A stretch of DNA of 64,000 nucleotides, taken from NCBI GenBank assembly GCA_947169285.1, contig CAMVPB010000001.1, positions 4,273-68,272 of the forward strand, in the 5' to 3' direction. The notes below the pieces were generated by a model, which worked only from the letters and a program-made list of their open reading frames with translations, made no database searches and was not told where the DNA came from. Both the position numbers and the translations under genes were made by a program. This document shows positions 1 to 64,000 of this stretch, piece after piece. The first letter of the stretch is position 1, and every line of letters begins with the position of its first letter. The DNA comes from an uncultured bacterium. GTDB lineage: Bacteria; Bacillota_I; Bacilli_A; RF39; UBA660.

Positions 1-33
1 ATTTTAATTTTGTCAAGATTTCTAAAATAATTG

Positions 34-42
34 TGATATAAT
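34..42 (+). promoter_or_regulatory. extended -10 element (TGaTATAAT) upstream of the first ORF
   Basis: tgatataat at 34-42, AAAGGAGA RBS at 53-60, ATG at 68. The only TTGTCA (10-15) lies 21 nt away, so there is no well-spaced -35. Confidence 0.35.
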
Positions 43-67
43 ACTTATTACGAAAGGAGAAACAAAT

Positions 68-433
68 ATGGATTGGAAATTACAATTAGGTATTTCTATA
101 ATTGTTCCTATTGTGAGTTCTTTATTAACTTATTTAGCTGCAGTAAAAAAATCAAAGAATGATGTTGAAGCTGTTAAAATATCTGCTGAAACAGAAATTA
201 AGAAAATTAAAGAGGAATCTGATAAAGAAATAAAAAGAATACAAAAAGAAACAGATGAACAAATCAGATTAAAAATAGCCGAAAATAGTTTAGCGTCAAA
301 AACAAATGAAGAACAATTAAAAAATGTAGCAACATCTCAATTTTTAGAAGAGTTTATAAAAAATCCTAAAAAATCTGCTGAAGTGTTAAAAGCAATGCAA
401 GATGTTGCAAAAATGTTTCCAAGTAATAAGTAA
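68..433 (+). CDS. hypothetical protein: N-terminal TM helix plus K/E-rich coiled-coil
   Basis: ORF preceded by a good RBS. Hydrophobic N-terminus (LGISIIVPIVSSLLTYLAAV) followed by charged heptad-like sequence. No family recognised. Confidence 0.5.
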   Translation: MDWKLQLGISIIVPIVSSLLTYLAAVKKSKNDVEAVKISAETEIKKIKEESDKEIKRIQKETDEQIRLKIAENSLASKTNEEQLKNVATSQFLEEFIKNPKKSAEVLKAMQDVAKMFPSNK

Positions 434-448
434 TTACAAAATAACAAG

Positions 449-739
449 TTATTTTAATGACTTGTTTTTTAAATAGTCTTCTAAATCTGATAATTTTAAT
501 TTATTAGATAAATTCTCAATAAATATCTCATTAGAATAATTAAAAGCAAGAAATGTTATATCATTAATTATTATTCTATGAGGTTCAACATAAGTAATGT
601 TAGTCTTGTCAATTTTTCTTATACTACCATTTATTATTTTTAAAGTAGTATTTGAAAACTCACATATTAGTTCTAACTTCTTCTTTAATGATTCTTCAAT
701 AACAACTTCTTGCTTAATAATGTTTACCATAAATACCAT
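449..739 (-). CDS. hypothetical protein
   Basis: 96-aa ORF convergent with the previous gene. No recognisable motif. Confidence 0.4.
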   Translation of the reverse strand: MVFMVNIIKQEVVIEESLKKKLELICEFSNTTLKIINGSIRKIDKTNITYVEPHRIIINDITFLAFNYSNEIFIENLSNKLKLSDLEDYLKNKSLK

Positions 740-830
740 CCTTTCTTTAGGATAGTTTTTAACAACAAAAAACTAATCCATTTCTGAATTAGTTGTATTT
801 AAACTCGAAAAGTTCGAGCGGATTTCCTTA

Positions 831-905
831 TGGAGCAAGTAGTGGGAATCGGACCCGCATCTCAGCCTTGGCAAGGCCGCATAATAACCATTATACTATA
901 CCTGC
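831..905 (-). tRNA. tRNA-Gly (anticodon GCC)
   Basis: Reverse complement reads GCAGGTATAGTATAATGG...CCTTGCCAAGG...GGTCCGATTCCC...TACTTGCTCCA. It has a 7-bp acceptor stem, anticodon loop TTGCCAA, T-loop and encoded CCA. Confidence 0.9.
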
Positions 906-953
906 ATTCAGTAAATATATAATATTATATTTACTTTAAAATTGCAAGTATTT

Positions 954-1799
954 TTATTCACTTTTAAATACTTTTAATGTTAATAATAAACCTAATATAA
1001 ACAAAATTATAGATATTATAATTTGAATTACATTTGTTTTATAACTAAATAAGCTTATAAATATTTCTATTATTGACGCAACTAAGAAACCTATAATTGC
1101 ATAATAAGTTTTTATTTCATGCTTTTTAAAAAGAAATTCAATTATTTTAGCAATTACTACTACTCCTATTACTACACCTATTCCAAAAGGAATTAGTATT
1201 ATTAAATTATTAGTTATATTATTAAATTTTATTAAATCTGATATTACTTTTAGTATTGGTTCATAGTAACCTAATATCATTAACATAAACGATCCACTTA
1301 TTCCAGGTACTACAAGTGTAGCTGCAGCTACTACTCCTATTAATACCAATTTAATTGACTGAATTAAATTAAATCCATTACTGAATATTACATCATTAGT
1401 CCCTTTAAATAAATAAACACCTAACACAATGGAAATTCCTAACAAAAAGAAAAATATATTAGATATCTTCAAAGTATTTCTTAAATCCACTTTTTTTATT
1501 AGTGACGGAATACTACCTATTAAAAGTCCAATAAAGAACAATATTGTTGGAATTGGGGCATGCTCAAATGTATAATTAAGTATCAATGCTCCTAATATTA
1601 ATGATGCAAGCACGCCTAAACCTAAATTTATAATAAATAATAAATTGTTCTTAAAATCTTTAAAAAAATGAGATATTGTGTTAATAATTTTTTCATATAA
1701 CCCTAATGAAATTGCAAGAGTTCCACCAGAAACACCTGGTATTATCATTGCTGAACCTAATATCATTCCTTTTAAAAATATAATTATTTTTTCTTTCAT
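954..1799 (-). CDS. DUF368-family membrane protein (family implicated in undecaprenyl-phosphate recycling, PopT-like)
   Basis: Polytopic membrane protein with the duplicated PG(V/I)SG(G/S) motifs (IIPGVSGGTLA and VVPGISGSFML) typical of DUF368. Its start overlaps the stop of the patatin gene. Confidence 0.7.
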   Translation of the reverse strand: MKEKIIIFLKGMILGSAMIIPGVSGGTLAISLGLYEKIINTISHFFKDFKNNLLFIINLGLGVLASLILGALILNYTFEHAPIPTILFFIGLLIGSIPSLIKKVDLRNTLKISNIFFFLLGISIVLGVYLFKGTNDVIFSNGFNLIQSIKLVLIGVVAAATLVVPGISGSFMLMILGYYEPILKVISDLIKFNNITNNLIILIPFGIGVVIGVVVIAKIIEFLFKKHEIKTYYAIIGFLVASIIEIFISLFSYKTNVIQIIISIILFILGLLLTLKVFKSE

Positions 1800-2839
1800 T
1801 AAAATTTCACCTTCAATTCTTTAATAAAATCTTTATATGGAGATTTTTTAAATTTGCTTAATATCTTTATTTTTATAATTAAAGTTGGAATATTATAAAC
1901 CTTAAATTTATCTATTTTATAAAATTTGCATATGTTTTCTAATGTATTAATAATTATTCTTTTATTATTAATTGTTAACCACTTATTATATTTTTTTAAT
2001 ATATTTTTATTAGTCAATATCTTATCATAATATTCTTCACTTTTATGTTTAAAATAGTATTCATTACCATCTAAATTATCAAGCACTTTTAATGTATCAA
2101 AATATCCTAATTTAATATTATAGTCTGTTATATCTTTACTAAAAGTTATAATTGATCCAAGTTTTTTATATGATTTTATTTCATATATTTTAGTTTTTGT
2201 TTTATATTTTGCTAATTTATCCCTGTGTGCCCTTACTACATAAATATTATCAAGCTTTTTATTAATTAACATATCAAGTGGACATTTATCATAAGCGCCC
2301 CCATCTAAATAATAATTTTCATCTATTATTTTTTTAAATTTAAATATTGGTAAATATGAACTGGCAAGTAAATACTCTATTAATTTACCTTTAGGTATAT
2401 CATTTTTAAACACTTGAATTTTTTTTGCTTTTGAAATATTGTATGTAGCAAGTCCATATTCAATATTACTTTTTCTAAGTTTATCTTCATCTATATTTTC
2501 TATTAACATATTTTTTAAATTAGTCGTATCTATACCTGCATTTTTTATAACTTGATAAATAGTTTGTAAGCCTTTTTTTATATTTTCTTTTGTTAAATTC
2601 TTATTTTTAAATGCATTAAATATGTTTTCATCTATTCCAAAAAGTTCTTTAGAACTAGCACTTCTCCATAAAGCTTCTAATTTGTCTAATTCATTTGTTA
2701 CTACAAAAACTCCATTTATAGAACCAATAGAAGTACCTACTACATAATCAAATTTTATATTTCTTTCTTTAAATGCTTTTAAAGCACCCACATGGTAAGA
2801 GCCTCTCGCTCCCCCGCCTTCTAATACAAGACCATTCAT
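1799..2839 (-). CDS. patatin-like phospholipase
   Basis: N-terminal GGGARG oxyanion motif, GTSIGS (GxSxG) nucleophile motif and a DGG(A) Asp motif. Confidence 0.85.
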   Translation of the reverse strand: MNGLVLEGGGARGSYHVGALKAFKERNIKFDYVVGTSIGSINGVFVVTNELDKLEALWRSASSKELFGIDENIFNAFKNKNLTKENIKKGLQTIYQVIKNAGIDTTNLKNMLIENIDEDKLRKSNIEYGLATYNISKAKKIQVFKNDIPKGKLIEYLLASSYLPIFKFKKIIDENYYLDGGAYDKCPLDMLINKKLDNIYVVRAHRDKLAKYKTKTKIYEIKSYKKLGSIITFSKDITDYNIKLGYFDTLKVLDNLDGNEYYFKHKSEEYYDKILTNKNILKKYNKWLTINNKRIIINTLENICKFYKIDKFKVYNIPTLIIKIKILSKFKKSPYKDFIKELKVKF

Positions 2840-2903
2840 AAAAGATTCTCCTTTAAAATTTTTTATATTTTTAAAAATTTAACAATTCTAAACATTTAAA
2901 AGT

Positions 2904-4544
2904 TTATTTATTTTTTTTCAAAACTTTGTTTTTTATTCCAATAACTTTATTGTAATACTCTTCTCCGAATATAGAGCTAAACCCATTGTTTTTAAATAAC
3001 ATTATTAAATATATAGAACCTCCTATTATTGCATATAAAAGTAATACTAAAAATAATTTTATTCTAGATAAGCCTTCTAATGAAATAAAATGATTCAATA
3101 AAAATACTGGTATAGACATGCATAAAATTGGTAATATTAATTTCTTAATATTGTTAAACAATGGCCTAAAATCAATCTTTTCTTCTTTTGCTACACAACC
3201 TATTGAAATAGAAAGAGATATTATAAATCCTATTATGGTTGCAAATATTGCTCCATAAAATGGATAGATTCCTATTTTTGCACATAAATACATCAAAGGA
3301 ATATCAAGCGCTGCATTTGATGCAAAACCTGCTATTGTACACAAATATATTATTTTAAATTTATTTAATCCTTGAAGTGCTACATCTATTACTATATCAA
3401 GACTTGAGAAAAATGAAGTAAATACTAATATTCTCAAAATAATTCCGCCATACTCACTTGAACCATAGAACAATGTATAAACGCCTGTTGACAAAATAGA
3501 TATACCTATTGCAAGTGGCAATGTCACACCAAATATAACACTTAAAGCTTGATTAAACTTGCTATTTATTTCTTCTTTATCTTTTAATGCTCTACTTGCG
3601 GTCATATATGGCATAAGACTTATGCTTATTCCAGTAGCAATTGCATTTATTATAATACATATTTTTATTCCCCACGTAGAAATAATACTAGCAATTATCT
3701 CTGAATTCATTGTTGAATATCCCAAATGAGATAATCCTCTTATTACTAATGATTGATCTGTAATACTATAAATGTTAACACTTACTGAAACAATTATAAT
3801 TGGGATACAATATCTTATAATTTTTTTTATTATTTCTCTATTAGAAGCAATTTTTTTGCTCTTGGATTTTAATAAAAATTTATCCTTATTCTTATCTTTT
3901 TTAACTTTTAAAAACAAATATGCTCCTAGTGCTCCAAAGAAAGCACCAGATACAGCAACAGCAACCCCAGTAGTTACTGATGTGTTAAATATATTTATAG
4001 CTATATAAGAACCCATTAATATAACTGAAATTCTTATAATTTGCTCAATTATTTGAGACTTACTACTATCTTCTATATATTTATGCCCTTGTAAATATCC
4101 TCTTGTTAAACTTAAAAATGGAACTATTAATAAACAAAATGAGACGCTCTTTAATACAAGAGAAATATCATTTATATTATTACCGCCTTGTAATTTTCCA
4201 ATAAATATATATGCAAATTCTTTTGAAAAAACAAACAATATAAAGAATGAGATTATAGATAACATGAATATTATTTTTTTACCTAATTTATATGTTTTTT
4301 CTTTGCTCTCATACTCTTCTAACGCTGTATATTCACTTATTATTTTACTAATTGCAATAGGTATTCCAGAAGTAGAAATATTTAAAAGCAAACTATAAAC
4401 ATTGTATGCATAAGAGTATAATGTTCCACCTTCTTTTCCAATTATTGAATAAAAAGGAATAACATATAATGCGCCTAAAATTTTAACTATTATTATAGAA
4501 ATTGATGCAATTATTGTTCCCTCAACAAATGAATTTTTTTTCAT
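2904..4544 (-). CDS. MOP-superfamily flippase, MurJ(YtgP)/SpoVB-like
   Basis: 546 aa with about 14 TM segments. The N-terminus (GTIIASISIIIVKILGALYVIPF...GGTLYSYAYNVYSLLLNISTSGIPIAISKIISEY) resembles Bacillus YtgP/SpoVB. Confidence 0.75.
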   Translation of the reverse strand: MKKNSFVEGTIIASISIIIVKILGALYVIPFYSIIGKEGGTLYSYAYNVYSLLLNISTSGIPIAISKIISEYTALEEYESKEKTYKLGKKIIFMLSIISFFILFVFSKEFAYIFIGKLQGGNNINDISLVLKSVSFCLLIVPFLSLTRGYLQGHKYIEDSSKSQIIEQIIRISVILMGSYIAINIFNTSVTTGVAVAVSGAFFGALGAYLFLKVKKDKNKDKFLLKSKSKKIASNREIIKKIIRYCIPIIIVSVSVNIYSITDQSLVIRGLSHLGYSTMNSEIIASIISTWGIKICIIINAIATGISISLMPYMTASRALKDKEEINSKFNQALSVIFGVTLPLAIGISILSTGVYTLFYGSSEYGGIILRILVFTSFFSSLDIVIDVALQGLNKFKIIYLCTIAGFASNAALDIPLMYLCAKIGIYPFYGAIFATIIGFIISLSISIGCVAKEEKIDFRPLFNNIKKLILPILCMSIPVFLLNHFISLEGLSRIKLFLVLLLYAIIGGSIYLIMLFKNNGFSSIFGEEYYNKVIGIKNKVLKKNK

Positions 4545-4556
4545 ATCTACTCCTTT

Positions 4557-5249
4557 TTAAAAATTTAAATTTTCATATTCTTTTAACCTAGTATCATATG
4601 CTTTAATAATGCTGTTTTCAAATTTTAATTCATCTTTTAGTCCTAAAAGTTTAAGTATTTTTTTAGTAAAATATGGATTTTGAATTAAAATTGGTCCTAA
4701 AATTGTTGTTGCCATAAAATTGTTTTTTCTAATACCTTCATTAGATGTACTTTTATCATTACCCATACCTTTTATAGTCTTGAATAATGGCTCTTCATTA
4801 ATATTATAAAAATAACTAAATTGACTTTTAAAACCAACTATTTTAGTATTTTCATATTCTCCTAAATATAATTCATGATACCTATTTTCATAATCATATT
4901 TTGTATAAAAATTAAATATATTTAAACCTTCTATTTCTTTACCATTTCTATATATTGATTCCCCAAATATTTCTATAGCATTACCAGTAACTAAGAATAT
5001 TACCCCTTTTTCTATTAAAGATCTAATTTTGTCTTTATATGGTAATAATTTTTTAATAACAATTTCTTCTGTTCTTTCTGTCATTGAGCCTATATAAATC
5101 ATTTTAATATCCTCTTTTAAGAAAGCAGGAGTATTATTTAAATCAGTATTTATTATCTTTAATGAATTTGAACACATTGATAAATACTTAATATTAAAAC
5201 TATCTCCGTATAAGCCACAAACACTATCATATAAAACTTCTATTTTCAT
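4557..5249 (-). CDS. GatD/CobQ-type glutamine amidotransferase-like protein, apparently catalytically dead
   Basis: Size, position (4-nt overlap with the MurT-like gene) and colinear blocks (LYGD.., IYIGS, EGLNIFNF, IVGF, GPIL) match GatD. The nucleophile-elbow Cys is replaced (LVTGNAIEIFG) and HGP reads LGP. The only Cys residues are at positions 11 and 26. Confidence 0.65.
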   Translation of the reverse strand: MKIEVLYDSVCGLYGDSFNIKYLSMCSNSLKIINTDLNNTPAFLKEDIKMIYIGSMTERTEEIVIKKLLPYKDKIRSLIEKGVIFLVTGNAIEIFGESIYRNGKEIEGLNIFNFYTKYDYENRYHELYLGEYENTKIVGFKSQFSYFYNINEEPLFKTIKGMGNDKSTSNEGIRKNNFMATTILGPILIQNPYFTKKILKLLGLKDELKFENSIIKAYDTRLKEYENLNF

Positions 5250-7612
5250 TTTAATTCACCCATATTCTTTTTAATAATTTTTATCATTTCTTTTGATAAG
5301 TCATATGCAAATATGTCATGAACCAAATAAATCTCTTCTATATTCTTATAATCAATATAATTTGGTACTCTAAGTTCATCTTCTACTATAATTATTTTAT
5401 TTTTATCAATGCCTGCAATTAACATTCTAAGCAAGTAATCATTAGATCTTTTACCGCCAATTATAATTTTATTAATGTATTTAGAATTTAAATATTCAAA
5501 ATCAACATCATATATCCAAGAAACTATTTCACAAGAAGATTTTCTATCATTTACATCATCTAAAACAATTATTACATCTTTTTTCTTAATATCTTTTGAA
5601 ACCACATTTAAAGCTCCTGTTACTGCAATTGGATTTTGCCCTTTTGCCATAACACTTATTAATTCCAAATTATTGATTTTTTCGGTATAAAATCTGCTGT
5701 TAAGTAACAAAATATTTTTAAATGTATTATTAATATCTTTTTCAGTATATCCCATTTCTTGAAGTAATGAAATAGCACCTAAAGCATTATACATATTAGG
5801 AATATTTACATAAGTAAAATTATACATTTTTTTATTTAATATAAAATAATTTTCTTTAAAATTAATCTTTGTTATTTCATATTTGCATCTTGGTCTTTTA
5901 TATCCACATTTAATACAATTATATTTGCCTATGTGATGATATTTGTAATATTCATAGGTTAACTTTTCACCACATTTTGGACACAATACAACATCGTTTA
6001 CAATATTAATATTTTTTAAATTATCTGTTATTAATTTTTGCATGCCAAAATACACAGTATTATTATTTGATAATGTTACACATAAAGGATCATCAGCATT
6101 TATTATTAGTTTTGATTCTTTAGGAATTGCATTTAACAATTTATCTCTTATAAAATCAGGATTAGCATTATTTTTAATAGAATCTCTAAATAAATTATTT
6201 ATTATTATATAATCTGGTGTAATATTTTTAAATATTTTTTTAGATGTTAATTCATCCGTTTCTATTACAGCTATATCAGATTTTTGTTTATTAAATATTG
6301 AAACGGAATCAATTAAAAATGCAGTTACACCTAATGGGGTATTAAAGCCATTATTGTTGATAACTTTTTTATTATTCTTTTTGAAAAAATCAATTAGCAT
6401 TCCACATGTTGTGGATTTACCATTTGTTCCAGTTACTGAAATTATTTTTTCTGGTTTATTTAAATAGAAATTAAAATTTGGGCATATTCGAAGAGCTACA
6501 TCGCCAGCAACATAAGGAACTCTCTTCTTAATAATTTTAAGAAATATCTTAACAAGTTTACTTATCCATAAAGCTATAAAAAAGAAAAATTTATTATTTC
6601 TTTTAATTCTATTAGGATATATTATACTATCAAATAATATTTTCTTACCACACCCGTTTTCATCTAAATGTATTTTAGATTGATATAAATCATAGCCAGG
6701 TAAATTATTTCCTTCAATTAAAACTGGACCTTTATCAGTTATTGCAATATCCCACCCCACGTATCCGATTTCAGGGATAACTTCTGATGCTTTTTTTACA
6801 AAATTAATTATTTCTTCAAAATTATATATTCTAAAATTAATAACTGATTCTTTTGTTTCAGGATGAATGTAATATATGTTTCCATCCCTATCAATTGCCG
6901 GTTTACTTACTATTCCACACTCATCTAAAGTTGTATACATTCCGTCTTTATGAAAGTTATCTACTATGTTTCCTTTATTTCCAATTCTAAGTATTCTAGC
7001 AACAATGTGAGTATCACCATTAACTCTTAAAGTAACTATTCTAAGTGTATTAACAGAATGTGGATATAATTTAGATAAATAATCCTTTTGTATAACGCAT
7101 TCTTCTAATAAAAATTGTTTATTATTTTTTAAATTATCATATATTTCTTTTTCGTCCTTATTTATTGATACTTTTTTAACACCTACTCCACCAGTTCCAT
7201 TAAGTGGTTTAGCAATAAAAGTTTTATGTTTGTTCACAAATTTTTTAAATTCTTTAAAATCACATTTGTTTAAATTTAAATAATCTCTTTTAATAAAATC
7301 TCTAAATTTTTCATTAAATAAATCTTTATTATCAAAATACTTATAATACTTTCTATTATTTAATTTCTTTATATACTCATTATTTATACTTCTGGTTATA
7401 AACGTTTTTCTTTTTTTTCTTGAAACATTTTCAAAATTAAATAAATAGTAATCTACATATCCAGAGCCATAAAAAAATGAGCATAAAATTATATCAAAAA
7501 ATACTAATATTTTTAACTTATTACTTCTTTTACTTATTTTATCTAAAATTATAAAGAAATTTTTAAAATTTAAACCAAATAATCTTTTTATATAATATAT
7601 TATTTTATGCAT
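5246..7612 (-). CDS. fusion protein: N-terminal ATP-grasp (sugar-transfer-associated type) plus C-terminal MurT-like Mur ligase
   Basis: Residues about 1-335 carry ATP-grasp hallmarks (KPLNGTGGVGV, LLEECV, VLIEGNNLPG). Residues about 345-788 are colinear with MurT: P-loop SVTGTNGKSTT, four-Cys ribbon CPKCG..x..CIKCG, and the WIYDVDFE C-terminal block. Confidence 0.8.
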   Translation of the reverse strand: MHKIIYYIKRLFGLNFKNFFIILDKISKRSNKLKILVFFDIILCSFFYGSGYVDYYLFNFENVSRKKRKTFITRSINNEYIKKLNNRKYYKYFDNKDLFNEKFRDFIKRDYLNLNKCDFKEFKKFVNKHKTFIAKPLNGTGGVGVKKVSINKDEKEIYDNLKNNKQFLLEECVIQKDYLSKLYPHSVNTLRIVTLRVNGDTHIVARILRIGNKGNIVDNFHKDGMYTTLDECGIVSKPAIDRDGNIYYIHPETKESVINFRIYNFEEIINFVKKASEVIPEIGYVGWDIAITDKGPVLIEGNNLPGYDLYQSKIHLDENGCGKKILFDSIIYPNRIKRNNKFFFFIALWISKLVKIFLKIIKKRVPYVAGDVALRICPNFNFYLNKPEKIISVTGTNGKSTTCGMLIDFFKKNNKKVINNNGFNTPLGVTAFLIDSVSIFNKQKSDIAVIETDELTSKKIFKNITPDYIIINNLFRDSIKNNANPDFIRDKLLNAIPKESKLIINADDPLCVTLSNNNTVYFGMQKLITDNLKNINIVNDVVLCPKCGEKLTYEYYKYHHIGKYNCIKCGYKRPRCKYEITKINFKENYFILNKKMYNFTYVNIPNMYNALGAISLLQEMGYTEKDINNTFKNILLLNSRFYTEKINNLELISVMAKGQNPIAVTGALNVVSKDIKKKDVIIVLDDVNDRKSSCEIVSWIYDVDFEYLNSKYINKIIIGGKRSNDYLLRMLIAGIDKNKIIIVEDELRVPNYIDYKNIEEIYLVHDIFAYDLSKEMIKIIKKNMGELK

Positions 7613-7681
7613 AACATCCTCACATTAATATTATAATTCTTTTTAATCTTAAAGTCTATTGTTACAAAAGAAAAAAGGATA

Positions 7682-8434
7682 TTAAATCCTTTTAACTTTA
7701 TTTAAGGTAATACCACATATTTCGCTTGATAAAGCAAATATGAAATATATTGGTAAATAAAATAGAAATCCTATTTTTAAAAATACTAATACTGAAAGAA
7801 TAAATATTAAAGCTAATAAAATAGGTACAATATATGAAAATCCAAATTTAGTTCCATATATTAACCCTTCTATAATTAAAATAAATGGATTCATGAATAC
7901 TATCGCTAAAAACTCTATAGAATTATAATACTCAAAAGGTATAATTCTTGAAATAAACAAAACAAAATTAAATAAAAACAATTCAATTATTATAAATATA
8001 AATATATACATTTCTTTAGTTAATTTATTTCTTTTTTTTACATCTACTTTTTTATTTATAAAAAACCAAAAATTATTTATTTTTTCTTTTATATTAATTT
8101 TTTTTGATTTTTTTTGAGTGTTTTTTTTCTTTTTAAAAATATTATATATTTTTTTTATATATTTATTTTTGGTGTTTCTTATTTTTTTTGCTTGATTAAT
8201 ATTATTTTTTCTTTCTGTACTTTTAATCTTTATTTTATTCTTTTTTTTAAAAAAATTCAAAAACTTTTTAAAAATATTTTTATTTTGTCTTTTTGATTTA
8301 GCTTTTTTATTTTTTAAAGTTGTTTTATTTATCTTTTTATTCTTTATGCTAGAAGAATTTTTTTTGACTACTTTATTACTATTCTTAACACTTTTTTGCA
8401 CTTGTTTATTTGCTCTTTTTTTATTCTTATTCAT
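7682..8434 (-). CDS. membrane protein with a ~140-aa extremely K/N-rich polybasic N-terminal region
   Basis: Lys/Asn low-complexity N-terminal half followed by about four hydrophobic helices. The DNA carries many long A/T homopolymer runs. Confidence 0.45.
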   Translation of the reverse strand: MNKNKKRANKQVQKSVKNSNKVVKKNSSSIKNKKINKTTLKNKKAKSKRQNKNIFKKFLNFFKKKNKIKIKSTERKNNINQAKKIRNTKNKYIKKIYNIFKKKKNTQKKSKKINIKEKINNFWFFINKKVDVKKRNKLTKEMYIFIFIIIELFLFNFVLFISRIIPFEYYNSIEFLAIVFMNPFILIIEGLIYGTKFGFSYIVPILLALIFILSVLVFLKIGFLFYLPIYFIFALSSEICGITLNKVKRI

Positions 8435-8471
8435 AATATACCCCTTACTAAATCATATGCAACTTATAATC

Positions 8472-8493
8472 TAAAAAAGCTCTATTTGAGCTT
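8472..8493 (-). terminator. intrinsic terminator downstream of tRNA-Cys
   Basis: On the minus strand, AAGCTC-aaata-GAGCTT followed by a T run. Confidence 0.55.
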
Positions 8494-8503
8494 CATTTCT
8501 TAT

Positions 8504-8577
8504 TGGAGGACCTAGTCGGATTTGAACCAACGATCAGGGAGTTGCAGTCCCGTGCCTTACCACTTGGCTATAGGTCC
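8504..8577 (-). tRNA. tRNA-Cys (anticodon GCA)
   Basis: Reverse complement reads GGACCTATAGCCAAGTGGTAAGGC...GGGACTGCAACTCCC...GGTTCAAATCC...TAGGTCCTCCA. It forms a cloverleaf with anticodon loop CTGCAAC. Confidence 0.9.
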
Positions 8578-8632
8578 ATTTGCTAATATGTATTATAGCA
8601 AATAAAGGAATAAAAAACAACAAAATGTTGTT

Positions 8633-8959
8633 TTAAATTCCATTTTCTTTATAAAATATCATTTGTTGAGGTAACAAATATATTGTTTCATTTTGAGATA
8701 CTAAATCATTTTGAGATTTTCCAAATATTTTGCTAACTTCTTTTAAAGTATCATCATCTTTTGTTATATAGTATTGAACACCTTTTTTAGGTATTTTTAA
8801 AGTTTCATTAGGATAAATATAGTCATCTAATTTTAGGCCATTTAACTCTGCAATCAATTTAGGATTCATATTAAATTCTCTTGCAATTTTATAAAGAGTG
8901 TCTCCTGTTTTAATTACATAATAACTATAAAATGGAGTGTCTAAACTTTTTTCATTCAT
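8633..8959 (-). CDS. protein with two LysM domains
   Basis: Two LysM-like segments: YVIKTGDTLYKIAREFNMNPKLIAELNGL and YYITKDDDTLKEVSKIFGKSQNDLVSQN. Confidence 0.8.
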   Translation of the reverse strand: MNEKSLDTPFYSYYVIKTGDTLYKIAREFNMNPKLIAELNGLKLDDYIYPNETLKIPKKGVQYYITKDDDTLKEVSKIFGKSQNDLVSQNETIYLLPQQMIFYKENGI

Positions 8960-8999
8960 AATATCACCTAAAATATATTATGATTATTAAATAAAAATG

Positions 9000-10088
9000 T
9001 TATTGATTATAAAGGTATATTATGTTATTTTCATTAAAATTAAGTTCAAAATAATTAAATATTTTACTTAATTTATCTGGAGTATATTTATAAAATTTAT
9101 CTTCACAAGTGAAATATAAAATATTTTTATATTCTCCAATTATTTTAATATTGTTACCTTCAAATATCTTCATTTTTAATTTATCTTCCAAATATATCTT
9201 ATATAATGAATCATCTACAATTTCATACCTGTAATTAGAATTACTTTTTTCAGAATAAGTTATATTCCTATTTCTATATTCACTTAAATTTACATAAACT
9301 TTTTTTTCGTTTTCATATTTGTAATATCCTAATTCTTCAGAACCAACAAGTTGTATTCTTAATCTTCTCAAATCAATTTCATATAGTTTTAATTCTTTTA
9401 TATCAAATAAATATATCTTTTTATCTATAGAACCAACTATATATGAATTGTAACTTATTTCATATTTAGATTCTATAATACTCATCTTGTTGTTTACCAT
9501 ATTTATTAAATAAAATTTATTGAATTCATATTCTTGATTATAATCTGGGAATAGTATTTTGTTATCTATTTTATACATTAAACTATTGTCGTATTTACCT
9601 TCATTAAATAAATCTAATGTTTCTAAATTTTTATTATTCATTTGATAAAAACCTTTGTAATTCCATAAATATACATATTCTTTAGTTGTTAAATTATTAT
9701 TAAAGTAAAAATTACCATTTGAATCATATTTTTTTTGAATTTTATACTTATTTAACGCTTCATCATCTATTAATTTAAAATCTACATATTCATCATTATA
9801 ATAACATAATGGATATGTATTAACACCTTTTATTTCTGGATATAAACACTCTAAATTATTTGACGTTATTTCTTTGATTTTATTTATTTTAAGTTTAGAA
9901 AAACTCCTTTTTTTATAAATATCAAAATTATATTTATTATCAATACTAATATAAAATCTCTTATTTTTATATATTGTAATAATCTTGTGATTATCTAAAG
10001 AATAAGTAATTTTATAATTAGATGAAAAATACTTTATAATTATCAATAAAAATAAGAACAAGAAAATAATACAAATATTTTTTTTCAT
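9000..10088 (-). CDS. hypothetical exported or membrane-anchored protein
   Basis: N-terminal signal/anchor (KKNICIIFLFLFLLIII), then a Y/N/K-rich sequence with no recognised motif. Confidence 0.5.
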   Translation of the reverse strand: MKKNICIIFLFLFLLIIIKYFSSNYKITYSLDNHKIITIYKNKRFYISIDNKYNFDIYKKRSFSKLKINKIKEITSNNLECLYPEIKGVNTYPLCYYNDEYVDFKLIDDEALNKYKIQKKYDSNGNFYFNNNLTTKEYVYLWNYKGFYQMNNKNLETLDLFNEGKYDNSLMYKIDNKILFPDYNQEYEFNKFYLINMVNNKMSIIESKYEISYNSYIVGSIDKKIYLFDIKELKLYEIDLRRLRIQLVGSEELGYYKYENEKKVYVNLSEYRNRNITYSEKSNSNYRYEIVDDSLYKIYLEDKLKMKIFEGNNIKIIGEYKNILYFTCEDKFYKYTPDKLSKIFNYFELNFNENNIIYLYNQ

Positions 10089-10139
10089 ACAATACCACCT
10101 ATTTATATTATAAAAAAAACTTTAATATTTTTAAAGTTT

Positions 10140-10577
10140 TTATTTAATTGCACCAGCTTCTTTTAAGAAAGTTAATGTCATTTCTTTATCCATTTCACCT
10201 GTATGAGTATCAATTACTTTTCCTTTATTAGATATAGCTATGTATGGGGAAGATCCAGAATATCCATAAGGTTCAAATGTTTCATATAAGTAATCACTAT
10301 CATCTTTAGATAACGCATCAATATCAAACCAATATAATGGCAACTTGTATTCTTTAGATATATTTTTTATAATTGGTCTAAAATTATGACAATGGCTACA
10401 ATAAGTAAGAGCAATTACAGTAACTGCATATTCATCTTTTGCAAAGTTTTCTTTAAAATCATCCAACTTAGTTTCAGATTTTCTAGAGCTTTCAATTAAT
10501 ACTGATAAAAGAACAAAAACTAATACTGCTAAAGCTACTATTATAATACCTTTATATTTTTCAAAAATTTTTTTCAT
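10140..10577 (-). CDS. membrane-anchored thioredoxin-fold thiol-disulfide oxidoreductase
   Basis: N-terminal TM anchor plus a CxxC active site (TYCSHCHNF) in a thioredoxin-sized domain. Confidence 0.75.
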   Translation of the reverse strand: MKKIFEKYKGIIIVALAVLVFVLLSVLIESSRKSETKLDDFKENFAKDEYAVTVIALTYCSHCHNFRPIIKNISKEYKLPLYWFDIDALSKDDSDYLYETFEPYGYSGSSPYIAISNKGKVIDTHTGEMDKEMTLTFLKEAGAIK

Positions 10578-10623
10578 TTTAACACCTCATATATTATGAT
10601 AAACTATTAAAACACAAAATTCA

Positions 10624-10656
10624 ACAAAAAAGATGAAATTCAAATGAATTTCATCT
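10624..10656 (-). terminator. intrinsic terminator after the Cys-rich protein gene
   Basis: AGATGAAATTC-loop-GAATTTCATCT followed by a T run on the minus strand. Confidence 0.7.
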
Positions 10657-10659
10657 ATA

Positions 10660-12180
10660 TTAATTAACTTTAACAGTTCTTGTTTTTCCTGTTGCTGTCC
10701 ATCCTTCTAATGTTTTTAATCTACTCCATTTTGTTTCTGTTGATTTTATTTCTTTTGTTGATGAAGTAGCTTTAACTGTATCAAATATATCTTTGCTACA
10801 AGTTCCATTTTTACTATTTAAATTATATCCTTTTGGACAACTATAATGAGAAAATTGACTAGGAATTGTCAAAACACACTTACCATTCTTAATTACAAAA
10901 CTTGAATTTGCACAGTAAGGAATTTTTTCTCCTTCAACCTTTTTATAGCATTTTAGATTAGCACCAGTTTTTCCATTATTTGAAGTAGCTTCCTTTGGAC
11001 AACTATATGTAACTTTTTCAGTATTTATATTTTTATAACATTTAGTACTTGATCCTGATCCTTCTTGAATTAAACCAGCTCCACAACTATATGTTGTTGT
11101 TGTTACGTTTTTGTAACACTTTAAACTTGATCCTGATCCTTCTTCTTTGTATCCGCTTGGACAACTATATGTTGTTGTTGTTACGTTTTTATAACATTTA
11201 GTACTTGATCCTGATCCTTCTGCTTTATATCCACTTGGACAAACATAAGCAGTTGAATCTGTACATACTTTATGAACAATATAACCACATGTGTTACATA
11301 CTTCTCTAGGAATTCCATCAGATCCTGTTTCCCATTTGCATTCAACCTTACAATTTGGATCTTTTATTCTTTCATCATGACAATCTTGAGTTACTTTTTT
11401 ATTTACATCAGTGTATTTCTTTTCTGTTTTAGTATTTGTTATTTTTTCTTTGTATTCTTTTGTTGATGATGTATTTACTGTAACATCAACATATTGCTTT
11501 TTTGTTTCTGTAGTTACTTTCTTTAAAGCTGCAATTTCAATTGTTTGAATTGCCCCTGTTGTATATAAAACATTTGAATATTCTATTTTTTCATCTGTGT
11601 AATTCTTTGTTGCATTTATAGTTTCACTACCAGTTTTTTTACTACAAATATTACCATTTCTGTTATATCCTTTTGGACAACTTAATTCAGTAACATTTTT
11701 TGTAATTGTTCTAGTAAATTCATATTCAATAGCTGTCTTATCTTTAGAAACATTACAATTATTACAATAATCATGACAACCTAATATTTCTATTATATAG
11801 TTACTTTCTTTTCCACAAACTAGATTTACTTTCAAAGTATATCCTAATTCTTCTTTTGTAACTTCTGCATAAGACTTATTTACATCACAAGATTTACCAT
11901 CCTTGTCAACAAAAGGAATTAATAATTTCATTTCTTCCATTTGTTTTAAAGTTAATCTTACTGACTTACCAACTTCTGTTGGAAGTTGATCATTTGTAAA
12001 ATAGCTTTTTGCAGCATCTTGCATATATGAAACATTTTCTCTAAAAACATTATTATAGAAAGGTTTCATATTAGGTGAATAATTTCTGAATAGCCATATT
12101 AATAATAATACGAATAAAGCAATTAATATAATACTTAAAATTAATGAACTTAATCCAAATCCTTTTTTATTTGTATTCAT
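10660..12180 (-). CDS. Cys-rich repeat surface protein with an N-terminal membrane anchor
   Basis: N-terminal hydrophobic anchor and about 25 Cys by my count. About seven copies of a Y-x-C-P-x-G-Y..(G/S-rich)..K-C-Y-K module, three of them near-identical. Confidence 0.6.
   Translation of the reverse strand: MNTNKKGFGLSSLILSIILIALFVLLLIWLFRNYSPNMKPFYNNVFRENVSYMQDAAKSYFTNDQLPTEVGKSVRLTLKQMEEMKLLIPFVDKDGKSCDVNKSYAEVTKEELGYTLKVNLVCGKESNYIIEILGCHDYCNNCNVSKDKTAIEYEFTRTITKNVTELSCPKGYNRNGNICSKKTGSETINATKNYTDEKIEYSNVLYTTGAIQTIEIAALKKVTTETKKQYVDVTVNTSSTKEYKEKITNTKTEKKYTDVNKKVTQDCHDERIKDPNCKVECKWETGSDGIPREVCNTCGYIVHKVCTDSTAYVCPSGYKAEGSGSSTKCYKNVTTTTYSCPSGYKEEGSGSSLKCYKNVTTTTYSCGAGLIQEGSGSSTKCYKNINTEKVTYSCPKEATSNNGKTGANLKCYKKVEGEKIPYCANSSFVIKNGKCVLTIPSQFSHYSCPKGYNLNSKNGTCSKDIFDTVKATSSTKEIKSTETKWSRLKTLEGWTATGKTRTVKVN
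11035..11270 (-). repeat. three near-identical tandem ~81-bp coding repeats inside the Cys-rich protein gene
   Basis: Repeated DNA gatcctgatccttct...ggacaactatatgttgttgttgttacgttttt encodes CPSGYK(A/E)EGSGSS(T/L)KCYKNVTTTTYS. Confidence 0.8.
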
Positions 12181-12198
12181 AACTAAAACCCCCTTACC

Positions 12199-13494
12199 TT
12201 ATTTTAAAACCTTAACATTTTCTTGAGCTTTTGTATCTAACATATGTTTTAAATCTTGATATGTTTCACCAAATACATTGATAACTTCTCCACTTCTTAA
12301 AACAGAGATTTCACCATTTTTACTTGTTCCCATATATAATGCTTCAAATATATCTCTTACTTCAACTAATTTGTATTCTTGTGTTTCTGGATTATAACAT
12401 GTTTCAATACATACAGTTAAATCATTTGCTTCTAAATATTCTCTTACATAATTTGAAAATCTACTTGTTGCAGCTTGTAATAAGAAATAATGTTCTTCAT
12501 CTGAGAATAAATATGGATTCCATCCACCATATAAACCAGCTAAATGCCATTCATTATATAGTTTAGAACCTAATACACCAACTTGTTCAATAAATCCATC
12601 AACATTTTCTTCAGCTCTATATTCAGCTATTTTATTATATATTTCATCATAAGTTTCAACATATTCAGCTTCTTTAGAACCATCTTCATATAATTTAGAA
12701 AAATGTACTGGATATAATTTGTTTCCTAAACCTCTATTAGCAAAAATATCATTCATCATATTTGCTGTTTCACCAATTGTATAATCATCATATTCACTAT
12801 TTAATGGTAATTCACCATTAGCTACTCTAATAATATCCTCAATATTTTCTTTAGTTACTAATCCTGTATAAACTGAATCATTTTCAGATTCTACAATTGG
12901 GTTAATATCTTCAGATAAAATACGATCTGCTGCCATTTCAACATCTTCAACATTTGTAACATCAACTAAAACTGGTACTGCTGTTGGTTGTGGTGTTACA
13001 ACAGGTGTTGCAGTCACAACAGGTGTTGATGTTACTATTACAACTTCATTTGTTGCCTCTGGTATTTCAGTAGTTAAAGAAATTGATTTATCAGGGTTAG
13101 CACTTTTAGAACTACATTTTGTATCCTTATTACATCTTCCAATAGCAAATGCTAATGTAGCAACAGCTAATACACCTGCGACTCCTGCAATCAATTTACC
13201 TCTTTTTGATCTTTTTGTTTGCTTTTCTTGTTCAAGTTCTTCATCTGCAAGTTTTTTTGACTCATTTTCTAGTTTTTCATATTCATCATAGATGTTATCA
13301 AGTTCACCGTCTATTTCATCAAGTCTACGTCTAATTTCAGTTTCTTTTCTTAATTCTTCTTTTGTCAATTCAGAAACTCTCCTTGACTGAGTTAGATTAT
13401 TTAATTCAATTCTTAAGTCCCCAATTTCTGAATTTAAAAGATCTTCTCTACTTTGAAGTATAGCATACTTTTCATTAATTTCTTCTTGTGTCAT
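12199..13494 (-). CDS. hypothetical bitopic protein: coiled-coil, TM helix, T/V/P-rich linker, C-terminal globular domain
   Basis: Charged coiled-coil N-terminus, TM helix (LIAGVAGVLAVATLAFAI), linker TSTPVVTATPVVTPQPTAVPV, then about 230 aa of unrecognised domain. Only 18 nt upstream of the Cys-rich protein gene. Confidence 0.55.
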   Translation of the reverse strand: MTQEEINEKYAILQSREDLLNSEIGDLRIELNNLTQSRRVSELTKEELRKETEIRRRLDEIDGELDNIYDEYEKLENESKKLADEELEQEKQTKRSKRGKLIAGVAGVLAVATLAFAIGRCNKDTKCSSKSANPDKSISLTTEIPEATNEVVIVTSTPVVTATPVVTPQPTAVPVLVDVTNVEDVEMAADRILSEDINPIVESENDSVYTGLVTKENIEDIIRVANGELPLNSEYDDYTIGETANMMNDIFANRGLGNKLYPVHFSKLYEDGSKEAEYVETYDEIYNKIAEYRAEENVDGFIEQVGVLGSKLYNEWHLAGLYGGWNPYLFSDEEHYFLLQAATSRFSNYVREYLEANDLTVCIETCYNPETQEYKLVEVRDIFEALYMGTSKNGEISVLRSGEVINVFGETYQDLKHMLDTKAQENVKVLK

Positions 13495-13667
13495 TTTAAT
13501 TTTCCCCCCTCATTTAAAATGTGGCTATATTATACAACTTTTTTAAAGAAAAGTCAAGTATAATGCATTTTAAACCTTATTTATTGACAACAATTTTCTA
13601 TTATACACAACAAGATTTAATATTTCAATATAATTTTTAAAAAAATAAAACTTCTTTAAAAAGAAGT

Positions 13668-14048
13668 TTACTTTAATAAGTCACCTTTTACTTTATAATC
13701 ATAAAAACTTAATCCAATTAACAAAAGTATCATTAAAGGTTTTAAATAATATATAAATACTTTTAAATTGCTAATAAATTGTTTACTCTCATCATTAAAT
13801 TTAAACAAAGACAATAATATTGAAATAAGCATAAGGAAAATAAGAATTCCATTTTTACTAAGTCTTATTTTTATATTAAATTCACTATAATTATAAATAC
13901 TAAATAATAATAAAAATAAAATAGCTAAATTTATAAGCATATATATAAATCCATATAATGTTGAATTAAACTTTAAATATATTACCAATTCAATTAAAAA
14001 TATTAATATATAAATTGTCAAATAAATAAGATATAATTTCTTTTTCAT
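13668..14048 (-). CDS. small polytopic membrane protein
   Basis: 126 aa with about four hydrophobic helices. Its start overlaps the stop of the nucleotidyltransferase gene by 4 nt. Confidence 0.45.
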   Translation of the reverse strand: MKKKLYLIYLTIYILIFLIELVIYLKFNSTLYGFIYMLINLAILFLLLFSIYNYSEFNIKIRLSKNGILIFLMLISILLSLFKFNDESKQFISNLKVFIYYLKPLMILLLIGLSFYDYKVKGDLLK

Positions 14049-14821
14049 ATTCCAAAACCATCTTCCACATTAAATGTTAATTCAAAGTTATCTGAATCAA
14101 ACATTTCATCTTTAAATGTATAATTATATAAATCTTTAATATCTTTAATCATAATATCTTTGTCTTTTATCTTTAAGCATTCTAAATATTTATTTTTAAA
14201 TTCTTCAGTTGATGTCTTATGAATATCGCTCTCTATGTATTCTTTTAAATATTTATTATCTTTAAATAATTTTTCTGATTTAGCAAGCGGTATAACTATG
14301 TAGCCATTAATTTCTGTATCAAGTTCTCTTATTTTATTTAATATATCAAAATACAACATATAAAATATATCATTATCCTTTATAGATTCTAAGTCATCTA
14401 ATTTATTTTTTATATGAAACATTTTTTTCTTAATAAATGAATCATGCTTTTCTCTAATTGGTAATGTATATAAATCTCTTATTTTTTCTATCTCTTTTGT
14501 GAACTTACCAGTTTTATCATATATAATTTTTGATGTAATAAACTTTGTCAAATGAGAAGGATCATTCATTTCTACTTGTTTTAAAGCTAAATCATATATT
14601 GAATCGATATGATGGACAAAATATTCAACTTTTACACCATCAATAACTTGACACCCAACACTTTGATATCCTTCGTTAGAATTTAAACACACTAAAATAT
14701 CAATATCTGATTTGTTTGTTGTTCTTCCACTAACTATACTCCCATAGAGAAGAACTCCCTCTATTTCATCAACATTGTATTTTAATAAAAATTTTTTAAT
14801 TATTTTAATTATATCTTCCAT
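14045..14821 (-). CDS. nucleotidyltransferase-domain protein (Pol-beta-fold, KNTase/ANT-like)
   Basis: The G-S...D-x-D signature (LLYGSIVSGRTTNKSDIDILV) is followed by a helical C-terminal domain. Confidence 0.6.
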   Translation of the reverse strand: MEDIIKIIKKFLLKYNVDEIEGVLLYGSIVSGRTTNKSDIDILVCLNSNEGYQSVGCQVIDGVKVEYFVHHIDSIYDLALKQVEMNDPSHLTKFITSKIIYDKTGKFTKEIEKIRDLYTLPIREKHDSFIKKKMFHIKNKLDDLESIKDNDIFYMLYFDILNKIRELDTEINGYIVIPLAKSEKLFKDNKYLKEYIESDIHKTSTEEFKNKYLECLKIKDKDIMIKDIKDLYNYTFKDEMFDSDNFELTFNVEDGFGI

Positions 14822-14838
14822 ATCACTATTTTACCACA

Positions 14839-16944
14839 TTATTTAATCTTTTTTAAACTTATATGATTAGATTTCATAGTTTTTATTCCAAATTCCCTAG
14901 AAAAAGCTATTGTTGCTAAATCATTATTAATATTAATTACTACCCCTTCTTTAAATTTATCATGGTATACTTTATCTCCAACACATAAATCATCATTTAA
15001 ATTATCTTTATACATACTAAACATTTTTTTAGTAATTACATTCGGATGTGATACTAATTCTTCACTAACTTCTAAAAGTTCATTCTCTATTTCTCCAATA
15101 AACCTACTTGGTAAGTTCTCTGTAGTTTTACCAAATAACATCCTTCTTTTAGCATTTAATAAGTATAATTTTTCTTCAGCCCTAGTAACTCCCACATAAC
15201 AAAGTCTTCGCTCTTCCTCAAGTTCATTTATATCCCCTAAACTTCTTATGTGGGGGAATATCCCTTCTTCCATACCTACAATAAATACCACTCTAAATTC
15301 AAGACCTTTTGATGAATGAAGAGTCATTAATGTAACTGCATCATCATTCGTATTATATTGCCCTATATCAGATACCAAAGATATATTCTCAAGAAAGTCG
15401 CCAAGGTCATATATACCATTTTCAACAGATGATTCTGTTATACTTTTAAATTCTTCTAAGTTTTCAAGCCTAATTTCATCATCCAAAGATTTACTCTCTT
15501 CCAAAGCTTTTCTCATACCAGTTTTAACTAATATGTTTTCTATTAATTCAGTTAAAGACATATTTTTAGAATCCTCTATTAAATTTAATATAATATTTTT
15601 AAATTCTAATTCTTTTCCACTATTAATTACATCTAACATAGATTTATTTTGTAAAAAAGCTTCAGTTTTAAGTTTATCAATTGTTTTAGATCCAATTCCT
15701 CTTTTAGGAACATTTATAATTCTTTCTAAACTTATATCATCATTTTTATTATATATAACATTTAAATAAGATATTAAATCTTTTATTTCACGTCTTCCAT
15801 AGAAAAAATAACTTCCAAATACTTTATATGGAATATTTTCTTTTAAAAATTCTTCTTCTAATTTTCTACTTTGTGCATTTGTTCTATAGAGAATAGCAAA
15901 GTCACTATAATTATAGTCTTTATCTAAATAATCTTTTATAATACTAACAACTTTAGAAGCTTCTTCTGTTTCATCAGAACATCTTATGTATTTTACTTTT
16001 TCTCCATCACCTTTTGAAGACCATAAATTTTTTTCTTTTCTCATGGTATTATTTTTAATAATGCTATTAGCTACTTTTAATATATTGTTAGTACTTCTAT
16101 AATTCTCTTCTAAGAAAATTGTTTTACAATCTTTATAATCTTTTTCAAAAAACAAAATGTTTTCATAATCTGCTTTTCTCCAAGAAAATATTGACTGATC
16201 TATATCACCTACTACAAATATATTTTTATATTTATCAGCAAGTAATTTACATAACTTATATTGAATTTTATTAGTGTCTTGATATTCATCAACTAATATA
16301 TATTTATAATGTTCTTGATATTTGTTTAATATATCTTTATTTTTATTAAATAATTCTAAAGGGAGTGTTAATAAATCATCAAAATCAACACTATTATTTT
16401 TCTTTAATATTTTTTCATAATTTTCATATATTTTATCAATTCCATAATCATATTCAGATAGGAATAATTTTTTAAATTCACTAGGACTTACCTCATCATT
16501 TTTAGCAGAACTTATTTTATCAACAACATACCTATAATCATATTTTTCGTTTTCAAAACCAAGTTCTTTAATTTGCTTTTTAATAATAGAATTCATATCA
16601 TCTCTATCAAGTATATTAATGTTCCTTTGATAACCTAATTCTTCATAATTCTCTCTTAATACCCTTAAACCAAATGAATGAAAAGTTCCTATAAATATTT
16701 TAGAAGATAAATCACCTATTCTAAGTCTTACTCTTTCTCTCATTTCATTAGCAGCTTTATTAGTAAATGTAATAGCTAAAATATTATTTGGGCTTATACC
16801 GTTTTCTATTAAATTAACTATTCTTTCGGTAAGCACTCTTGTTTTACCAGAACCAGCTCCTGCTAAAACAAGACAAGGGCCATCCATATGCTCTACAGCT
16901 ATTAATTGTTCTTTATTTAATTTTAACTTATAATTCTTTTCCAT
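14839..16944 (-). CDS. pcrA: ATP-dependent DNA helicase PcrA/UvrD family
   Basis: SF1 motifs AGAGSGKT, ILVDEYQDTN, VGDIDQSIFSWR, HSSKGLEF and YVGVTRAE. The length of 701 aa is typical. Confidence 0.9.
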   Translation of the reverse strand: MEKNYKLKLNKEQLIAVEHMDGPCLVLAGAGSGKTRVLTERIVNLIENGISPNNILAITFTNKAANEMRERVRLRIGDLSSKIFIGTFHSFGLRVLRENYEELGYQRNINILDRDDMNSIIKKQIKELGFENEKYDYRYVVDKISSAKNDEVSPSEFKKLFLSEYDYGIDKIYENYEKILKKNNSVDFDDLLTLPLELFNKNKDILNKYQEHYKYILVDEYQDTNKIQYKLCKLLADKYKNIFVVGDIDQSIFSWRKADYENILFFEKDYKDCKTIFLEENYRSTNNILKVANSIIKNNTMRKEKNLWSSKGDGEKVKYIRCSDETEEASKVVSIIKDYLDKDYNYSDFAILYRTNAQSRKLEEEFLKENIPYKVFGSYFFYGRREIKDLISYLNVIYNKNDDISLERIINVPKRGIGSKTIDKLKTEAFLQNKSMLDVINSGKELEFKNIILNLIEDSKNMSLTELIENILVKTGMRKALEESKSLDDEIRLENLEEFKSITESSVENGIYDLGDFLENISLVSDIGQYNTNDDAVTLMTLHSSKGLEFRVVFIVGMEEGIFPHIRSLGDINELEEERRLCYVGVTRAEEKLYLLNAKRRMLFGKTTENLPSRFIGEIENELLEVSEELVSHPNVITKKMFSMYKDNLNDDLCVGDKVYHDKFKEGVVININNDLATIAFSREFGIKTMKSNHISLKKIK

Positions 16945-16979
16945 AATAATTATTATAACAAATTAAAATGTATTTTTAA

Positions 16980-17817
16980 CTATTTTAATCTTTTTTCTTC
17001 AATATATTTGTAATTCAAATTGTTGTTTTTGGTCACAATAGACTCACCTAATAAGTTTTCAACATTTTGTCTGGTCCTTTTAGCAACATTTCCACCTTGT
17101 TTTGCTATTTTCATATTTGCTTTTAGTCCTTTAGGTTTTGTCTTATTGGCTAATCTTTTAGTAACTTCTTCACTCAAATCAGCAAGAGTTACTTCAATAC
17201 TATCCATATTATCTCTTAAAGATTCTTTTCTAATACCTTTAAAATTTTTATATTCTTTGCTTGTCATACCAGACCAAGTTTTATATATTTCATCTGTTAA
17301 CAAAGCATATTCATATCCTTCTTTTATTCCTCCTTCTTTCCAAACATCTGTCAAATCTTTTCTATTTTGAATTCCCTTAATTCTTCTAGAAATCCAATCC
17401 TCAGTATAACCTTTATTGCGATAATACTCTATTAATTTTTGTATACCAATTGAAGGATCAAATACTTCATTTATTCTTTCACTTCCTAAATGCGCTAGCC
17501 ACCGTTTTATTGGTTCTGCATTCTTACTAGGGATAGACTCTATTATTCTAAACATCTCCTCAATATCAACAACATCAGTTAATCGATACTTTCCATCTTG
17601 TGCTTTAAGTTTCAACTGGTCACATTTTGTGACCGTTTCATTTCCTTCTTCTTTTAGTCTTCCTTTTAACACATTCCAATAATGCCTAGGATTAGAGCTA
17701 TTAGTTAAGATTTTCACAACATCCACTACACTACTTTTCTTTTTCTTTATCCCAAATAGTTCTAATGGTATCACTATTAAATATTTTATTAATTAAAAAC
17801 ATTTTATCTTGCTTCAT
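16980..17817 (-). pseudogene. Bro-N/DinD-like (DNA-damage-inducible protein D family) gene with a frameshift near its 5' end
   Basis: The long ORF begins only at a GTG (17774). An ATG at 17817 opens a different frame encoding MKQDKMFLINKIFNSDTIRTIWDKEKEK*, which reads like the missing Bro-N N-terminus. The two frames meet in a GAAAAAGAAAAG tract, and removing one A would join them. Confidence 0.55.
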
Positions 17818-17942
17818 GACAATTTTCCTTTCTTTCAATATTCACAAATATAAAATAATTTTTCATTCAACACCACATCCTTTCTTATATGAAAATATTT
17901 TTTATACTAACTTTAATATAAAACAAGTGTTCGCCTTGTCAA

Positions 17943-17976
17943 CAAAAAAATAAATCTTTTTCGAGATTTATTTTTT
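17943..17976. terminator. bidirectional-type AT-rich hairpin terminator
   Basis: AAATAAATCT-ttttcg-AGATTTATTT flanked by A and T runs, immediately downstream of the 424-aa gene. Confidence 0.55.
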
Positions 17977-17992
17977 AAGATTTATTTATATT

Positions 17993-25927: not shown

Positions 25928-26608
25928 CTATGGAATTTGTACATTATATTGGTCTGTCCATTGTGTCCATCCAGATGCGCCATCCCAAGTACGAAGACCT
26001 TCTTCATCAGCTACAACAACTTGAATAGTACCATGATAACTTTTACCTTGTAAGTAATTTTGAGCACTACCAGTTTCCTTTAATAAAGCTTTAAAAGTCC
26101 AAGTATGTGATGCGCTAGGTCCAGTTAAAGTACCTGTTGCAATTGCTTGACCGCAACCATCAGTTGATGGCATATCAGCATTACTTACTGGTGAACCAAC
26201 ACCAGTACCATTACCAGTCAAGCTGTAAACAAATTCATGTTTTGAATCTGCTGTTGCTGCTGCTGCTAAGTCTTTAGTAGCATCATTATTATTGTGTGCA
26301 TCAGTATTTGTGCATAAATAAATTTGATATACAACTGGAGAGCCTTCTTTAGTGTTTGCAGAATTTGTTACAGTAAATGTTTTAGTATCTGTCCATCCTG
26401 GATAAGCGTCTGTAATCTCAATACCAGCAGTAGTTCCATCAAATGTAACATCACCAACTTGAGCAGTAGTCACATGAATACTTGAAGCTGTTTCGTTACC
26501 TCTTGCTGTAATTGAGAAGTAAGCGAATGTAGCTCCAATGATTGCAACTAATAATGTAGCAATACCTACAACTGATAAGAAGATACTTTGTCCTCTATTG
26601 TTTTCCAT
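25928..26608 (-). CDS. TasA/camelysin-like secreted protein with SipW-type signal peptide (paralog 1, likely major subunit)
   Basis: GATFAYFS signal end, AYPGWTDTKTFTVTNSAN and HTWTFKALL..QNYLQGKSYHGTIQVVV. Strong AAGGAGGT RBS, its own promoter and terminator, and visibly less AT-rich codon usage than its neighbours. Confidence 0.75.
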   Translation of the reverse strand: MENNRGQSIFLSVVGIATLLVAIIGATFAYFSITARGNETASSIHVTTAQVGDVTFDGTTAGIEITDAYPGWTDTKTFTVTNSANTKEGSPVVYQIYLCTNTDAHNNNDATKDLAAAATADSKHEFVYSLTGNGTGVGSPVSNADMPSTDGCGQAIATGTLTGPSASHTWTFKALLKETGSAQNYLQGKSYHGTIQVVVADEEGLRTWDGASGWTQWTDQYNVQIP

Positions 26609-26635
26609 CCTTTCTTTTACCTCCTTTATGATACA

Positions 26636-26664
26636 ATCATACCAACATATAAAATTTTTTTCAA
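26636..26664 (-). promoter_or_regulatory. sigma-A-type promoter for paralog 1 (TTGAAA-17 nt-TGgTATGAT)
   Basis: The minus strand reads TTGAAA aaaattttatatgttgg TATGAT about 25 nt upstream of the ATG. Confidence 0.55.
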
Positions 26665-26740
26665 GATATTTTTTTAATTTTTTTAAAATATTTTTTTTCT
26701 TATATTAATATGATAGAATTATTTATAGTGGTGAAGTATT

Positions 26741-29263
26741 ATGATAAAAAGGTTTTTTAAAAATTATTATATAGAAATATTATCTTTTCTTATTCCAATG
26801 ATTATATTTTTAATGGCTTGCGCTTTTAATAAAATATATCCTTTTGGGGAAAATTATATAGTTGCTTATGATGGATCAGCTCAATATCCTGGGTTTACTA
26901 ATATATTAATGAACGCACTAAAAGGTAAACAAAGTTTATTCTATACATTTAAAGGAGGCCTTGGATATAACTTCTATGCTACTGCAATATACTATTTATT
27001 TAACCCAACTAATTTATTAGCGATTTTCTTTAATTCTGATAATACAATGATATTCTATGAACTAATAATATTTTTAAGAATTGGATTATGTGGATTAACA
27101 ATGTCTATATATTTAAGAAATAAAGAAAAATTAAATAAAGGAAGATTATTATTTAGTATTGCCTATGCCTTAATGGCTTATAATGTAGTATATTTTTATA
27201 ACTTTATGTATTTTGATACAGTTGTACTCCTACCTTTAGTTATATTAGGTCTTGATAAATTAATTGAAGGTAAAAGTTCTAAAACTTATATTATATTTTT
27301 AACTTTATCAATTATTTCAAATTATTATATAGGATCAATGGTATGCATATTTAGTTTATTATATTTTATCTATAAATACATAATAATCGATAAAAAGAAA
27401 AGAAAAGGACTTATAAAAAAGTTTATAATATCATCTCTACTTAGTGGACTTATGTGTGCTTTTGTATTAATACCAGAGTTCTTTGAATTAATGAGAGGTA
27501 AGGTTGACTTGTATCATCAAGAATATACTGTATATAATAAATGGAGTATGGACTTTTTATCTTCTTTTTATAGATTATCAATTGCATCTTATAGTAATAG
27601 AGATCAAATAGATGGAGCTCCTAATATATATTGTTCTTTACTAGTTTTAGTTTATACAATACTATTCTTCTTTAATAAAAAATATACTCTAAAAGAAAGA
27701 ATCGCTACTTTAGTATTCATATGTTTCTTCTTATTATGCTTTAGTTTTAACTTTTTAGATTATGCTTGGCAATTTTTCCAAAAACCTTGTTGGTATCCTA
27801 ATAGATATAGTTTTGTATTTTCTTTCTTACTTATTATTACAGCTTATAAAGCATATAATAATACAGAAAAAATTAAAATTAATAATAAATTATTATATTT
27901 AATCATTGCGTTATTAATAATTACTATTATAGGAGCTGCTTTTTATGAAAAAATATATGATAAAGGAATTGTTAAATTTATATTCTTGGCTTTATCTATT
28001 ATATGTGTCATAGAATACTCTTTTAGCTATAAAATTAAATTATTACCTTTTTTAATAACAACTATATTTTTATTTGAAGTCACTGCCAATACACTTCTTT
28101 CAGTTAGAGAGATTGGATTTGCTAAAAAAACAACCACTTATGATGAAACTTATAATGATATTAAAGAAACATTTAATTATATAGAAAAAATAGATCCTAT
28201 TAAAAATAATTTTTATAGATCTGATTCACAATCATGGACAAATATAAACAACCCTGGTACTTATAATTATAATGGACTTTTAGTATTTGACTCTGTTAGA
28301 AATGGAGCATTAATGCATTTCTTAGAATATTATGCTAAATACTCTGTTACTGATGAATGTTCAACTAGATTTAATGCCTTAAATCCGGTATTCACTTCAA
28401 TGCTTGGATTCAAATATATTGTAACAGGATCTAATCAAAACTATTATGAAAATATCAATGAAGAATTAAGATATAAAGTCTATAAAAATAATGAATACTT
28501 ATCTCTAGGTTTTATGGTAAACAGCGGGTTTAAAAACATTATATTACAGGAAAAAGAGCCTTATGAAAACACAAGCGAAATAATTAATAAAAGTATAAAC
28601 AAAGATCTAAATATATTTAAAAAAGATACTTATTCTTTAATAGAAAAGTATAAAGAGGATGATGAATACATTTATTACGATGCAAGTGTTGGTGGAGATG
28701 TATTATTTAGTGGAACGGCAGATAAAGATTACCTAATATTTCCTAACCCAAATCATGATAGCAATACTAGTAATTTTATGTATGTAAATGGTGGGGCTGA
28801 TATATATTATAATAATTTTACCCCTTACCTAATAAAAAAAGACACAAATTATACTATGAAATTTGTAACAAATGCAGAAAAAACTAGCAAAGATAAATTG
28901 TTTGTATATTTAATGAATATTGACGCTTATAAATCTTGGATAGAAGAAATAAAGAAGAATCAATTAGAAATAATTACGTATAAAAAAGATAATTATATAA
29001 AAGGCAAAATTAATGTTACAAAAGATAAAACAACATTATTTACATCTATTCCTTATGATGAAGGATGGAGAGTATTTGTTGATGGTAAAAAGGTAAAATA
29101 TGATAAATTATTAACTGCATTTATAGGAGTTGATTTAACTGAAGGAGAACATATAATTGAATTTAAATATATTCCTAAAGGATTTATAATTGCTTCAGTG
29201 ATTTCGCTTATATCTTTATTAGGGACAGCATTTTATATTAGAAAGCAAAAAACTGCTAAGTAA
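26741..29263 (+). CDS. YfhO-family polytopic membrane protein (GT-C-type glycosyltransferase family)
   Basis: 840 aa: an N-terminal ~430 aa with many TM helices, a large extracytoplasmic domain and a C-terminal TM helix, the typical YfhO architecture. Divergent from paralog 1. Confidence 0.7.
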   Translation: MIKRFFKNYYIEILSFLIPMIIFLMACAFNKIYPFGENYIVAYDGSAQYPGFTNILMNALKGKQSLFYTFKGGLGYNFYATAIYYLFNPTNLLAIFFNSDNTMIFYELIIFLRIGLCGLTMSIYLRNKEKLNKGRLLFSIAYALMAYNVVYFYNFMYFDTVVLLPLVILGLDKLIEGKSSKTYIIFLTLSIISNYYIGSMVCIFSLLYFIYKYIIIDKKKRKGLIKKFIISSLLSGLMCAFVLIPEFFELMRGKVDLYHQEYTVYNKWSMDFLSSFYRLSIASYSNRDQIDGAPNIYCSLLVLVYTILFFFNKKYTLKERIATLVFICFFLLCFSFNFLDYAWQFFQKPCWYPNRYSFVFSFLLIITAYKAYNNTEKIKINNKLLYLIIALLIITIIGAAFYEKIYDKGIVKFIFLALSIICVIEYSFSYKIKLLPFLITTIFLFEVTANTLLSVREIGFAKKTTTYDETYNDIKETFNYIEKIDPIKNNFYRSDSQSWTNINNPGTYNYNGLLVFDSVRNGALMHFLEYYAKYSVTDECSTRFNALNPVFTSMLGFKYIVTGSNQNYYENINEELRYKVYKNNEYLSLGFMVNSGFKNIILQEKEPYENTSEIINKSINKDLNIFKKDTYSLIEKYKEDDEYIYYDASVGGDVLFSGTADKDYLIFPNPNHDSNTSNFMYVNGGADIYYNNFTPYLIKKDTNYTMKFVTNAEKTSKDKLFVYLMNIDAYKSWIEEIKKNQLEIITYKKDNYIKGKINVTKDKTTLFTSIPYDEGWRVFVDGKKVKYDKLLTAFIGVDLTEGEHIIEFKYIPKGFIIASVISLISLLGTAFYIRKQKTAK

Positions 29264-29272
29264 TAGCAGTTT

Positions 29273-30187
29273 TTATTTAAATAATTTATTTATGTTTTTT
29301 TTAGGAACTAACATCGCCATATCATTGGCTACTCCAAAGTTAAATTCCTTTGTATTGTGTTTAAATTCATCACCATCTACACACCACGAACATGATGGTA
29401 TATTCTTAAATATCAATTTAAAATTATCTGTCTGATAATATTTAAAGAAACTAGGTAAGTTATTCATATCTCTCCTTTTTAAATAATGAAGAGCTTTTAA
29501 TATATCCCATCTATTTTCAATTTTACACATTAATACTTCAAATTTACTATCATTAAGTTTTACATCATTATATATGTAACTACCAGCTACTCTATTACTA
29601 TTAGTTACAAATATAAATGAATACTCTCCGCTATGTTTTTCACCATTTACTTCATATTCTATTTTGAATTGATGGAATGTTTCTTTTAATTTTTTTATTC
29701 CATAAAGAATATATGCAAGTCTTCCATATTTTTCTTTTAATTTCCTTGGAGTCGCATAAGCAATATCTACATATGAGCCTATACAAGCAACATAAATAAA
29801 TGGTCTATTATTTAAAAGGCATACATCTATATTTTTCTCAACGCCACTTAAAATTAATTCTAAATTACCAAATAAACTGTTAGTAAGTCCATACATATGT
29901 GCTACATCATTTTGAGTTCCAAATGGAAGTTGGGCAATTAAAAGAGGTTTTCTTCTTTTTAAATTACCTTCAATTGCTTCGTTTAAAGTTCCGTCTCCAC
30001 CTGCAACTAAAACTAAATCAGCACTTCTTATTTTTTTAACAATATTAGTAGCATCTCCCTTACATTTAGTCTCAATTAATTCAGTTTCATAATCATATTT
30101 TTTAAATATGTAATCATAGTTATTTATGTTTTTAAAAGGACTTTTCATTCCACTTTTAGGATTATAAATAATAACACATTTTTTCAT
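29273..30187 (-). CDS. diacylglycerol/lipid kinase (DagK/YegS family)
   Basis: N-terminal NPKSG region and the GGDGTLNE catalytic-domain motif. Confidence 0.8.
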   Translation of the reverse strand: MKKCVIIYNPKSGMKSPFKNINNYDYIFKKYDYETELIETKCKGDATNIVKKIRSADLVLVAGGDGTLNEAIEGNLKRRKPLLIAQLPFGTQNDVAHMYGLTNSLFGNLELILSGVEKNIDVCLLNNRPFIYVACIGSYVDIAYATPRKLKEKYGRLAYILYGIKKLKETFHQFKIEYEVNGEKHSGEYSFIFVTNSNRVAGSYIYNDVKLNDSKFEVLMCKIENRWDILKALHYLKRRDMNNLPSFFKYYQTDNFKLIFKNIPSCSWCVDGDEFKHNTKEFNFGVANDMAMLVPKKNINKLFK

Positions 30188-30191
30188 ATTC

Positions 30192-31514
30192 TTATCTCCT
30201 TACAACATATTTTTTTAGTAAATTTGTGGCTTTTTTAACACCGTGTTCACTTGCAATTCTTAAATATTCTATTCCCTTTTTTCTAGAATCTTTACCTAAT
30301 AGATAATAATATTTAGCTAAATTATAATAGCTATGATAATTTCTTTCTGTATATGGTGTTTCACTAGATTTTAAATAATATATATACGCAGTTTTTTTAT
30401 CTCCCTTTTTTCTATAATATTCTCCAACTTTATTTAAAGCCCAAGACTCACCCAAATCCGCACTTATTTTATAATATTTTAAAGCTTCTTCATATAAACC
30501 ATCTTTTTCACAAATAAGTCCCAAATTATTGTAAGCATAGGTATAACCAAGTTCGCTAGATTTCCTAAAATACTCTCTTGCTTTATTAATATCAACTTTT
30601 TTATCTTTAGTTATACCATCTCTATAACATATACCCATTGTATTTAAAGCAGCTGCGCTACCTAAAGAAATTGCTCTATTCAAATAACTCCAAGCAATAT
30701 CAAAATGAGTTTCTATTGTACCTATCTTGCCAGTTAAAATCATATAAGCAACCATCCAACAAGCTTTAGGATTATCAGATATTGTTGCTTTTACATAATA
30801 ATCATAACTTTTTTTATAATCTACCTTTCCACTAACTAAACCACTATATTCAAGCGACCCTAATTCAGCATTAGCATAACTATTATTCTTTTTGGCAAGT
30901 TCTTGCAAAGATGTTATATAACTAACCCCCTCTAATAATTTGACTTTCATATATGCTTCTAATTCATATTTATTTACTTTTAATTTAGTGTTTTGAATAT
31001 ATAAAGGTTGATTATTTTCTAAAATAGAATACATTAAGAATTCAATAATAGTTTCATATAAATTATTACTTTCTATTAATGCTTTTATGTTATTAGTAAA
31101 TTCTTTCTCTATATGTTTATCATTATTAGCTATTTTTAATAATTCTCTACATAATGTTTTTAAATTTTTATTATGATTTATTAATATTAAAGATTTTTCA
31201 TTTTTAACATATACATGATCATCTAATATACTTATTAAAGAAAGAACTATATCAATAAATACATTTTTATCTTCAATATATTTTTCTTTTAAATCAACAT
31301 ATATTTTTTTATATAAGACTCCTATTGGCCTATAACCAGTAGCATAGTTATTAACAGTTGTTGTATTAATATCATTCACATTAAAAACACTACAAAAGAT
31401 TTCCTTTTGTACACCAGTATTCTTATTTTTAGATATCTCTTTAACTAGTCTAAATACATTACCAAGTGAAAGATAATTCTTATTATCATTCATTTTTACG
31501 TAATTCTTTTCCAT
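30192..31514 (-). CDS. Sel1-like repeat (TPR-type) protein
   Basis: The C-terminal half has repeated A-x-x-x-LG..Y..G modules (AAALNTMGICYRDG, YAYNNLGLICEKDG, SWALNKVGEYYRKKGD). Confidence 0.7.
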   Translation of the reverse strand: MEKNYVKMNDNKNYLSLGNVFRLVKEISKNKNTGVQKEIFCSVFNVNDINTTTVNNYATGYRPIGVLYKKIYVDLKEKYIEDKNVFIDIVLSLISILDDHVYVKNEKSLILINHNKNLKTLCRELLKIANNDKHIEKEFTNNIKALIESNNLYETIIEFLMYSILENNQPLYIQNTKLKVNKYELEAYMKVKLLEGVSYITSLQELAKKNNSYANAELGSLEYSGLVSGKVDYKKSYDYYVKATISDNPKACWMVAYMILTGKIGTIETHFDIAWSYLNRAISLGSAAALNTMGICYRDGITKDKKVDINKAREYFRKSSELGYTYAYNNLGLICEKDGLYEEALKYYKISADLGESWALNKVGEYYRKKGDKKTAYIYYLKSSETPYTERNYHSYYNLAKYYYLLGKDSRKKGIEYLRIASEHGVKKATNLLKKYVVRR

Positions 31515-31550
31515 ATATCTATTTTATCAAATTTTCATATTAAAATCTAT

Positions 31551-32420
31551 TCATTCTGTAATACTATACACATTCTTAACTAATACATTTTTTATTATAT
31601 TATCCTCTATTTTATTAATCGAGAAAGTCTTATAACCCATTCTGTTTATAGATGTACCACAATGATATATAGTATTGTTATCTAATATAAAATATCTATC
31701 ATGAAATGTACTATTGTATATAACTTTTAAATTACTATATTGTTTATTATATTTGTCTATATCGACCTTTGTTAATAGATTGTTTTCTTTTGTTATTATA
31801 ATTACCTTAATCTTTAAATTTTTTATAATATCTAATAAACTTTTATCCGCATAGCCATCTATTATAATCAGTTCTTTATTAGCACTTTTAAATATATCTA
31901 ATACTTTTGAATATGAATCATATATTTCTCCAGGTAAATACAAATATTCACTTTCTTTATCAAACTTACTAAATATTTTTTCTATTTTTTCATCATGCTC
32001 TAGCAGTTTGTTATTTATATTACTAATTGATTTATATATATCTTTATTATCAATCAAATAGTGTCTCATAGATACAAAAGCTCTAATAATTCTCTTATTA
32101 GCATTTATCGCGATTTTACTTCTAAGTATCCCAGCTAGCATTGTCACGCCTAATTCAGTAAAAACATATGGATTATATCTTCTTCCACCAATCTTGCTTG
32201 AGGTGCCAAAATGGTACCTCAAATTTTTATATTCTTCATTTGTCAATTGAAAACAAAAGTCCTCATCAAATCTTTCTATATTTCTTTTAACTTGTCTATT
32301 TAGTGCTTTGGTCTCAACATCGTAAAGTATAGCTAAATCAGAGTCTAGCATCACTTGTTTTCCTCTTATCTCATATATTAAATCCTTTATATTTTTCTCT
32401 TTTTTAATAATCACTTCCAT
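31551..32420 (-). CDS. ORF6N-domain (KilA-N-related DNA-binding) protein with an uncharacterised C-terminal domain
   Basis: N-terminus IYEIRGKQVMLDSDLAILYDVETKALNRQVKRNIERFDEDFCFQLT matches the ORF6N pattern. Confidence 0.7.
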   Translation of the reverse strand: MEVIIKKEKNIKDLIYEIRGKQVMLDSDLAILYDVETKALNRQVKRNIERFDEDFCFQLTNEEYKNLRYHFGTSSKIGGRRYNPYVFTELGVTMLAGILRSKIAINANKRIIRAFVSMRHYLIDNKDIYKSISNINNKLLEHDEKIEKIFSKFDKESEYLYLPGEIYDSYSKVLDIFKSANKELIIIDGYADKSLLDIIKNLKIKVIIITKENNLLTKVDIDKYNKQYSNLKVIYNSTFHDRYFILDNNTIYHCGTSINRMGYKTFSINKIEDNIIKNVLVKNVYSITE

Positions 32421-32438
32421 CTTTACCTCCTTATTATT

Positions 32439-32473
32439 AAAAAAAGAGGTATACCTTTAAAAAGGTATACCTC
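32439..32473 (-). terminator. strong hairpin plus U7 located between promoters and the RBS of the ORF6N gene (leader terminator or operator palindrome)
   Basis: Perfect 13-nt arms GAGGTATACCTTT/AAAGGTATACCTC with a 2-nt spacer, followed on the minus strand by TTTTTTT. The GGAGGT RBS lies about 9 nt further on and the ATG at 32420. Confidence 0.6.
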
Positions 32474-32519
32474 GAATAGATATATTTTTCTTGCCTAAAA
32501 ATATAAATTATCGACATAA

Positions 32520-32588
32520 ATTGTATTATGAGTTCTTAGCAAGTCAACTCACATTATAATTATAGCGTAAAACAATTGTTCTTGTCAA
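32520..32588 (-). promoter_or_regulatory. two tandem sigma-A-type promoters facing the ORF6N gene
   Basis: On the minus strand: TTGACA (32583-32588)-18 nt-TATAAT (32559-32564), and TTGACT (32542-32547)-16 nt-TACAAT (32520-32525). Confidence 0.5.
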
Positions 32589-32684
32589 TTATAAATTAAT
32601 CTCTTCTTGTGGATTTTGTGTGGATGCCTAAATATAGACTTTTTTTAAAACAAATCTATATAATTATATTAGAAAGGAAAAATC

Positions 32685-33917
32685 ATGAAAAAAATTTTAA
32701 AAAATTATAAGCAATTAATTATATTATTAACTGCGATTGTTATTGGAGGAATTTTAGGAGTTATATTTAAAGAAAAAATAACATTCTTAAAACCATTTGG
32801 GGACTTATTCTTAAATTTACTTTTAATGATAATAGTGCCTCTTATATTTTTAACACTTTCTACTTCTATTGGAAAAATGAAAGAACCAAAAAGAATAGGA
32901 AAAATACTTTTAACAACAATCATCATGTTTGTAATAACATCTTTAGTTAGTGTTTTGATCGGAATATTCTCAACAAGAAGTATTAAATTAGTAGATACTA
33001 AAAATGGAGAATATATAAAAGAATCTTTAACTGTCACAGAAGAAAGTGAAAATGTAGAGTCTACTAACTATTTAGAAAAAACAGTAAACACCATAAGTGT
33101 TAATGACTTTTCTAAATTACTAACAAAAGAAAACATGATAGCATTAATTTTGTTCTCTATATTATTTGGTTTATCATTGAATTTGTCTAAAGAAAAAGGT
33201 GCTAAATTACTAGAAGTATTAGATAGTGCGAATAATGTATTACAAAAGTTAATAAAAATTATAATGTACTATGCTCCTATTGGTCTTGGATGTTACTTTG
33301 CAGCATTAATTGGAACATACGGAAATGATATTGCACTTGGTTATGGTAAAACATTTATCATTTATTTAATAATTTCAATATTTGTATACTTAATAATTTA
33401 TTCATTATATGCATTTATTGCAGGTGGTAAAAAGGGATTAATTAGTTATTGGAAAAATATATTACCAGCTACTATTACAGCAGTATCTACTTGTTCATCA
33501 GCGGCTTCTATTCCAGTTAATGTAGAATGCTCTAAAAAAATAGGAGTTTCTGATGATATTGCAAATACTGTTATACCTCTTGGAACTAACTTCCATAAAG
33601 ATGGATCTATTATAGGTAGTGTATTTAAAATAATGTTTTTAGTAAATTTATTCAATTCAAATGTAAGTTTTTTAAAAATACTAGCAGTTGCCTTACTTGC
33701 TACTCTTCTTGTAACTGCTGTTCCTATTGGTGGAGGAACAATATCAGAAATGTTAATAATAACTCTTTTAGGATTCCCTGTATATGCTTTACCAATACTT
33801 ACAATAATTGCAACTATAATTGATGCACCTGCAACAGTATTAAACGTTACAGGAGATACTGCATCTAGTATGTTAGTATCAAGAATAGTTGATAAGAAAA
33901 AGTTATTAAAAGAATAG
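32685..33917 (+). CDS. dicarboxylate/amino acid:cation symporter (DAACS family)
   Basis: 410 aa, polytopic. Carries SSAASIPV, PLGTNFHKDGS and GDTASSM-type reentrant-loop motifs characteristic of the family. Confidence 0.8.
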   Translation: MKKILKNYKQLIILLTAIVIGGILGVIFKEKITFLKPFGDLFLNLLLMIIVPLIFLTLSTSIGKMKEPKRIGKILLTTIIMFVITSLVSVLIGIFSTRSIKLVDTKNGEYIKESLTVTEESENVESTNYLEKTVNTISVNDFSKLLTKENMIALILFSILFGLSLNLSKEKGAKLLEVLDSANNVLQKLIKIIMYYAPIGLGCYFAALIGTYGNDIALGYGKTFIIYLIISIFVYLIIYSLYAFIAGGKKGLISYWKNILPATITAVSTCSSAASIPVNVECSKKIGVSDDIANTVIPLGTNFHKDGSIIGSVFKIMFLVNLFNSNVSFLKILAVALLATLLVTAVPIGGGTISEMLIITLLGFPVYALPILTIIATIIDAPATVLNVTGDTASSMLVSRIVDKKKLLKE

Positions 33918-33958
33918 AAAAATATATAATTTTATGTTATAAATAATATGGTGATAAT

Positions 33959-35128
33959 ATGAAAAAAATAATTTTAATAATTACCATATTATTTTTATTT
34001 GGATGTTCTCCTAAAAATAAAGAAGTCGTTCTTATAACAAATATAAATGTAAAAAAAGATACAATTGAATATTATGAAAAAGTAAATCTTTATGATTTAA
34101 TTGAAATTGAAAATGGAACTATTATAGATGAAAACTATTCAATCAACACAAAAGAATTAGGTGAACAAGAAATAATTATTAAATATAAAGATTCAAATAA
34201 AGATATATCAACATATAAATTTAATATTTCAGTTAATGATACAACTCCACCACTTATATTCGCATCTAAAAAGTACTCAGTTGAAAAAAATGATAAAAAA
34301 TTTAATTTAATTGATAAAGTAGTATGTGGAGATAACTATGATAGAGAGATAAAATGTGAAATAGAAGGTACATATGATATTAATAAACTCGGAGAATATC
34401 CAGTTAAAATAACATCCACTGATACACACGGTAATACTACTTCTAAAGATTCAATTGTAGTTGTTAAAGATAAAATAAAAAACAGTGATCCTACTTATTA
34501 TTATTTAAAAGATTTTATAGAAAAATATAAAACAAATGATACAACAATAGGAATAGATGTTTCAACTTGGCAAGGAACTATTGATTGGAATAAAGTTAAA
34601 TCTTCTGGTGTGGATGCAGCAATGATAAGAATTGGATATGGTTCAAAAAATAAAAGTACGATGGATAAAAAATTTAAAGAAAATATTAAAAATGCTAAAA
34701 ATGCAGGTATAAAAGTAGGAATATATTATTATAGTTATGCCAATGATATAAATGAAGCTATTAACCAAGCCAAATGGATAATGAGTGTGTTAAATGGTGA
34801 AAAACTAGATCTTCCAATCGCATTTGATTGGGAAGATTGGTCAGACTTTATGAGCTATAAAATAAATTTTAATGATTTAAATGACATTGCTAATTCTTTT
34901 ATGGAAGAAATAGAAAAAAACGGATATAAAGCAATTAATTATGGAAGTGCTAGATATATGGAACAAGTATGGGATACTCCAAAATATCCAACATGGCTTG
35001 CATATTATACTGATAACAATGACTTTGAAGAAGAATATATAATGTGGCAAGTAGCAAGTGATGGAATTGTTCCTGGAATAAATGGTTATGTTGATTTAGA
35101 TATAATAAAAAATACTATCTTTGAATAG
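33959..35128 (+). CDS. lipoprotein with a C-terminal GH25 muramidase domain
   Basis: Lipobox LFLFGC. The C-terminus GIDVSTWQGTIDWNKVKSSGVDAAMIRIGYG is a GH25 signature. The N-terminal part looks Ig-like. Confidence 0.8.
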   Translation: MKKIILIITILFLFGCSPKNKEVVLITNINVKKDTIEYYEKVNLYDLIEIENGTIIDENYSINTKELGEQEIIIKYKDSNKDISTYKFNISVNDTTPPLIFASKKYSVEKNDKKFNLIDKVVCGDNYDREIKCEIEGTYDINKLGEYPVKITSTDTHGNTTSKDSIVVVKDKIKNSDPTYYYLKDFIEKYKTNDTTIGIDVSTWQGTIDWNKVKSSGVDAAMIRIGYGSKNKSTMDKKFKENIKNAKNAGIKVGIYYYSYANDINEAINQAKWIMSVLNGEKLDLPIAFDWEDWSDFMSYKINFNDLNDIANSFMEEIEKNGYKAINYGSARYMEQVWDTPKYPTWLAYYTDNNDFEEEYIMWQVASDGIVPGINGYVDLDIIKNTIFE

Positions 35129-35133
35129 TATTT

Positions 35134-36447
35134 TTATATATTTTCATTACTTTTAGCATTTGTATCCAGTGTTGCAAATTCACCTTTTAAATAAAGTGGA
35201 TATGCTGCTGCGCCTATCATTGTAGCATTATCTGTACAATACTTTTTATCAGGTACATGCATTTCAACATTTATACTATTACACATTTTTTGAAGTTCCT
35301 CCCTAATGTGAGAGTTACTTGCTACTCCTCCAGCTATAAGTAAGTATTTTACATTGTAATCAAGTAATGCTTTTTTAGTCTTAGAAACTAAGTGCTCAGT
35401 AACTGCATCTTGAAATGATCTACACAAATCTTCTTTATTAACTTCATTACCCCTTTGATGTTCATTATGAACTAAATTATTAACATGACTTTTAATACCG
35501 CTAAAACTAAAATTATAAGATTCATCATTTAATATAATAGGCATTTTATAAGTATCTTTACCACTTAATGCAAGTTTTTCAACATTAGGTCCTCCCGGAT
35601 ATTCGAGCCCTAATATTTTAGCAACTTTATCATAACATTCACCAATTGCATCATCCAATGTACTTCCTAAATACTTAGAATTATTTTCATCTTCCATAAA
35701 TATTAAATCAGTATGCCCTCCACTTACTATTAATGAAATTAATGGGTATTTTAAAGTATTATTTATTTTATTAGCTGAAATATGTCCTAACATATGATTA
35801 ACTTTAATAAAAGGTTTATTATATATTAAAGACAATGTTTTAGCACATTCTAATCCAACTAAAAGACTACCAGTAAGTCCAGGAGCATAAGTACACGCAA
35901 AAGCATCCATATCTTCAAATTTCATATTAGCTTTCTTTAAACATTCATCTAATACTATAGTTATATTTTCCATATGCTTTCTTGAAGCTATCTCAGGTAC
36001 TACTCCACCATAATTCTTATGAATATCTATTTGTGAATTAATAATAGTTGCGATATCTTCTGTGCCATTTTTAACTATACTAACACTTGTTTCATCACAA
36101 GAAGATTCTATTGCTAATATATAAATATCTTTACTATATTCCATAATTAACGCTGTTTTATCTTTATAATATTTTTCCCTTTCACTTATTTTTTTAAATC
36201 CTAATTTTTTATATAAATTAATAGCAGGTGTATTTATTTCATTAACTTCTAACATAATTTTATAATTAGAGTTATTATCAATTATATATTTTAAAATTTT
36301 ATATGCGTATCCTTGTCTTCTCTTATCTTCATTGATATATACATCTGTTATATCTAAATGTTCATAAAGTTTTCTAATAATAACATAACCAATATCTTTT
36401 ATAAAATATTTAGTATCAAATTCATTTATTTTAATTTCTTCTATCAT
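35134..36447 (-). CDS. tsaD: fusion of a RimI-like GNAT acetyltransferase with tRNA t6A synthase TsaD
   Basis: The first ~105 aa are GNAT (RRQGYAYKIL, AINLYKKLGF). TsaD follows from ILAIESSCDETSVSIV, with GHISAN and GGVASN motifs. Confidence 0.85.
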   Translation of the reverse strand: MIEEIKINEFDTKYFIKDIGYVIIRKLYEHLDITDVYINEDKRRQGYAYKILKYIIDNNSNYKIMLEVNEINTPAINLYKKLGFKKISEREKYYKDKTALIMEYSKDIYILAIESSCDETSVSIVKNGTEDIATIINSQIDIHKNYGGVVPEIASRKHMENITIVLDECLKKANMKFEDMDAFACTYAPGLTGSLLVGLECAKTLSLIYNKPFIKVNHMLGHISANKINNTLKYPLISLIVSGGHTDLIFMEDENNSKYLGSTLDDAIGECYDKVAKILGLEYPGGPNVEKLALSGKDTYKMPIILNDESYNFSFSGIKSHVNNLVHNEHQRGNEVNKEDLCRSFQDAVTEHLVSKTKKALLDYNVKYLLIAGGVASNSHIREELQKMCNSINVEMHVPDKKYCTDNATMIGAAAYPLYLKGEFATLDTNAKSNENI

Positions 36448-36971
36448 TTTAAAGCCTCTATAACTTTTACATAATTAGCTTTTACTCCATGAACATTTAC
36501 TGGTTTTATTGTATCTATATAATCCATTATTTTTAATATATCTAATTTATTATCAACTCTATTATAATTTTTGTAATCTTCTAATGAATCAGTATATATT
36601 TCAAAATCATTTGTTCCAACATAATAACCTTTTGAGTCTTCAATAACACACATTTTGTTATCAATATCACTTGATACTAAATATGCTTTTAAACTACTAA
36701 TAGTATATATTGGAATATTTAATGAATAAGATATTGTTTTAGCAACAGTAAGTCCTATTCTAATACCAGTAAAACTTCCTGGTCCATTAACAACAACTAT
36801 TCTATTAAAATCATTTAATTTAATATTTTTTTCATTTAACATATCATTTATTAAAGGAAGTAAATGAGTTGAATGAGATTCACTTATTACTTCTTTAGTA
36901 AAAATATTATTTTTAAAAATAAATGAAACTGTTATTAATTCATCATGAGTATCTATAAATAAAGTATTCAT
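36444..36971 (-). CDS. tsaB: tRNA t6A synthase subunit TsaB (short form)
   Basis: LFIDTH.., VVVNGPGSFTGIRIGLTVAKT. Overlaps rimI-tsaD by 4 nt. Confidence 0.8.
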   Translation of the reverse strand: MNTLFIDTHDELITVSFIFKNNIFTKEVISESHSTHLLPLINDMLNEKNIKLNDFNRIVVVNGPGSFTGIRIGLTVAKTISYSLNIPIYTISSLKAYLVSSDIDNKMCVIEDSKGYYVGTNDFEIYTDSLEDYKNYNRVDNKLDILKIMDYIDTIKPVNVHGVKANYVKVIEALK

Positions 36972-37035
36972 ACTATCACCCTTTTTCGCTCATATTATAG
37001 CACAATAAGACAAAATAAGAAAGACTAAGTCTTTC

Positions 37036-38304
37036 TTATCTTTTAACTAATACTGGAGTCCCAATTTCTACATTTTCAAATACATCATCCATTACATCAA
37101 GTGGAATATTTACACATCCATGAGACCCATTTTTATGATACTCTTTTCCTCCAAAAGATTTTCTCCAACTCGCATCATGCATCCATTCACCCCTATTAAA
37201 TGCTAAACCATATCTAACAGTTACATTAAATTCAGGCCAATAAACATTTTCTTCTTTTTTGTAAACATCAAATACTCCACAATATGTAGGTGTTGAATCT
37301 TTACCTGTAACTATAGGTGTGTCTATAATTACTTTATCATCTACGTATACTTTCAAGTTTTGACTTGATATATCAATAATTACATAATTATCGCCTAAAG
37401 ATTGAGAATGTTTTTTAGAAACATATCCAAATGTACCATTAACACTTACTAAATAATAGTCATCTGTTTGAGCATAAACTTCTGCAATTTCATTTTTAGA
37501 GATATTTTTTATTATTTCAAAACTATCAATATTGTATAATGGTGTTTCACTTATCATAAACACTATATCAGATGCTTGATTCTTATTTTTATAATTGTTA
37601 ATTATTTTAGAATATTCTTTAAAAACATATCCAACGCCACCATTATATTCAACTTCATACCATTCATCATTATAATCACTAATTAAAGGTAATCTTTCAC
37701 CTTTAGATAATTGATCTAATACATCACAATTTGTATTAGATTCACATCTTACATTAACTTTTGCAGTTGCTTCTATAAAACTAACTGAGTCTAAATAATA
37801 ATCTAATTCTTTATTGGAATCAATTACAGGAATTTGATTGTTAGTTGGGAATTCATAAGATTTAACAATTTCTATATATTCTTTATTAATATATGCAATT
37901 TCACCATCATATTCCACTTTGGCCCATCCATCTAAATCACTTAACAATTTTAATGATTGACCTTTAAAAAGCATACCTAATTTTTCACTTTTTTTATTGG
38001 CATTTGCTCTAATATTAACATTCTCAGTAGCAGTTACGTAATAAGACATTTTTAATTCATCTTCTATGATTTGCTCAATTTCTGAATTTATATATTCTTG
38101 TTCTTCTTTACTTTCATCATTACTATGATGCAAAACCAAATCATCTTGATTTAATTCAACTGTATCTTCTACAATCTCTACAGTTTTATTGCTATATATA
38201 TTATCTTTTTGGCTATCATTACTTTTTTTAGCACAAGCTAAACCAGTACTAAGAGTACCAGCAAGTATTAAAGACACTAGTCTCCTTGGCATTTTAATTT
38301 TCAT
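37036..38304 (-). CDS. lipoprotein with three SH3b-like domains and a C-terminal YkuD L,D-transpeptidase domain
   Basis: Lipobox LSTGLAC. Repeated N(I/V)R...W.KVEY.G..(A/G)Y(I/V) SH3b-like modules. Catalytic GSHGCVNIP near the C-terminus. Confidence 0.8.
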   Translation of the reverse strand: MKIKMPRRLVSLILAGTLSTGLACAKKSNDSQKDNIYSNKTVEIVEDTVELNQDDLVLHHSNDESKEEQEYINSEIEQIIEDELKMSYYVTATENVNIRANANKKSEKLGMLFKGQSLKLLSDLDGWAKVEYDGEIAYINKEYIEIVKSYEFPTNNQIPVIDSNKELDYYLDSVSFIEATAKVNVRCESNTNCDVLDQLSKGERLPLISDYNDEWYEVEYNGGVGYVFKEYSKIINNYKNKNQASDIVFMISETPLYNIDSFEIIKNISKNEIAEVYAQTDDYYLVSVNGTFGYVSKKHSQSLGDNYVIIDISSQNLKVYVDDKVIIDTPIVTGKDSTPTYCGVFDVYKKEENVYWPEFNVTVRYGLAFNRGEWMHDASWRKSFGGKEYHKNGSHGCVNIPLDVMDDVFENVEIGTPVLVKR

Positions 38305-38372
38305 ATAATATCCCCCTTAAATATTGGGCATATTATATCATAAAACTTAATAAAAATCAAATAAAAAGGGTT

Positions 38373-38825
38373 CTAAAGAACTCTTTCACACAAATCTACA
38401 TACTTTTCTCCATAAGGTGTTATTAAAAATACTCTTGTATTTTCATCTATCATTTTTATTTTAATTTCAAGTCTATTTTTAGGAAGTTGTTCTGGTATCA
38501 TATCAGACCATTCTATAATAGTTACACCTCTTTTTTTAAAATAATCAGACAACCCTAAGTCTTCCTTAACATCATTTATTCTATATACATCTATATGATA
38601 AAGTCTACTATTGTCTTCTCCTATATATTCTTTGATTATATTAAAAGTTGGAGAAGTGACATTTTCTTTAATACCCATTGAAGATGCAAAACCTTTAGTA
38701 AATAAAGTTTTACCACTTCCAAGGTCGCCCTCTAAACATATTACCATATTAGGAAATCTTTCTGACTCAATATTTTGTGCTAATTCTATTGTATCTTCTT
38801 CTGAATTACTTGTTATTTTATACAT
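38373..38825 (-). CDS. tsaE: tRNA t6A synthase ATPase subunit TsaE
   Basis: LEGDLGSGKT P-loop, SPTF and HIDVYR motifs; 150 aa. Confidence 0.85.
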   Translation of the reverse strand: MYKITSNSEEDTIELAQNIESERFPNMVICLEGDLGSGKTLFTKGFASSMGIKENVTSPTFNIIKEYIGEDNSRLYHIDVYRINDVKEDLGLSDYFKKRGVTIIEWSDMIPEQLPKNRLEIKIKMIDENTRVFLITPYGEKYVDLCERVL

Positions 38826-38962
38826 CTTTCTATCACCTTAATTTCATTGTATCAATGCTTATATTTTATTACAATACCTTTTTACACATTTTACACATTT
38901 TATTTTAGGTATACAACTATACTCAATTTTTTATAACACATATATTAGTCTAGGAGGGTATT

Positions 38963-39469
38963 ATGTATTATGATGAAAATAACAATTACTTTGAATACAA
39001 TAATGAAATAAATAAGGATTATTTTAATGTTAATAATTCAAAAAAATATGATATGTATAATGAAATTAATATATCTAATCCAACATTTAATACAGTCACA
39101 TATAGAAATAGCAATTTATTTACTCCTACCGAGGGGTTAAATAAAGGAAATATGTTTAAAAACTTATATGATCCTTATAAAAATTATATATACAAAGTAA
39201 CTGTTAGGGGAAAAAGAGAAGAATTATTATTGTCTATTCAAGAATTAACATTTGCTTTAAAAGACTTAAATTTATATCTTGATTTACATCCCAATGACAA
39301 AAATGCTTTAGAAACATTTAAAAACTATTCTGAAGAATTAAAACGCCATAAAGAAATTTATAATAAAGAATATTCATCTTTATGTGCATTTGATTCTAAT
39401 AAGAATTATTTTGATTGGGTAAAAAGTCCTTGGCCTTGGGATAATATGGGAGGTAATACTTATGTTTAA
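38963..39469 (+). CDS. spore-coat CotJA-like and CotJB-like regions in a single ORF
   Basis: GLNKGNMFKNLYDPYKNY resembles the CotJA core. LLLSIQELTFALKDLNLYLDLHPND...YNKEY resembles CotJB. Overlaps cotJC by 8 nt. Confidence 0.65.
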   Translation: MYYDENNNYFEYNNEINKDYFNVNNSKKYDMYNEINISNPTFNTVTYRNSNLFTPTEGLNKGNMFKNLYDPYKNYIYKVTVRGKREELLLSIQELTFALKDLNLYLDLHPNDKNALETFKNYSEELKRHKEIYNKEYSSLCAFDSNKNYFDWVKSPWPWDNMGGNTYV

Positions 39470-40022
39470 ATATGAAAAAATGTTAGAGTATCCTATTAAT
39501 ATAAAGAAAAAAGATATAAAAATGGCAAAAAACTTACTTGCTCAATTAGGAGGATCAGATGGTGAATTAAGTGCTTCTTTAAGATACCTATGTCAAAGAT
39601 TTACTATGCCAGATGATAAAGGAAAAGCACTTTTATCTGATATTGGAACAGAAGAATTAGGGCATGTTGAAATGATTAGTACAATGGTTGAGCAACTATT
39701 AAGAGATGCTTCTATTGAAGAACTTAAGAAAAATAATTTAGCTGGATGGTATGTATCACATAAAAAAGGAATATTTCCAGCTAATCAAGATGGAGTTCCT
39801 TTTACAACTGCATATATTCAGTCTACAGGTGACCCAATAGTTGATCTTCAAGAAGATATGGCTGCTGAAGAAAAAGCAAGAGCAACTTACGAAAACTTAA
39901 TGGATTTAACAGATGATGAAGATATACTTGCTCCACTTAGTTTCTTAAGACAAAGGGAAATTGTCCATTTTAATAGGTTCAAAGAACTTCATGATGAATA
40001 TAAAGAAATGTTAAAAAAATAA
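39462..40022 (+). CDS. cotJC: spore-coat protein CotJC (manganese-catalase family)
   Basis: GGSDGELSASLRYLCQR, EELGHVEM and ..EEKARATYE.. di-metal ligand blocks; 186 aa. Confidence 0.85.
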   Translation: MFKYEKMLEYPINIKKKDIKMAKNLLAQLGGSDGELSASLRYLCQRFTMPDDKGKALLSDIGTEELGHVEMISTMVEQLLRDASIEELKKNNLAGWYVSHKKGIFPANQDGVPFTTAYIQSTGDPIVDLQEDMAAEEKARATYENLMDLTDDEDILAPLSFLRQREIVHFNRFKELHDEYKEMLKK

Positions 40023-40115
40023 TCACTTCATAAAAAATATTAAAGTAAAAGCTTTAATATTTTTTCTTTATTATTAATAAAAATGAGGTATAATATTACT
40101 GAAAAAGGTGGTATT

Positions 40116-40826
40116 ATGCTAGAATTAATAGATATAGAATATAAAGTGAAGGGAAAAACTATACTTAATAAAATAAATTTAAAAATTGACACTAACAAAG
40201 TTTTAGTAATAACTGGACATAATGGAAGTGGTAAATCTACTTTATTAAAAATAATAATGGGTATTATAAAGCCAACAAGTGGAAAGATTTTATTAGATGG
40301 CAAAGATATTACTAAATTAAAAATAAATGAAAGAGCTGACTTAGGTCTTACATTTACATTTCAAACACCAATAACTTTTAAAGGTATAACAGTGTTTGAC
40401 CTTCTTTTAATGGCTAATAAAAAGTATCCAACTTATATAGATATGAAAGAAGCACTTGGTGGCGTTGGATTATGTGCTAGAGAATATATAGATAGAGAAG
40501 TTGATTCTTCACTATCTGGTGGTGAACTTAAAAGAATAGAACTTGCAACTGCATTAATAAAAAAAGGTAAATACTTAATGCTTGACGAACCTGAAGCTGG
40601 TATAGATTTATGGAGCTTTGATAGTTTAGTAAATACTATTAAAAATATTAAATCTAAAAATAATTTAAGTATGATTATAGTTTCACATCAACAAAAGATA
40701 TTAGATATTGCAGATGATATATTAGTTTTAGATGGTGGTAATATCAAATATTATGACAAAAAAAGAAAGGTATTAAAAAAGATTAAACCATCAGGAGGAT
40801 GTAAAGAATGCAAAATGAATTATTAG
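40116..40826 (+). CDS. sufC: SufC-like Fe-S assembly ABC ATPase
   Basis: Walker A GHNGSGKST, signature LSGGELKRIE, Walker B LMLDEPEAG. The start is set at the ATG preceded by AAAGGTGG; the ORF track begins 33 nt earlier. Confidence 0.7.
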   Translation: MLELIDIEYKVKGKTILNKINLKIDTNKVLVITGHNGSGKSTLLKIIMGIIKPTSGKILLDGKDITKLKINERADLGLTFTFQTPITFKGITVFDLLLMANKKYPTYIDMKEALGGVGLCAREYIDREVDSSLSGGELKRIELATALIKKGKYLMLDEPEAGIDLWSFDSLVNTIKNIKSKNNLSMIIVSHQQKILDIADDILVLDGGNIKYYDKKRKVLKKIKPSGGCKECKMNY

Positions 40827-41716
40827 AAAAGATAAGTGATTATAAAATAGATAATAATGTTGCCCACAATATCAGAGAAAATGGTGAATCTATAAGTAGA
40901 GTTGAAACAGAAAATATTAAAATTGAAACAAAAAAAGACAAACCAGGAATTAACATTTACATAAAGGAAAACACAAAAGAAGAATATGTTCACATACCTG
41001 TTATTATTACAAAAACAAATTATAAAGAAACAGTATATAATGACTTTTATGTAGGAAAAAATGCTGATGTAACAATTGTAGCCGGTTGTGGAATACATAA
41101 TGACTGTGAAACAGAATCTGCACATAACGGAATACATACTTTTCATATTGAAAAGGGAGCTAATGTTAAATATATAGAAAAGCATTATGCAGATGGATTA
41201 TATGATAATAATAAGTTTATTAACACAGATACTATTATTAATTTAGATAATAATTCATCAATGATCATGGAAACAGCTCAAATAAGTGGTATTGATAAAG
41301 CAATTAGAAAAACAAATACTATCTTAAAAGATGATTCTACATTAAAGATAAAAGAAACACTTATGTCAGATAATAAGGAAGAAATTGAAACTAATTTTGA
41401 TATAAAAATGGAAGGTAAAAATTCAAATGCTGATGTTTCATCTAAATCAGTTTCTAGAAAAGATTCAAAACAAACATTTAAATCAAATGTAGAAGGAAAT
41501 AATAAATGTTTTGCACATGTTTCATGTGATGCAATCGTAATGGAAAACTCAAAAGTCACATCTATTCCTGCAATAATTGCTAATTCAAAAGAAGCAGAAA
41601 TTTCTCATGAGGCAGTAATTGGTAAAATAGCAACTGATCAAATAACTAAACTAATGTCATTAGGGCTTACAGAATCAGAAGCAGAAGAAAAAATATTAGA
41701 AGGTTTTTTAAAATAA
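40808..41716 (+). CDS. short SufB/SufD-family Fe-S scaffold protein
   Basis: The C-terminal block EAEISHEAVIGKIATDQITKLMSLGLTESEAEEKILEGFL is typical of SufB/D. Overlaps sufC. Confidence 0.65.
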   Translation: MQNELLEKISDYKIDNNVAHNIRENGESISRVETENIKIETKKDKPGINIYIKENTKEEYVHIPVIITKTNYKETVYNDFYVGKNADVTIVAGCGIHNDCETESAHNGIHTFHIEKGANVKYIEKHYADGLYDNNKFINTDTIINLDNNSSMIMETAQISGIDKAIRKTNTILKDDSTLKIKETLMSDNKEEIETNFDIKMEGKNSNADVSSKSVSRKDSKQTFKSNVEGNNKCFAHVSCDAIVMENSKVTSIPAIIANSKEAEISHEAVIGKIATDQITKLMSLGLTESEAEEKILEGFLK

Positions 41717-41736
41717 TTTAAAAGATAATGATTTAC

Positions 41737-42057
41737 TTATTCATTATCTTTTTTATATATATAATTTTTATTATATTTTAAAATTTTTATATTATCTTTT
41801 TTTAAATCTTCACTCATTAGAACATCTTTAGGTAAGTGTTTAATATTAATTTGATTAAAGTATTCAGCAATATATAATGCTATTTTTCTATCTACAAATA
41901 ATCCATTTTCAGTAACAAAACCTTGCTCACTATTTCTTAATGTACCTATTGGTTCCATAGGAAAAATTGCATAATGACCTTTTCTAGATATATAAATACA
42001 ATTACCATATAATAAAGCTGAACAAACAATTTTTCCGTATTCTTCAAAATTAACCAT
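41737..42057 (-). CDS. hypothetical protein
   Basis: 106-aa ORF with no recognised motif. Confidence 0.4.
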   Translation of the reverse strand: MVNFEEYGKIVCSALLYGNCIYISRKGHYAIFPMEPIGTLRNSEQGFVTENGLFVDRKIALYIAEYFNQINIKHLPKDVLMSEDLKKDNIKILKYNKNYIYKKDNE

Positions 42058-42095
42058 TATTACACCACTTTCAGTAATTATTATATCATTATATA

Positions 42096-43004
42096 TTAAT
42101 AAAAATCTTTCTTATTAAATATCTTAATACTAATTATTATAAAAAATAAACTATATGTTAAAAGAATTATTATTCCTAGAAATATATTAAAATTTACATT
42201 ATATTCAATATTTAATAAATATATAGAATAAATATCTTTAAATATACTAAAATCCAAATAAGGTATAAATGTATATATAATATATTTAAATTTAATGCTT
42301 AAAAAGAAATTAAGTATAACTGGACTCATAATAAATAGTACACTATTAAATGGGATTATTGCTTTTTGATTTTTTATAAAAGTTGTTAAAAATATTGTAA
42401 ATGTTGATAAAAAATATATAGGAATAGAATTAATCACATATTTTATTAAATACTTAATTACATATGAAACACTTATAATACTTTTATTAAATATCATATA
42501 GTCTTTTAAATTAAATATATTTATTTTAGTTAATATAGAAGTAAATATAACATAACTAACAAATATTAATAAAGATAATAAAAAAGTTATTATATAAACC
42601 ACTAAGTATTTTGATATAAGTATTTTTGATCTTTTATATGGTTTAGTTAACAATTCTTTTATACTTTTTTTATTAATCTCATTACCTAAAATGGATGAAG
42701 AAATTATTATTATAATTATTGAACTAAAAATTAATAAAGTTACTCCATTATCTATTATTTTATTTAATTTAATATTTGATTTACTATTTATTTTATTTAT
42801 ATTAGTAGCAAGTTTATTATAATCATCTGTTAAATTCCTTTTATCTGCCATTTCAATTATTGGATATTGATTATATTTGTTGTCTACTTTTTTATAAGAT
42901 ATATAACACGTTAAGAAAGAAGAAATTAATATAATAAGTAGTAATACTCTAAAACTAATTTTTTTAAATATTTTTAGTATCTCACATTTTATTAATCTAA
43001 TCAT
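42096..43004 (-). CDS. ABC-2-type transporter permease
   Basis: About six TM helices. Overlaps the upstream ABC ATPase gene by 8 nt. Confidence 0.6.
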   Translation of the reverse strand: MIRLIKCEILKIFKKISFRVLLLIILISSFLTCYISYKKVDNKYNQYPIIEMADKRNLTDDYNKLATNINKINSKSNIKLNKIIDNGVTLLIFSSIIIIIISSSILGNEINKKSIKELLTKPYKRSKILISKYLVVYIITFLLSLLIFVSYVIFTSILTKINIFNLKDYMIFNKSIISVSYVIKYLIKYVINSIPIYFLSTFTIFLTTFIKNQKAIIPFNSVLFIMSPVILNFFLSIKFKYIIYTFIPYLDFSIFKDIYSIYLLNIEYNVNFNIFLGIIILLTYSLFFIIISIKIFNKKDFY

Positions 43005-43863
43005 TAGTTTCTCCTATCAACGATAAGAAATCGCTTTCTAAACTACTAGTTTCTGAAACTTTAAATATTTTTATATCATTCTTTATTAACTCTTTACTTA
43101 TTAATAAATATTCTTCATCAGTTACCTCTATTTCTAATTCTCTATTTGTACTATATGGATATAAAATTTTTTTGGTTAATGGGATATTATCCACATAAAA
43201 TTTATATTTCTTTTTATTATGATTTACTTCTTTTATATCTATTATTTTACCATTATCAATAAACATAACTTTATCACATATATTTTCTATTTCATTTAAC
43301 ATATGTGATGTTATTATTACAGATACTCCATTTAAAGATTTGATAAAATCTCTTAAATCTTTTATACCAACTGGGTCAAGTCCATTGGTTGGTTCATCTA
43401 ATATTAATAATTTAGGATTATTGAGTATTGATACCCCTATACCTAATCTTTCCTTCATTCCAAGTGAATATATCTTTAACTTTTTATATTCACTCCCTTC
43501 AAGAGAAATTAACTTTATTATTTCATCAACTCTTTTTTTAGGAATACCTTTAAACATTTTTCTATAAATTTCTAAATTATCTTTACCAGATAAATAATCA
43601 TACATTATAGGGACTTCTATCATACATCCTACATTTTTTATAGCTTTTTCATAATCTTTTTTTAAATCAAAACCATTAATTATTATCTCTCCAGTAGTTG
43701 GATGTATTAATCCTACAATTGTTTTTAAAAGTGTAGTTTTGCCACTCCCGTTTTTTCCAACAACACCTAATATTTCCCCTTCTTCCAAACTAAAAGAAAT
43801 ATTATCTAATAAATTCTTTTTTCCTACCTTTTTAGTTAAATTTTTAACTTCAATTATTTTCAT
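42997..43863 (-). CDS. ABC transporter ATP-binding protein
   Basis: GKNGSGKTT, LSLGMKERL and LILDEPTNGLD motifs. The start is set at MKIIEVKNL after a GAGGTG RBS. Confidence 0.85.
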   Translation of the reverse strand: MKIIEVKNLTKKVGKKNLLDNISFSLEEGEILGVVGKNGSGKTTLLKTIVGLIHPTTGEIIINGFDLKKDYEKAIKNVGCMIEVPIMYDYLSGKDNLEIYRKMFKGIPKKRVDEIIKLISLEGSEYKKLKIYSLGMKERLGIGVSILNNPKLLILDEPTNGLDPVGIKDLRDFIKSLNGVSVIITSHMLNEIENICDKVMFIDNGKIIDIKEVNHNKKKYKFYVDNIPLTKKILYPYSTNRELEIEVTDEEYLLISKELIKNDIKIFKVSETSSLESDFLSLIGETND

Positions 43864-44026
43864 ATTCGCACCTCTTGTAAGCATATTATCAAATTAAAAA
43901 AGAGTATGCAAATCGATAAAATTAACATTCATAAAATAAAAAAATAACTTTGTTTATAGACAAAATTATTTTTTATTATATGTTTAACACTAATAAAATT
44001 TGAATATATACAAATTTCAAAAAAAT

Positions 44027-44986
44027 TTATTTATCATTTAAATCAAGATTTTCTTCTACTATTAAATCTTTAAACAATTCTCTAAAGTTTACTAATTCTT
44101 TTTCTTTAGAATCATCATAAACTGACTTAGTTCTACATATTGCTTTATAAAAATGTTTTAATCTTACTTCTTTAGAATTTTCAAATAAAGCCATAGAAAA
44201 TGCATTTGTTAAAAGTGTCAAAGCAATATCTGGATATCTATTACCTATTTCATATACTCTTTTATATTCATCAGTCAAATTTACAATAAATCTAAATAGT
44301 TTTTCTTTAATAAAATCTGTATATGGTATTTTAACACCAGTTTTCTTTTCAAATTTAGGATAAGTACCCATTAATATTTTCACAGTTTCATCAATAGTTG
44401 GTTCTAAAACATCTACTCTTAAAAATCTTCTTAAAAATGCTCTATCTCTTAAAATATATTGTTCATATTCTTCAGTAGTAGTTGCTCCAATCATTTTAAT
44501 AGTTCCTCTATCAAGTCCTGGTTTTAACATATTAGCAAAGTCAACATTCATATTTGAAGTATTTCTACTCACTAATAAATGCACTTCATCTATAAATAAA
44601 ATAATATTTTCTTTTTGTTTTAATTCTTCAACTAATAATTCTAGTCTATTTTCCATATTGCCATCAACATTTGTTGTACCAAGTAAACTAGGAATATTAA
44701 TTTTTATTAATTGATATCCTTTTAAAGCATTAGGTATTTGTCCTTGCTGAATCCTATAAGCAAGTCCTTCAACAATTGCAGTCTTACCTATACCAGGTTT
44801 ACCTACTAATAATGCACTTTTTTCAGGAGTTAATAAAATCAAAATAGTTTCTTCTATTTCTTTATCTCTTCCTATTGCAGGATTAGTAACATATTCTTTA
44901 TTAATTAAATTCTCACCATAAGTATCTAATATACTAGGTCTATTAGAATTATTATTATCTTCAAAAAGTTCCACTTTTTCTTCCAT
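44027..44986 (-). CDS. stand-alone AAA+ ATPase resembling the D1 module of ClpA/B/C
   Basis: NPAIGRDKEIEE, Walker A VGKPGIGKTA, Walker B ILFIDEVH, and IGATTTEEYEQYI..DRAFLRRF..V.V.EPT..ET..IL. No Clp N-domain, D2 module or ClpP loop is present in its 319 aa. Confidence 0.65.
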   Translation of the reverse strand: MEEKVELFEDNNNSNRPSILDTYGENLINKEYVTNPAIGRDKEIEETILILLTPEKSALLVGKPGIGKTAIVEGLAYRIQQGQIPNALKGYQLIKINIPSLLGTTNVDGNMENRLELLVEELKQKENIILFIDEVHLLVSRNTSNMNVDFANMLKPGLDRGTIKMIGATTTEEYEQYILRDRAFLRRFLRVDVLEPTIDETVKILMGTYPKFEKKTGVKIPYTDFIKEKLFRFIVNLTDEYKRVYEIGNRYPDIALTLLTNAFSMALFENSKEVRLKHFYKAICRTKSVYDDSKEKELVNFRELFKDLIVEENLDLNDK

Positions 44987-45059
44987 AAAAAATCCCTCTT
45001 TATTTATATAAATTATTATAACATAAAATTATATTTTAAAAAATATTTTATTAAATTTA

Positions 45060-45088
45060 TTGACAATTAAAACTACTTTTACTATAAT
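45060..45088 (+). promoter_or_regulatory. consensus sigma-A promoter for tRNA-Asn (TTGACA-17 nt-TATAAT)
   Basis: TTGACA at 45060-45065 and TATAAT at 45083-45088. The tRNA begins 14 nt downstream. Confidence 0.75.
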
Positions 45089-45101
45089 ACTATTTGCAAG
45101 T

Positions 45102-45177
45102 GCCTGATTAGCTCAGTCGGTAGAGCAACTGGCTGTTAACCAGTGGGTCGCAGGTTCGAGTCCTGCATCAGGCGCCA
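45102..45177 (+). tRNA. tRNA-Asn (anticodon GTT)
   Basis: GCCTGATTAGCTCAGTCGGTAGAGC...CTGGCTGTTAACCAG...GCAGGTTCGAGTCCTGCATCAGGCGCCA forms a cloverleaf with anticodon loop CTGTTAA. Confidence 0.9.
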
Positions 45178-45187
45178 TTTATAAATT

Positions 45188-45207
45188 ACTCACTAAGTGA
45201 GTTTTTT
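45188..45207 (+). terminator. terminator after tRNA-Asn
   Basis: ACTCAC-taa-GTGAGT followed by TTTTTT. Confidence 0.55.
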
Positions 45208-45366
45208 ATTTGCTTTAAAAAAGCAAAACTTAGTTTTATATATTTTTGTATTTACTATTTTTAAATTTTATGTTATATTAATTATGTCCCGAAAGGGATA
45301 AATATTCGCAAATGTGTTCAACAACACAATAAAAAAGATATCATATGGTATCTTTTTTATTTTATA

Positions 45367-45906
45367 TTAATAATTAAATGCTTTTCTTTCCATGAAAGAT
45401 TTTGGATGTTTACAAACAGGACACACTTCTAAAGCTTCTTTACCTCTATAAACATGTCCACAGTTTCTACATACCCAAATAGTTTCTTCATCACTTTTAA
45501 ATACTAAATTATTTTTAACTTTTCCTAAAAGAGTTAAATATCTTTCTTCATGCTCTTTTTCAATAGCTCCTACTCCTTCAAAAAGTTTTGCTATTTGATC
45601 AAATCCTTCTTCTCTAGCAGTTTTAGCAAATTCTTTGTACATTTCAGTCCACTCATAATTTTCTCCATTTGCTGCATCTACTAAATTTTCTTCTGTTGAA
45701 GGAACATTTCCTCCATGCAATTCTTTAAACCACAACTTAGCATGTTCTTTCTCATTTCTTGCAGTTTCTTCAAATATAGCTGCTATTTGTTCATAGCCAT
45801 CTTTTTTTGCTTTACTAGCATAATAATCATATTTATTTCTTGCTTGTGATTCACCAGCAAAAGCAGCCATCAAATTAGCTTCTGTTTTACTTCCTTTTAA
45901 TTCCAC
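45367..45906 (-). CDS. rbr: rubrerythrin
   Basis: Ferritin-like di-iron ExxH motifs ([16 protein letters not shown]) plus a C-terminal rubredoxin CRNCGH..CPVCKHP. Confidence 0.9.
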
Positions 45907-46077
45907 AATTTACCTCCACAAATATTATACTATAAATTTCTTTATTTTGTATATTCAAATTTATAGTTTATTTTAAGTAAATCTATAATTTATTAATTAT
46001 TTCTTTAATATAATATGTCACATACTCGATGACTTTTAGTATGCCTTTTTTATGAGAAAATTAAGGTGGTGGAAGAT

Positions 46078-46308
46078 ATGGAAAATAAAAAAAATATCTA
46101 CTATATTATTGGACAAAATATTAAAAGAATTAGAAAAGAAAAAAATTTAACTTCTTTTAAACTATCTAAAATGTGCAATTTATCACATGGATATTTAAAA
46201 AATCTTGAAGCTAAAAATGTTGACGCCACCATATCAATTGAAACTCTTGCATTAATTGCTAAAATATTAGATGTTGATATAACAGAATTTTTAAAAGATA
46301 TTAAATAA
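46078..46308 (+). CDS. XRE-family helix-turn-helix transcriptional regulator
   Basis: IGQNIKRIRKEKNLTSFKLSKMCNLSHGYLKNLE is a Cro/C1-type HTH. The start is set at the ATG after the GGTGGTGGA RBS. Confidence 0.75.
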   Translation: MENKKNIYYIIGQNIKRIRKEKNLTSFKLSKMCNLSHGYLKNLEAKNVDATISIETLALIAKILDVDITEFLKDIK

Positions 46309-46338
46309 AAAAGTTGTTTTTTAATAAAACAACTTTTT

Positions 46339-47937
46339 TTATTGTTCAATTCTATTAAATAGTAGTGGTAATTCATTTATTAAAATATCCCCTGAAATTG
46401 TAATTTCTTCAAATGTTTTATTACTTGTCTTTAAAATTTCACATAATTTATTAGAAGTATCAGGCATAAAAGGTTCTATTAAATTAGCTATATTTGCCAT
46501 CATGTAAATACAAGTATAGGTTACATCATTGAATTTGTCGATATTATTTTTAGCTAAATTCCATGGTTCGTTTTCGTCATAATACTTATTACCAGATGTC
46601 ACATATTCCATAATTGTCTCTATTGCACTTCTAAGTTCGCCTGCTTCAATCATTTGAGAAACACTTTCATATGTCTTTCTTGTTAATTCAACTATATTTG
46701 AATCGATTTTTCCTTCTTTAATGACACTATCAAATTTTTTCTTGATAAATGATAGATTTCTATTAACAAAATTTCCAAGCACACCAACCAAAAACTTATT
46801 ATGTATAGTTATATAATCATCTAGGCTAAAATTAATATCTTTCTTTTCAGGCCCATTAGCTATTAAATAATATCTAACACTATCTGCTCCATAAGTGTTT
46901 ACCATTTCATTAGCCGTCATCAAATTGCCTTTACTTTTACTCATTTTTTCATTATTCATATTAATATAACCGCTACATATAATTTTGTTTGGTAAATTAT
47001 AGTTCTTTTTCATTGCTAGTAAAAGTGACGGATAAATGACTGTATGAAATGGTATGTTATCTTTTCCATGAACATAATAAGATGTTAAGTCTTTATCAGT
47101 AATAAACTCTTCAAAATTAATACCTTTTTGACTGCAAACTTCCTCACAAGCAGTTAAATAACCAAGTACCGCTTCAAACCAAACATAAATTCTTTTATCT
47201 TCATATCCTTCAATTGGTACTTCTACTCCCCAATTAAGTTGTCTAGTTATAGCTCTATCTATTAACCCCATTTCCAAAAATTTATTAGTTTCGCCAACTG
47301 CTTGACGTCTCCATTTATTTTTTCTTTCTTCTACTAATTTTTGTATATCACCTTGGAAATTTGATAATTTAAAATATAAATGTTTATTAGATTTTAATGA
47401 AGAAGGATTACCACAAGTTTTACAATGTTTATCAAGTACTTCACTAGTTTCTAGTGAAGATAAGCAACTATCACATTGATCCCCATCACATTTACCTCCA
47501 CAATGAGGACAAGTACCAACTATTTCTCTATCTGACAAAAAACAGTTACAATTTTCACAATAATCTTGTAATTCTTCTTTCTCATAAATATATCCATTAT
47601 CATTAAGTAATTTAACTATTCTTTTAACATTTTCTTTGTGAATTTCACTTTCTGTATTTATGTATAAATCATATGAAAAGTTATATAAATTAAAAGTGTT
47701 AACATCTTCATTATGATAAAAATTAGCTATTTCAAATGGAGTTTTATTTTCTTTTTTAGCCCTTTGAGTAATAGGTGTTCCGTGCATATCTGAACCAGAT
47801 ACATATATTACTTCGTCTCCACATTTTCTATAATACCTTGCAATTATATCTCCAGGTAATAATGCAGCTAAATGCCCTATATGTAACAAATAGTTAGCAT
47901 AAGGCCAAGCTCCACCAATTAATACTTTTCTTTTCAT
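46339..47937 (-). CDS. metG: methionine--tRNA ligase
   Basis: HIGH-type motif (LLHIGHL), KMSKS, Cys-rich zinc knuckles (CENCNC..CPHCGG..CDSC) and the anticodon-binding helical domain. Confidence 0.9.
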   Translation of the reverse strand: MKRKVLIGGAWPYANYLLHIGHLAALLPGDIIARYYRKCGDEVIYVSGSDMHGTPITQRAKKENKTPFEIANFYHNEDVNTFNLYNFSYDLYINTESEIHKENVKRIVKLLNDNGYIYEKEELQDYCENCNCFLSDREIVGTCPHCGGKCDGDQCDSCLSSLETSEVLDKHCKTCGNPSSLKSNKHLYFKLSNFQGDIQKLVEERKNKWRRQAVGETNKFLEMGLIDRAITRQLNWGVEVPIEGYEDKRIYVWFEAVLGYLTACEEVCSQKGINFEEFITDKDLTSYYVHGKDNIPFHTVIYPSLLLAMKKNYNLPNKIICSGYINMNNEKMSKSKGNLMTANEMVNTYGADSVRYYLIANGPEKKDINFSLDDYITIHNKFLVGVLGNFVNRNLSFIKKKFDSVIKEGKIDSNIVELTRKTYESVSQMIEAGELRSAIETIMEYVTSGNKYYDENEPWNLAKNNIDKFNDVTYTCIYMMANIANLIEPFMPDTSNKLCEILKTSNKTFEEITISGDILINELPLLFNRIEQ

Positions 47938-47953
47938 GATTTCACTTCCTTTA

Positions 47954-48961
47954 CTATTTTTCTTTTTTTCTATTTATATTAAACACAATACCACCAATTA
48001 ATGTTGGTAAATAATAAGTTGCAAATCTCCATAATATTAAAGCTGAAGAAAGAACACCAGCATTTGCTATAAATACTTCTAAATAATGTATAAATGCATA
48101 TTCAGTGCCGCCACTTCCTCCAGGTATTGGTACGTAACATCCTGTTAAAAATATAAAATTAGATGCTACTATTAGTGATAAAATATGACTTGTTTTAATA
48201 TTTAAAGCTAAGAATACAACAACTACAACTAAATAAAATATAGTTATTGCTATTAATTCCATTATTATACATTTTAATATTAAATCTTTTTTATATTTAA
48301 AATCTTTAAAAGCTATATAATAATCATCACATAATTTATTCCATTTTTCTGAATTAGTTTCTTTATCTTTAATAATTTTAATTTTATATAATGCATTAAT
48401 AAAGAAATTAACTATTTTTTTATTTAAATTTTTACTTATACTAAATACTAAAGCAACTAATAATATAACTACATTTATAATAAATCCCAATACAGTCATA
48501 CTATACAAAAAACCTGTTGTAGGAAACATTTTAAATATTCCATTTATTATGAAAGTAAATATTGAATAAATTATCAAAGATGTTTGAAATATTACAAAAT
48601 TTTGTACAATAACATTAGTCCCATCTAATAACCTAACACCTGTTTTTTTAAGTTCAAAAACTTGCAAAGGTCTTCCCCCTGAAGAAAATGGTGTTATTCC
48701 ATTAAAAAATCTAGTCATTAAAGATAATTTAAATGAATCTTTAAAACTATAATTCTTTTTATACTCTTTTATAAGTAAAAAGATAATATAAGCTTCAATT
48801 GTAAATACTAAAGCATACATTAAAATAGCTAATATAAAATAAAATATATTTATATTCCCCATTATTTTTATAGTAGATGAAAAATTATCCTTTAAAACAA
48901 AGAATAGAACTAATGCAGTTACTACTAAAATAATTATTTCATTTAACCATTTTCTTTTCAT
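47954..48961 (-). CDS. UPF0104/LPG-synthase-TM-like (flippase-like) membrane protein
   Basis: 335 aa with about eight TM helices. PFSSGGRPLQVFEL and IPGGSGGTEYAF motifs are typical of this family. Confidence 0.65.
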   Translation of the reverse strand: MKRKWLNEIIILVVTALVLFFVLKDNFSSTIKIMGNINIFYFILAILMYALVFTIEAYIIFLLIKEYKKNYSFKDSFKLSLMTRFFNGITPFSSGGRPLQVFELKKTGVRLLDGTNVIVQNFVIFQTSLIIYSIFTFIINGIFKMFPTTGFLYSMTVLGFIINVVILLVALVFSISKNLNKKIVNFFINALYKIKIIKDKETNSEKWNKLCDDYYIAFKDFKYKKDLILKCIIMELIAITIFYLVVVVVFLALNIKTSHILSLIVASNFIFLTGCYVPIPGGSGGTEYAFIHYLEVFIANAGVLSSALILWRFATYYLPTLIGGIVFNINRKKEK

Positions 48962-48966
48962 ATCTT

Positions 48967-50772
48967 CTATTTATTATAATATCTAAATCTTTCTTTAGAG
49001 TCTAGTATTTTTTTTCTAAGACGTAAATCATCTGGAGTAATTTCAACAAGTTCATCTTCTTCAATGAATTCTAACGCTTCTTCTAAAGTAAATGTTTTAG
49101 GAGTAGTTAAAGTTAATGCTTCATCTGCCCCAGAACTTCTTGTATTACTCATTTCTTTATTCTTACATGGATTTACATCTAAATCATTATCTCTATTATG
49201 AATACCTATAATCATTCCTTTATAAACAGGAGTTGCAGGACTCACTATCATTATACCTCTATCTGATAAATTCCACAATGAATAAGCAAAAGTATTACCA
49301 TTTTCCATAGAAACAAGTACACCATTTTTACGTTTAGCAAGAGGACCAGCATAAGGTTTATATGAATCAAAACTTTTAACCATTATACCCATACCTTTTG
49401 TATTAGTAATAAATGAATTTCTATAACCAATTAGACCTCTAGTTGGAGCTAAAAACTCTAATCTAGTAAATCCATCAGCTTCTGGAGTTATTCCTTCTAA
49501 GAAAGCCTTTCTTTCATTCATATCATTTATTATAGTTCCAGAATATTCATCTGGTAAACTTATTATTACTCTTTCAAAAGGTTCAAGTTTTTCACCACCA
49601 TCTTCTTTAAATATAACTTCAGGTCTAGATACACCCATTTCATAACCTTCTCTTCTCATATTTTCAAGAAGTATTGATAAATGTAGCTCACCTCTTCCAG
49701 ATACCTTGTATCCATCTCCAGTAGGTAATTCTTCTACTTCAAGTCCAACATTTCTTTCTAACTCTGCCATTAATCTGTCTCTTAAATGTCTACTTGTTAC
49801 ATATTTACCACTCTTACCAGCAAAAGGTGAAGTATTAACAAGTACATTTAATGACATAGTAGGTTTTTCTATTTCAATACTTGGAAGTGGATCAATAACA
49901 TCTTTAGTACATATTGTATCGCCTATAGAAATATCAGGACATCCAGATATAACAACAATATCTCCATATTGAGCACTAGTTGCTTCTACCTTTTTTATTC
50001 CTTCATAAACATACATCTTGCTTATTCTAAATGTTTCGATTTTACCATCATTTTTAACAAGTGACACTGTTTCACCAGTCTTAATAATCCCTTTAGTAAC
50101 CCTTCCTATTCCAAGTCTTCCAATAAACGGATCATAATCAAGTGATGATATTTGTAATTGTAAATTATCAGTTTCACTACCTTTATAAGGTTCTACTTGT
50201 TTAATAATAGTTTCAAGTAAAGGTTCTATAGAATTTGATTCATCTTCAAGTTCATATTTAGCAATTCCATCTCTAGCAGTTCCATATATTATAGGGAAAT
50301 CTAATTGTTCATCAGTAGCACCTAATTCACAGAATAAATCAAAAGTCATATTAATAACTTCATCTACTCTTGCATCTCTTTTATCTATTTTATTTATAAA
50401 AAGAATTGGTCTTAAATTATTCTTAAGAGCTTCTTTTAATACGAATCTAGTTTGAGGCATAGGTCCTTCTGCTGAATCAACCAAAAGAACAACTGTATCA
50501 ACAGTTTTAATAATTCTTTCAATTTCAGATGAAAAATCAGCATGCCCTGGTGTATCAACTATATTCATTTTATAATCTTTATATCTTATAGAACAGTTTT
50601 TAGCAGTTATAGTAATACCTCTTTCTCTTTCAAGAGCACCACTATCCATTACGCAATCAACTACTTGCTCATTATCTCTAAATACTCCATTTTGTTTTAA
50701 TAATGCATCTACTAAAGTAGACTTACCTGCATCAACATGTGCAACTACTGCGAAATTAATAATTTTTTGCAT
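48967..50772 (-). CDS. typA: translational GTPase TypA/BipA
   Basis: AHVDAGKST, DTPGHADF and NKIDK G-motifs, then EF-G-like domains. The start is set at MQKIINF, preceded by AAGGGGA; the ORF track extends 48 nt further. Confidence 0.9.
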   Translation of the reverse strand: MQKIINFAVVAHVDAGKSTLVDALLKQNGVFRDNEQVVDCVMDSGALERERGITITAKNCSIRYKDYKMNIVDTPGHADFSSEIERIIKTVDTVVLLVDSAEGPMPQTRFVLKEALKNNLRPILFINKIDKRDARVDEVINMTFDLFCELGATDEQLDFPIIYGTARDGIAKYELEDESNSIEPLLETIIKQVEPYKGSETDNLQLQISSLDYDPFIGRLGIGRVTKGIIKTGETVSLVKNDGKIETFRISKMYVYEGIKKVEATSAQYGDIVVISGCPDISIGDTICTKDVIDPLPSIEIEKPTMSLNVLVNTSPFAGKSGKYVTSRHLRDRLMAELERNVGLEVEELPTGDGYKVSGRGELHLSILLENMRREGYEMGVSRPEVIFKEDGGEKLEPFERVIISLPDEYSGTIINDMNERKAFLEGITPEADGFTRLEFLAPTRGLIGYRNSFITNTKGMGIMVKSFDSYKPYAGPLAKRKNGVLVSMENGNTFAYSLWNLSDRGIMIVSPATPVYKGMIIGIHNRDNDLDVNPCKNKEMSNTRSSGADEALTLTTPKTFTLEEALEFIEEDELVEITPDDLRLRKKILDSKERFRYYNK

Positions 50773-50862
50773 AAATATCATCCCCTTTAAGCACTCAAAA
50801 GATAATACTACAAAATACATAAAAAATCAAGTATTTAGCAAATTAAAAAAGGCTTATTAGCC

Positions 50863-51156
50863 TTATTTTTTCTTAATTATTTCTTTTTCTTTTTTCGTAT
50901 AAATTGCTGCGTATTTAGTTTTTCTATTTTGTTTATCATAAGGATACTCTTTTAATTCACAATCAGCATCACGATTATACATATCAAACATAATATTAGC
51001 AATTATTATTTTTCTTAATCCATAAAACTGTAGTGCGTATGGTAAAGTTAACATTTCTTTTAATTTTTCAAGATTTTCATCACACAATTCTAAAATGATT
51101 CCATCAAGTTTAAAATAATTCTTACCATTCTTTTCATAAAACAATACTTTTTCCAC
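50863..51156 (-). CDS. hypothetical protein
   Basis: 97-aa ORF with an RBS and no recognised motif. Confidence 0.4.
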   Translation of the reverse strand: MEKVLFYEKNGKNYFKLDGIILELCDENLEKLKEMLTLPYALQFYGLRKIIIANIMFDMYNRDADCELKEYPYDKQNRKTKYAAIYTKKEKEIIKKK

Positions 51157-51218
51157 AATTTATCCCCCTTAAGTATGCGTATATTATATCAAAAAATGAA
51201 GAAAAAGTAAAGTTTTAC

Positions 51219-51644
51219 TTAGTATAGTTGTTCACAAACACCAGGATCTGGTTCATAAAAACAATGACTTTTATATCTTCCTGCATTTCTTTGACCAAAC
51301 CATAACCCCTTACATTCTTCACCCTTTTTAGGAGCATAAAACCATAAAGCATTTGTTGCCGGATAATAATACTCTCCTCTTAATACTCTTTCTGCTAACG
51401 ATTTTTCTTTATTAGTTGCACTACTTGTAAATAAAGGACTTTTAATACCAGTAAAGCCTCCAGGATTTTGATATATAACGTCAGTTATACTTCTTATATT
51501 TTTAAAATCTAAACAATTAGCAATTGCTCTATTAACAATAACATTACCAACCATAAGCATACCAAGATCACCTTCTGCAAGTGCTTCAGCTCTCATAAGT
51601 CTTGCACATAAATCTAATTCTTTATTAGTATAATTAATTAGCAT
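51219..51644 (-). CDS. cwlJ: spore cortex-lytic enzyme, CwlJ/SleB catalytic-domain family
   Basis: ARLMRAEALAEGDLGMLMVGNVIVNR...YKSHCFYEP is colinear with Bacillus CwlJ (~140 aa) as I recall it. Confidence 0.7.
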   Translation of the reverse strand: MLINYTNKELDLCARLMRAEALAEGDLGMLMVGNVIVNRAIANCLDFKNIRSITDVIYQNPGGFTGIKSPLFTSSATNKEKSLAERVLRGEYYYPATNALWFYAPKKGEECKGLWFGQRNAGRYKSHCFYEPDPGVCEQLY

Positions 51645-51733
51645 ATTATCACCTAAAATATTATATGAAAGTATTTGAAATTAGGTAAAAAATATGTTAT
51701 GATATGAAGCCGTTATTAAAAAGGAGGGAAAAA

Positions 51734-52075
51734 ATGGAAAAAATGTTATTAAATACACAGTGGATAATGCTTAATGAAAAAAGATTTCTTATATTAAAAA
51801 ATCATTTAGAAAAACCTTATATTTGGACTTATGTGTATGTAAAAGAGAATGAAGAAGAAACACGTATAGGATTTTACGGGAATTCAATTGATAAAAAAAT
51901 GAAAGAATATATTAAGTATAATAAAGATTATGTAGCTTTTTGTTATATAAATCCATATGCAAAAAATGCAGAATTTATTAAAAAAATTTATGATATGAAT
52001 AATAAAGAATGCTTAGGATATAATGAATATCCTGAATTTAAAAAAGAATATATTAAAACAAAAAAAGTAAAATAA
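51734..52075 (+). CDS. hypothetical protein
   Basis: The start is set at the ATG after AAGGAGGG; the ORF track begins 30 nt earlier. No motif recognised. Confidence 0.4.
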   Translation: MEKMLLNTQWIMLNEKRFLILKNHLEKPYIWTYVYVKENEEETRIGFYGNSIDKKMKEYIKYNKDYVAFCYINPYAKNAEFIKKIYDMNNKECLGYNEYPEFKKEYIKTKKVK

Positions 52076-52135
52076 ACAAAATATTTTACTTTTTATTTTG
52101 GTATGTTATAATATTATTTGTTGAAAGACATATTT

Positions 52136-52209
52136 AGGAGTATAATTCAAAGGTAGAATGACGGTCTCCAAAACCGTTCATGTGGGTTCGATTCCTACTA
52201 CTCCTGCCA
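52136..52209 (+). tRNA. tRNA-Trp (anticodon CCA)
   Basis: AGGAGTATAATTCAAAGGTAGAAT...ACGGTCTCCAAAACCGT...GGGTTCGATTCC..ACTCCTGCCA forms a cloverleaf with anticodon loop CTCCAAA. Confidence 0.9.
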
Positions 52210-52220
52210 TTTTAATAATT

Positions 52221-52243
52221 AGTCGAACTATTCGACTTTTTTT
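52221..52243 (+). terminator. terminator after tRNA-Trp
   Basis: AGTCGAA-cta-TTCGACT followed by TTTTTT. An extended -10 (TGcTATAAT, 52245-52253) for the next gene follows. Confidence 0.65.
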
Positions 52244-52274
52244 ATGCTATAATACCAATTGAGGAGATGAATTT

Positions 52275-53534
52275 ATGAAAATACCATTCAAAGCCGGGAA
52301 TATATTAATTCCTAAAAATGTAGATATGCACAAGTGGAGTGTTGTTGCATGTGATCAATATACTTCTGAACCAGACTATTGGAATGAAGTTAAAAATATT
52401 GTTGGAGATAGTCCTTCTACTTTAAATTTGACTTTACCAGAAATATATTTAGAAGATAGTGATGTGGAGGAAAGAATTAAAAATATTAATGAAAATATGA
52501 AAAAAATGATTGATGAAGATATATTTAATGAATATAAAGATTCAATGATTTATCTAGAAAGAACTCAAAATGATGGAAAAGTAAGAGAAGGATTAATGGG
52601 AATAGTTGATTTAGAAGATTATTCTTATGAAGTTGGTTCTCAAACATTAATAAGAGCAACCGAAAAAACTGTTATTGAAAGAATACCACCTAGAATGAAA
52701 GTTAGAGAAAATGCATTACTTGAACTTCCTCATATAATGATTTTAATTGATGATGAGAAAAAAGAAATAATTGAAAATTTAAAGAATAAAGTTACTAATA
52801 ATGATATTGTTTATGACTTTGATTTAATGCAAAAAGGTGGACATATTAAAGGATATAAATTAAATAATGATACTATTAATGAGGTCATATCAAAATTAGA
52901 AAATCTTGCAGATAAAGATTATTTTGAAAAGAAATATGATGTCAAAGATAAAGGAATATTATTATTTGCAATGGGAGATGGTAACCATTCACTTGCTACT
53001 GCTAAAGCTTGCTATGAAAAGTTAAAAACCACTATGAGTGAAGAAGAATATTTAAATCATCCAGCAAGATATGCTTTAGTTGAACTTGTTAACTTACATA
53101 GTTCTGCATTAGAATTTGAGGCAATACATAGAGTTTTATTTGATGTAGATGTTAATGATTTAATTAATAGTTTATATAATTATTACGAAATTAATGAAGA
53201 TGGTAATGGTCAAAAATTTGAATTAATTACTAAGGATTTTGATAAAACATTATATATTAAAAATCCTAAATCAAATATTCCAGTTGGATCTATTCAAATA
53301 TTTTTAGATGAATATTTAAGAACTCATAATGGCAAAATTGATTACATTCATGGAGAAGATGTTACTAAAGAATTAGGATCTAAAGAAAACAATGTTGGTA
53401 TTATTTTTGACGCAATGTCTAAAAATGATTTATTTAAAACAGTTATTTTAGATGGGGCTCTTCCTAGAAAAACATTTTCTATGGGACATAGTAATGATAA
53501 AAGATTCTATCTTGAAGCAAGGAAGATTAAATAA
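52275..53534 (+). CDS. DUF1015-family protein
   Basis: The N-terminus (IPFKAGNILIPKN...WSVVACDQYTSEPDYW) and overall ~420-aa length fit DUF1015. Confidence 0.65.
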   Translation: MKIPFKAGNILIPKNVDMHKWSVVACDQYTSEPDYWNEVKNIVGDSPSTLNLTLPEIYLEDSDVEERIKNINENMKKMIDEDIFNEYKDSMIYLERTQNDGKVREGLMGIVDLEDYSYEVGSQTLIRATEKTVIERIPPRMKVRENALLELPHIMILIDDEKKEIIENLKNKVTNNDIVYDFDLMQKGGHIKGYKLNNDTINEVISKLENLADKDYFEKKYDVKDKGILLFAMGDGNHSLATAKACYEKLKTTMSEEEYLNHPARYALVELVNLHSSALEFEAIHRVLFDVDVNDLINSLYNYYEINEDGNGQKFELITKDFDKTLYIKNPKSNIPVGSIQIFLDEYLRTHNGKIDYIHGEDVTKELGSKENNVGIIFDAMSKNDLFKTVILDGALPRKTFSMGHSNDKRFYLEARKIK

Positions 53535-53562
53535 AATAAAAACTACTCAATTGAGTAGTTTT

Positions 53563-54018
53563 TTAATAGTCCGTTTTTTTATCGTTTGTTTTATATTTCA
53601 ATTTAGCCTCTCTCATAAAATTGGAAATTTTTGTTTCTATTTCATCTAAACTAGATTTTGGTAAGTTAGTAAGTATTACTTCTTCTTTAACTGTATCAAT
53701 TGTTATTTTTCCCCAAAACAAACCTCTATAAACTTCCATATCATTATACATTTCTGGAGTAATTGTATAGAAGAAACTTCCCCAAAATATTCTCTTAGTT
53801 CCTAGTAATATTCTTTTATTCGTTAACACAACTGCATATGTATTAGCTATTTCTTTTATTGAATCATTTTTTTGTCCGCAAAAGGCATATAATATTTCTT
53901 CATCTGAATCTAAATATCTTTCTACAACTTCAGCGTGTTTTTTTATTCTAAAAGCAATACCTCCTGGGTATTTTCTCCTAAACTCCATTATTCTTTCATA
54001 TATACTCATACTAATCAC
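53563..54018 (-). CDS. small PH-like (bacterial PH/YokE-like) domain protein
   Basis: EEILYAFCGQ...YAVVLTNKRILLG pattern. Start uncertain: GTG at 54018 or ATG at 54009. Confidence 0.4.
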   Translation of the reverse strand: MISMSIYERIMEFRRKYPGGIAFRIKKHAEVVERYLDSDEEILYAFCGQKNDSIKEIANTYAVVLTNKRILLGTKRIFWGSFFYTITPEMYNDMEVYRGLFWGKITIDTVKEEVILTNLPKSSLDEIETKISNFMREAKLKYKTNDKKTDY

Positions 54019-54072
54019 CGATAATATTTTATAATTTTTTTAATAAATAATCAATGATTGCTTAACATTTTA

Positions 54073-54099
54073 AAAACTAGTTGTAAAGAAACTAGTTTT
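54073..54099 (-). terminator. terminator after the DUF4097-like gene
   Basis: AAAACTAGTT-loop-AACTAGTTTT flanked by A and T runs. Confidence 0.55.
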
Positions 54100-54128
54100 T
54101 TAGTTAATTAAAAGAAATGATTATGCTT

Positions 54129-54938
54129 CTATTCTTCTAAAGTTTTAATATTAATACTTCCGATTCCACCTTCAATTTTAATATAATTATAACCTTCACC
54201 TATTTTTGAATTATTTTTTATAGATTCATTATTTAATCTTATTTCTCCTATACCTTTTTCTAATTCAAAACTATATTCATACAAAGGTAATTTTAAAGAT
54301 AAATCAAGTTCTCCAATGCCACTTTCAATTGAACTTTTACCTGTTACTTCAGCATCTATATCAATTTTACCAACGCCAAGTTCTAGATTTAAATCATTTA
54401 ATTTAGAGTTTGATATATTAACACTACCAGCACCAGTTTCAACAAATGTTTTATTAGAAACTATATTATTTAATGCTGTTTTACCAGCGCCTAATTCCAT
54501 TTCTAATAGATTAGTATTAATACCTTCTATATTAACTTTACCAGCACCAGTTTCAATTTTAACTACTTCAAAACTATAATTATATGGAATAGTTACAATT
54601 AGATCTTTGACTTTTGTGTTAAATATCTTTTTATTATTATCAACTATTTTTAGTTTATTATTTTCATTAAATATCTTTATGTTTTTATCAGATGTATCAA
54701 CACTAAACTTATCACCATTTTTAATTATTAGATTAGAACTATTTAAACTGATATCTAAATAACTAAAATTAGTATTATAATCAATAACTTCATTATAATT
54801 AGTATCTGATTCCTTTATTATATTTAAACTTTCAAGAAAAGTTTTAACTCCACCAACTAATCCAGTAAGTAGTGTCATACATATAAATATTGCTAAACCT
54901 ATAGCTAGATATTTAATTATTTTTTGGAATGTTGTCAT
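54129..54938 (-). CDS. DUF4097/LiaG-like putative adhesin-fold protein with an N-terminal TM anchor
   Basis: TM anchor plus repeated G-(A/I)-G-x-(V/I/L) beta-helix-like modules (TGAGKVNIEG, LGAGKTALNN, TGAGSVNISN, LGVGKIDIDA, SGIGELDLSL, GGIGSINIK). Confidence 0.6.
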   Translation of the reverse strand: MTTFQKIIKYLAIGLAIFICMTLLTGLVGGVKTFLESLNIIKESDTNYNEVIDYNTNFSYLDISLNSSNLIIKNGDKFSVDTSDKNIKIFNENNKLKIVDNNKKIFNTKVKDLIVTIPYNYSFEVVKIETGAGKVNIEGINTNLLEMELGAGKTALNNIVSNKTFVETGAGSVNISNSKLNDLNLELGVGKIDIDAEVTGKSSIESGIGELDLSLKLPLYEYSFELEKGIGEIRLNNESIKNNSKIGEGYNYIKIEGGIGSINIKTLEE

Positions 54939-55612
54939 TTAATATCAACTCCTCCAAATAAACAAGTTGCATTTACATATATAACTGGTGATTTATCACT
55001 AGATTTATTATTCTTTTTATCTGATACACCGCCAAATATAGAAGTTGATTTAATTTTAACTTTAACATTATCTGGAACAAATATATCAATTCCTCCAAAT
55101 ATTGCAGTAGTATTTATTACCACATCTTTCTTTATATTTGAATTTCTTAAATCTAATTCAATACCTCCAAATATTGCATCTAAATTGGTTCCCATAAATT
55201 CTTCATCAATATTTATTTTCTGAGATGAAAAAGTAGAACAATAACCATCATTATTATTTTTACTATTTAATTCTTTGATTTTTTTAGATACATTTTTATC
55301 AAACATATTCTTAGATATTAAAGAAAAGCCAATACAAACTAATATAATTGGGATTATTAATTTCCATAGAATATTTAAATCAATAATATTTCTTATAGAC
55401 AATAAAAGCAATACTCCAATTAATACTCCAATCAAACTACCTGTTTTATCCTTATCAACAAATAAATTTATAAATGATGGTATTATAATAAACAAAGTCC
55501 ACCATCCTTTAAAAAATATGTTAATATTAATTACTCCAAATTCATTAAGTGCTAATACTAACCCAACCAATATCAAAATAGAACCCCATATAATACTTTT
55601 ATAATTTTTCAT
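54935..55612 (-). CDS. LiaF-like cell-envelope stress-associated membrane protein
   Basis: About four N-terminal TM helices and a C-terminal domain with repeated IFGG(I/V) modules. Overlaps the downstream gene by 4 nt. Confidence 0.6.
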   Translation of the reverse strand: MKNYKSIIWGSILILVGLVLALNEFGVININIFFKGWWTLFIIIPSFINLFVDKDKTGSLIGVLIGVLLLLSIRNIIDLNILWKLIIPIILVCIGFSLISKNMFDKNVSKKIKELNSKNNNDGYCSTFSSQKINIDEEFMGTNLDAIFGGIELDLRNSNIKKDVVINTTAIFGGIDIFVPDNVKVKIKSTSIFGGVSDKKNNKSSDKSPVIYVNATCLFGGVDIK

Positions 55613-55668
55613 AATTCCTCCAAATTCATTATATAATATTTAAAAAATATTTAAAAGAAAAAAAGTTT

Positions 55669-57060
55669 TTATAACTTCCTTATTCTTCTTTTAATATCTC
55701 TAGCAGCTACTAAACCAGTTGCAGCAGCAGTTACTATATTTCCTGCTTTACCCGCCCCATCTCCTATAAAATAAATATTATGGTCATCAAGTTTCATATT
55801 ATTGTCTGTTGTTATTTCATTACTGAAGAATTTAATCTCTGGTCCATAAAGAAGAGTTTCTCCATTATTAACACCAGGTATTATTTTATCTAATGTTTCT
55901 AAACCTTCTAAAATATTTATTATTATTCTATGTGGTAATACTAACGCCAAATCTCCTGCCACTACATCTTTTAAAGTGGGCTCTATAAATCCTTTATTAA
56001 TTCTATCCATAGTAGAACGTCTACCCATACTCAAATCTCTAAGACTTTGAACAATTGGTTTACCATTACCTAATGTATTAGCTGTTTTTGCAATTGATTC
56101 TCCATATTCTCTAGTATTAGTTGATGGTTCTGTCAAATTAACCTTTGAAATAAATGCAAAGTTTGAATTATTTGATTTAGTATCCTTTAATGCATGCCCA
56201 TTAACACATATATAATTATCATATTTTTCTTTTGTTACAAATCCTTCTGGGTTAGTACAAAATGTTCTTATTTGATCATTATAAGTATTTGTTTTAATAA
56301 ATATTGTTGGATCATATATAATACCACATATTTCTTTTAATATTTCTTTTCTAACCTCTACTCTAACACCTATTTCAATACTTTGAGATACATATGGGAT
56401 ATTATACTTATCAGCAAGTTCCTGTACCCATTTAGCACCAGTTCTACCAGATGCAACAACAACATATTTTGAATTTATAACATTTTCTTTTCCAAAAGAT
56501 TTATAAGTTATTTTATATTCATCTTTACCATCTATATCAACAACATCAGCATTTTCAAGGGTTTCTACACCTTTTTCTTTTAAATAATTAGTAAATGCAT
56601 CAATATAACTAGGTAATTTGTCACTACCCAAATGTTTTTGCTTAATTATAAGTAAATTTGCTCCAACTTTAGCAATACGTTCTTGTATTTCTCTTGCCTC
56701 TTCTATATTGGTTGGATATACATCACTATCCATACCAAATTTATTAAATATTTCTTCTGTATCATCAATTAATCTATTAGCTTCAGGTATAGACATATAT
56801 TTAAATAAATCTGATTTTCCAAGTTTTGGAATAAAATTTAATTTGCCATCAGAAAATGTTCCAGCCCCACCAAAGCCAGACATTGTTGCACAAGGATTAC
56901 AGTTCACACATATTCCACTATTTTTCATAGGACATATTCTATGATTAGCATATTTACCTTTATCTAATAATAATATTTTTAAATTTGGATTATTCTCAAT
57001 TAATTCATAAGCAGAAAATAAACCAGCAGGCCCTGCGCCTACTATAACAACATCATACAT
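55669..57060 (-). CDS. FAD-dependent oxidoreductase (uncharacterised FAD-dependent dehydrogenase type)
   Basis: YDVVIVGAGPAGL dinucleotide-binding motif and a C-terminal IGDGAGKAGNIVTAA motif. The start is set after the GAGGT RBS. Confidence 0.75.
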   Translation of the reverse strand: MYDVVIVGAGPAGLFSAYELIENNPNLKILLLDKGKYANHRICPMKNSGICVNCNPCATMSGFGGAGTFSDGKLNFIPKLGKSDLFKYMSIPEANRLIDDTEEIFNKFGMDSDVYPTNIEEAREIQERIAKVGANLLIIKQKHLGSDKLPSYIDAFTNYLKEKGVETLENADVVDIDGKDEYKITYKSFGKENVINSKYVVVASGRTGAKWVQELADKYNIPYVSQSIEIGVRVEVRKEILKEICGIIYDPTIFIKTNTYNDQIRTFCTNPEGFVTKEKYDNYICVNGHALKDTKSNNSNFAFISKVNLTEPSTNTREYGESIAKTANTLGNGKPIVQSLRDLSMGRRSTMDRINKGFIEPTLKDVVAGDLALVLPHRIIINILEGLETLDKIIPGVNNGETLLYGPEIKFFSNEITTDNNMKLDDHNIYFIGDGAGKAGNIVTAAATGLVAARDIKRRIRKL

Positions 57061-57156
57061 AAAAATTACCTCACATAAAAATTTTAACATTTATATAAAT
57101 AAAAATTCAATATTTTTATTATAAAATATATATGATATAATTAATAAAAGACATAT

Positions 57157-57186
57157 AAAAAGAACAATTTGATATTGTTCTTTTTT
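57157..57186 (-). terminator. terminator after the thioredoxin-like lipoprotein gene
   Basis: AGAACAAT-loop-ATTGTTCT extended by complementary A and T runs. Confidence 0.5.
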
Positions 57187-57187
57187 A

Positions 57188-57883
57188 TTAACATTTATTA
57201 TCTATTTTACATGAATCATTTTCTTTAAAGAAACCATTAAAAATATTTTCTTCATCTTTTAGCATTTCTTGAGTTAACTCTTCTCTTGAATCACTTTGTT
57301 TATCAGATATACCTTCAACCAAATCTTTTGCTTCACCTTTTTCTACATAAATAAAATTAGGAGCATATATTCTTTTTTCATTAGTTGAAGCATTATTTCC
57401 TTTTGAATCTTTTAAACTATAATTAGAAAGTACACTATCAAAATAAGCAAGTAATTTTCTATATTCAGAAGTACCTTCAATAGTTAATTCTAGTGACCCA
57501 TCTTCTTTTAAAGTATATTTATCTCTCAATATTTCATTTCCTTCGTTATCCCAAATGTCCATATAATAAATCTTAGATATTCCTTTGTTATTAGCAACTT
57601 CAATAGATTTTTCAATCACACTTCTACACCAAGGACATAAAGTTGATCCAAAATAAACATAGAATGTTTCTTTATTTTCTATTTTTTCTACTAAATTCTT
57701 AGGAGTTATATAAACATATGGATTTTTTTCATTTATATTAACAGTTCTATGAATTTTACCCATCTTATTTTCTTTGCCATTCATTGATTCATAGTCTTCT
57801 TTAAATTTTAATCCATCATTTTTACAACCAGTTAAAATAAAAATCAAAACAAATAGTAACCCTATTAAAAATCTTTTTTTCAT
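57188..57883 (-). CDS. thioredoxin-fold lipoprotein (CPWC active site)
   Basis: Lipobox ILTGC and a CxxC motif (STLCPWCRS). Confidence 0.7.
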   Translation of the reverse strand: MKKRFLIGLLFVLIFILTGCKNDGLKFKEDYESMNGKENKMGKIHRTVNINEKNPYVYITPKNLVEKIENKETFYVYFGSTLCPWCRSVIEKSIEVANNKGISKIYYMDIWDNEGNEILRDKYTLKEDGSLELTIEGTSEYRKLLAYFDSVLSNYSLKDSKGNNASTNEKRIYAPNFIYVEKGEAKDLVEGISDKQSDSREELTQEMLKDEENIFNGFFKENDSCKIDNKC

Positions 57884-57892
57884 AAATCCTCC

Positions 57893-58129
57893 TTATTTTT
57901 TAACAGAAATTCCTAATCTTTCATCTATTTCTTTTGTCATATTTTTAAAGTCATCTTCTACAACACTTACATCTGTTTCCATGCTTAATGCTAGATTTTC
58001 ATATTCTTTCTTTTGCCAATACTTTTTTAAAAATTTTAAAGCATATTCACTTCCCATGCCACAGTCATTTATAAGAAAATTCATTGCTTCTACTTCATTT
58101 CCCATTAATATTTCATCATATTTATACAT
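57893..58129 (-). CDS. hypothetical small protein
   Basis: 78-aa ORF 9 nt upstream of the lipoprotein gene. Confidence 0.4.
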   Translation of the reverse strand: MYKYDEILMGNEVEAMNFLINDCGMGSEYALKFLKKYWQKKEYENLALSMETDVSVVEDDFKNMTKEIDERLGISVKK

Positions 58130-58209
58130 AACATCACCAATATAATTTTACAATAAAATTGACTAAAAAACTATAATAAATTATAATTAATACATAATTA
58201 GAGGTAAAA

Positions 58210-60006
58210 ATGAAAAAAATTCTATTAATAATAGTTTTATTCTTCACATTTTTGATTAATATTAATGCACTAACTGAATCAGTAATAGATATTACTGAAA
58301 TGGATATATTTGAATTACAAGAGGCCGTTGATAATGACTTGATAAATTACGAAACACTAACAAAAATTTATTTAGATAGAATCAATGAATATGACAAAAA
58401 CTATAAAGCAATAATAAATATTAATGAAAACGCTATAGATGAAGCTAAAAAGTGTGACGAAATATATAAAAAAGATGGACGAAAATCAATACTTTTTGGA
58501 ATTCCAATTATAGTAAAAGATAATATAGATGTATATGGTCTTCCTACAACTGCTGGAGCTAAAAGTTTAAAAGATAACTATCCAAATAATAATGCGACAC
58601 TTATTCAAAACTTGATTGATAAAGGCGCTATTATAATTGGTAAAGCTAATATGAGTGAATTTGCTTTTATGGCAAGTTCTTCTGTAAGTTCTTATGGAAC
58701 TGTTAAAAATGCTTACAATACTAACTACTCAAGCTATGGTTCTTCTGGAGGATCAGCTGTATCGGTTGCTACATCATTTGCAGCTTTAGGTATTGGAACA
58801 GATACAAATATGTCAGTAAGAGGACCTTCATCCGCAAATAACTTATATGGAATGAGACCAACTTTTAATAGCATTTCCTCACAAGGCATAATTGCTTATG
58901 ACATTACTAGAGATACTGTAGGACCGATTACTAAAACCGCTAAAGAAAACGCTGTAATGCTTGCCGCTATGAAAGGTGAAGATGAGAAAAAATATATAAA
59001 TACTAATTCAACACTTAAAGGTAAAAAAATTGGCGTATTAAAGCAATTCATAAATGGCACTGCAACAGGTCTTGATAATTCCGATTCAGAAGTTAAAGAA
59101 CTATTTTATAAAACAGTAGATTTATTAAAAGAAAATGGTGTGGAAATAATAGAAATTGATAATTTTTATAATAGCACTTATAATAGTATTTCAAATAATA
59201 CAGTCGCTGGTTGGACTATGTGTTATGCATTTAATAACTATATAAAGAACACAACAGGAACAATAAGAAGTTTCAATAAACTTGCTGCCTCTTCAGGACA
59301 TATTTACAGCCTTTGGGGATATACTACTGATTGCTCTAGAACAGTAAGTTCGAATATTATTTCTAAATATGATGACAAAAAAATAAGTTATAAAAATGCA
59401 TTTGAAAAGCTTTTTAATAATAATGAATTAGATGCAATAATGTATCCAACGCTTAATAACAAATTACTTAAAGTTGGAACATCAGGATTAAAATCAAATG
59501 CAATGCATATTTCACCAGTCTTAGGCGTACCTGATATAACAATACCTATGGGTGAAATAAATGGCCTTTACTATGGATTTGATCTAATAGGACTTAAGAA
59601 TAGTGAAAAAACTCTATATGATATTGCTATATCTTATAATGAAATAAATAACACTTATGTTCTACCTAGTATAGCCCCTAATCTTTATGAAATTAAAGAA
59701 GAAGTTAAAGATTTAAAAGAACTATATTTAAAAAATAAAAATAAAAATTATGAAAAAGTAAAAAGTAAAGAATTAAGTGAGGAATATAAAACAATAATTA
59801 ATGATATTAAAGAATATTTTAAAAACTATAATGAAATAGAAAATAAAGAAGAGAAAGCTAAAGAATTGACTAAGGATTACAATGAAATAATAATTAAAAT
59901 TAATAACTATAAACCATTTTCAATTAAAACTTATTTACCTTTTATATTAGGATTTCCTGTACTTATATTATTAATTATCCCTAAAAAGAAACACAAAAGA
60001 GCTTAA
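58210..60006 (+). CDS. exported amidase-signature (AS) family enzyme with a C-terminal TM anchor
   Basis: Signal peptide (KKILLIIVLFFTFLININA), the AS motifs KDNIDV..TTAG and GSSGGSAVSVA, then a K/E-rich stalk and a terminal TM helix (LPFILGFPVLILLII). Confidence 0.75.
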   Translation: MKKILLIIVLFFTFLININALTESVIDITEMDIFELQEAVDNDLINYETLTKIYLDRINEYDKNYKAIININENAIDEAKKCDEIYKKDGRKSILFGIPIIVKDNIDVYGLPTTAGAKSLKDNYPNNNATLIQNLIDKGAIIIGKANMSEFAFMASSSVSSYGTVKNAYNTNYSSYGSSGGSAVSVATSFAALGIGTDTNMSVRGPSSANNLYGMRPTFNSISSQGIIAYDITRDTVGPITKTAKENAVMLAAMKGEDEKKYINTNSTLKGKKIGVLKQFINGTATGLDNSDSEVKELFYKTVDLLKENGVEIIEIDNFYNSTYNSISNNTVAGWTMCYAFNNYIKNTTGTIRSFNKLAASSGHIYSLWGYTTDCSRTVSSNIISKYDDKKISYKNAFEKLFNNNELDAIMYPTLNNKLLKVGTSGLKSNAMHISPVLGVPDITIPMGEINGLYYGFDLIGLKNSEKTLYDIAISYNEINNTYVLPSIAPNLYEIKEEVKDLKELYLKNKNKNYEKVKSKELSEEYKTIINDIKEYFKNYNEIENKEEKAKELTKDYNEIIIKINNYKPFSIKTYLPFILGFPVLILLIIPKKKHKRA

Positions 60007-60064
60007 AGCTCTTTTTAATTATAATTAATTTGACAAATTCAATGATAAATGATATATTTTATAT

Positions 60065-60718
60065 ATGGATACAAATAATGAAAACACTTATTTTGTAAGT
60101 GTTAAGAAAAAATTAAAAAAAAATAGTAGACTTTTTTCAAACAGAGAAAAAATCTTTTATCTTTTAAATAGAAATAAAGGATATATAACAACCAAAGAAA
60201 TCTCTCACAATAAAATTGCAAGAGACTATCTTAGATGGTTAGTGGATTATGGTGAAATAAAAAATGTTGAAAGAGGCATTTATGTTGGTAGAAAGACAAA
60301 AGAAGACATATATTATACATATGCTCTTAGATTTCCAAAAATCATATACTCTCATTTAACTTCTCTATATCTTCAAGAATTTATCACAAAAGAACCAGAA
60401 AAAATTCAAATGACATGTGTAAATAATGTATATGCTGATGGTTTTTCTAAATTTGATATGTTCTATATAAAAAAAGAATGGTATAACATAGGACTTAAAG
60501 AAATAGAAGATAAGAATGGTTATACTATAAAAGTTTATGACATAGAAAGAAGCATTATTGATATCATTAGATCATATAAAAGATTTGATGCTAAATATGT
60601 TAAAAGAATAGTTAATAAATACTTAAGTAGTGAATCTAAAAATATAGACCTTCTTCTTACATATGCTCAACAATTAAATATTTATAATGATATAGTTAAA
60701 TTTATGAATTTAAAATAA
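60065..60718 (+). CDS. AbiEi-like (type IV TA antitoxin-family) winged-helix protein
   Basis: The N-terminal pattern GYITTKEISHNKIARDYLRWLVDYGEIKNVERGIYV is typical of AbiEi N-domains. Confidence 0.5.
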   Translation: MDTNNENTYFVSVKKKLKKNSRLFSNREKIFYLLNRNKGYITTKEISHNKIARDYLRWLVDYGEIKNVERGIYVGRKTKEDIYYTYALRFPKIIYSHLTSLYLQEFITKEPEKIQMTCVNNVYADGFSKFDMFYIKKEWYNIGLKEIEDKNGYTIKVYDIERSIIDIIRSYKRFDAKYVKRIVNKYLSSESKNIDLLLTYAQQLNIYNDIVKFMNLK

Positions 60719-60733
60719 GGAACATTTAGCTCC

Positions 60734-63700
60734 TTATTTTATTTCTTTTAAATTCTCATCAATAATTGAATATAAATATGTATTTACCTTTTTAGAACTT
60801 ATACTTTCTATATAACTTTTATAGCCCAATAATTGATTATTATAAGCATCATCTTCAATGTTTTTTAGTTTGTAATCAATTATATCAATATGGTCATTAT
60901 ACTCTAACATTAAGTCTATAATTCCATTATATAGAGTATCATCTTTTTGATAATTAAATTCATACTCTTTATAAATTTTAGCATCTTTAATATTTTCAAG
61001 TAATTTATTATTTATAAAATTATTTATTTTATTTCTTATAAACTCATCTTCTATTAAATTAGGATTATAATTTTTAAAATCAACATATTCTAATATTTCA
61101 TGAACTTTATTACCAAAATTCATCTTATCCTGTATATCTCTATTTACAAACTTAGATGTTTCTTTTGAAAAATGTTTATTATCAATTTCATTATTAACAA
61201 TACTTATTTCTTCAACAAAAATATCATCTTCTAAAGATTCAATATTAGATAAATTATTTTTATTATTTAAATATTCCTTTGTTAATTTTAAATCTTTTAA
61301 ATCTATTTTTCTAAAAAATTCATTATTATAATCTTTTACATCATAAATAAAACTTGATAATTTTCTAATATCTAATCTACTTATTTTATTAATAACACCA
61401 TTTTCATCTTTATATAATTTTCTAGTATCATCATGGGGTATAACTATTATTATCTTTTCTCTAGCTCTTGTTAAAGCTACATAGAATAGTCTTAATCTTT
61501 CACTTACCTCTTCCTTTAAATAATAGTTTTTATAAAGTTCTTTTAAAAGTGAAGATTCATTATTATCATCAGGTATCATTATTCCATATTTACTATCAAC
61601 TACTATTTTACTATTTAAATCACTTAAATTAAATTTATGATCAAGGGAAGCATAATAGCAAATAGGATATTCTAATCCTTTAGAAGCGTGTATAGTAAGT
61701 ATCTTAACAGAGTCATTATTATCAACTTCATTTGTATATTTAATTTCAATTTTAGAATTTAATAAGTTTTCTAATTCCTTGTTAAACTCATATACATCAT
61801 AACCCAAAGACGAATACATTAATGAAAGCTCATATATTTTATTTATTCTAGCGTTAAATTCTTTATATCCTCCTACTTTATTAATTTTATTATATATATC
61901 AGTTATATCTAAAACTTTTTTAAATATATCGTTGCAAGTAGTTGTATTGGTTATTTTTATATTAGATAAATCTTTATATAAAGTAGTATCTTTAAACATA
62001 CCCTGAGTCATTATTTCAAATAAATATTCATCATCATATTCATATAAGAAACTTCTTCCTATACTCATAAAATCAAATTTAAATTCATAGCCATAATCAT
62101 TATTATTTATTCTAACTACTATATCTATTAAATTTTTAATAAGAGAAATATCTGTATTATTAGTAATGTTTTCATCTCTTAATATTGAAAGTGGAACACT
62201 TAAATATTCAAATATTTTTTTATAAGTTGAAAAAGATGTGCTTGTATCTAGAATTATAGAAAAATCACTATATTTGCATTCTCTCATAGAATCTATTTCT
62301 TTATCATATATTTTATAACCACTATATACTTTTTCTTTTATGTCTTTAGCAATTGCAAATATTTCTATTTCATTATTATCAAACTTTTTGGTTTCATCTC
62401 TATCATATTCTAATATCTCAGTATTATAGTCTGTTTTATATTTATTAGCATCATAAGACTTATTTCCATATTTCATTGCATGAGTTTTCTTATAATCAGC
62501 ACCACCTATTTCATCATCCATAATAAGTGAAAATATTTTATTAATACCATCTATTACTTCACTTCTAGATCTAAAATTTTCCAATAAGTCTATTTTAATA
62601 CCATTATTATTTTTAGAATACATATCATATTTATTTTTAAATATACTCGGATTAGACCCTCTAAACCTATATATAGACTGTTTAATATCTCCTACCATAT
62701 AAACATTATTATTAGATATTAAACTAATAAAACTTTCTTGAACATCATTGGTATCTTGATATTCATCTATCATTATTTCTTTGAAAGAGTTTTTTACTTC
62801 TTCTCTAACATTTTCATTTTCTTTTAATATCTTCATTGAAAGCATCGCAACATCATTAAAAGTATAAATGTTATTAGATTTTTTATAACTACTTAATTCT
62901 TTCAAATATTTTTTTACTATATAAAGAATAGTATTAATATCTTTTTTAGATGATAATATATTTGATTTAATATTTTCAAAAGATCCAAATCTGTTATAAC
63001 TAATTAATTCATTAACTAACTTTTTAAAACTATCATTAAGTTCTTTTTCTTCATCTGATGCTCCTGTTAATCTAGGAAAACTAACACTTTTTATTAAATA
63101 TAAATCCTCTATTTTAGAATTTAACAAATTAAATAAACTTTCATTTAGTTTATTAATATAATTATTATCAGGATAATAACTTAAATTTTCTAGCTCTTTA
63201 ATTATATTATTTCTTTTTTCAGTTAAAAACTCTTTATATTCATTTAATATATTATTTATATTCTTGTTATCAAAGAATTCTTTTTCTATATAATTTATAT
63301 ATTCTTCTTTATTAAACATCGAGTCTATCGAAGAAGATATTTCCATTATATTTTTTCTTAAATTTCTATCACTTTTAACGCAATACTTACTTATTAAATC
63401 TTCAAAATCTTTATTATCATCTAAATATAATTTATCAAACATTTCATTAAATATTCTTAACTTTTCTAATTCAAGTAAAGATTCATCAGTTATATCAATA
63501 GATTTAGGTATATTTAATAAATAATGGTATTTTTTTAAGATAGATAATGCATATGAATCAAATGTAGTTATATAAGAAGAATTAAGAAGATTAAGTTCAC
63601 TTTTATAACCAGTTAAGTTCTTTCTTATTCTTGTTTTCATTTCAGATGCGGCTGCTTTTGTGAAAGTTAATATTAATAATTCATTAATGTGAGTTCCATT

Positions 63701-63826
63701 TTTAATTTTTTCTATAACCCTTTCAGTCAAAACAGCAGTTTTACCAGAACCTGCCCCTGCACTAACTATTATATTAGTTCCACTTTTATTTATAGCATCC
63801 TTCTGAGCTTGAGTCCAATTAGGCAT
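60734..63826 (-). CDS. addA: AddA-type helicase-nuclease subunit A
   Basis: SAGAGSGKT, IDEYQDTN, VGDIKQSIYRFRG, HASKGLEYP and YVALTRARE, plus the C-terminal nuclease motif GIIDLM..IIDYK. ATG at 63826 follows AGGAGG; an alternative GTG lies at 63835. It follows addB. Confidence 0.85.
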   Translation of the reverse strand: MPNWTQAQKDAINKSGTNIIVSAGAGSGKTAVLTERVIEKIKNGTHINELLILTFTKAAASEMKTRIRKNLTGYKSELNLLNSSYITTFDSYALSILKKYHYLLNIPKSIDITDESLLELEKLRIFNEMFDKLYLDDNKDFEDLISKYCVKSDRNLRKNIMEISSSIDSMFNKEEYINYIEKEFFDNKNINNILNEYKEFLTEKRNNIIKELENLSYYPDNNYINKLNESLFNLLNSKIEDLYLIKSVSFPRLTGASDEEKELNDSFKKLVNELISYNRFGSFENIKSNILSSKKDINTILYIVKKYLKELSSYKKSNNIYTFNDVAMLSMKILKENENVREEVKNSFKEIMIDEYQDTNDVQESFISLISNNNVYMVGDIKQSIYRFRGSNPSIFKNKYDMYSKNNNGIKIDLLENFRSRSEVIDGINKIFSLIMDDEIGGADYKKTHAMKYGNKSYDANKYKTDYNTEILEYDRDETKKFDNNEIEIFAIAKDIKEKVYSGYKIYDKEIDSMRECKYSDFSIILDTSTSFSTYKKIFEYLSVPLSILRDENITNNTDISLIKNLIDIVVRINNNDYGYEFKFDFMSIGRSFLYEYDDEYLFEIMTQGMFKDTTLYKDLSNIKITNTTTCNDIFKKVLDITDIYNKINKVGGYKEFNARINKIYELSLMYSSLGYDVYEFNKELENLLNSKIEIKYTNEVDNNDSVKILTIHASKGLEYPICYYASLDHKFNLSDLNSKIVVDSKYGIMIPDDNNESSLLKELYKNYYLKEEVSERLRLFYVALTRAREKIIIVIPHDDTRKLYKDENGVINKISRLDIRKLSSFIYDVKDYNNEFFRKIDLKDLKLTKEYLNNKNNLSNIESLEDDIFVEEISIVNNEIDNKHFSKETSKFVNRDIQDKMNFGNKVHEILEYVDFKNYNPNLIEDEFIRNKINNFINNKLLENIKDAKIYKEYEFNYQKDDTLYNGIIDLMLEYNDHIDIIDYKLKNIEDDAYNNQLLGYKSYIESISSKKVNTYLYSIIDENLKEIK

Positions 63827-64000
63827 TCTCTTCACCTCCTAATACAACTTTGTCTTCATTTTTCATAAAGCAAATGCTTCTATACTTACAATATTTGCAT
63901 CCAACTAACTCTTTATTTATCTCTTTTGGATTTATATCAAATTTAGCATTTATAATATTATTAGAAGCTGAATTTACATTATTATTAACAGTATTATATA
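63819..64000 (-). CDS. addB: AddB helicase-nuclease subunit B, 3' end only (runs off the window)
   Basis: The minus-strand frame ends ..GCKYCKYRSICFMKNEDKVVLGGEENA*, giving the C-x2-C-x5-C Fe-S cluster motif typical of the AddB C-terminus. Its stop overlaps the addA start. Confidence 0.7.
   Translation of the reverse strand, partial: YNTVNNNVNSASNNIINAKFDINPKEINKELVGCKYCKYRSICFMKNEDKVVLGGEENA

Follow-up and report, generated by a model that had tools for sequence, protein, structure and literature searches.

A conserved pseudo-glutaminase paired with a fused ATP-grasp and MurT-like ligase: a candidate system for modifying lipid-linked precursors of the cell wall

We describe a locus in which a GatD-like protein without the catalytic residues of a glutaminase (here GatDx) is encoded directly after a MurT-like ligase (MurTx) that shares its reading frame with a second ligase, an ATP-grasp domain of the ATPgrasp_ST family. 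The locus lies in a 64,000-nucleotide stretch of DNA from an uncultured bacterium, referred to below as the window, and, far from being a local peculiarity, represents a fused version of a three-component module that is both widespread and conserved. Judged from the sequences, it is on balance probable that the module is a glutamine-independent derivative of MurT/GatD, coupled to a second carboxylate-amine ligase, that adds one or two amino acids or amines to a lipid-linked peptidoglycan precursor. Rewiring to a ligation that does not use ammonia is suggested because the glutaminase residues are lost, and attachment of an amino acid or amine is probable because the same trio recurs in bacteria that are cross-linked through D-glutamate. 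A preliminary description of this DNA had proposed such a rewired ligation, with a GatD retained perhaps for its structure. The core of that proposal, a ligation not fed by glutamine-derived ammonia and possibly made in two sequential steps, is strengthened by the comparative evidence given here, while a merely structural GatD is not what that evidence favours.

The genes concerned, in window coordinates, are:

7682..8434 (-): Lys/Asn-rich membrane protein, family not assigned, without a Pfam match
5246-7612 (-): ATP-grasp and MurT-like fusion ORF, 788 aa, without internal stop
6578..7612 (-): ATP-grasp ligase domain (ATPgrasp_ST, PF14397), fusion aa 1-345
5246..6577 (-): MurTx domain, fusion aa 346-788, recognised by Pfam Mur_ligase_M and MurT_C and by phmmer to S. 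aureus MurT
4557..5249 (-): GatDx, 230 aa, GATase_3 and GatD fold
2904..4544 (-): MOP-family flippase of the SpoVB/MurJ-like type (Polysacc_synt, E 1e-25; MatE)
1799..2839 (-): patatin-like phospholipase (PF01734, E 7e-29)
954..1799 (-): DUF368/VCA0040-like membrane protein (PF04018, E 2e-45)

Coordinates and reading frames were re-derived and are identical to those first given. The start of GatDx overlaps the stop of the fusion (ATGA), and the flippase gene follows 12 nt downstream of GatDx, a position next to the module that is kept in L004-L008, L012 and L092-L094. The patatin-like gene belongs to the same gene string in the close relatives L007, L008 and L093, and the DUF368 gene, which overlaps it by 1 nt, also keeps its synteny in relatives. 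At the other end, the gene for the Lys/Asn-rich membrane protein stands 69 nt upstream of the fusion, with a terminator-like site (8494-8476, minus strand) upstream of it in turn. This gene may open the transcription unit and is possibly a part of the system; relatives carry shorter unannotated ORFs in its place.

GatDx matches GATase_3 at 33 bits and the NCBIfam GatD equivalogs NF052463 and NF045636 at 75 and 60 bits (cutoffs 450 and 400). Its only Cys residues are 11 and 26, and its only His is residue 125. In HMMER alignments with S. aureus GatD (5n9m/6gs2), Gly89 stands at Cys94 (VTGNAIE vs TICGGYQ) and Leu184 at His189 (ILGPIL vs LHGPIL), and MAFFT and hmmalign give the same register, bearing out the earlier claim that the ORF lacks the catalytic Cys and His. 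The protein does keep Arg123, which corresponds to Arg128 of S. aureus GatD. In S. aureus, the C94G, C94S and H189A variants of GatD and the D349N variant of MurT are inactive, and R128A abolishes or severely reduces MurT/GatD activity (PMC6113224, PMC5871853). From the single protein, glutamine hydrolysis had been said to look impossible; these dead mutants, together with the loss of the triad throughout the family, strengthen that judgement. An AlphaFold2 model of GatDx (pLDDT 95.8) superposes on S. aureus GatD (6gs2_A) with a TM of 0.87 by Foldseek, and for this reason we regard it as a true GatD fold; the model includes the extra C-terminal helix (211-226) that contacts MurT in GatD.

The family to which GatDx belongs comprises 334 clusters at 50% identity (E<=1e-30). 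Cys and His are both missing in all 120 of its closest homologues and in 28/28 GatDx that adjoin MurTx in the fetched loci; among the best 150 of the 50%-identity representatives, 149 lack the Cys, 149 lack the His and none has both. All 120 of 120 Microbacteriaceae homologues have His in the Cys column and Ile, Leu or Val in the His column. Across the family any of G, S, H, N, A, T, Y and I may stand in the Cys column, whereas the protein is otherwise conserved, most of all in the former pocket: in S. aureus numbering G59, T93-G94-N95 and R128, and also E176-G177, N182, T186 and G190-P191. The elbow consensus is T-G-N, or T-H-N in Actinobacteria. GatDx is paired throughout with a MurTx in which the ATP and zinc-ribbon motifs are preserved, and in P0367, P0391, P0400 and P0478 the two are fused. 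We propose to define the family by a GatD fold with T-[GSH]-N for x-C-G, [LIV]-G-P for H-G-P and Arg128 kept, in a protein that adjoins or is fused to a MurT-like ligase without Asp349; GatDx and MurTx of the window agree with the family consensus at every defining position. The absence of the triad thus extends through the whole family and is under selection.

Because the former active-site pocket is strongly conserved, with new residues, GatDx is probably more than structural; the Thr-Gly-Asn elbow and Arg128 are among the best-conserved parts, which speaks against the earlier suggestion that a dead GatD is simply a structural element. Could GatDx instead still be a hydrolase that draws ammonia or an amine from a different donor, with, for example, an elbow Thr or Asn (in Actinobacteria, the His) as its nucleophile? 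The conservation of Thr88 and Asn90 and of the pocket, and the His at the Cys position of actinobacterial members, could be read in this way. However, no class I amidotransferase is known to us to function in the absence of a Cys nucleophile, and the residue in the Cys column varies while the family is otherwise conserved. Since the C94S and C94G variants of S. aureus GatD are also dead (PMC6113224), we hold an alternative hydrolase to be very improbable.

In the MurTx half of the fusion, Pfam places Mur_ligase_M at aa 393-536 and MurT_C at aa 659-765 (E 6e-22, 78 bits), and phmmer aligns aa 346-757 with S. aureus MurT (7q8e/6gs2) at E 5e-56. The P-loop GTNGKST and the motif IETDE (the E108 equivalent) are kept, and the four-Cys ribbon C544/C547/C566/C569 aligns with the S. 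aureus ribbon and is invariant among the fusions. Motif and Pfam checks thus agree with the preliminary description, in which P-loop, ribbon and C-terminal domain were said to be kept. A motif table for the 28 fetched loci finds the P-loop, E108 motif, Cys4 ribbon and NxYN in all MurTx. The third residue of the triad lies in MurT itself, and its loss was absent from that description: the equivalent of Asp349 is Ile in the window MurTx (SCEIVSW). One position before this column an acidic residue is found in 28/28 MurTx (Glu in 27, Asp in L037). With the NCBIfam MurT equivalogs NF052464 and NF045635 MurTx reaches 202 and 160 bits (cutoff 800), and the MurT part of the window scores 256 bits to actinobacterial MurTx as against 193 bits to S. 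aureus MurT.

An N-terminal sugar-transfer-associated ATP-grasp domain of ~335 aa had been reported in the MurT ORF, in agreement with our match to PF14397 at aa 77-312 (E 4e-51, 174 bits vs cutoff 31) and with the unbroken frame of 788 aa. The domain includes a family-specific N-terminal helical region of ~110 aa, and its homologues are invariant at K135, E170, D288 and the Mg-binding E300-x-N302. A sequence search with the ATP-grasp part gave no PDB match; by structure, its AF2 model (pLDDT 89.9) has RimK, BacD/YwfE, Ddl, GshB and LysX as the closest PDB folds. We note that ATPgrasp_ST and Polysacc_synt are both, by name, polysaccharide-associated families.

The same fusion recurs in nine further clusters from independent assemblies (P0002-P0010, 43-84% identity), eight of them full-length at 785-790 aa and P0010 a 673-aa partial, and in the GTDB MAG L012. 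Two distinct ORFs that overlap encode the ATP-grasp and MurTx in L015, L020, L021, L023 and L041, which might be taken to mean that the fusion is mis-assembled or frameshifted and, with it, that GatDx is a decaying pseudogene. This explanation is effectively refuted. We reject an assembly artefact because the ORF is uninterrupted and its architecture is the same in independent assemblies, and a pseudogene remnant because GatDx is intact at full length, gives a high-confidence model and is conserved across phyla.

ATPgrasp_ST, MurTx and GatDx co-occur as fusions, overlapping genes or neighbours in several lineages. The trio is found in Erysipelotrichaceae-like Bacilli (Erysipelotrichaceae MAGs), some Clostridia and Helcococcus sueciensis, as well as in the cultured Pseudolysinimonas kribbensis and other Microbacteriaceae; the module occurs also in Oscillospiraceae, Anaerovoracaceae, Helcococcus, a Propionibacteriaceae MAG and CAG-793-like Bacilli. 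Its gene orders are many, with 1 to 3 ligase copies per locus. Not every locus has the whole trio: the ATP-grasp partner is lineage-specific and is missing from the neighbourhood of many MurTx/GatDx pairs. In some lineages without it, an amine-producing enzyme, either a class III aminotransferase or an Orn/DAP/Arg decarboxylase, is encoded directly upstream of MurTx.

This distribution bears on the wall types of the carriers. The classic examples of B-type peptidoglycan come from Erysipelotrichaceae and Microbacteriaceae; in this type the cross-link is 2->4 and the interpeptide bridge in general sits on the D-Glu alpha-carboxyl. E. rhusiopathiae and Holdemania are of type B1delta, with a two-residue bridge on D-Glu (PMC4062643), and peptidoglycan of type B2 is documented for several genera of Microbacteriaceae (PMC5945732). 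A connection with B-type walls is weakened because the module is present also in groups not known as B-type (Oscillospiraceae, Anaerovoracaceae and others). Moreover, a rule of one ligase per residue fails in places, since Microbacteriaceae of type B2gamma keep the ATP-grasp despite their one-residue bridge. With these exceptions in mind, we offer as a tentative proposal, with slightly less than even chances of being right, that MurTx/GatDx, together with ATPgrasp_ST where present, are the enzymes that place amino-acid, peptide or diamine substituents on the D-iso-Glu alpha-carboxyl of lipid II, the B-type bridge included; that GatDx is a pseudo-glutaminase re-used to bind and present the amino acid; and that substituent length is set by how many ligase modules (1-3) a locus has.

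A simpler chemistry would have MurTx use free NH3/NH4+ to form iso-glutamine, with GatDx as a scaffold required by MurT to fold or close and the ATP-grasp engaged in an unrelated modification. Free ammonia can often be used by the synthase subunits of amidotransferases, the carriers often come from ammonia-rich guts or rumen (by sample names), and the GatD fold is kept together with its MurT-contacting helix, all of which suit this chemistry. A mere scaffold, however, would not be expected to conserve the ex-active-site pocket so strongly, with new consensus residues and Arg128 kept. That a second ligase has been fused or coupled repeatedly points to one shared pathway, and the coupling of amine-producing enzymes upstream in some lineages also speaks against plain amidation. 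Conservation of the GatDx family is no weaker in the aerobic Microbacteriaceae of soil and water, several genera of which are B2-type (PMC5945732), and in B-type walls the carboxyl in question bears the bridge, as has been shown for B1delta (PMC4062643). We consider the use of free ammonia unlikely and continue with ligation of an amino acid or amine.

The acceptor has also to be considered. The context of the locus is that of the lipid II cycle, with a MOP flippase and DUF368, an undecaprenyl-phosphate translocase-like family, in the window, PAP2 in relatives and BacA near the module in L033. The window flippase matches the Pfam MurJ model weakly (21 bits vs cutoff 27) and NCBIfam spore_V_B at E 2e-35, below that model's cutoff; in Helcococcus, the gene adjoining the module is a MurJ with a strong match (233 bits). 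The acceptor could instead be another undecaprenyl-linked glycopolymer (a teichoic-type polymer, for instance, or a polysaccharide of the wall or capsule) that the two ligases decorate with amino acids and a Wzx-like flippase exports, as the Pfam names 'sugar-transfer associated ATP-grasp' and, for the flippase, 'Polysaccharide biosynthesis protein' might suggest. The weak likeness of the window flippase to MurJ fits this, as does the weak enrichment of peptidoglycan genes around standalone ATPgrasp_ST genes. Against a glycopolymer, the ORF list and Pfam scan reveal no glycosyltransferase within the window's operon, the Microbacteriaceae module lies between rpoD and parE/parC, far from glycosyltransferase clusters, and a MurJ stands beside the module of Helcococcus. 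MurT, a ligase of the MurT_C type, acts on lipid II (PMC6113224), and the pseudomurein peptide ligases, likewise of the MurT_C type, have a peptide substrate by their NCBIfam/PDB family names. A glycopolymer acceptor thus seems to us decidedly unlikely, and we favour the lipid-linked peptidoglycan precursor.

On this favoured reading, the MurT-like domain would use ATP to convert a stem-peptide carboxylate, most likely the D-iso-Glu alpha-carboxyl on the lipid-linked precursor, to an acyl phosphate. An amino acid or amine would attack through its amino group, without ammonia delivered by a glutaminase, and GatDx would most likely bind and present this nucleophile, or at least be an obligatory structural partner. 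The fused ATP-grasp would then carry out a second ligation, extending the added residue or using another carboxylate. The product would be a substituent of one or two residues, and the adjacent MOP flippase might then export the modified precursor. In Erysipelotrichaceae-like Bacilli and Microbacteriaceae, we infer that this addition would form the B-type bridge, D-Glu(alpha)-Gly-L-Lys being one example.

The chemistry of groups attached to the alpha-carboxyl of D-Glu has been on record since the Schleifer-Kandler scheme; these substituents include glycine, D-Ala-amide, diamines and the whole B-type bridge. To our knowledge, none of the enzymes responsible has been assigned; our literature searches found no enzyme assigned to these substituents or to synthesis of the B-type bridge, nor any paper describing the ATPgrasp_ST/MurTx/GatDx system. 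The module would supply concrete, widely distributed candidate genes, including those of the cultivable P. kribbensis and H. sueciensis, and, if the proposal is true, would show plainly how a subunit that was once a glutaminase can become a partner that binds a ligand without catalysis. Hundreds of GatDx-type proteins are annotated as 'lipid II isoglutaminyl synthase (glutamine-hydrolysing)' or 'glutamine amidotransferase'. Since such proteins would be unable to hydrolyse glutamine, anyone who relies on those annotations to predict that gut Firmicutes and Actinobacteria have amidated, NOD-evading peptidoglycan would be misled.

The closest known system is the MurT/GatD synthase (EC 6.3.5.13; S. 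aureus 6gs2/6h5e, S. pneumoniae 6fqb, S. pyogenes 9sq9). The locus shares with it the two-gene murT-gatD order with stop/start overlap; the central Mur ligase domain, Cys4 ribbon, MurT_C, P-loop and E108 motif of MurT; and the GatD fold with its extra C-terminal helix (TM 0.87). It differs in the changes Cys94->Gly, His189->Leu and MurT Asp349->Ile, in the second ligase (ATP-grasp) that is fused or adjacent, and in scores far under the NCBIfam equivalog cutoffs.

For the ATP-grasp domain, the closest solved folds, RimK and the L-amino-acid ligases BacD/YwfE, join an amino acid to a free carboxylate, although the similarity is limited (TM 0.40-0.46, identity 12-18%) and the ~110-aa N-terminal region is unrelated. 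AslA/Aslfm of Lactococcus and Enterococcus is a cytoplasmic ATP-grasp D-Asp ligase that builds a peptidoglycan cross-bridge (PMC4155827), but it is of another ATP-grasp family, has no Mur-ligase or GatD partner, and targets the epsilon-amino group of L-Lys at position 3, in an A-type bridge, rather than D-Glu. The pseudomurein ligases pMurC/D/E, by their NCBIfam/PDB names, are MurT-related Mur-domain enzymes that add an amino acid rather than ammonia. The archaeal MurT-like clan has no GatD partner (PMC11915815), so relatives of MurT can work without a glutaminase. In contrast to the module described here, pMurC/D/E are archaeal, lack a GatD-like subunit and show lower similarity (pMurC, 89 bits).

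The domains of cyanophycin synthetase CphA1 form alternating amide bonds on one growing peptide. CphA1 has the same succession of ATP-grasp and Mur ligase in one polypeptide (PMC11915815), but here the Mur part is of the MurT type, with zinc ribbon, MurT_C and a GatD-like partner, and the ATP-grasp belongs to ATPgrasp_ST, whose N-terminal helical region is particular to that family. The two are not joined by orthology in the TIGR02068 search, which matches the P-loop only (aa 390-417; 19.9 bits vs cutoff 850), and their likeness is purely one of architecture. Because both of its domains build one peptide, CphA1 nevertheless provides the best mechanistic analogy for two sequential ligations.

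The preliminary description had claimed that a GatD-like ORF without the catalytic Cys and His lies next to an ATP-grasp domain and a MurT-like ligase joined in one ORF, and domain matches, alignments and an AlphaFold2 model confirm this. The small protein (model pLDDT 95.8) has S. aureus GatD (6gs2_A) as its best structural match, with a TM of 0.87, and is a true GatD homologue. The nucleophile Cys94 and His189 (S. aureus GatD numbering) are replaced by Gly89 and Leu184, respectively; Cys occurs at residues 11 and 26 only, and His at 125 only. Mis-registration was considered and ruled out: phmmer against the PDB, MAFFT and hmmalign, three independent alignments, assign identical residues to the Cys94 and His189 columns, and the protein holds no substitute Cys or His.

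The fusion protein contains ATPgrasp_ST (residues 77-312, E 4e-51), Mur_ligase_M and MurT_C domains, and its residues 346-757 align with S. aureus MurT (E 5e-56). As first described, the MurT part keeps its P-loop (GTNGKST), four-Cys ribbon and C-terminal domain; the E108-type IETDE motif is also intact. Clustering at 90% identity gives ten clusters with the fusion, drawn from independent assemblies (besides the window's own, eight of full length and one partial of 673 aa), and one GTDB MAG has it too. Independent assemblies thus rule out joining of two genes by misassembly, and we find an artefact scarcely credible.

A third loss, not noted in the preliminary description, lies in the fusion, which has Ile where S. 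aureus MurT has Asp349, the third member of a triad formed across the two subunits (PMC6113224). In S. aureus, activity disappears with GatD C94G or C94S and drops severely with MurT D349N (PMC6113224), and no glutaminase activity is left in GatD C94A, H189A or R128A (PMC5871853). Because the triad residues lost here are those whose S. aureus mutants are inactive or severely impaired, glutamine hydrolysis by the canonical mechanism is excluded for the window proteins.

Our conclusion from wider searches is that the dead GatD is a family, which we term GatDx, and not a local accident. All 120 of the closest homologues (44-100% identity) lack Cys and His at the catalytic columns. A profile search over 1.84 billion cluster representatives gave 334 GatDx clusters at E<=1e-30; among the best 150 of these, Cys is absent in 149, His is absent in 149 and none has both, while 138 retain Arg128 and 137 have Asn immediately after the column that once held Cys. 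The best-conserved columns (G59, T93-G94-N95, R128, E176-G177, N182, T186 and G190-P191, S. aureus numbering) map onto the old GatD active-site architecture, and for this reason the pocket looks like one under selection for a new role rather than a decaying site. This tells against the earlier suggestion that the dead GatD was retained as a structural element. An alternative catalytic mechanism in GatDx might also draw on these conserved columns; we think it very improbable.

Every GatDx that could be placed in a locus adjoins a MurT-like ligase, MurTx, in which the motifs for ATP, Mg and the zinc ribbon are preserved and the Asp349 position holds T, I or N; the preceding residue is acidic (Glu in 27 of 28, Asp in the other). 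The system includes another type of fusion as well: four of the best 150 representatives (P0367, P0391, P0400 and P0478) are single-chain MurTx::GatDx proteins of 698-758 aa. Such fusions confirm that the two proteins still work as a complex. Microbacteriaceae GatDx (P0251, P0254, P0266 and many others) carry the JGI label 'lipid II isoglutaminyl synthase (glutamine-hydrolysing)'; they have His at the nucleophile Cys column and Ile, Leu or Val at the His189 column, and the label is probably a systematic misannotation.

The distribution of the trio was followed in 80 scanned loci which, having been selected by ATP-grasp patterns, are biased to ATP-grasp genes and give no co-occurrence frequencies; nine loci anchored on GatDx or MurTx (L001, L009, L095-L098 and L099-L101) were added against this bias. 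The order ATP-grasp, MurTx, GatDx, with the first two as separate but overlapping genes, is found in related MAGs (L015, L020, L021 and L023) and in L041, from a Propionibacteriaceae MAG. The order MurTx, GatDx, ATP-grasp is found in L033, L050, L057 and L076 (Helcococcus sueciensis DSM 17243, with two ATP-grasp genes). In Anaerovoracaceae and Oscillospiraceae MAGs (L032 5906-11144 and L052 5921-11144) two complete MurTx-GatDx pairs flank one ATP-grasp gene, so that three ligases stand side by side; neither GatDx copy has the Cys or the His. An additional ATP-grasp gene adjoins the fusion in L004 and L012. Microbacteriaceae have an rpoD-MurTx-GatDx string followed by a convergent ATPgrasp_ST gene, as seen in two assemblies of the cultured Pseudolysinimonas kribbensis and widespread marine 'Leifsonia'. 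Since the window ATP-grasp domain aligns colinearly with its P. kribbensis counterpart (32% identity, E 4e-72), and the window MurT part scores 256 bits against P. kribbensis MurTx and 193 bits against S. aureus MurT, all three components are orthologous across two phyla. The module is also found in Clostridia and Tissierellia.

The association with ATP-grasp is not universal: in five GatDx- or MurTx-anchored Firmicute loci no ATP-grasp gene was found within 7-8 kb. Two of these five have an amine-producing enzyme directly upstream of MurTx, namely a class III aminotransferase translationally coupled to it (L009-L011 4350-5600, Clostridium sp. CAG:793-like genomes) and an Orn/DAP/Arg-type decarboxylase (L100 4284-5582). 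These enzymes may supply the nucleophile.

In the window, whose G+C content is ~24%, the genes form a tight string on the minus strand. Its organism can be placed only broadly, as a low-GC relative of MAGs labelled Erysipelotrichaceae-like or 'uncultured Bacilli'.

Gene string of the window, from upstream to downstream
tRNA-Cys, minus strand, head of the string
8494-8476, minus strand, terminator-like hairpin following tRNA-Cys
7682-8434, minus strand, Lys/Asn-rich membrane ORF, no family match
5246-7612, minus strand, ATPgrasp_ST::MurTx fusion, 788 aa
4557-5249, minus strand, GatD-like gene, 230 aa, start overlapping the fusion stop in ATGA
2904-4544, minus strand, SpoVB/MurJ-like MOP flippase, after a 12-nt gap from the GatDx gene
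1799-2839, minus strand, patatin-like lipase
954-1799, minus strand, DUF368/VCA0040-like protein (undecaprenyl-phosphate translocase-like family)
831-905, minus strand, tRNA-Gly(GCC), immediately after the final gene of the cell-wall string
756-735, second terminator-like hairpin, after tRNA-Gly(GCC)

Promoter-like matches in the window are at chance level (85 observed vs 79 expected) and were left out of account. The tRNA-Gly(GCC) may be co-transcribed with the cell-wall string, and nothing supports a wall role for the tRNA at 831-905. The membrane ORF at 7682-8434 encodes 250 aa, very Lys/Asn-rich in the N-terminal half and hydrophobic in the C-terminal half, and the same slot in relatives holds shorter unannotated ORFs of 144-215 aa. 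Further upstream, 9000-13494 on the minus strand encodes conserved proteins without Pfam families and is syntenic in the relatives L007 and L092; one protein, of 506 aa (10660-12180), has an N-terminal hydrophobic segment and repeats of a motif with Cys residues (CP.GY..EGSGSS.KCYKN). Next to these proteins are encoded a thioredoxin-like protein (10140-10577) and one with LysM (8633-8959).

Close relatives of the operon have a PAP2 phosphatase gene of the undecaprenyl-pyrophosphate phosphatase type between the flippase and patatin genes (L007 12715-13368, L092 14714-15346, L093 8099-8731). In the window this slot (2839-2904) is a 64-nt gap only, so that the gene was either lost or never gained in this lineage. 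A strong MurJ match adjoins the module in Helcococcus, and BacA lies close to it in L033. Together PAP2, MurJ, BacA and DUF368 form a gene set of the lipid II / undecaprenyl-phosphate cycle, and this context suggests that the substrate is a peptidoglycan precursor carried on a lipid. In Clostridia and Actinobacteria the module's neighbours are mostly housekeeping genes. Around 108 standalone ATPgrasp_ST genes, cell-wall signals are weak (flippase 5-6, MurA-type EPSP_synthase family 3, DD-carboxypeptidase 2), the commonest neighbour being RpiB (9/108). We regard an acceptor other than peptidoglycan as distinctly unlikely.

The window organism is walled. A YkuD-type L,D-transpeptidase bearing two SH3 domains is encoded at 37036-38304 on the minus strand, and genes for a YfhO-family protein (26741-29263) and a GH25 muramidase (33959-35128) lie nearby; cross-links other than 4-3 may therefore be formed. 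This ATP-grasp clade is also seen beside cell-wall genes in L002 5887-9299, where a PASTA-domain protein and a glucosaminidase precede a standalone 507-aa relative (P0043, 45% identity).

The ATP-grasp domain model (pLDDT 89.9) resembles RimK, BacD/YwfE, D-Ala-D-Ala ligases, glutathione synthetase and LysX (Foldseek E 6e-8 to 1e-5, TM 0.40-0.46), all of them ligases that use a carboxylate and the amino group of a peptide or amino acid. No variation occurs in the Mg-binding E300-x-N302 motif or in other core residues, and a family-specific N-terminal helical region spans ~110 aa.

We propose that MurTx would turn the D-iso-Glu alpha-carboxyl into an acyl phosphate, an activation established for MurT (PMC6113224). 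The attacking nucleophile would be an amino acid or amine rather than ammonia, bound or presented by GatDx in the former glutamine site through Arg128, Thr-Gly-Asn and the MurTx Glu preceding the Asp349 position, and the ATP-grasp domain would form a second amide bond. The rewired stem-peptide modification suggested earlier is partly supported, in that canonical glutamine hydrolysis is excluded, and is extended to a recurring trio. The apparent selection on the GatDx pocket argues for a role beyond scaffolding, and we consider ammonia-dependent amidation with GatDx as a scaffold rather unlikely.

The two domains of cyanophycin synthetase alternate on one peptide. This enzyme is an ATP-grasp and Mur-ligase fusion (PMC11915815), and a peptidoglycan cross-bridge is known to be made by a D-Asp ligase of the ATP-grasp type (PMC4155827); by analogy with these precedents, the chemistry proposed for MurTx and ATP-grasp would be ordinary.

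The wall of Holdemania filiformis is tabulated as (L-Ala)-D-Glu-L-Asp-L-Lys, and E. rhusiopathiae and Holdemania carry two residues on the D-Glu alpha-carboxyl (PMC4062643), so that two ligations would be needed. Walls of type B2beta or B2gamma are documented for several genera of Microbacteriaceae (PMC5945732). Mainly because two distant lineages, Erysipelotrichaceae-like Bacilli and Microbacteriaceae, have the trio in common, we propose B-type bridge synthesis as the module's function. Against one ligase per residue, the bridge of B2gamma walls consists of one residue only, although the ATP-grasp is kept. Given this, and the presence of the module in Clostridia and Tissierellia, the safer and broader claim is that a carboxylate of the stem peptide receives a substituent other than ammonia; possible outcomes would then include the B-type bridge as well as diamines or single residues.

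In the searchable literature, which excludes subscription-only papers, we found nothing on a Cys-less GatD family or ATPgrasp_ST function, and no link of MurT/GatD to B-type walls or ATPgrasp_ST; an earlier description in the subscription-only literature is possible. A recent Bulleidia genome paper treats the Erysipelotrichales MurT simply as an ordinary amidating enzyme. Compared with MurT/GatD, the ligase half of the window system probably works like MurT, but the system lacks all three triad residues and scores far below the equivalog cutoffs. Annotation of the system as lipid II isoglutaminyl synthase (glutamine-hydrolysing) should therefore be avoided.
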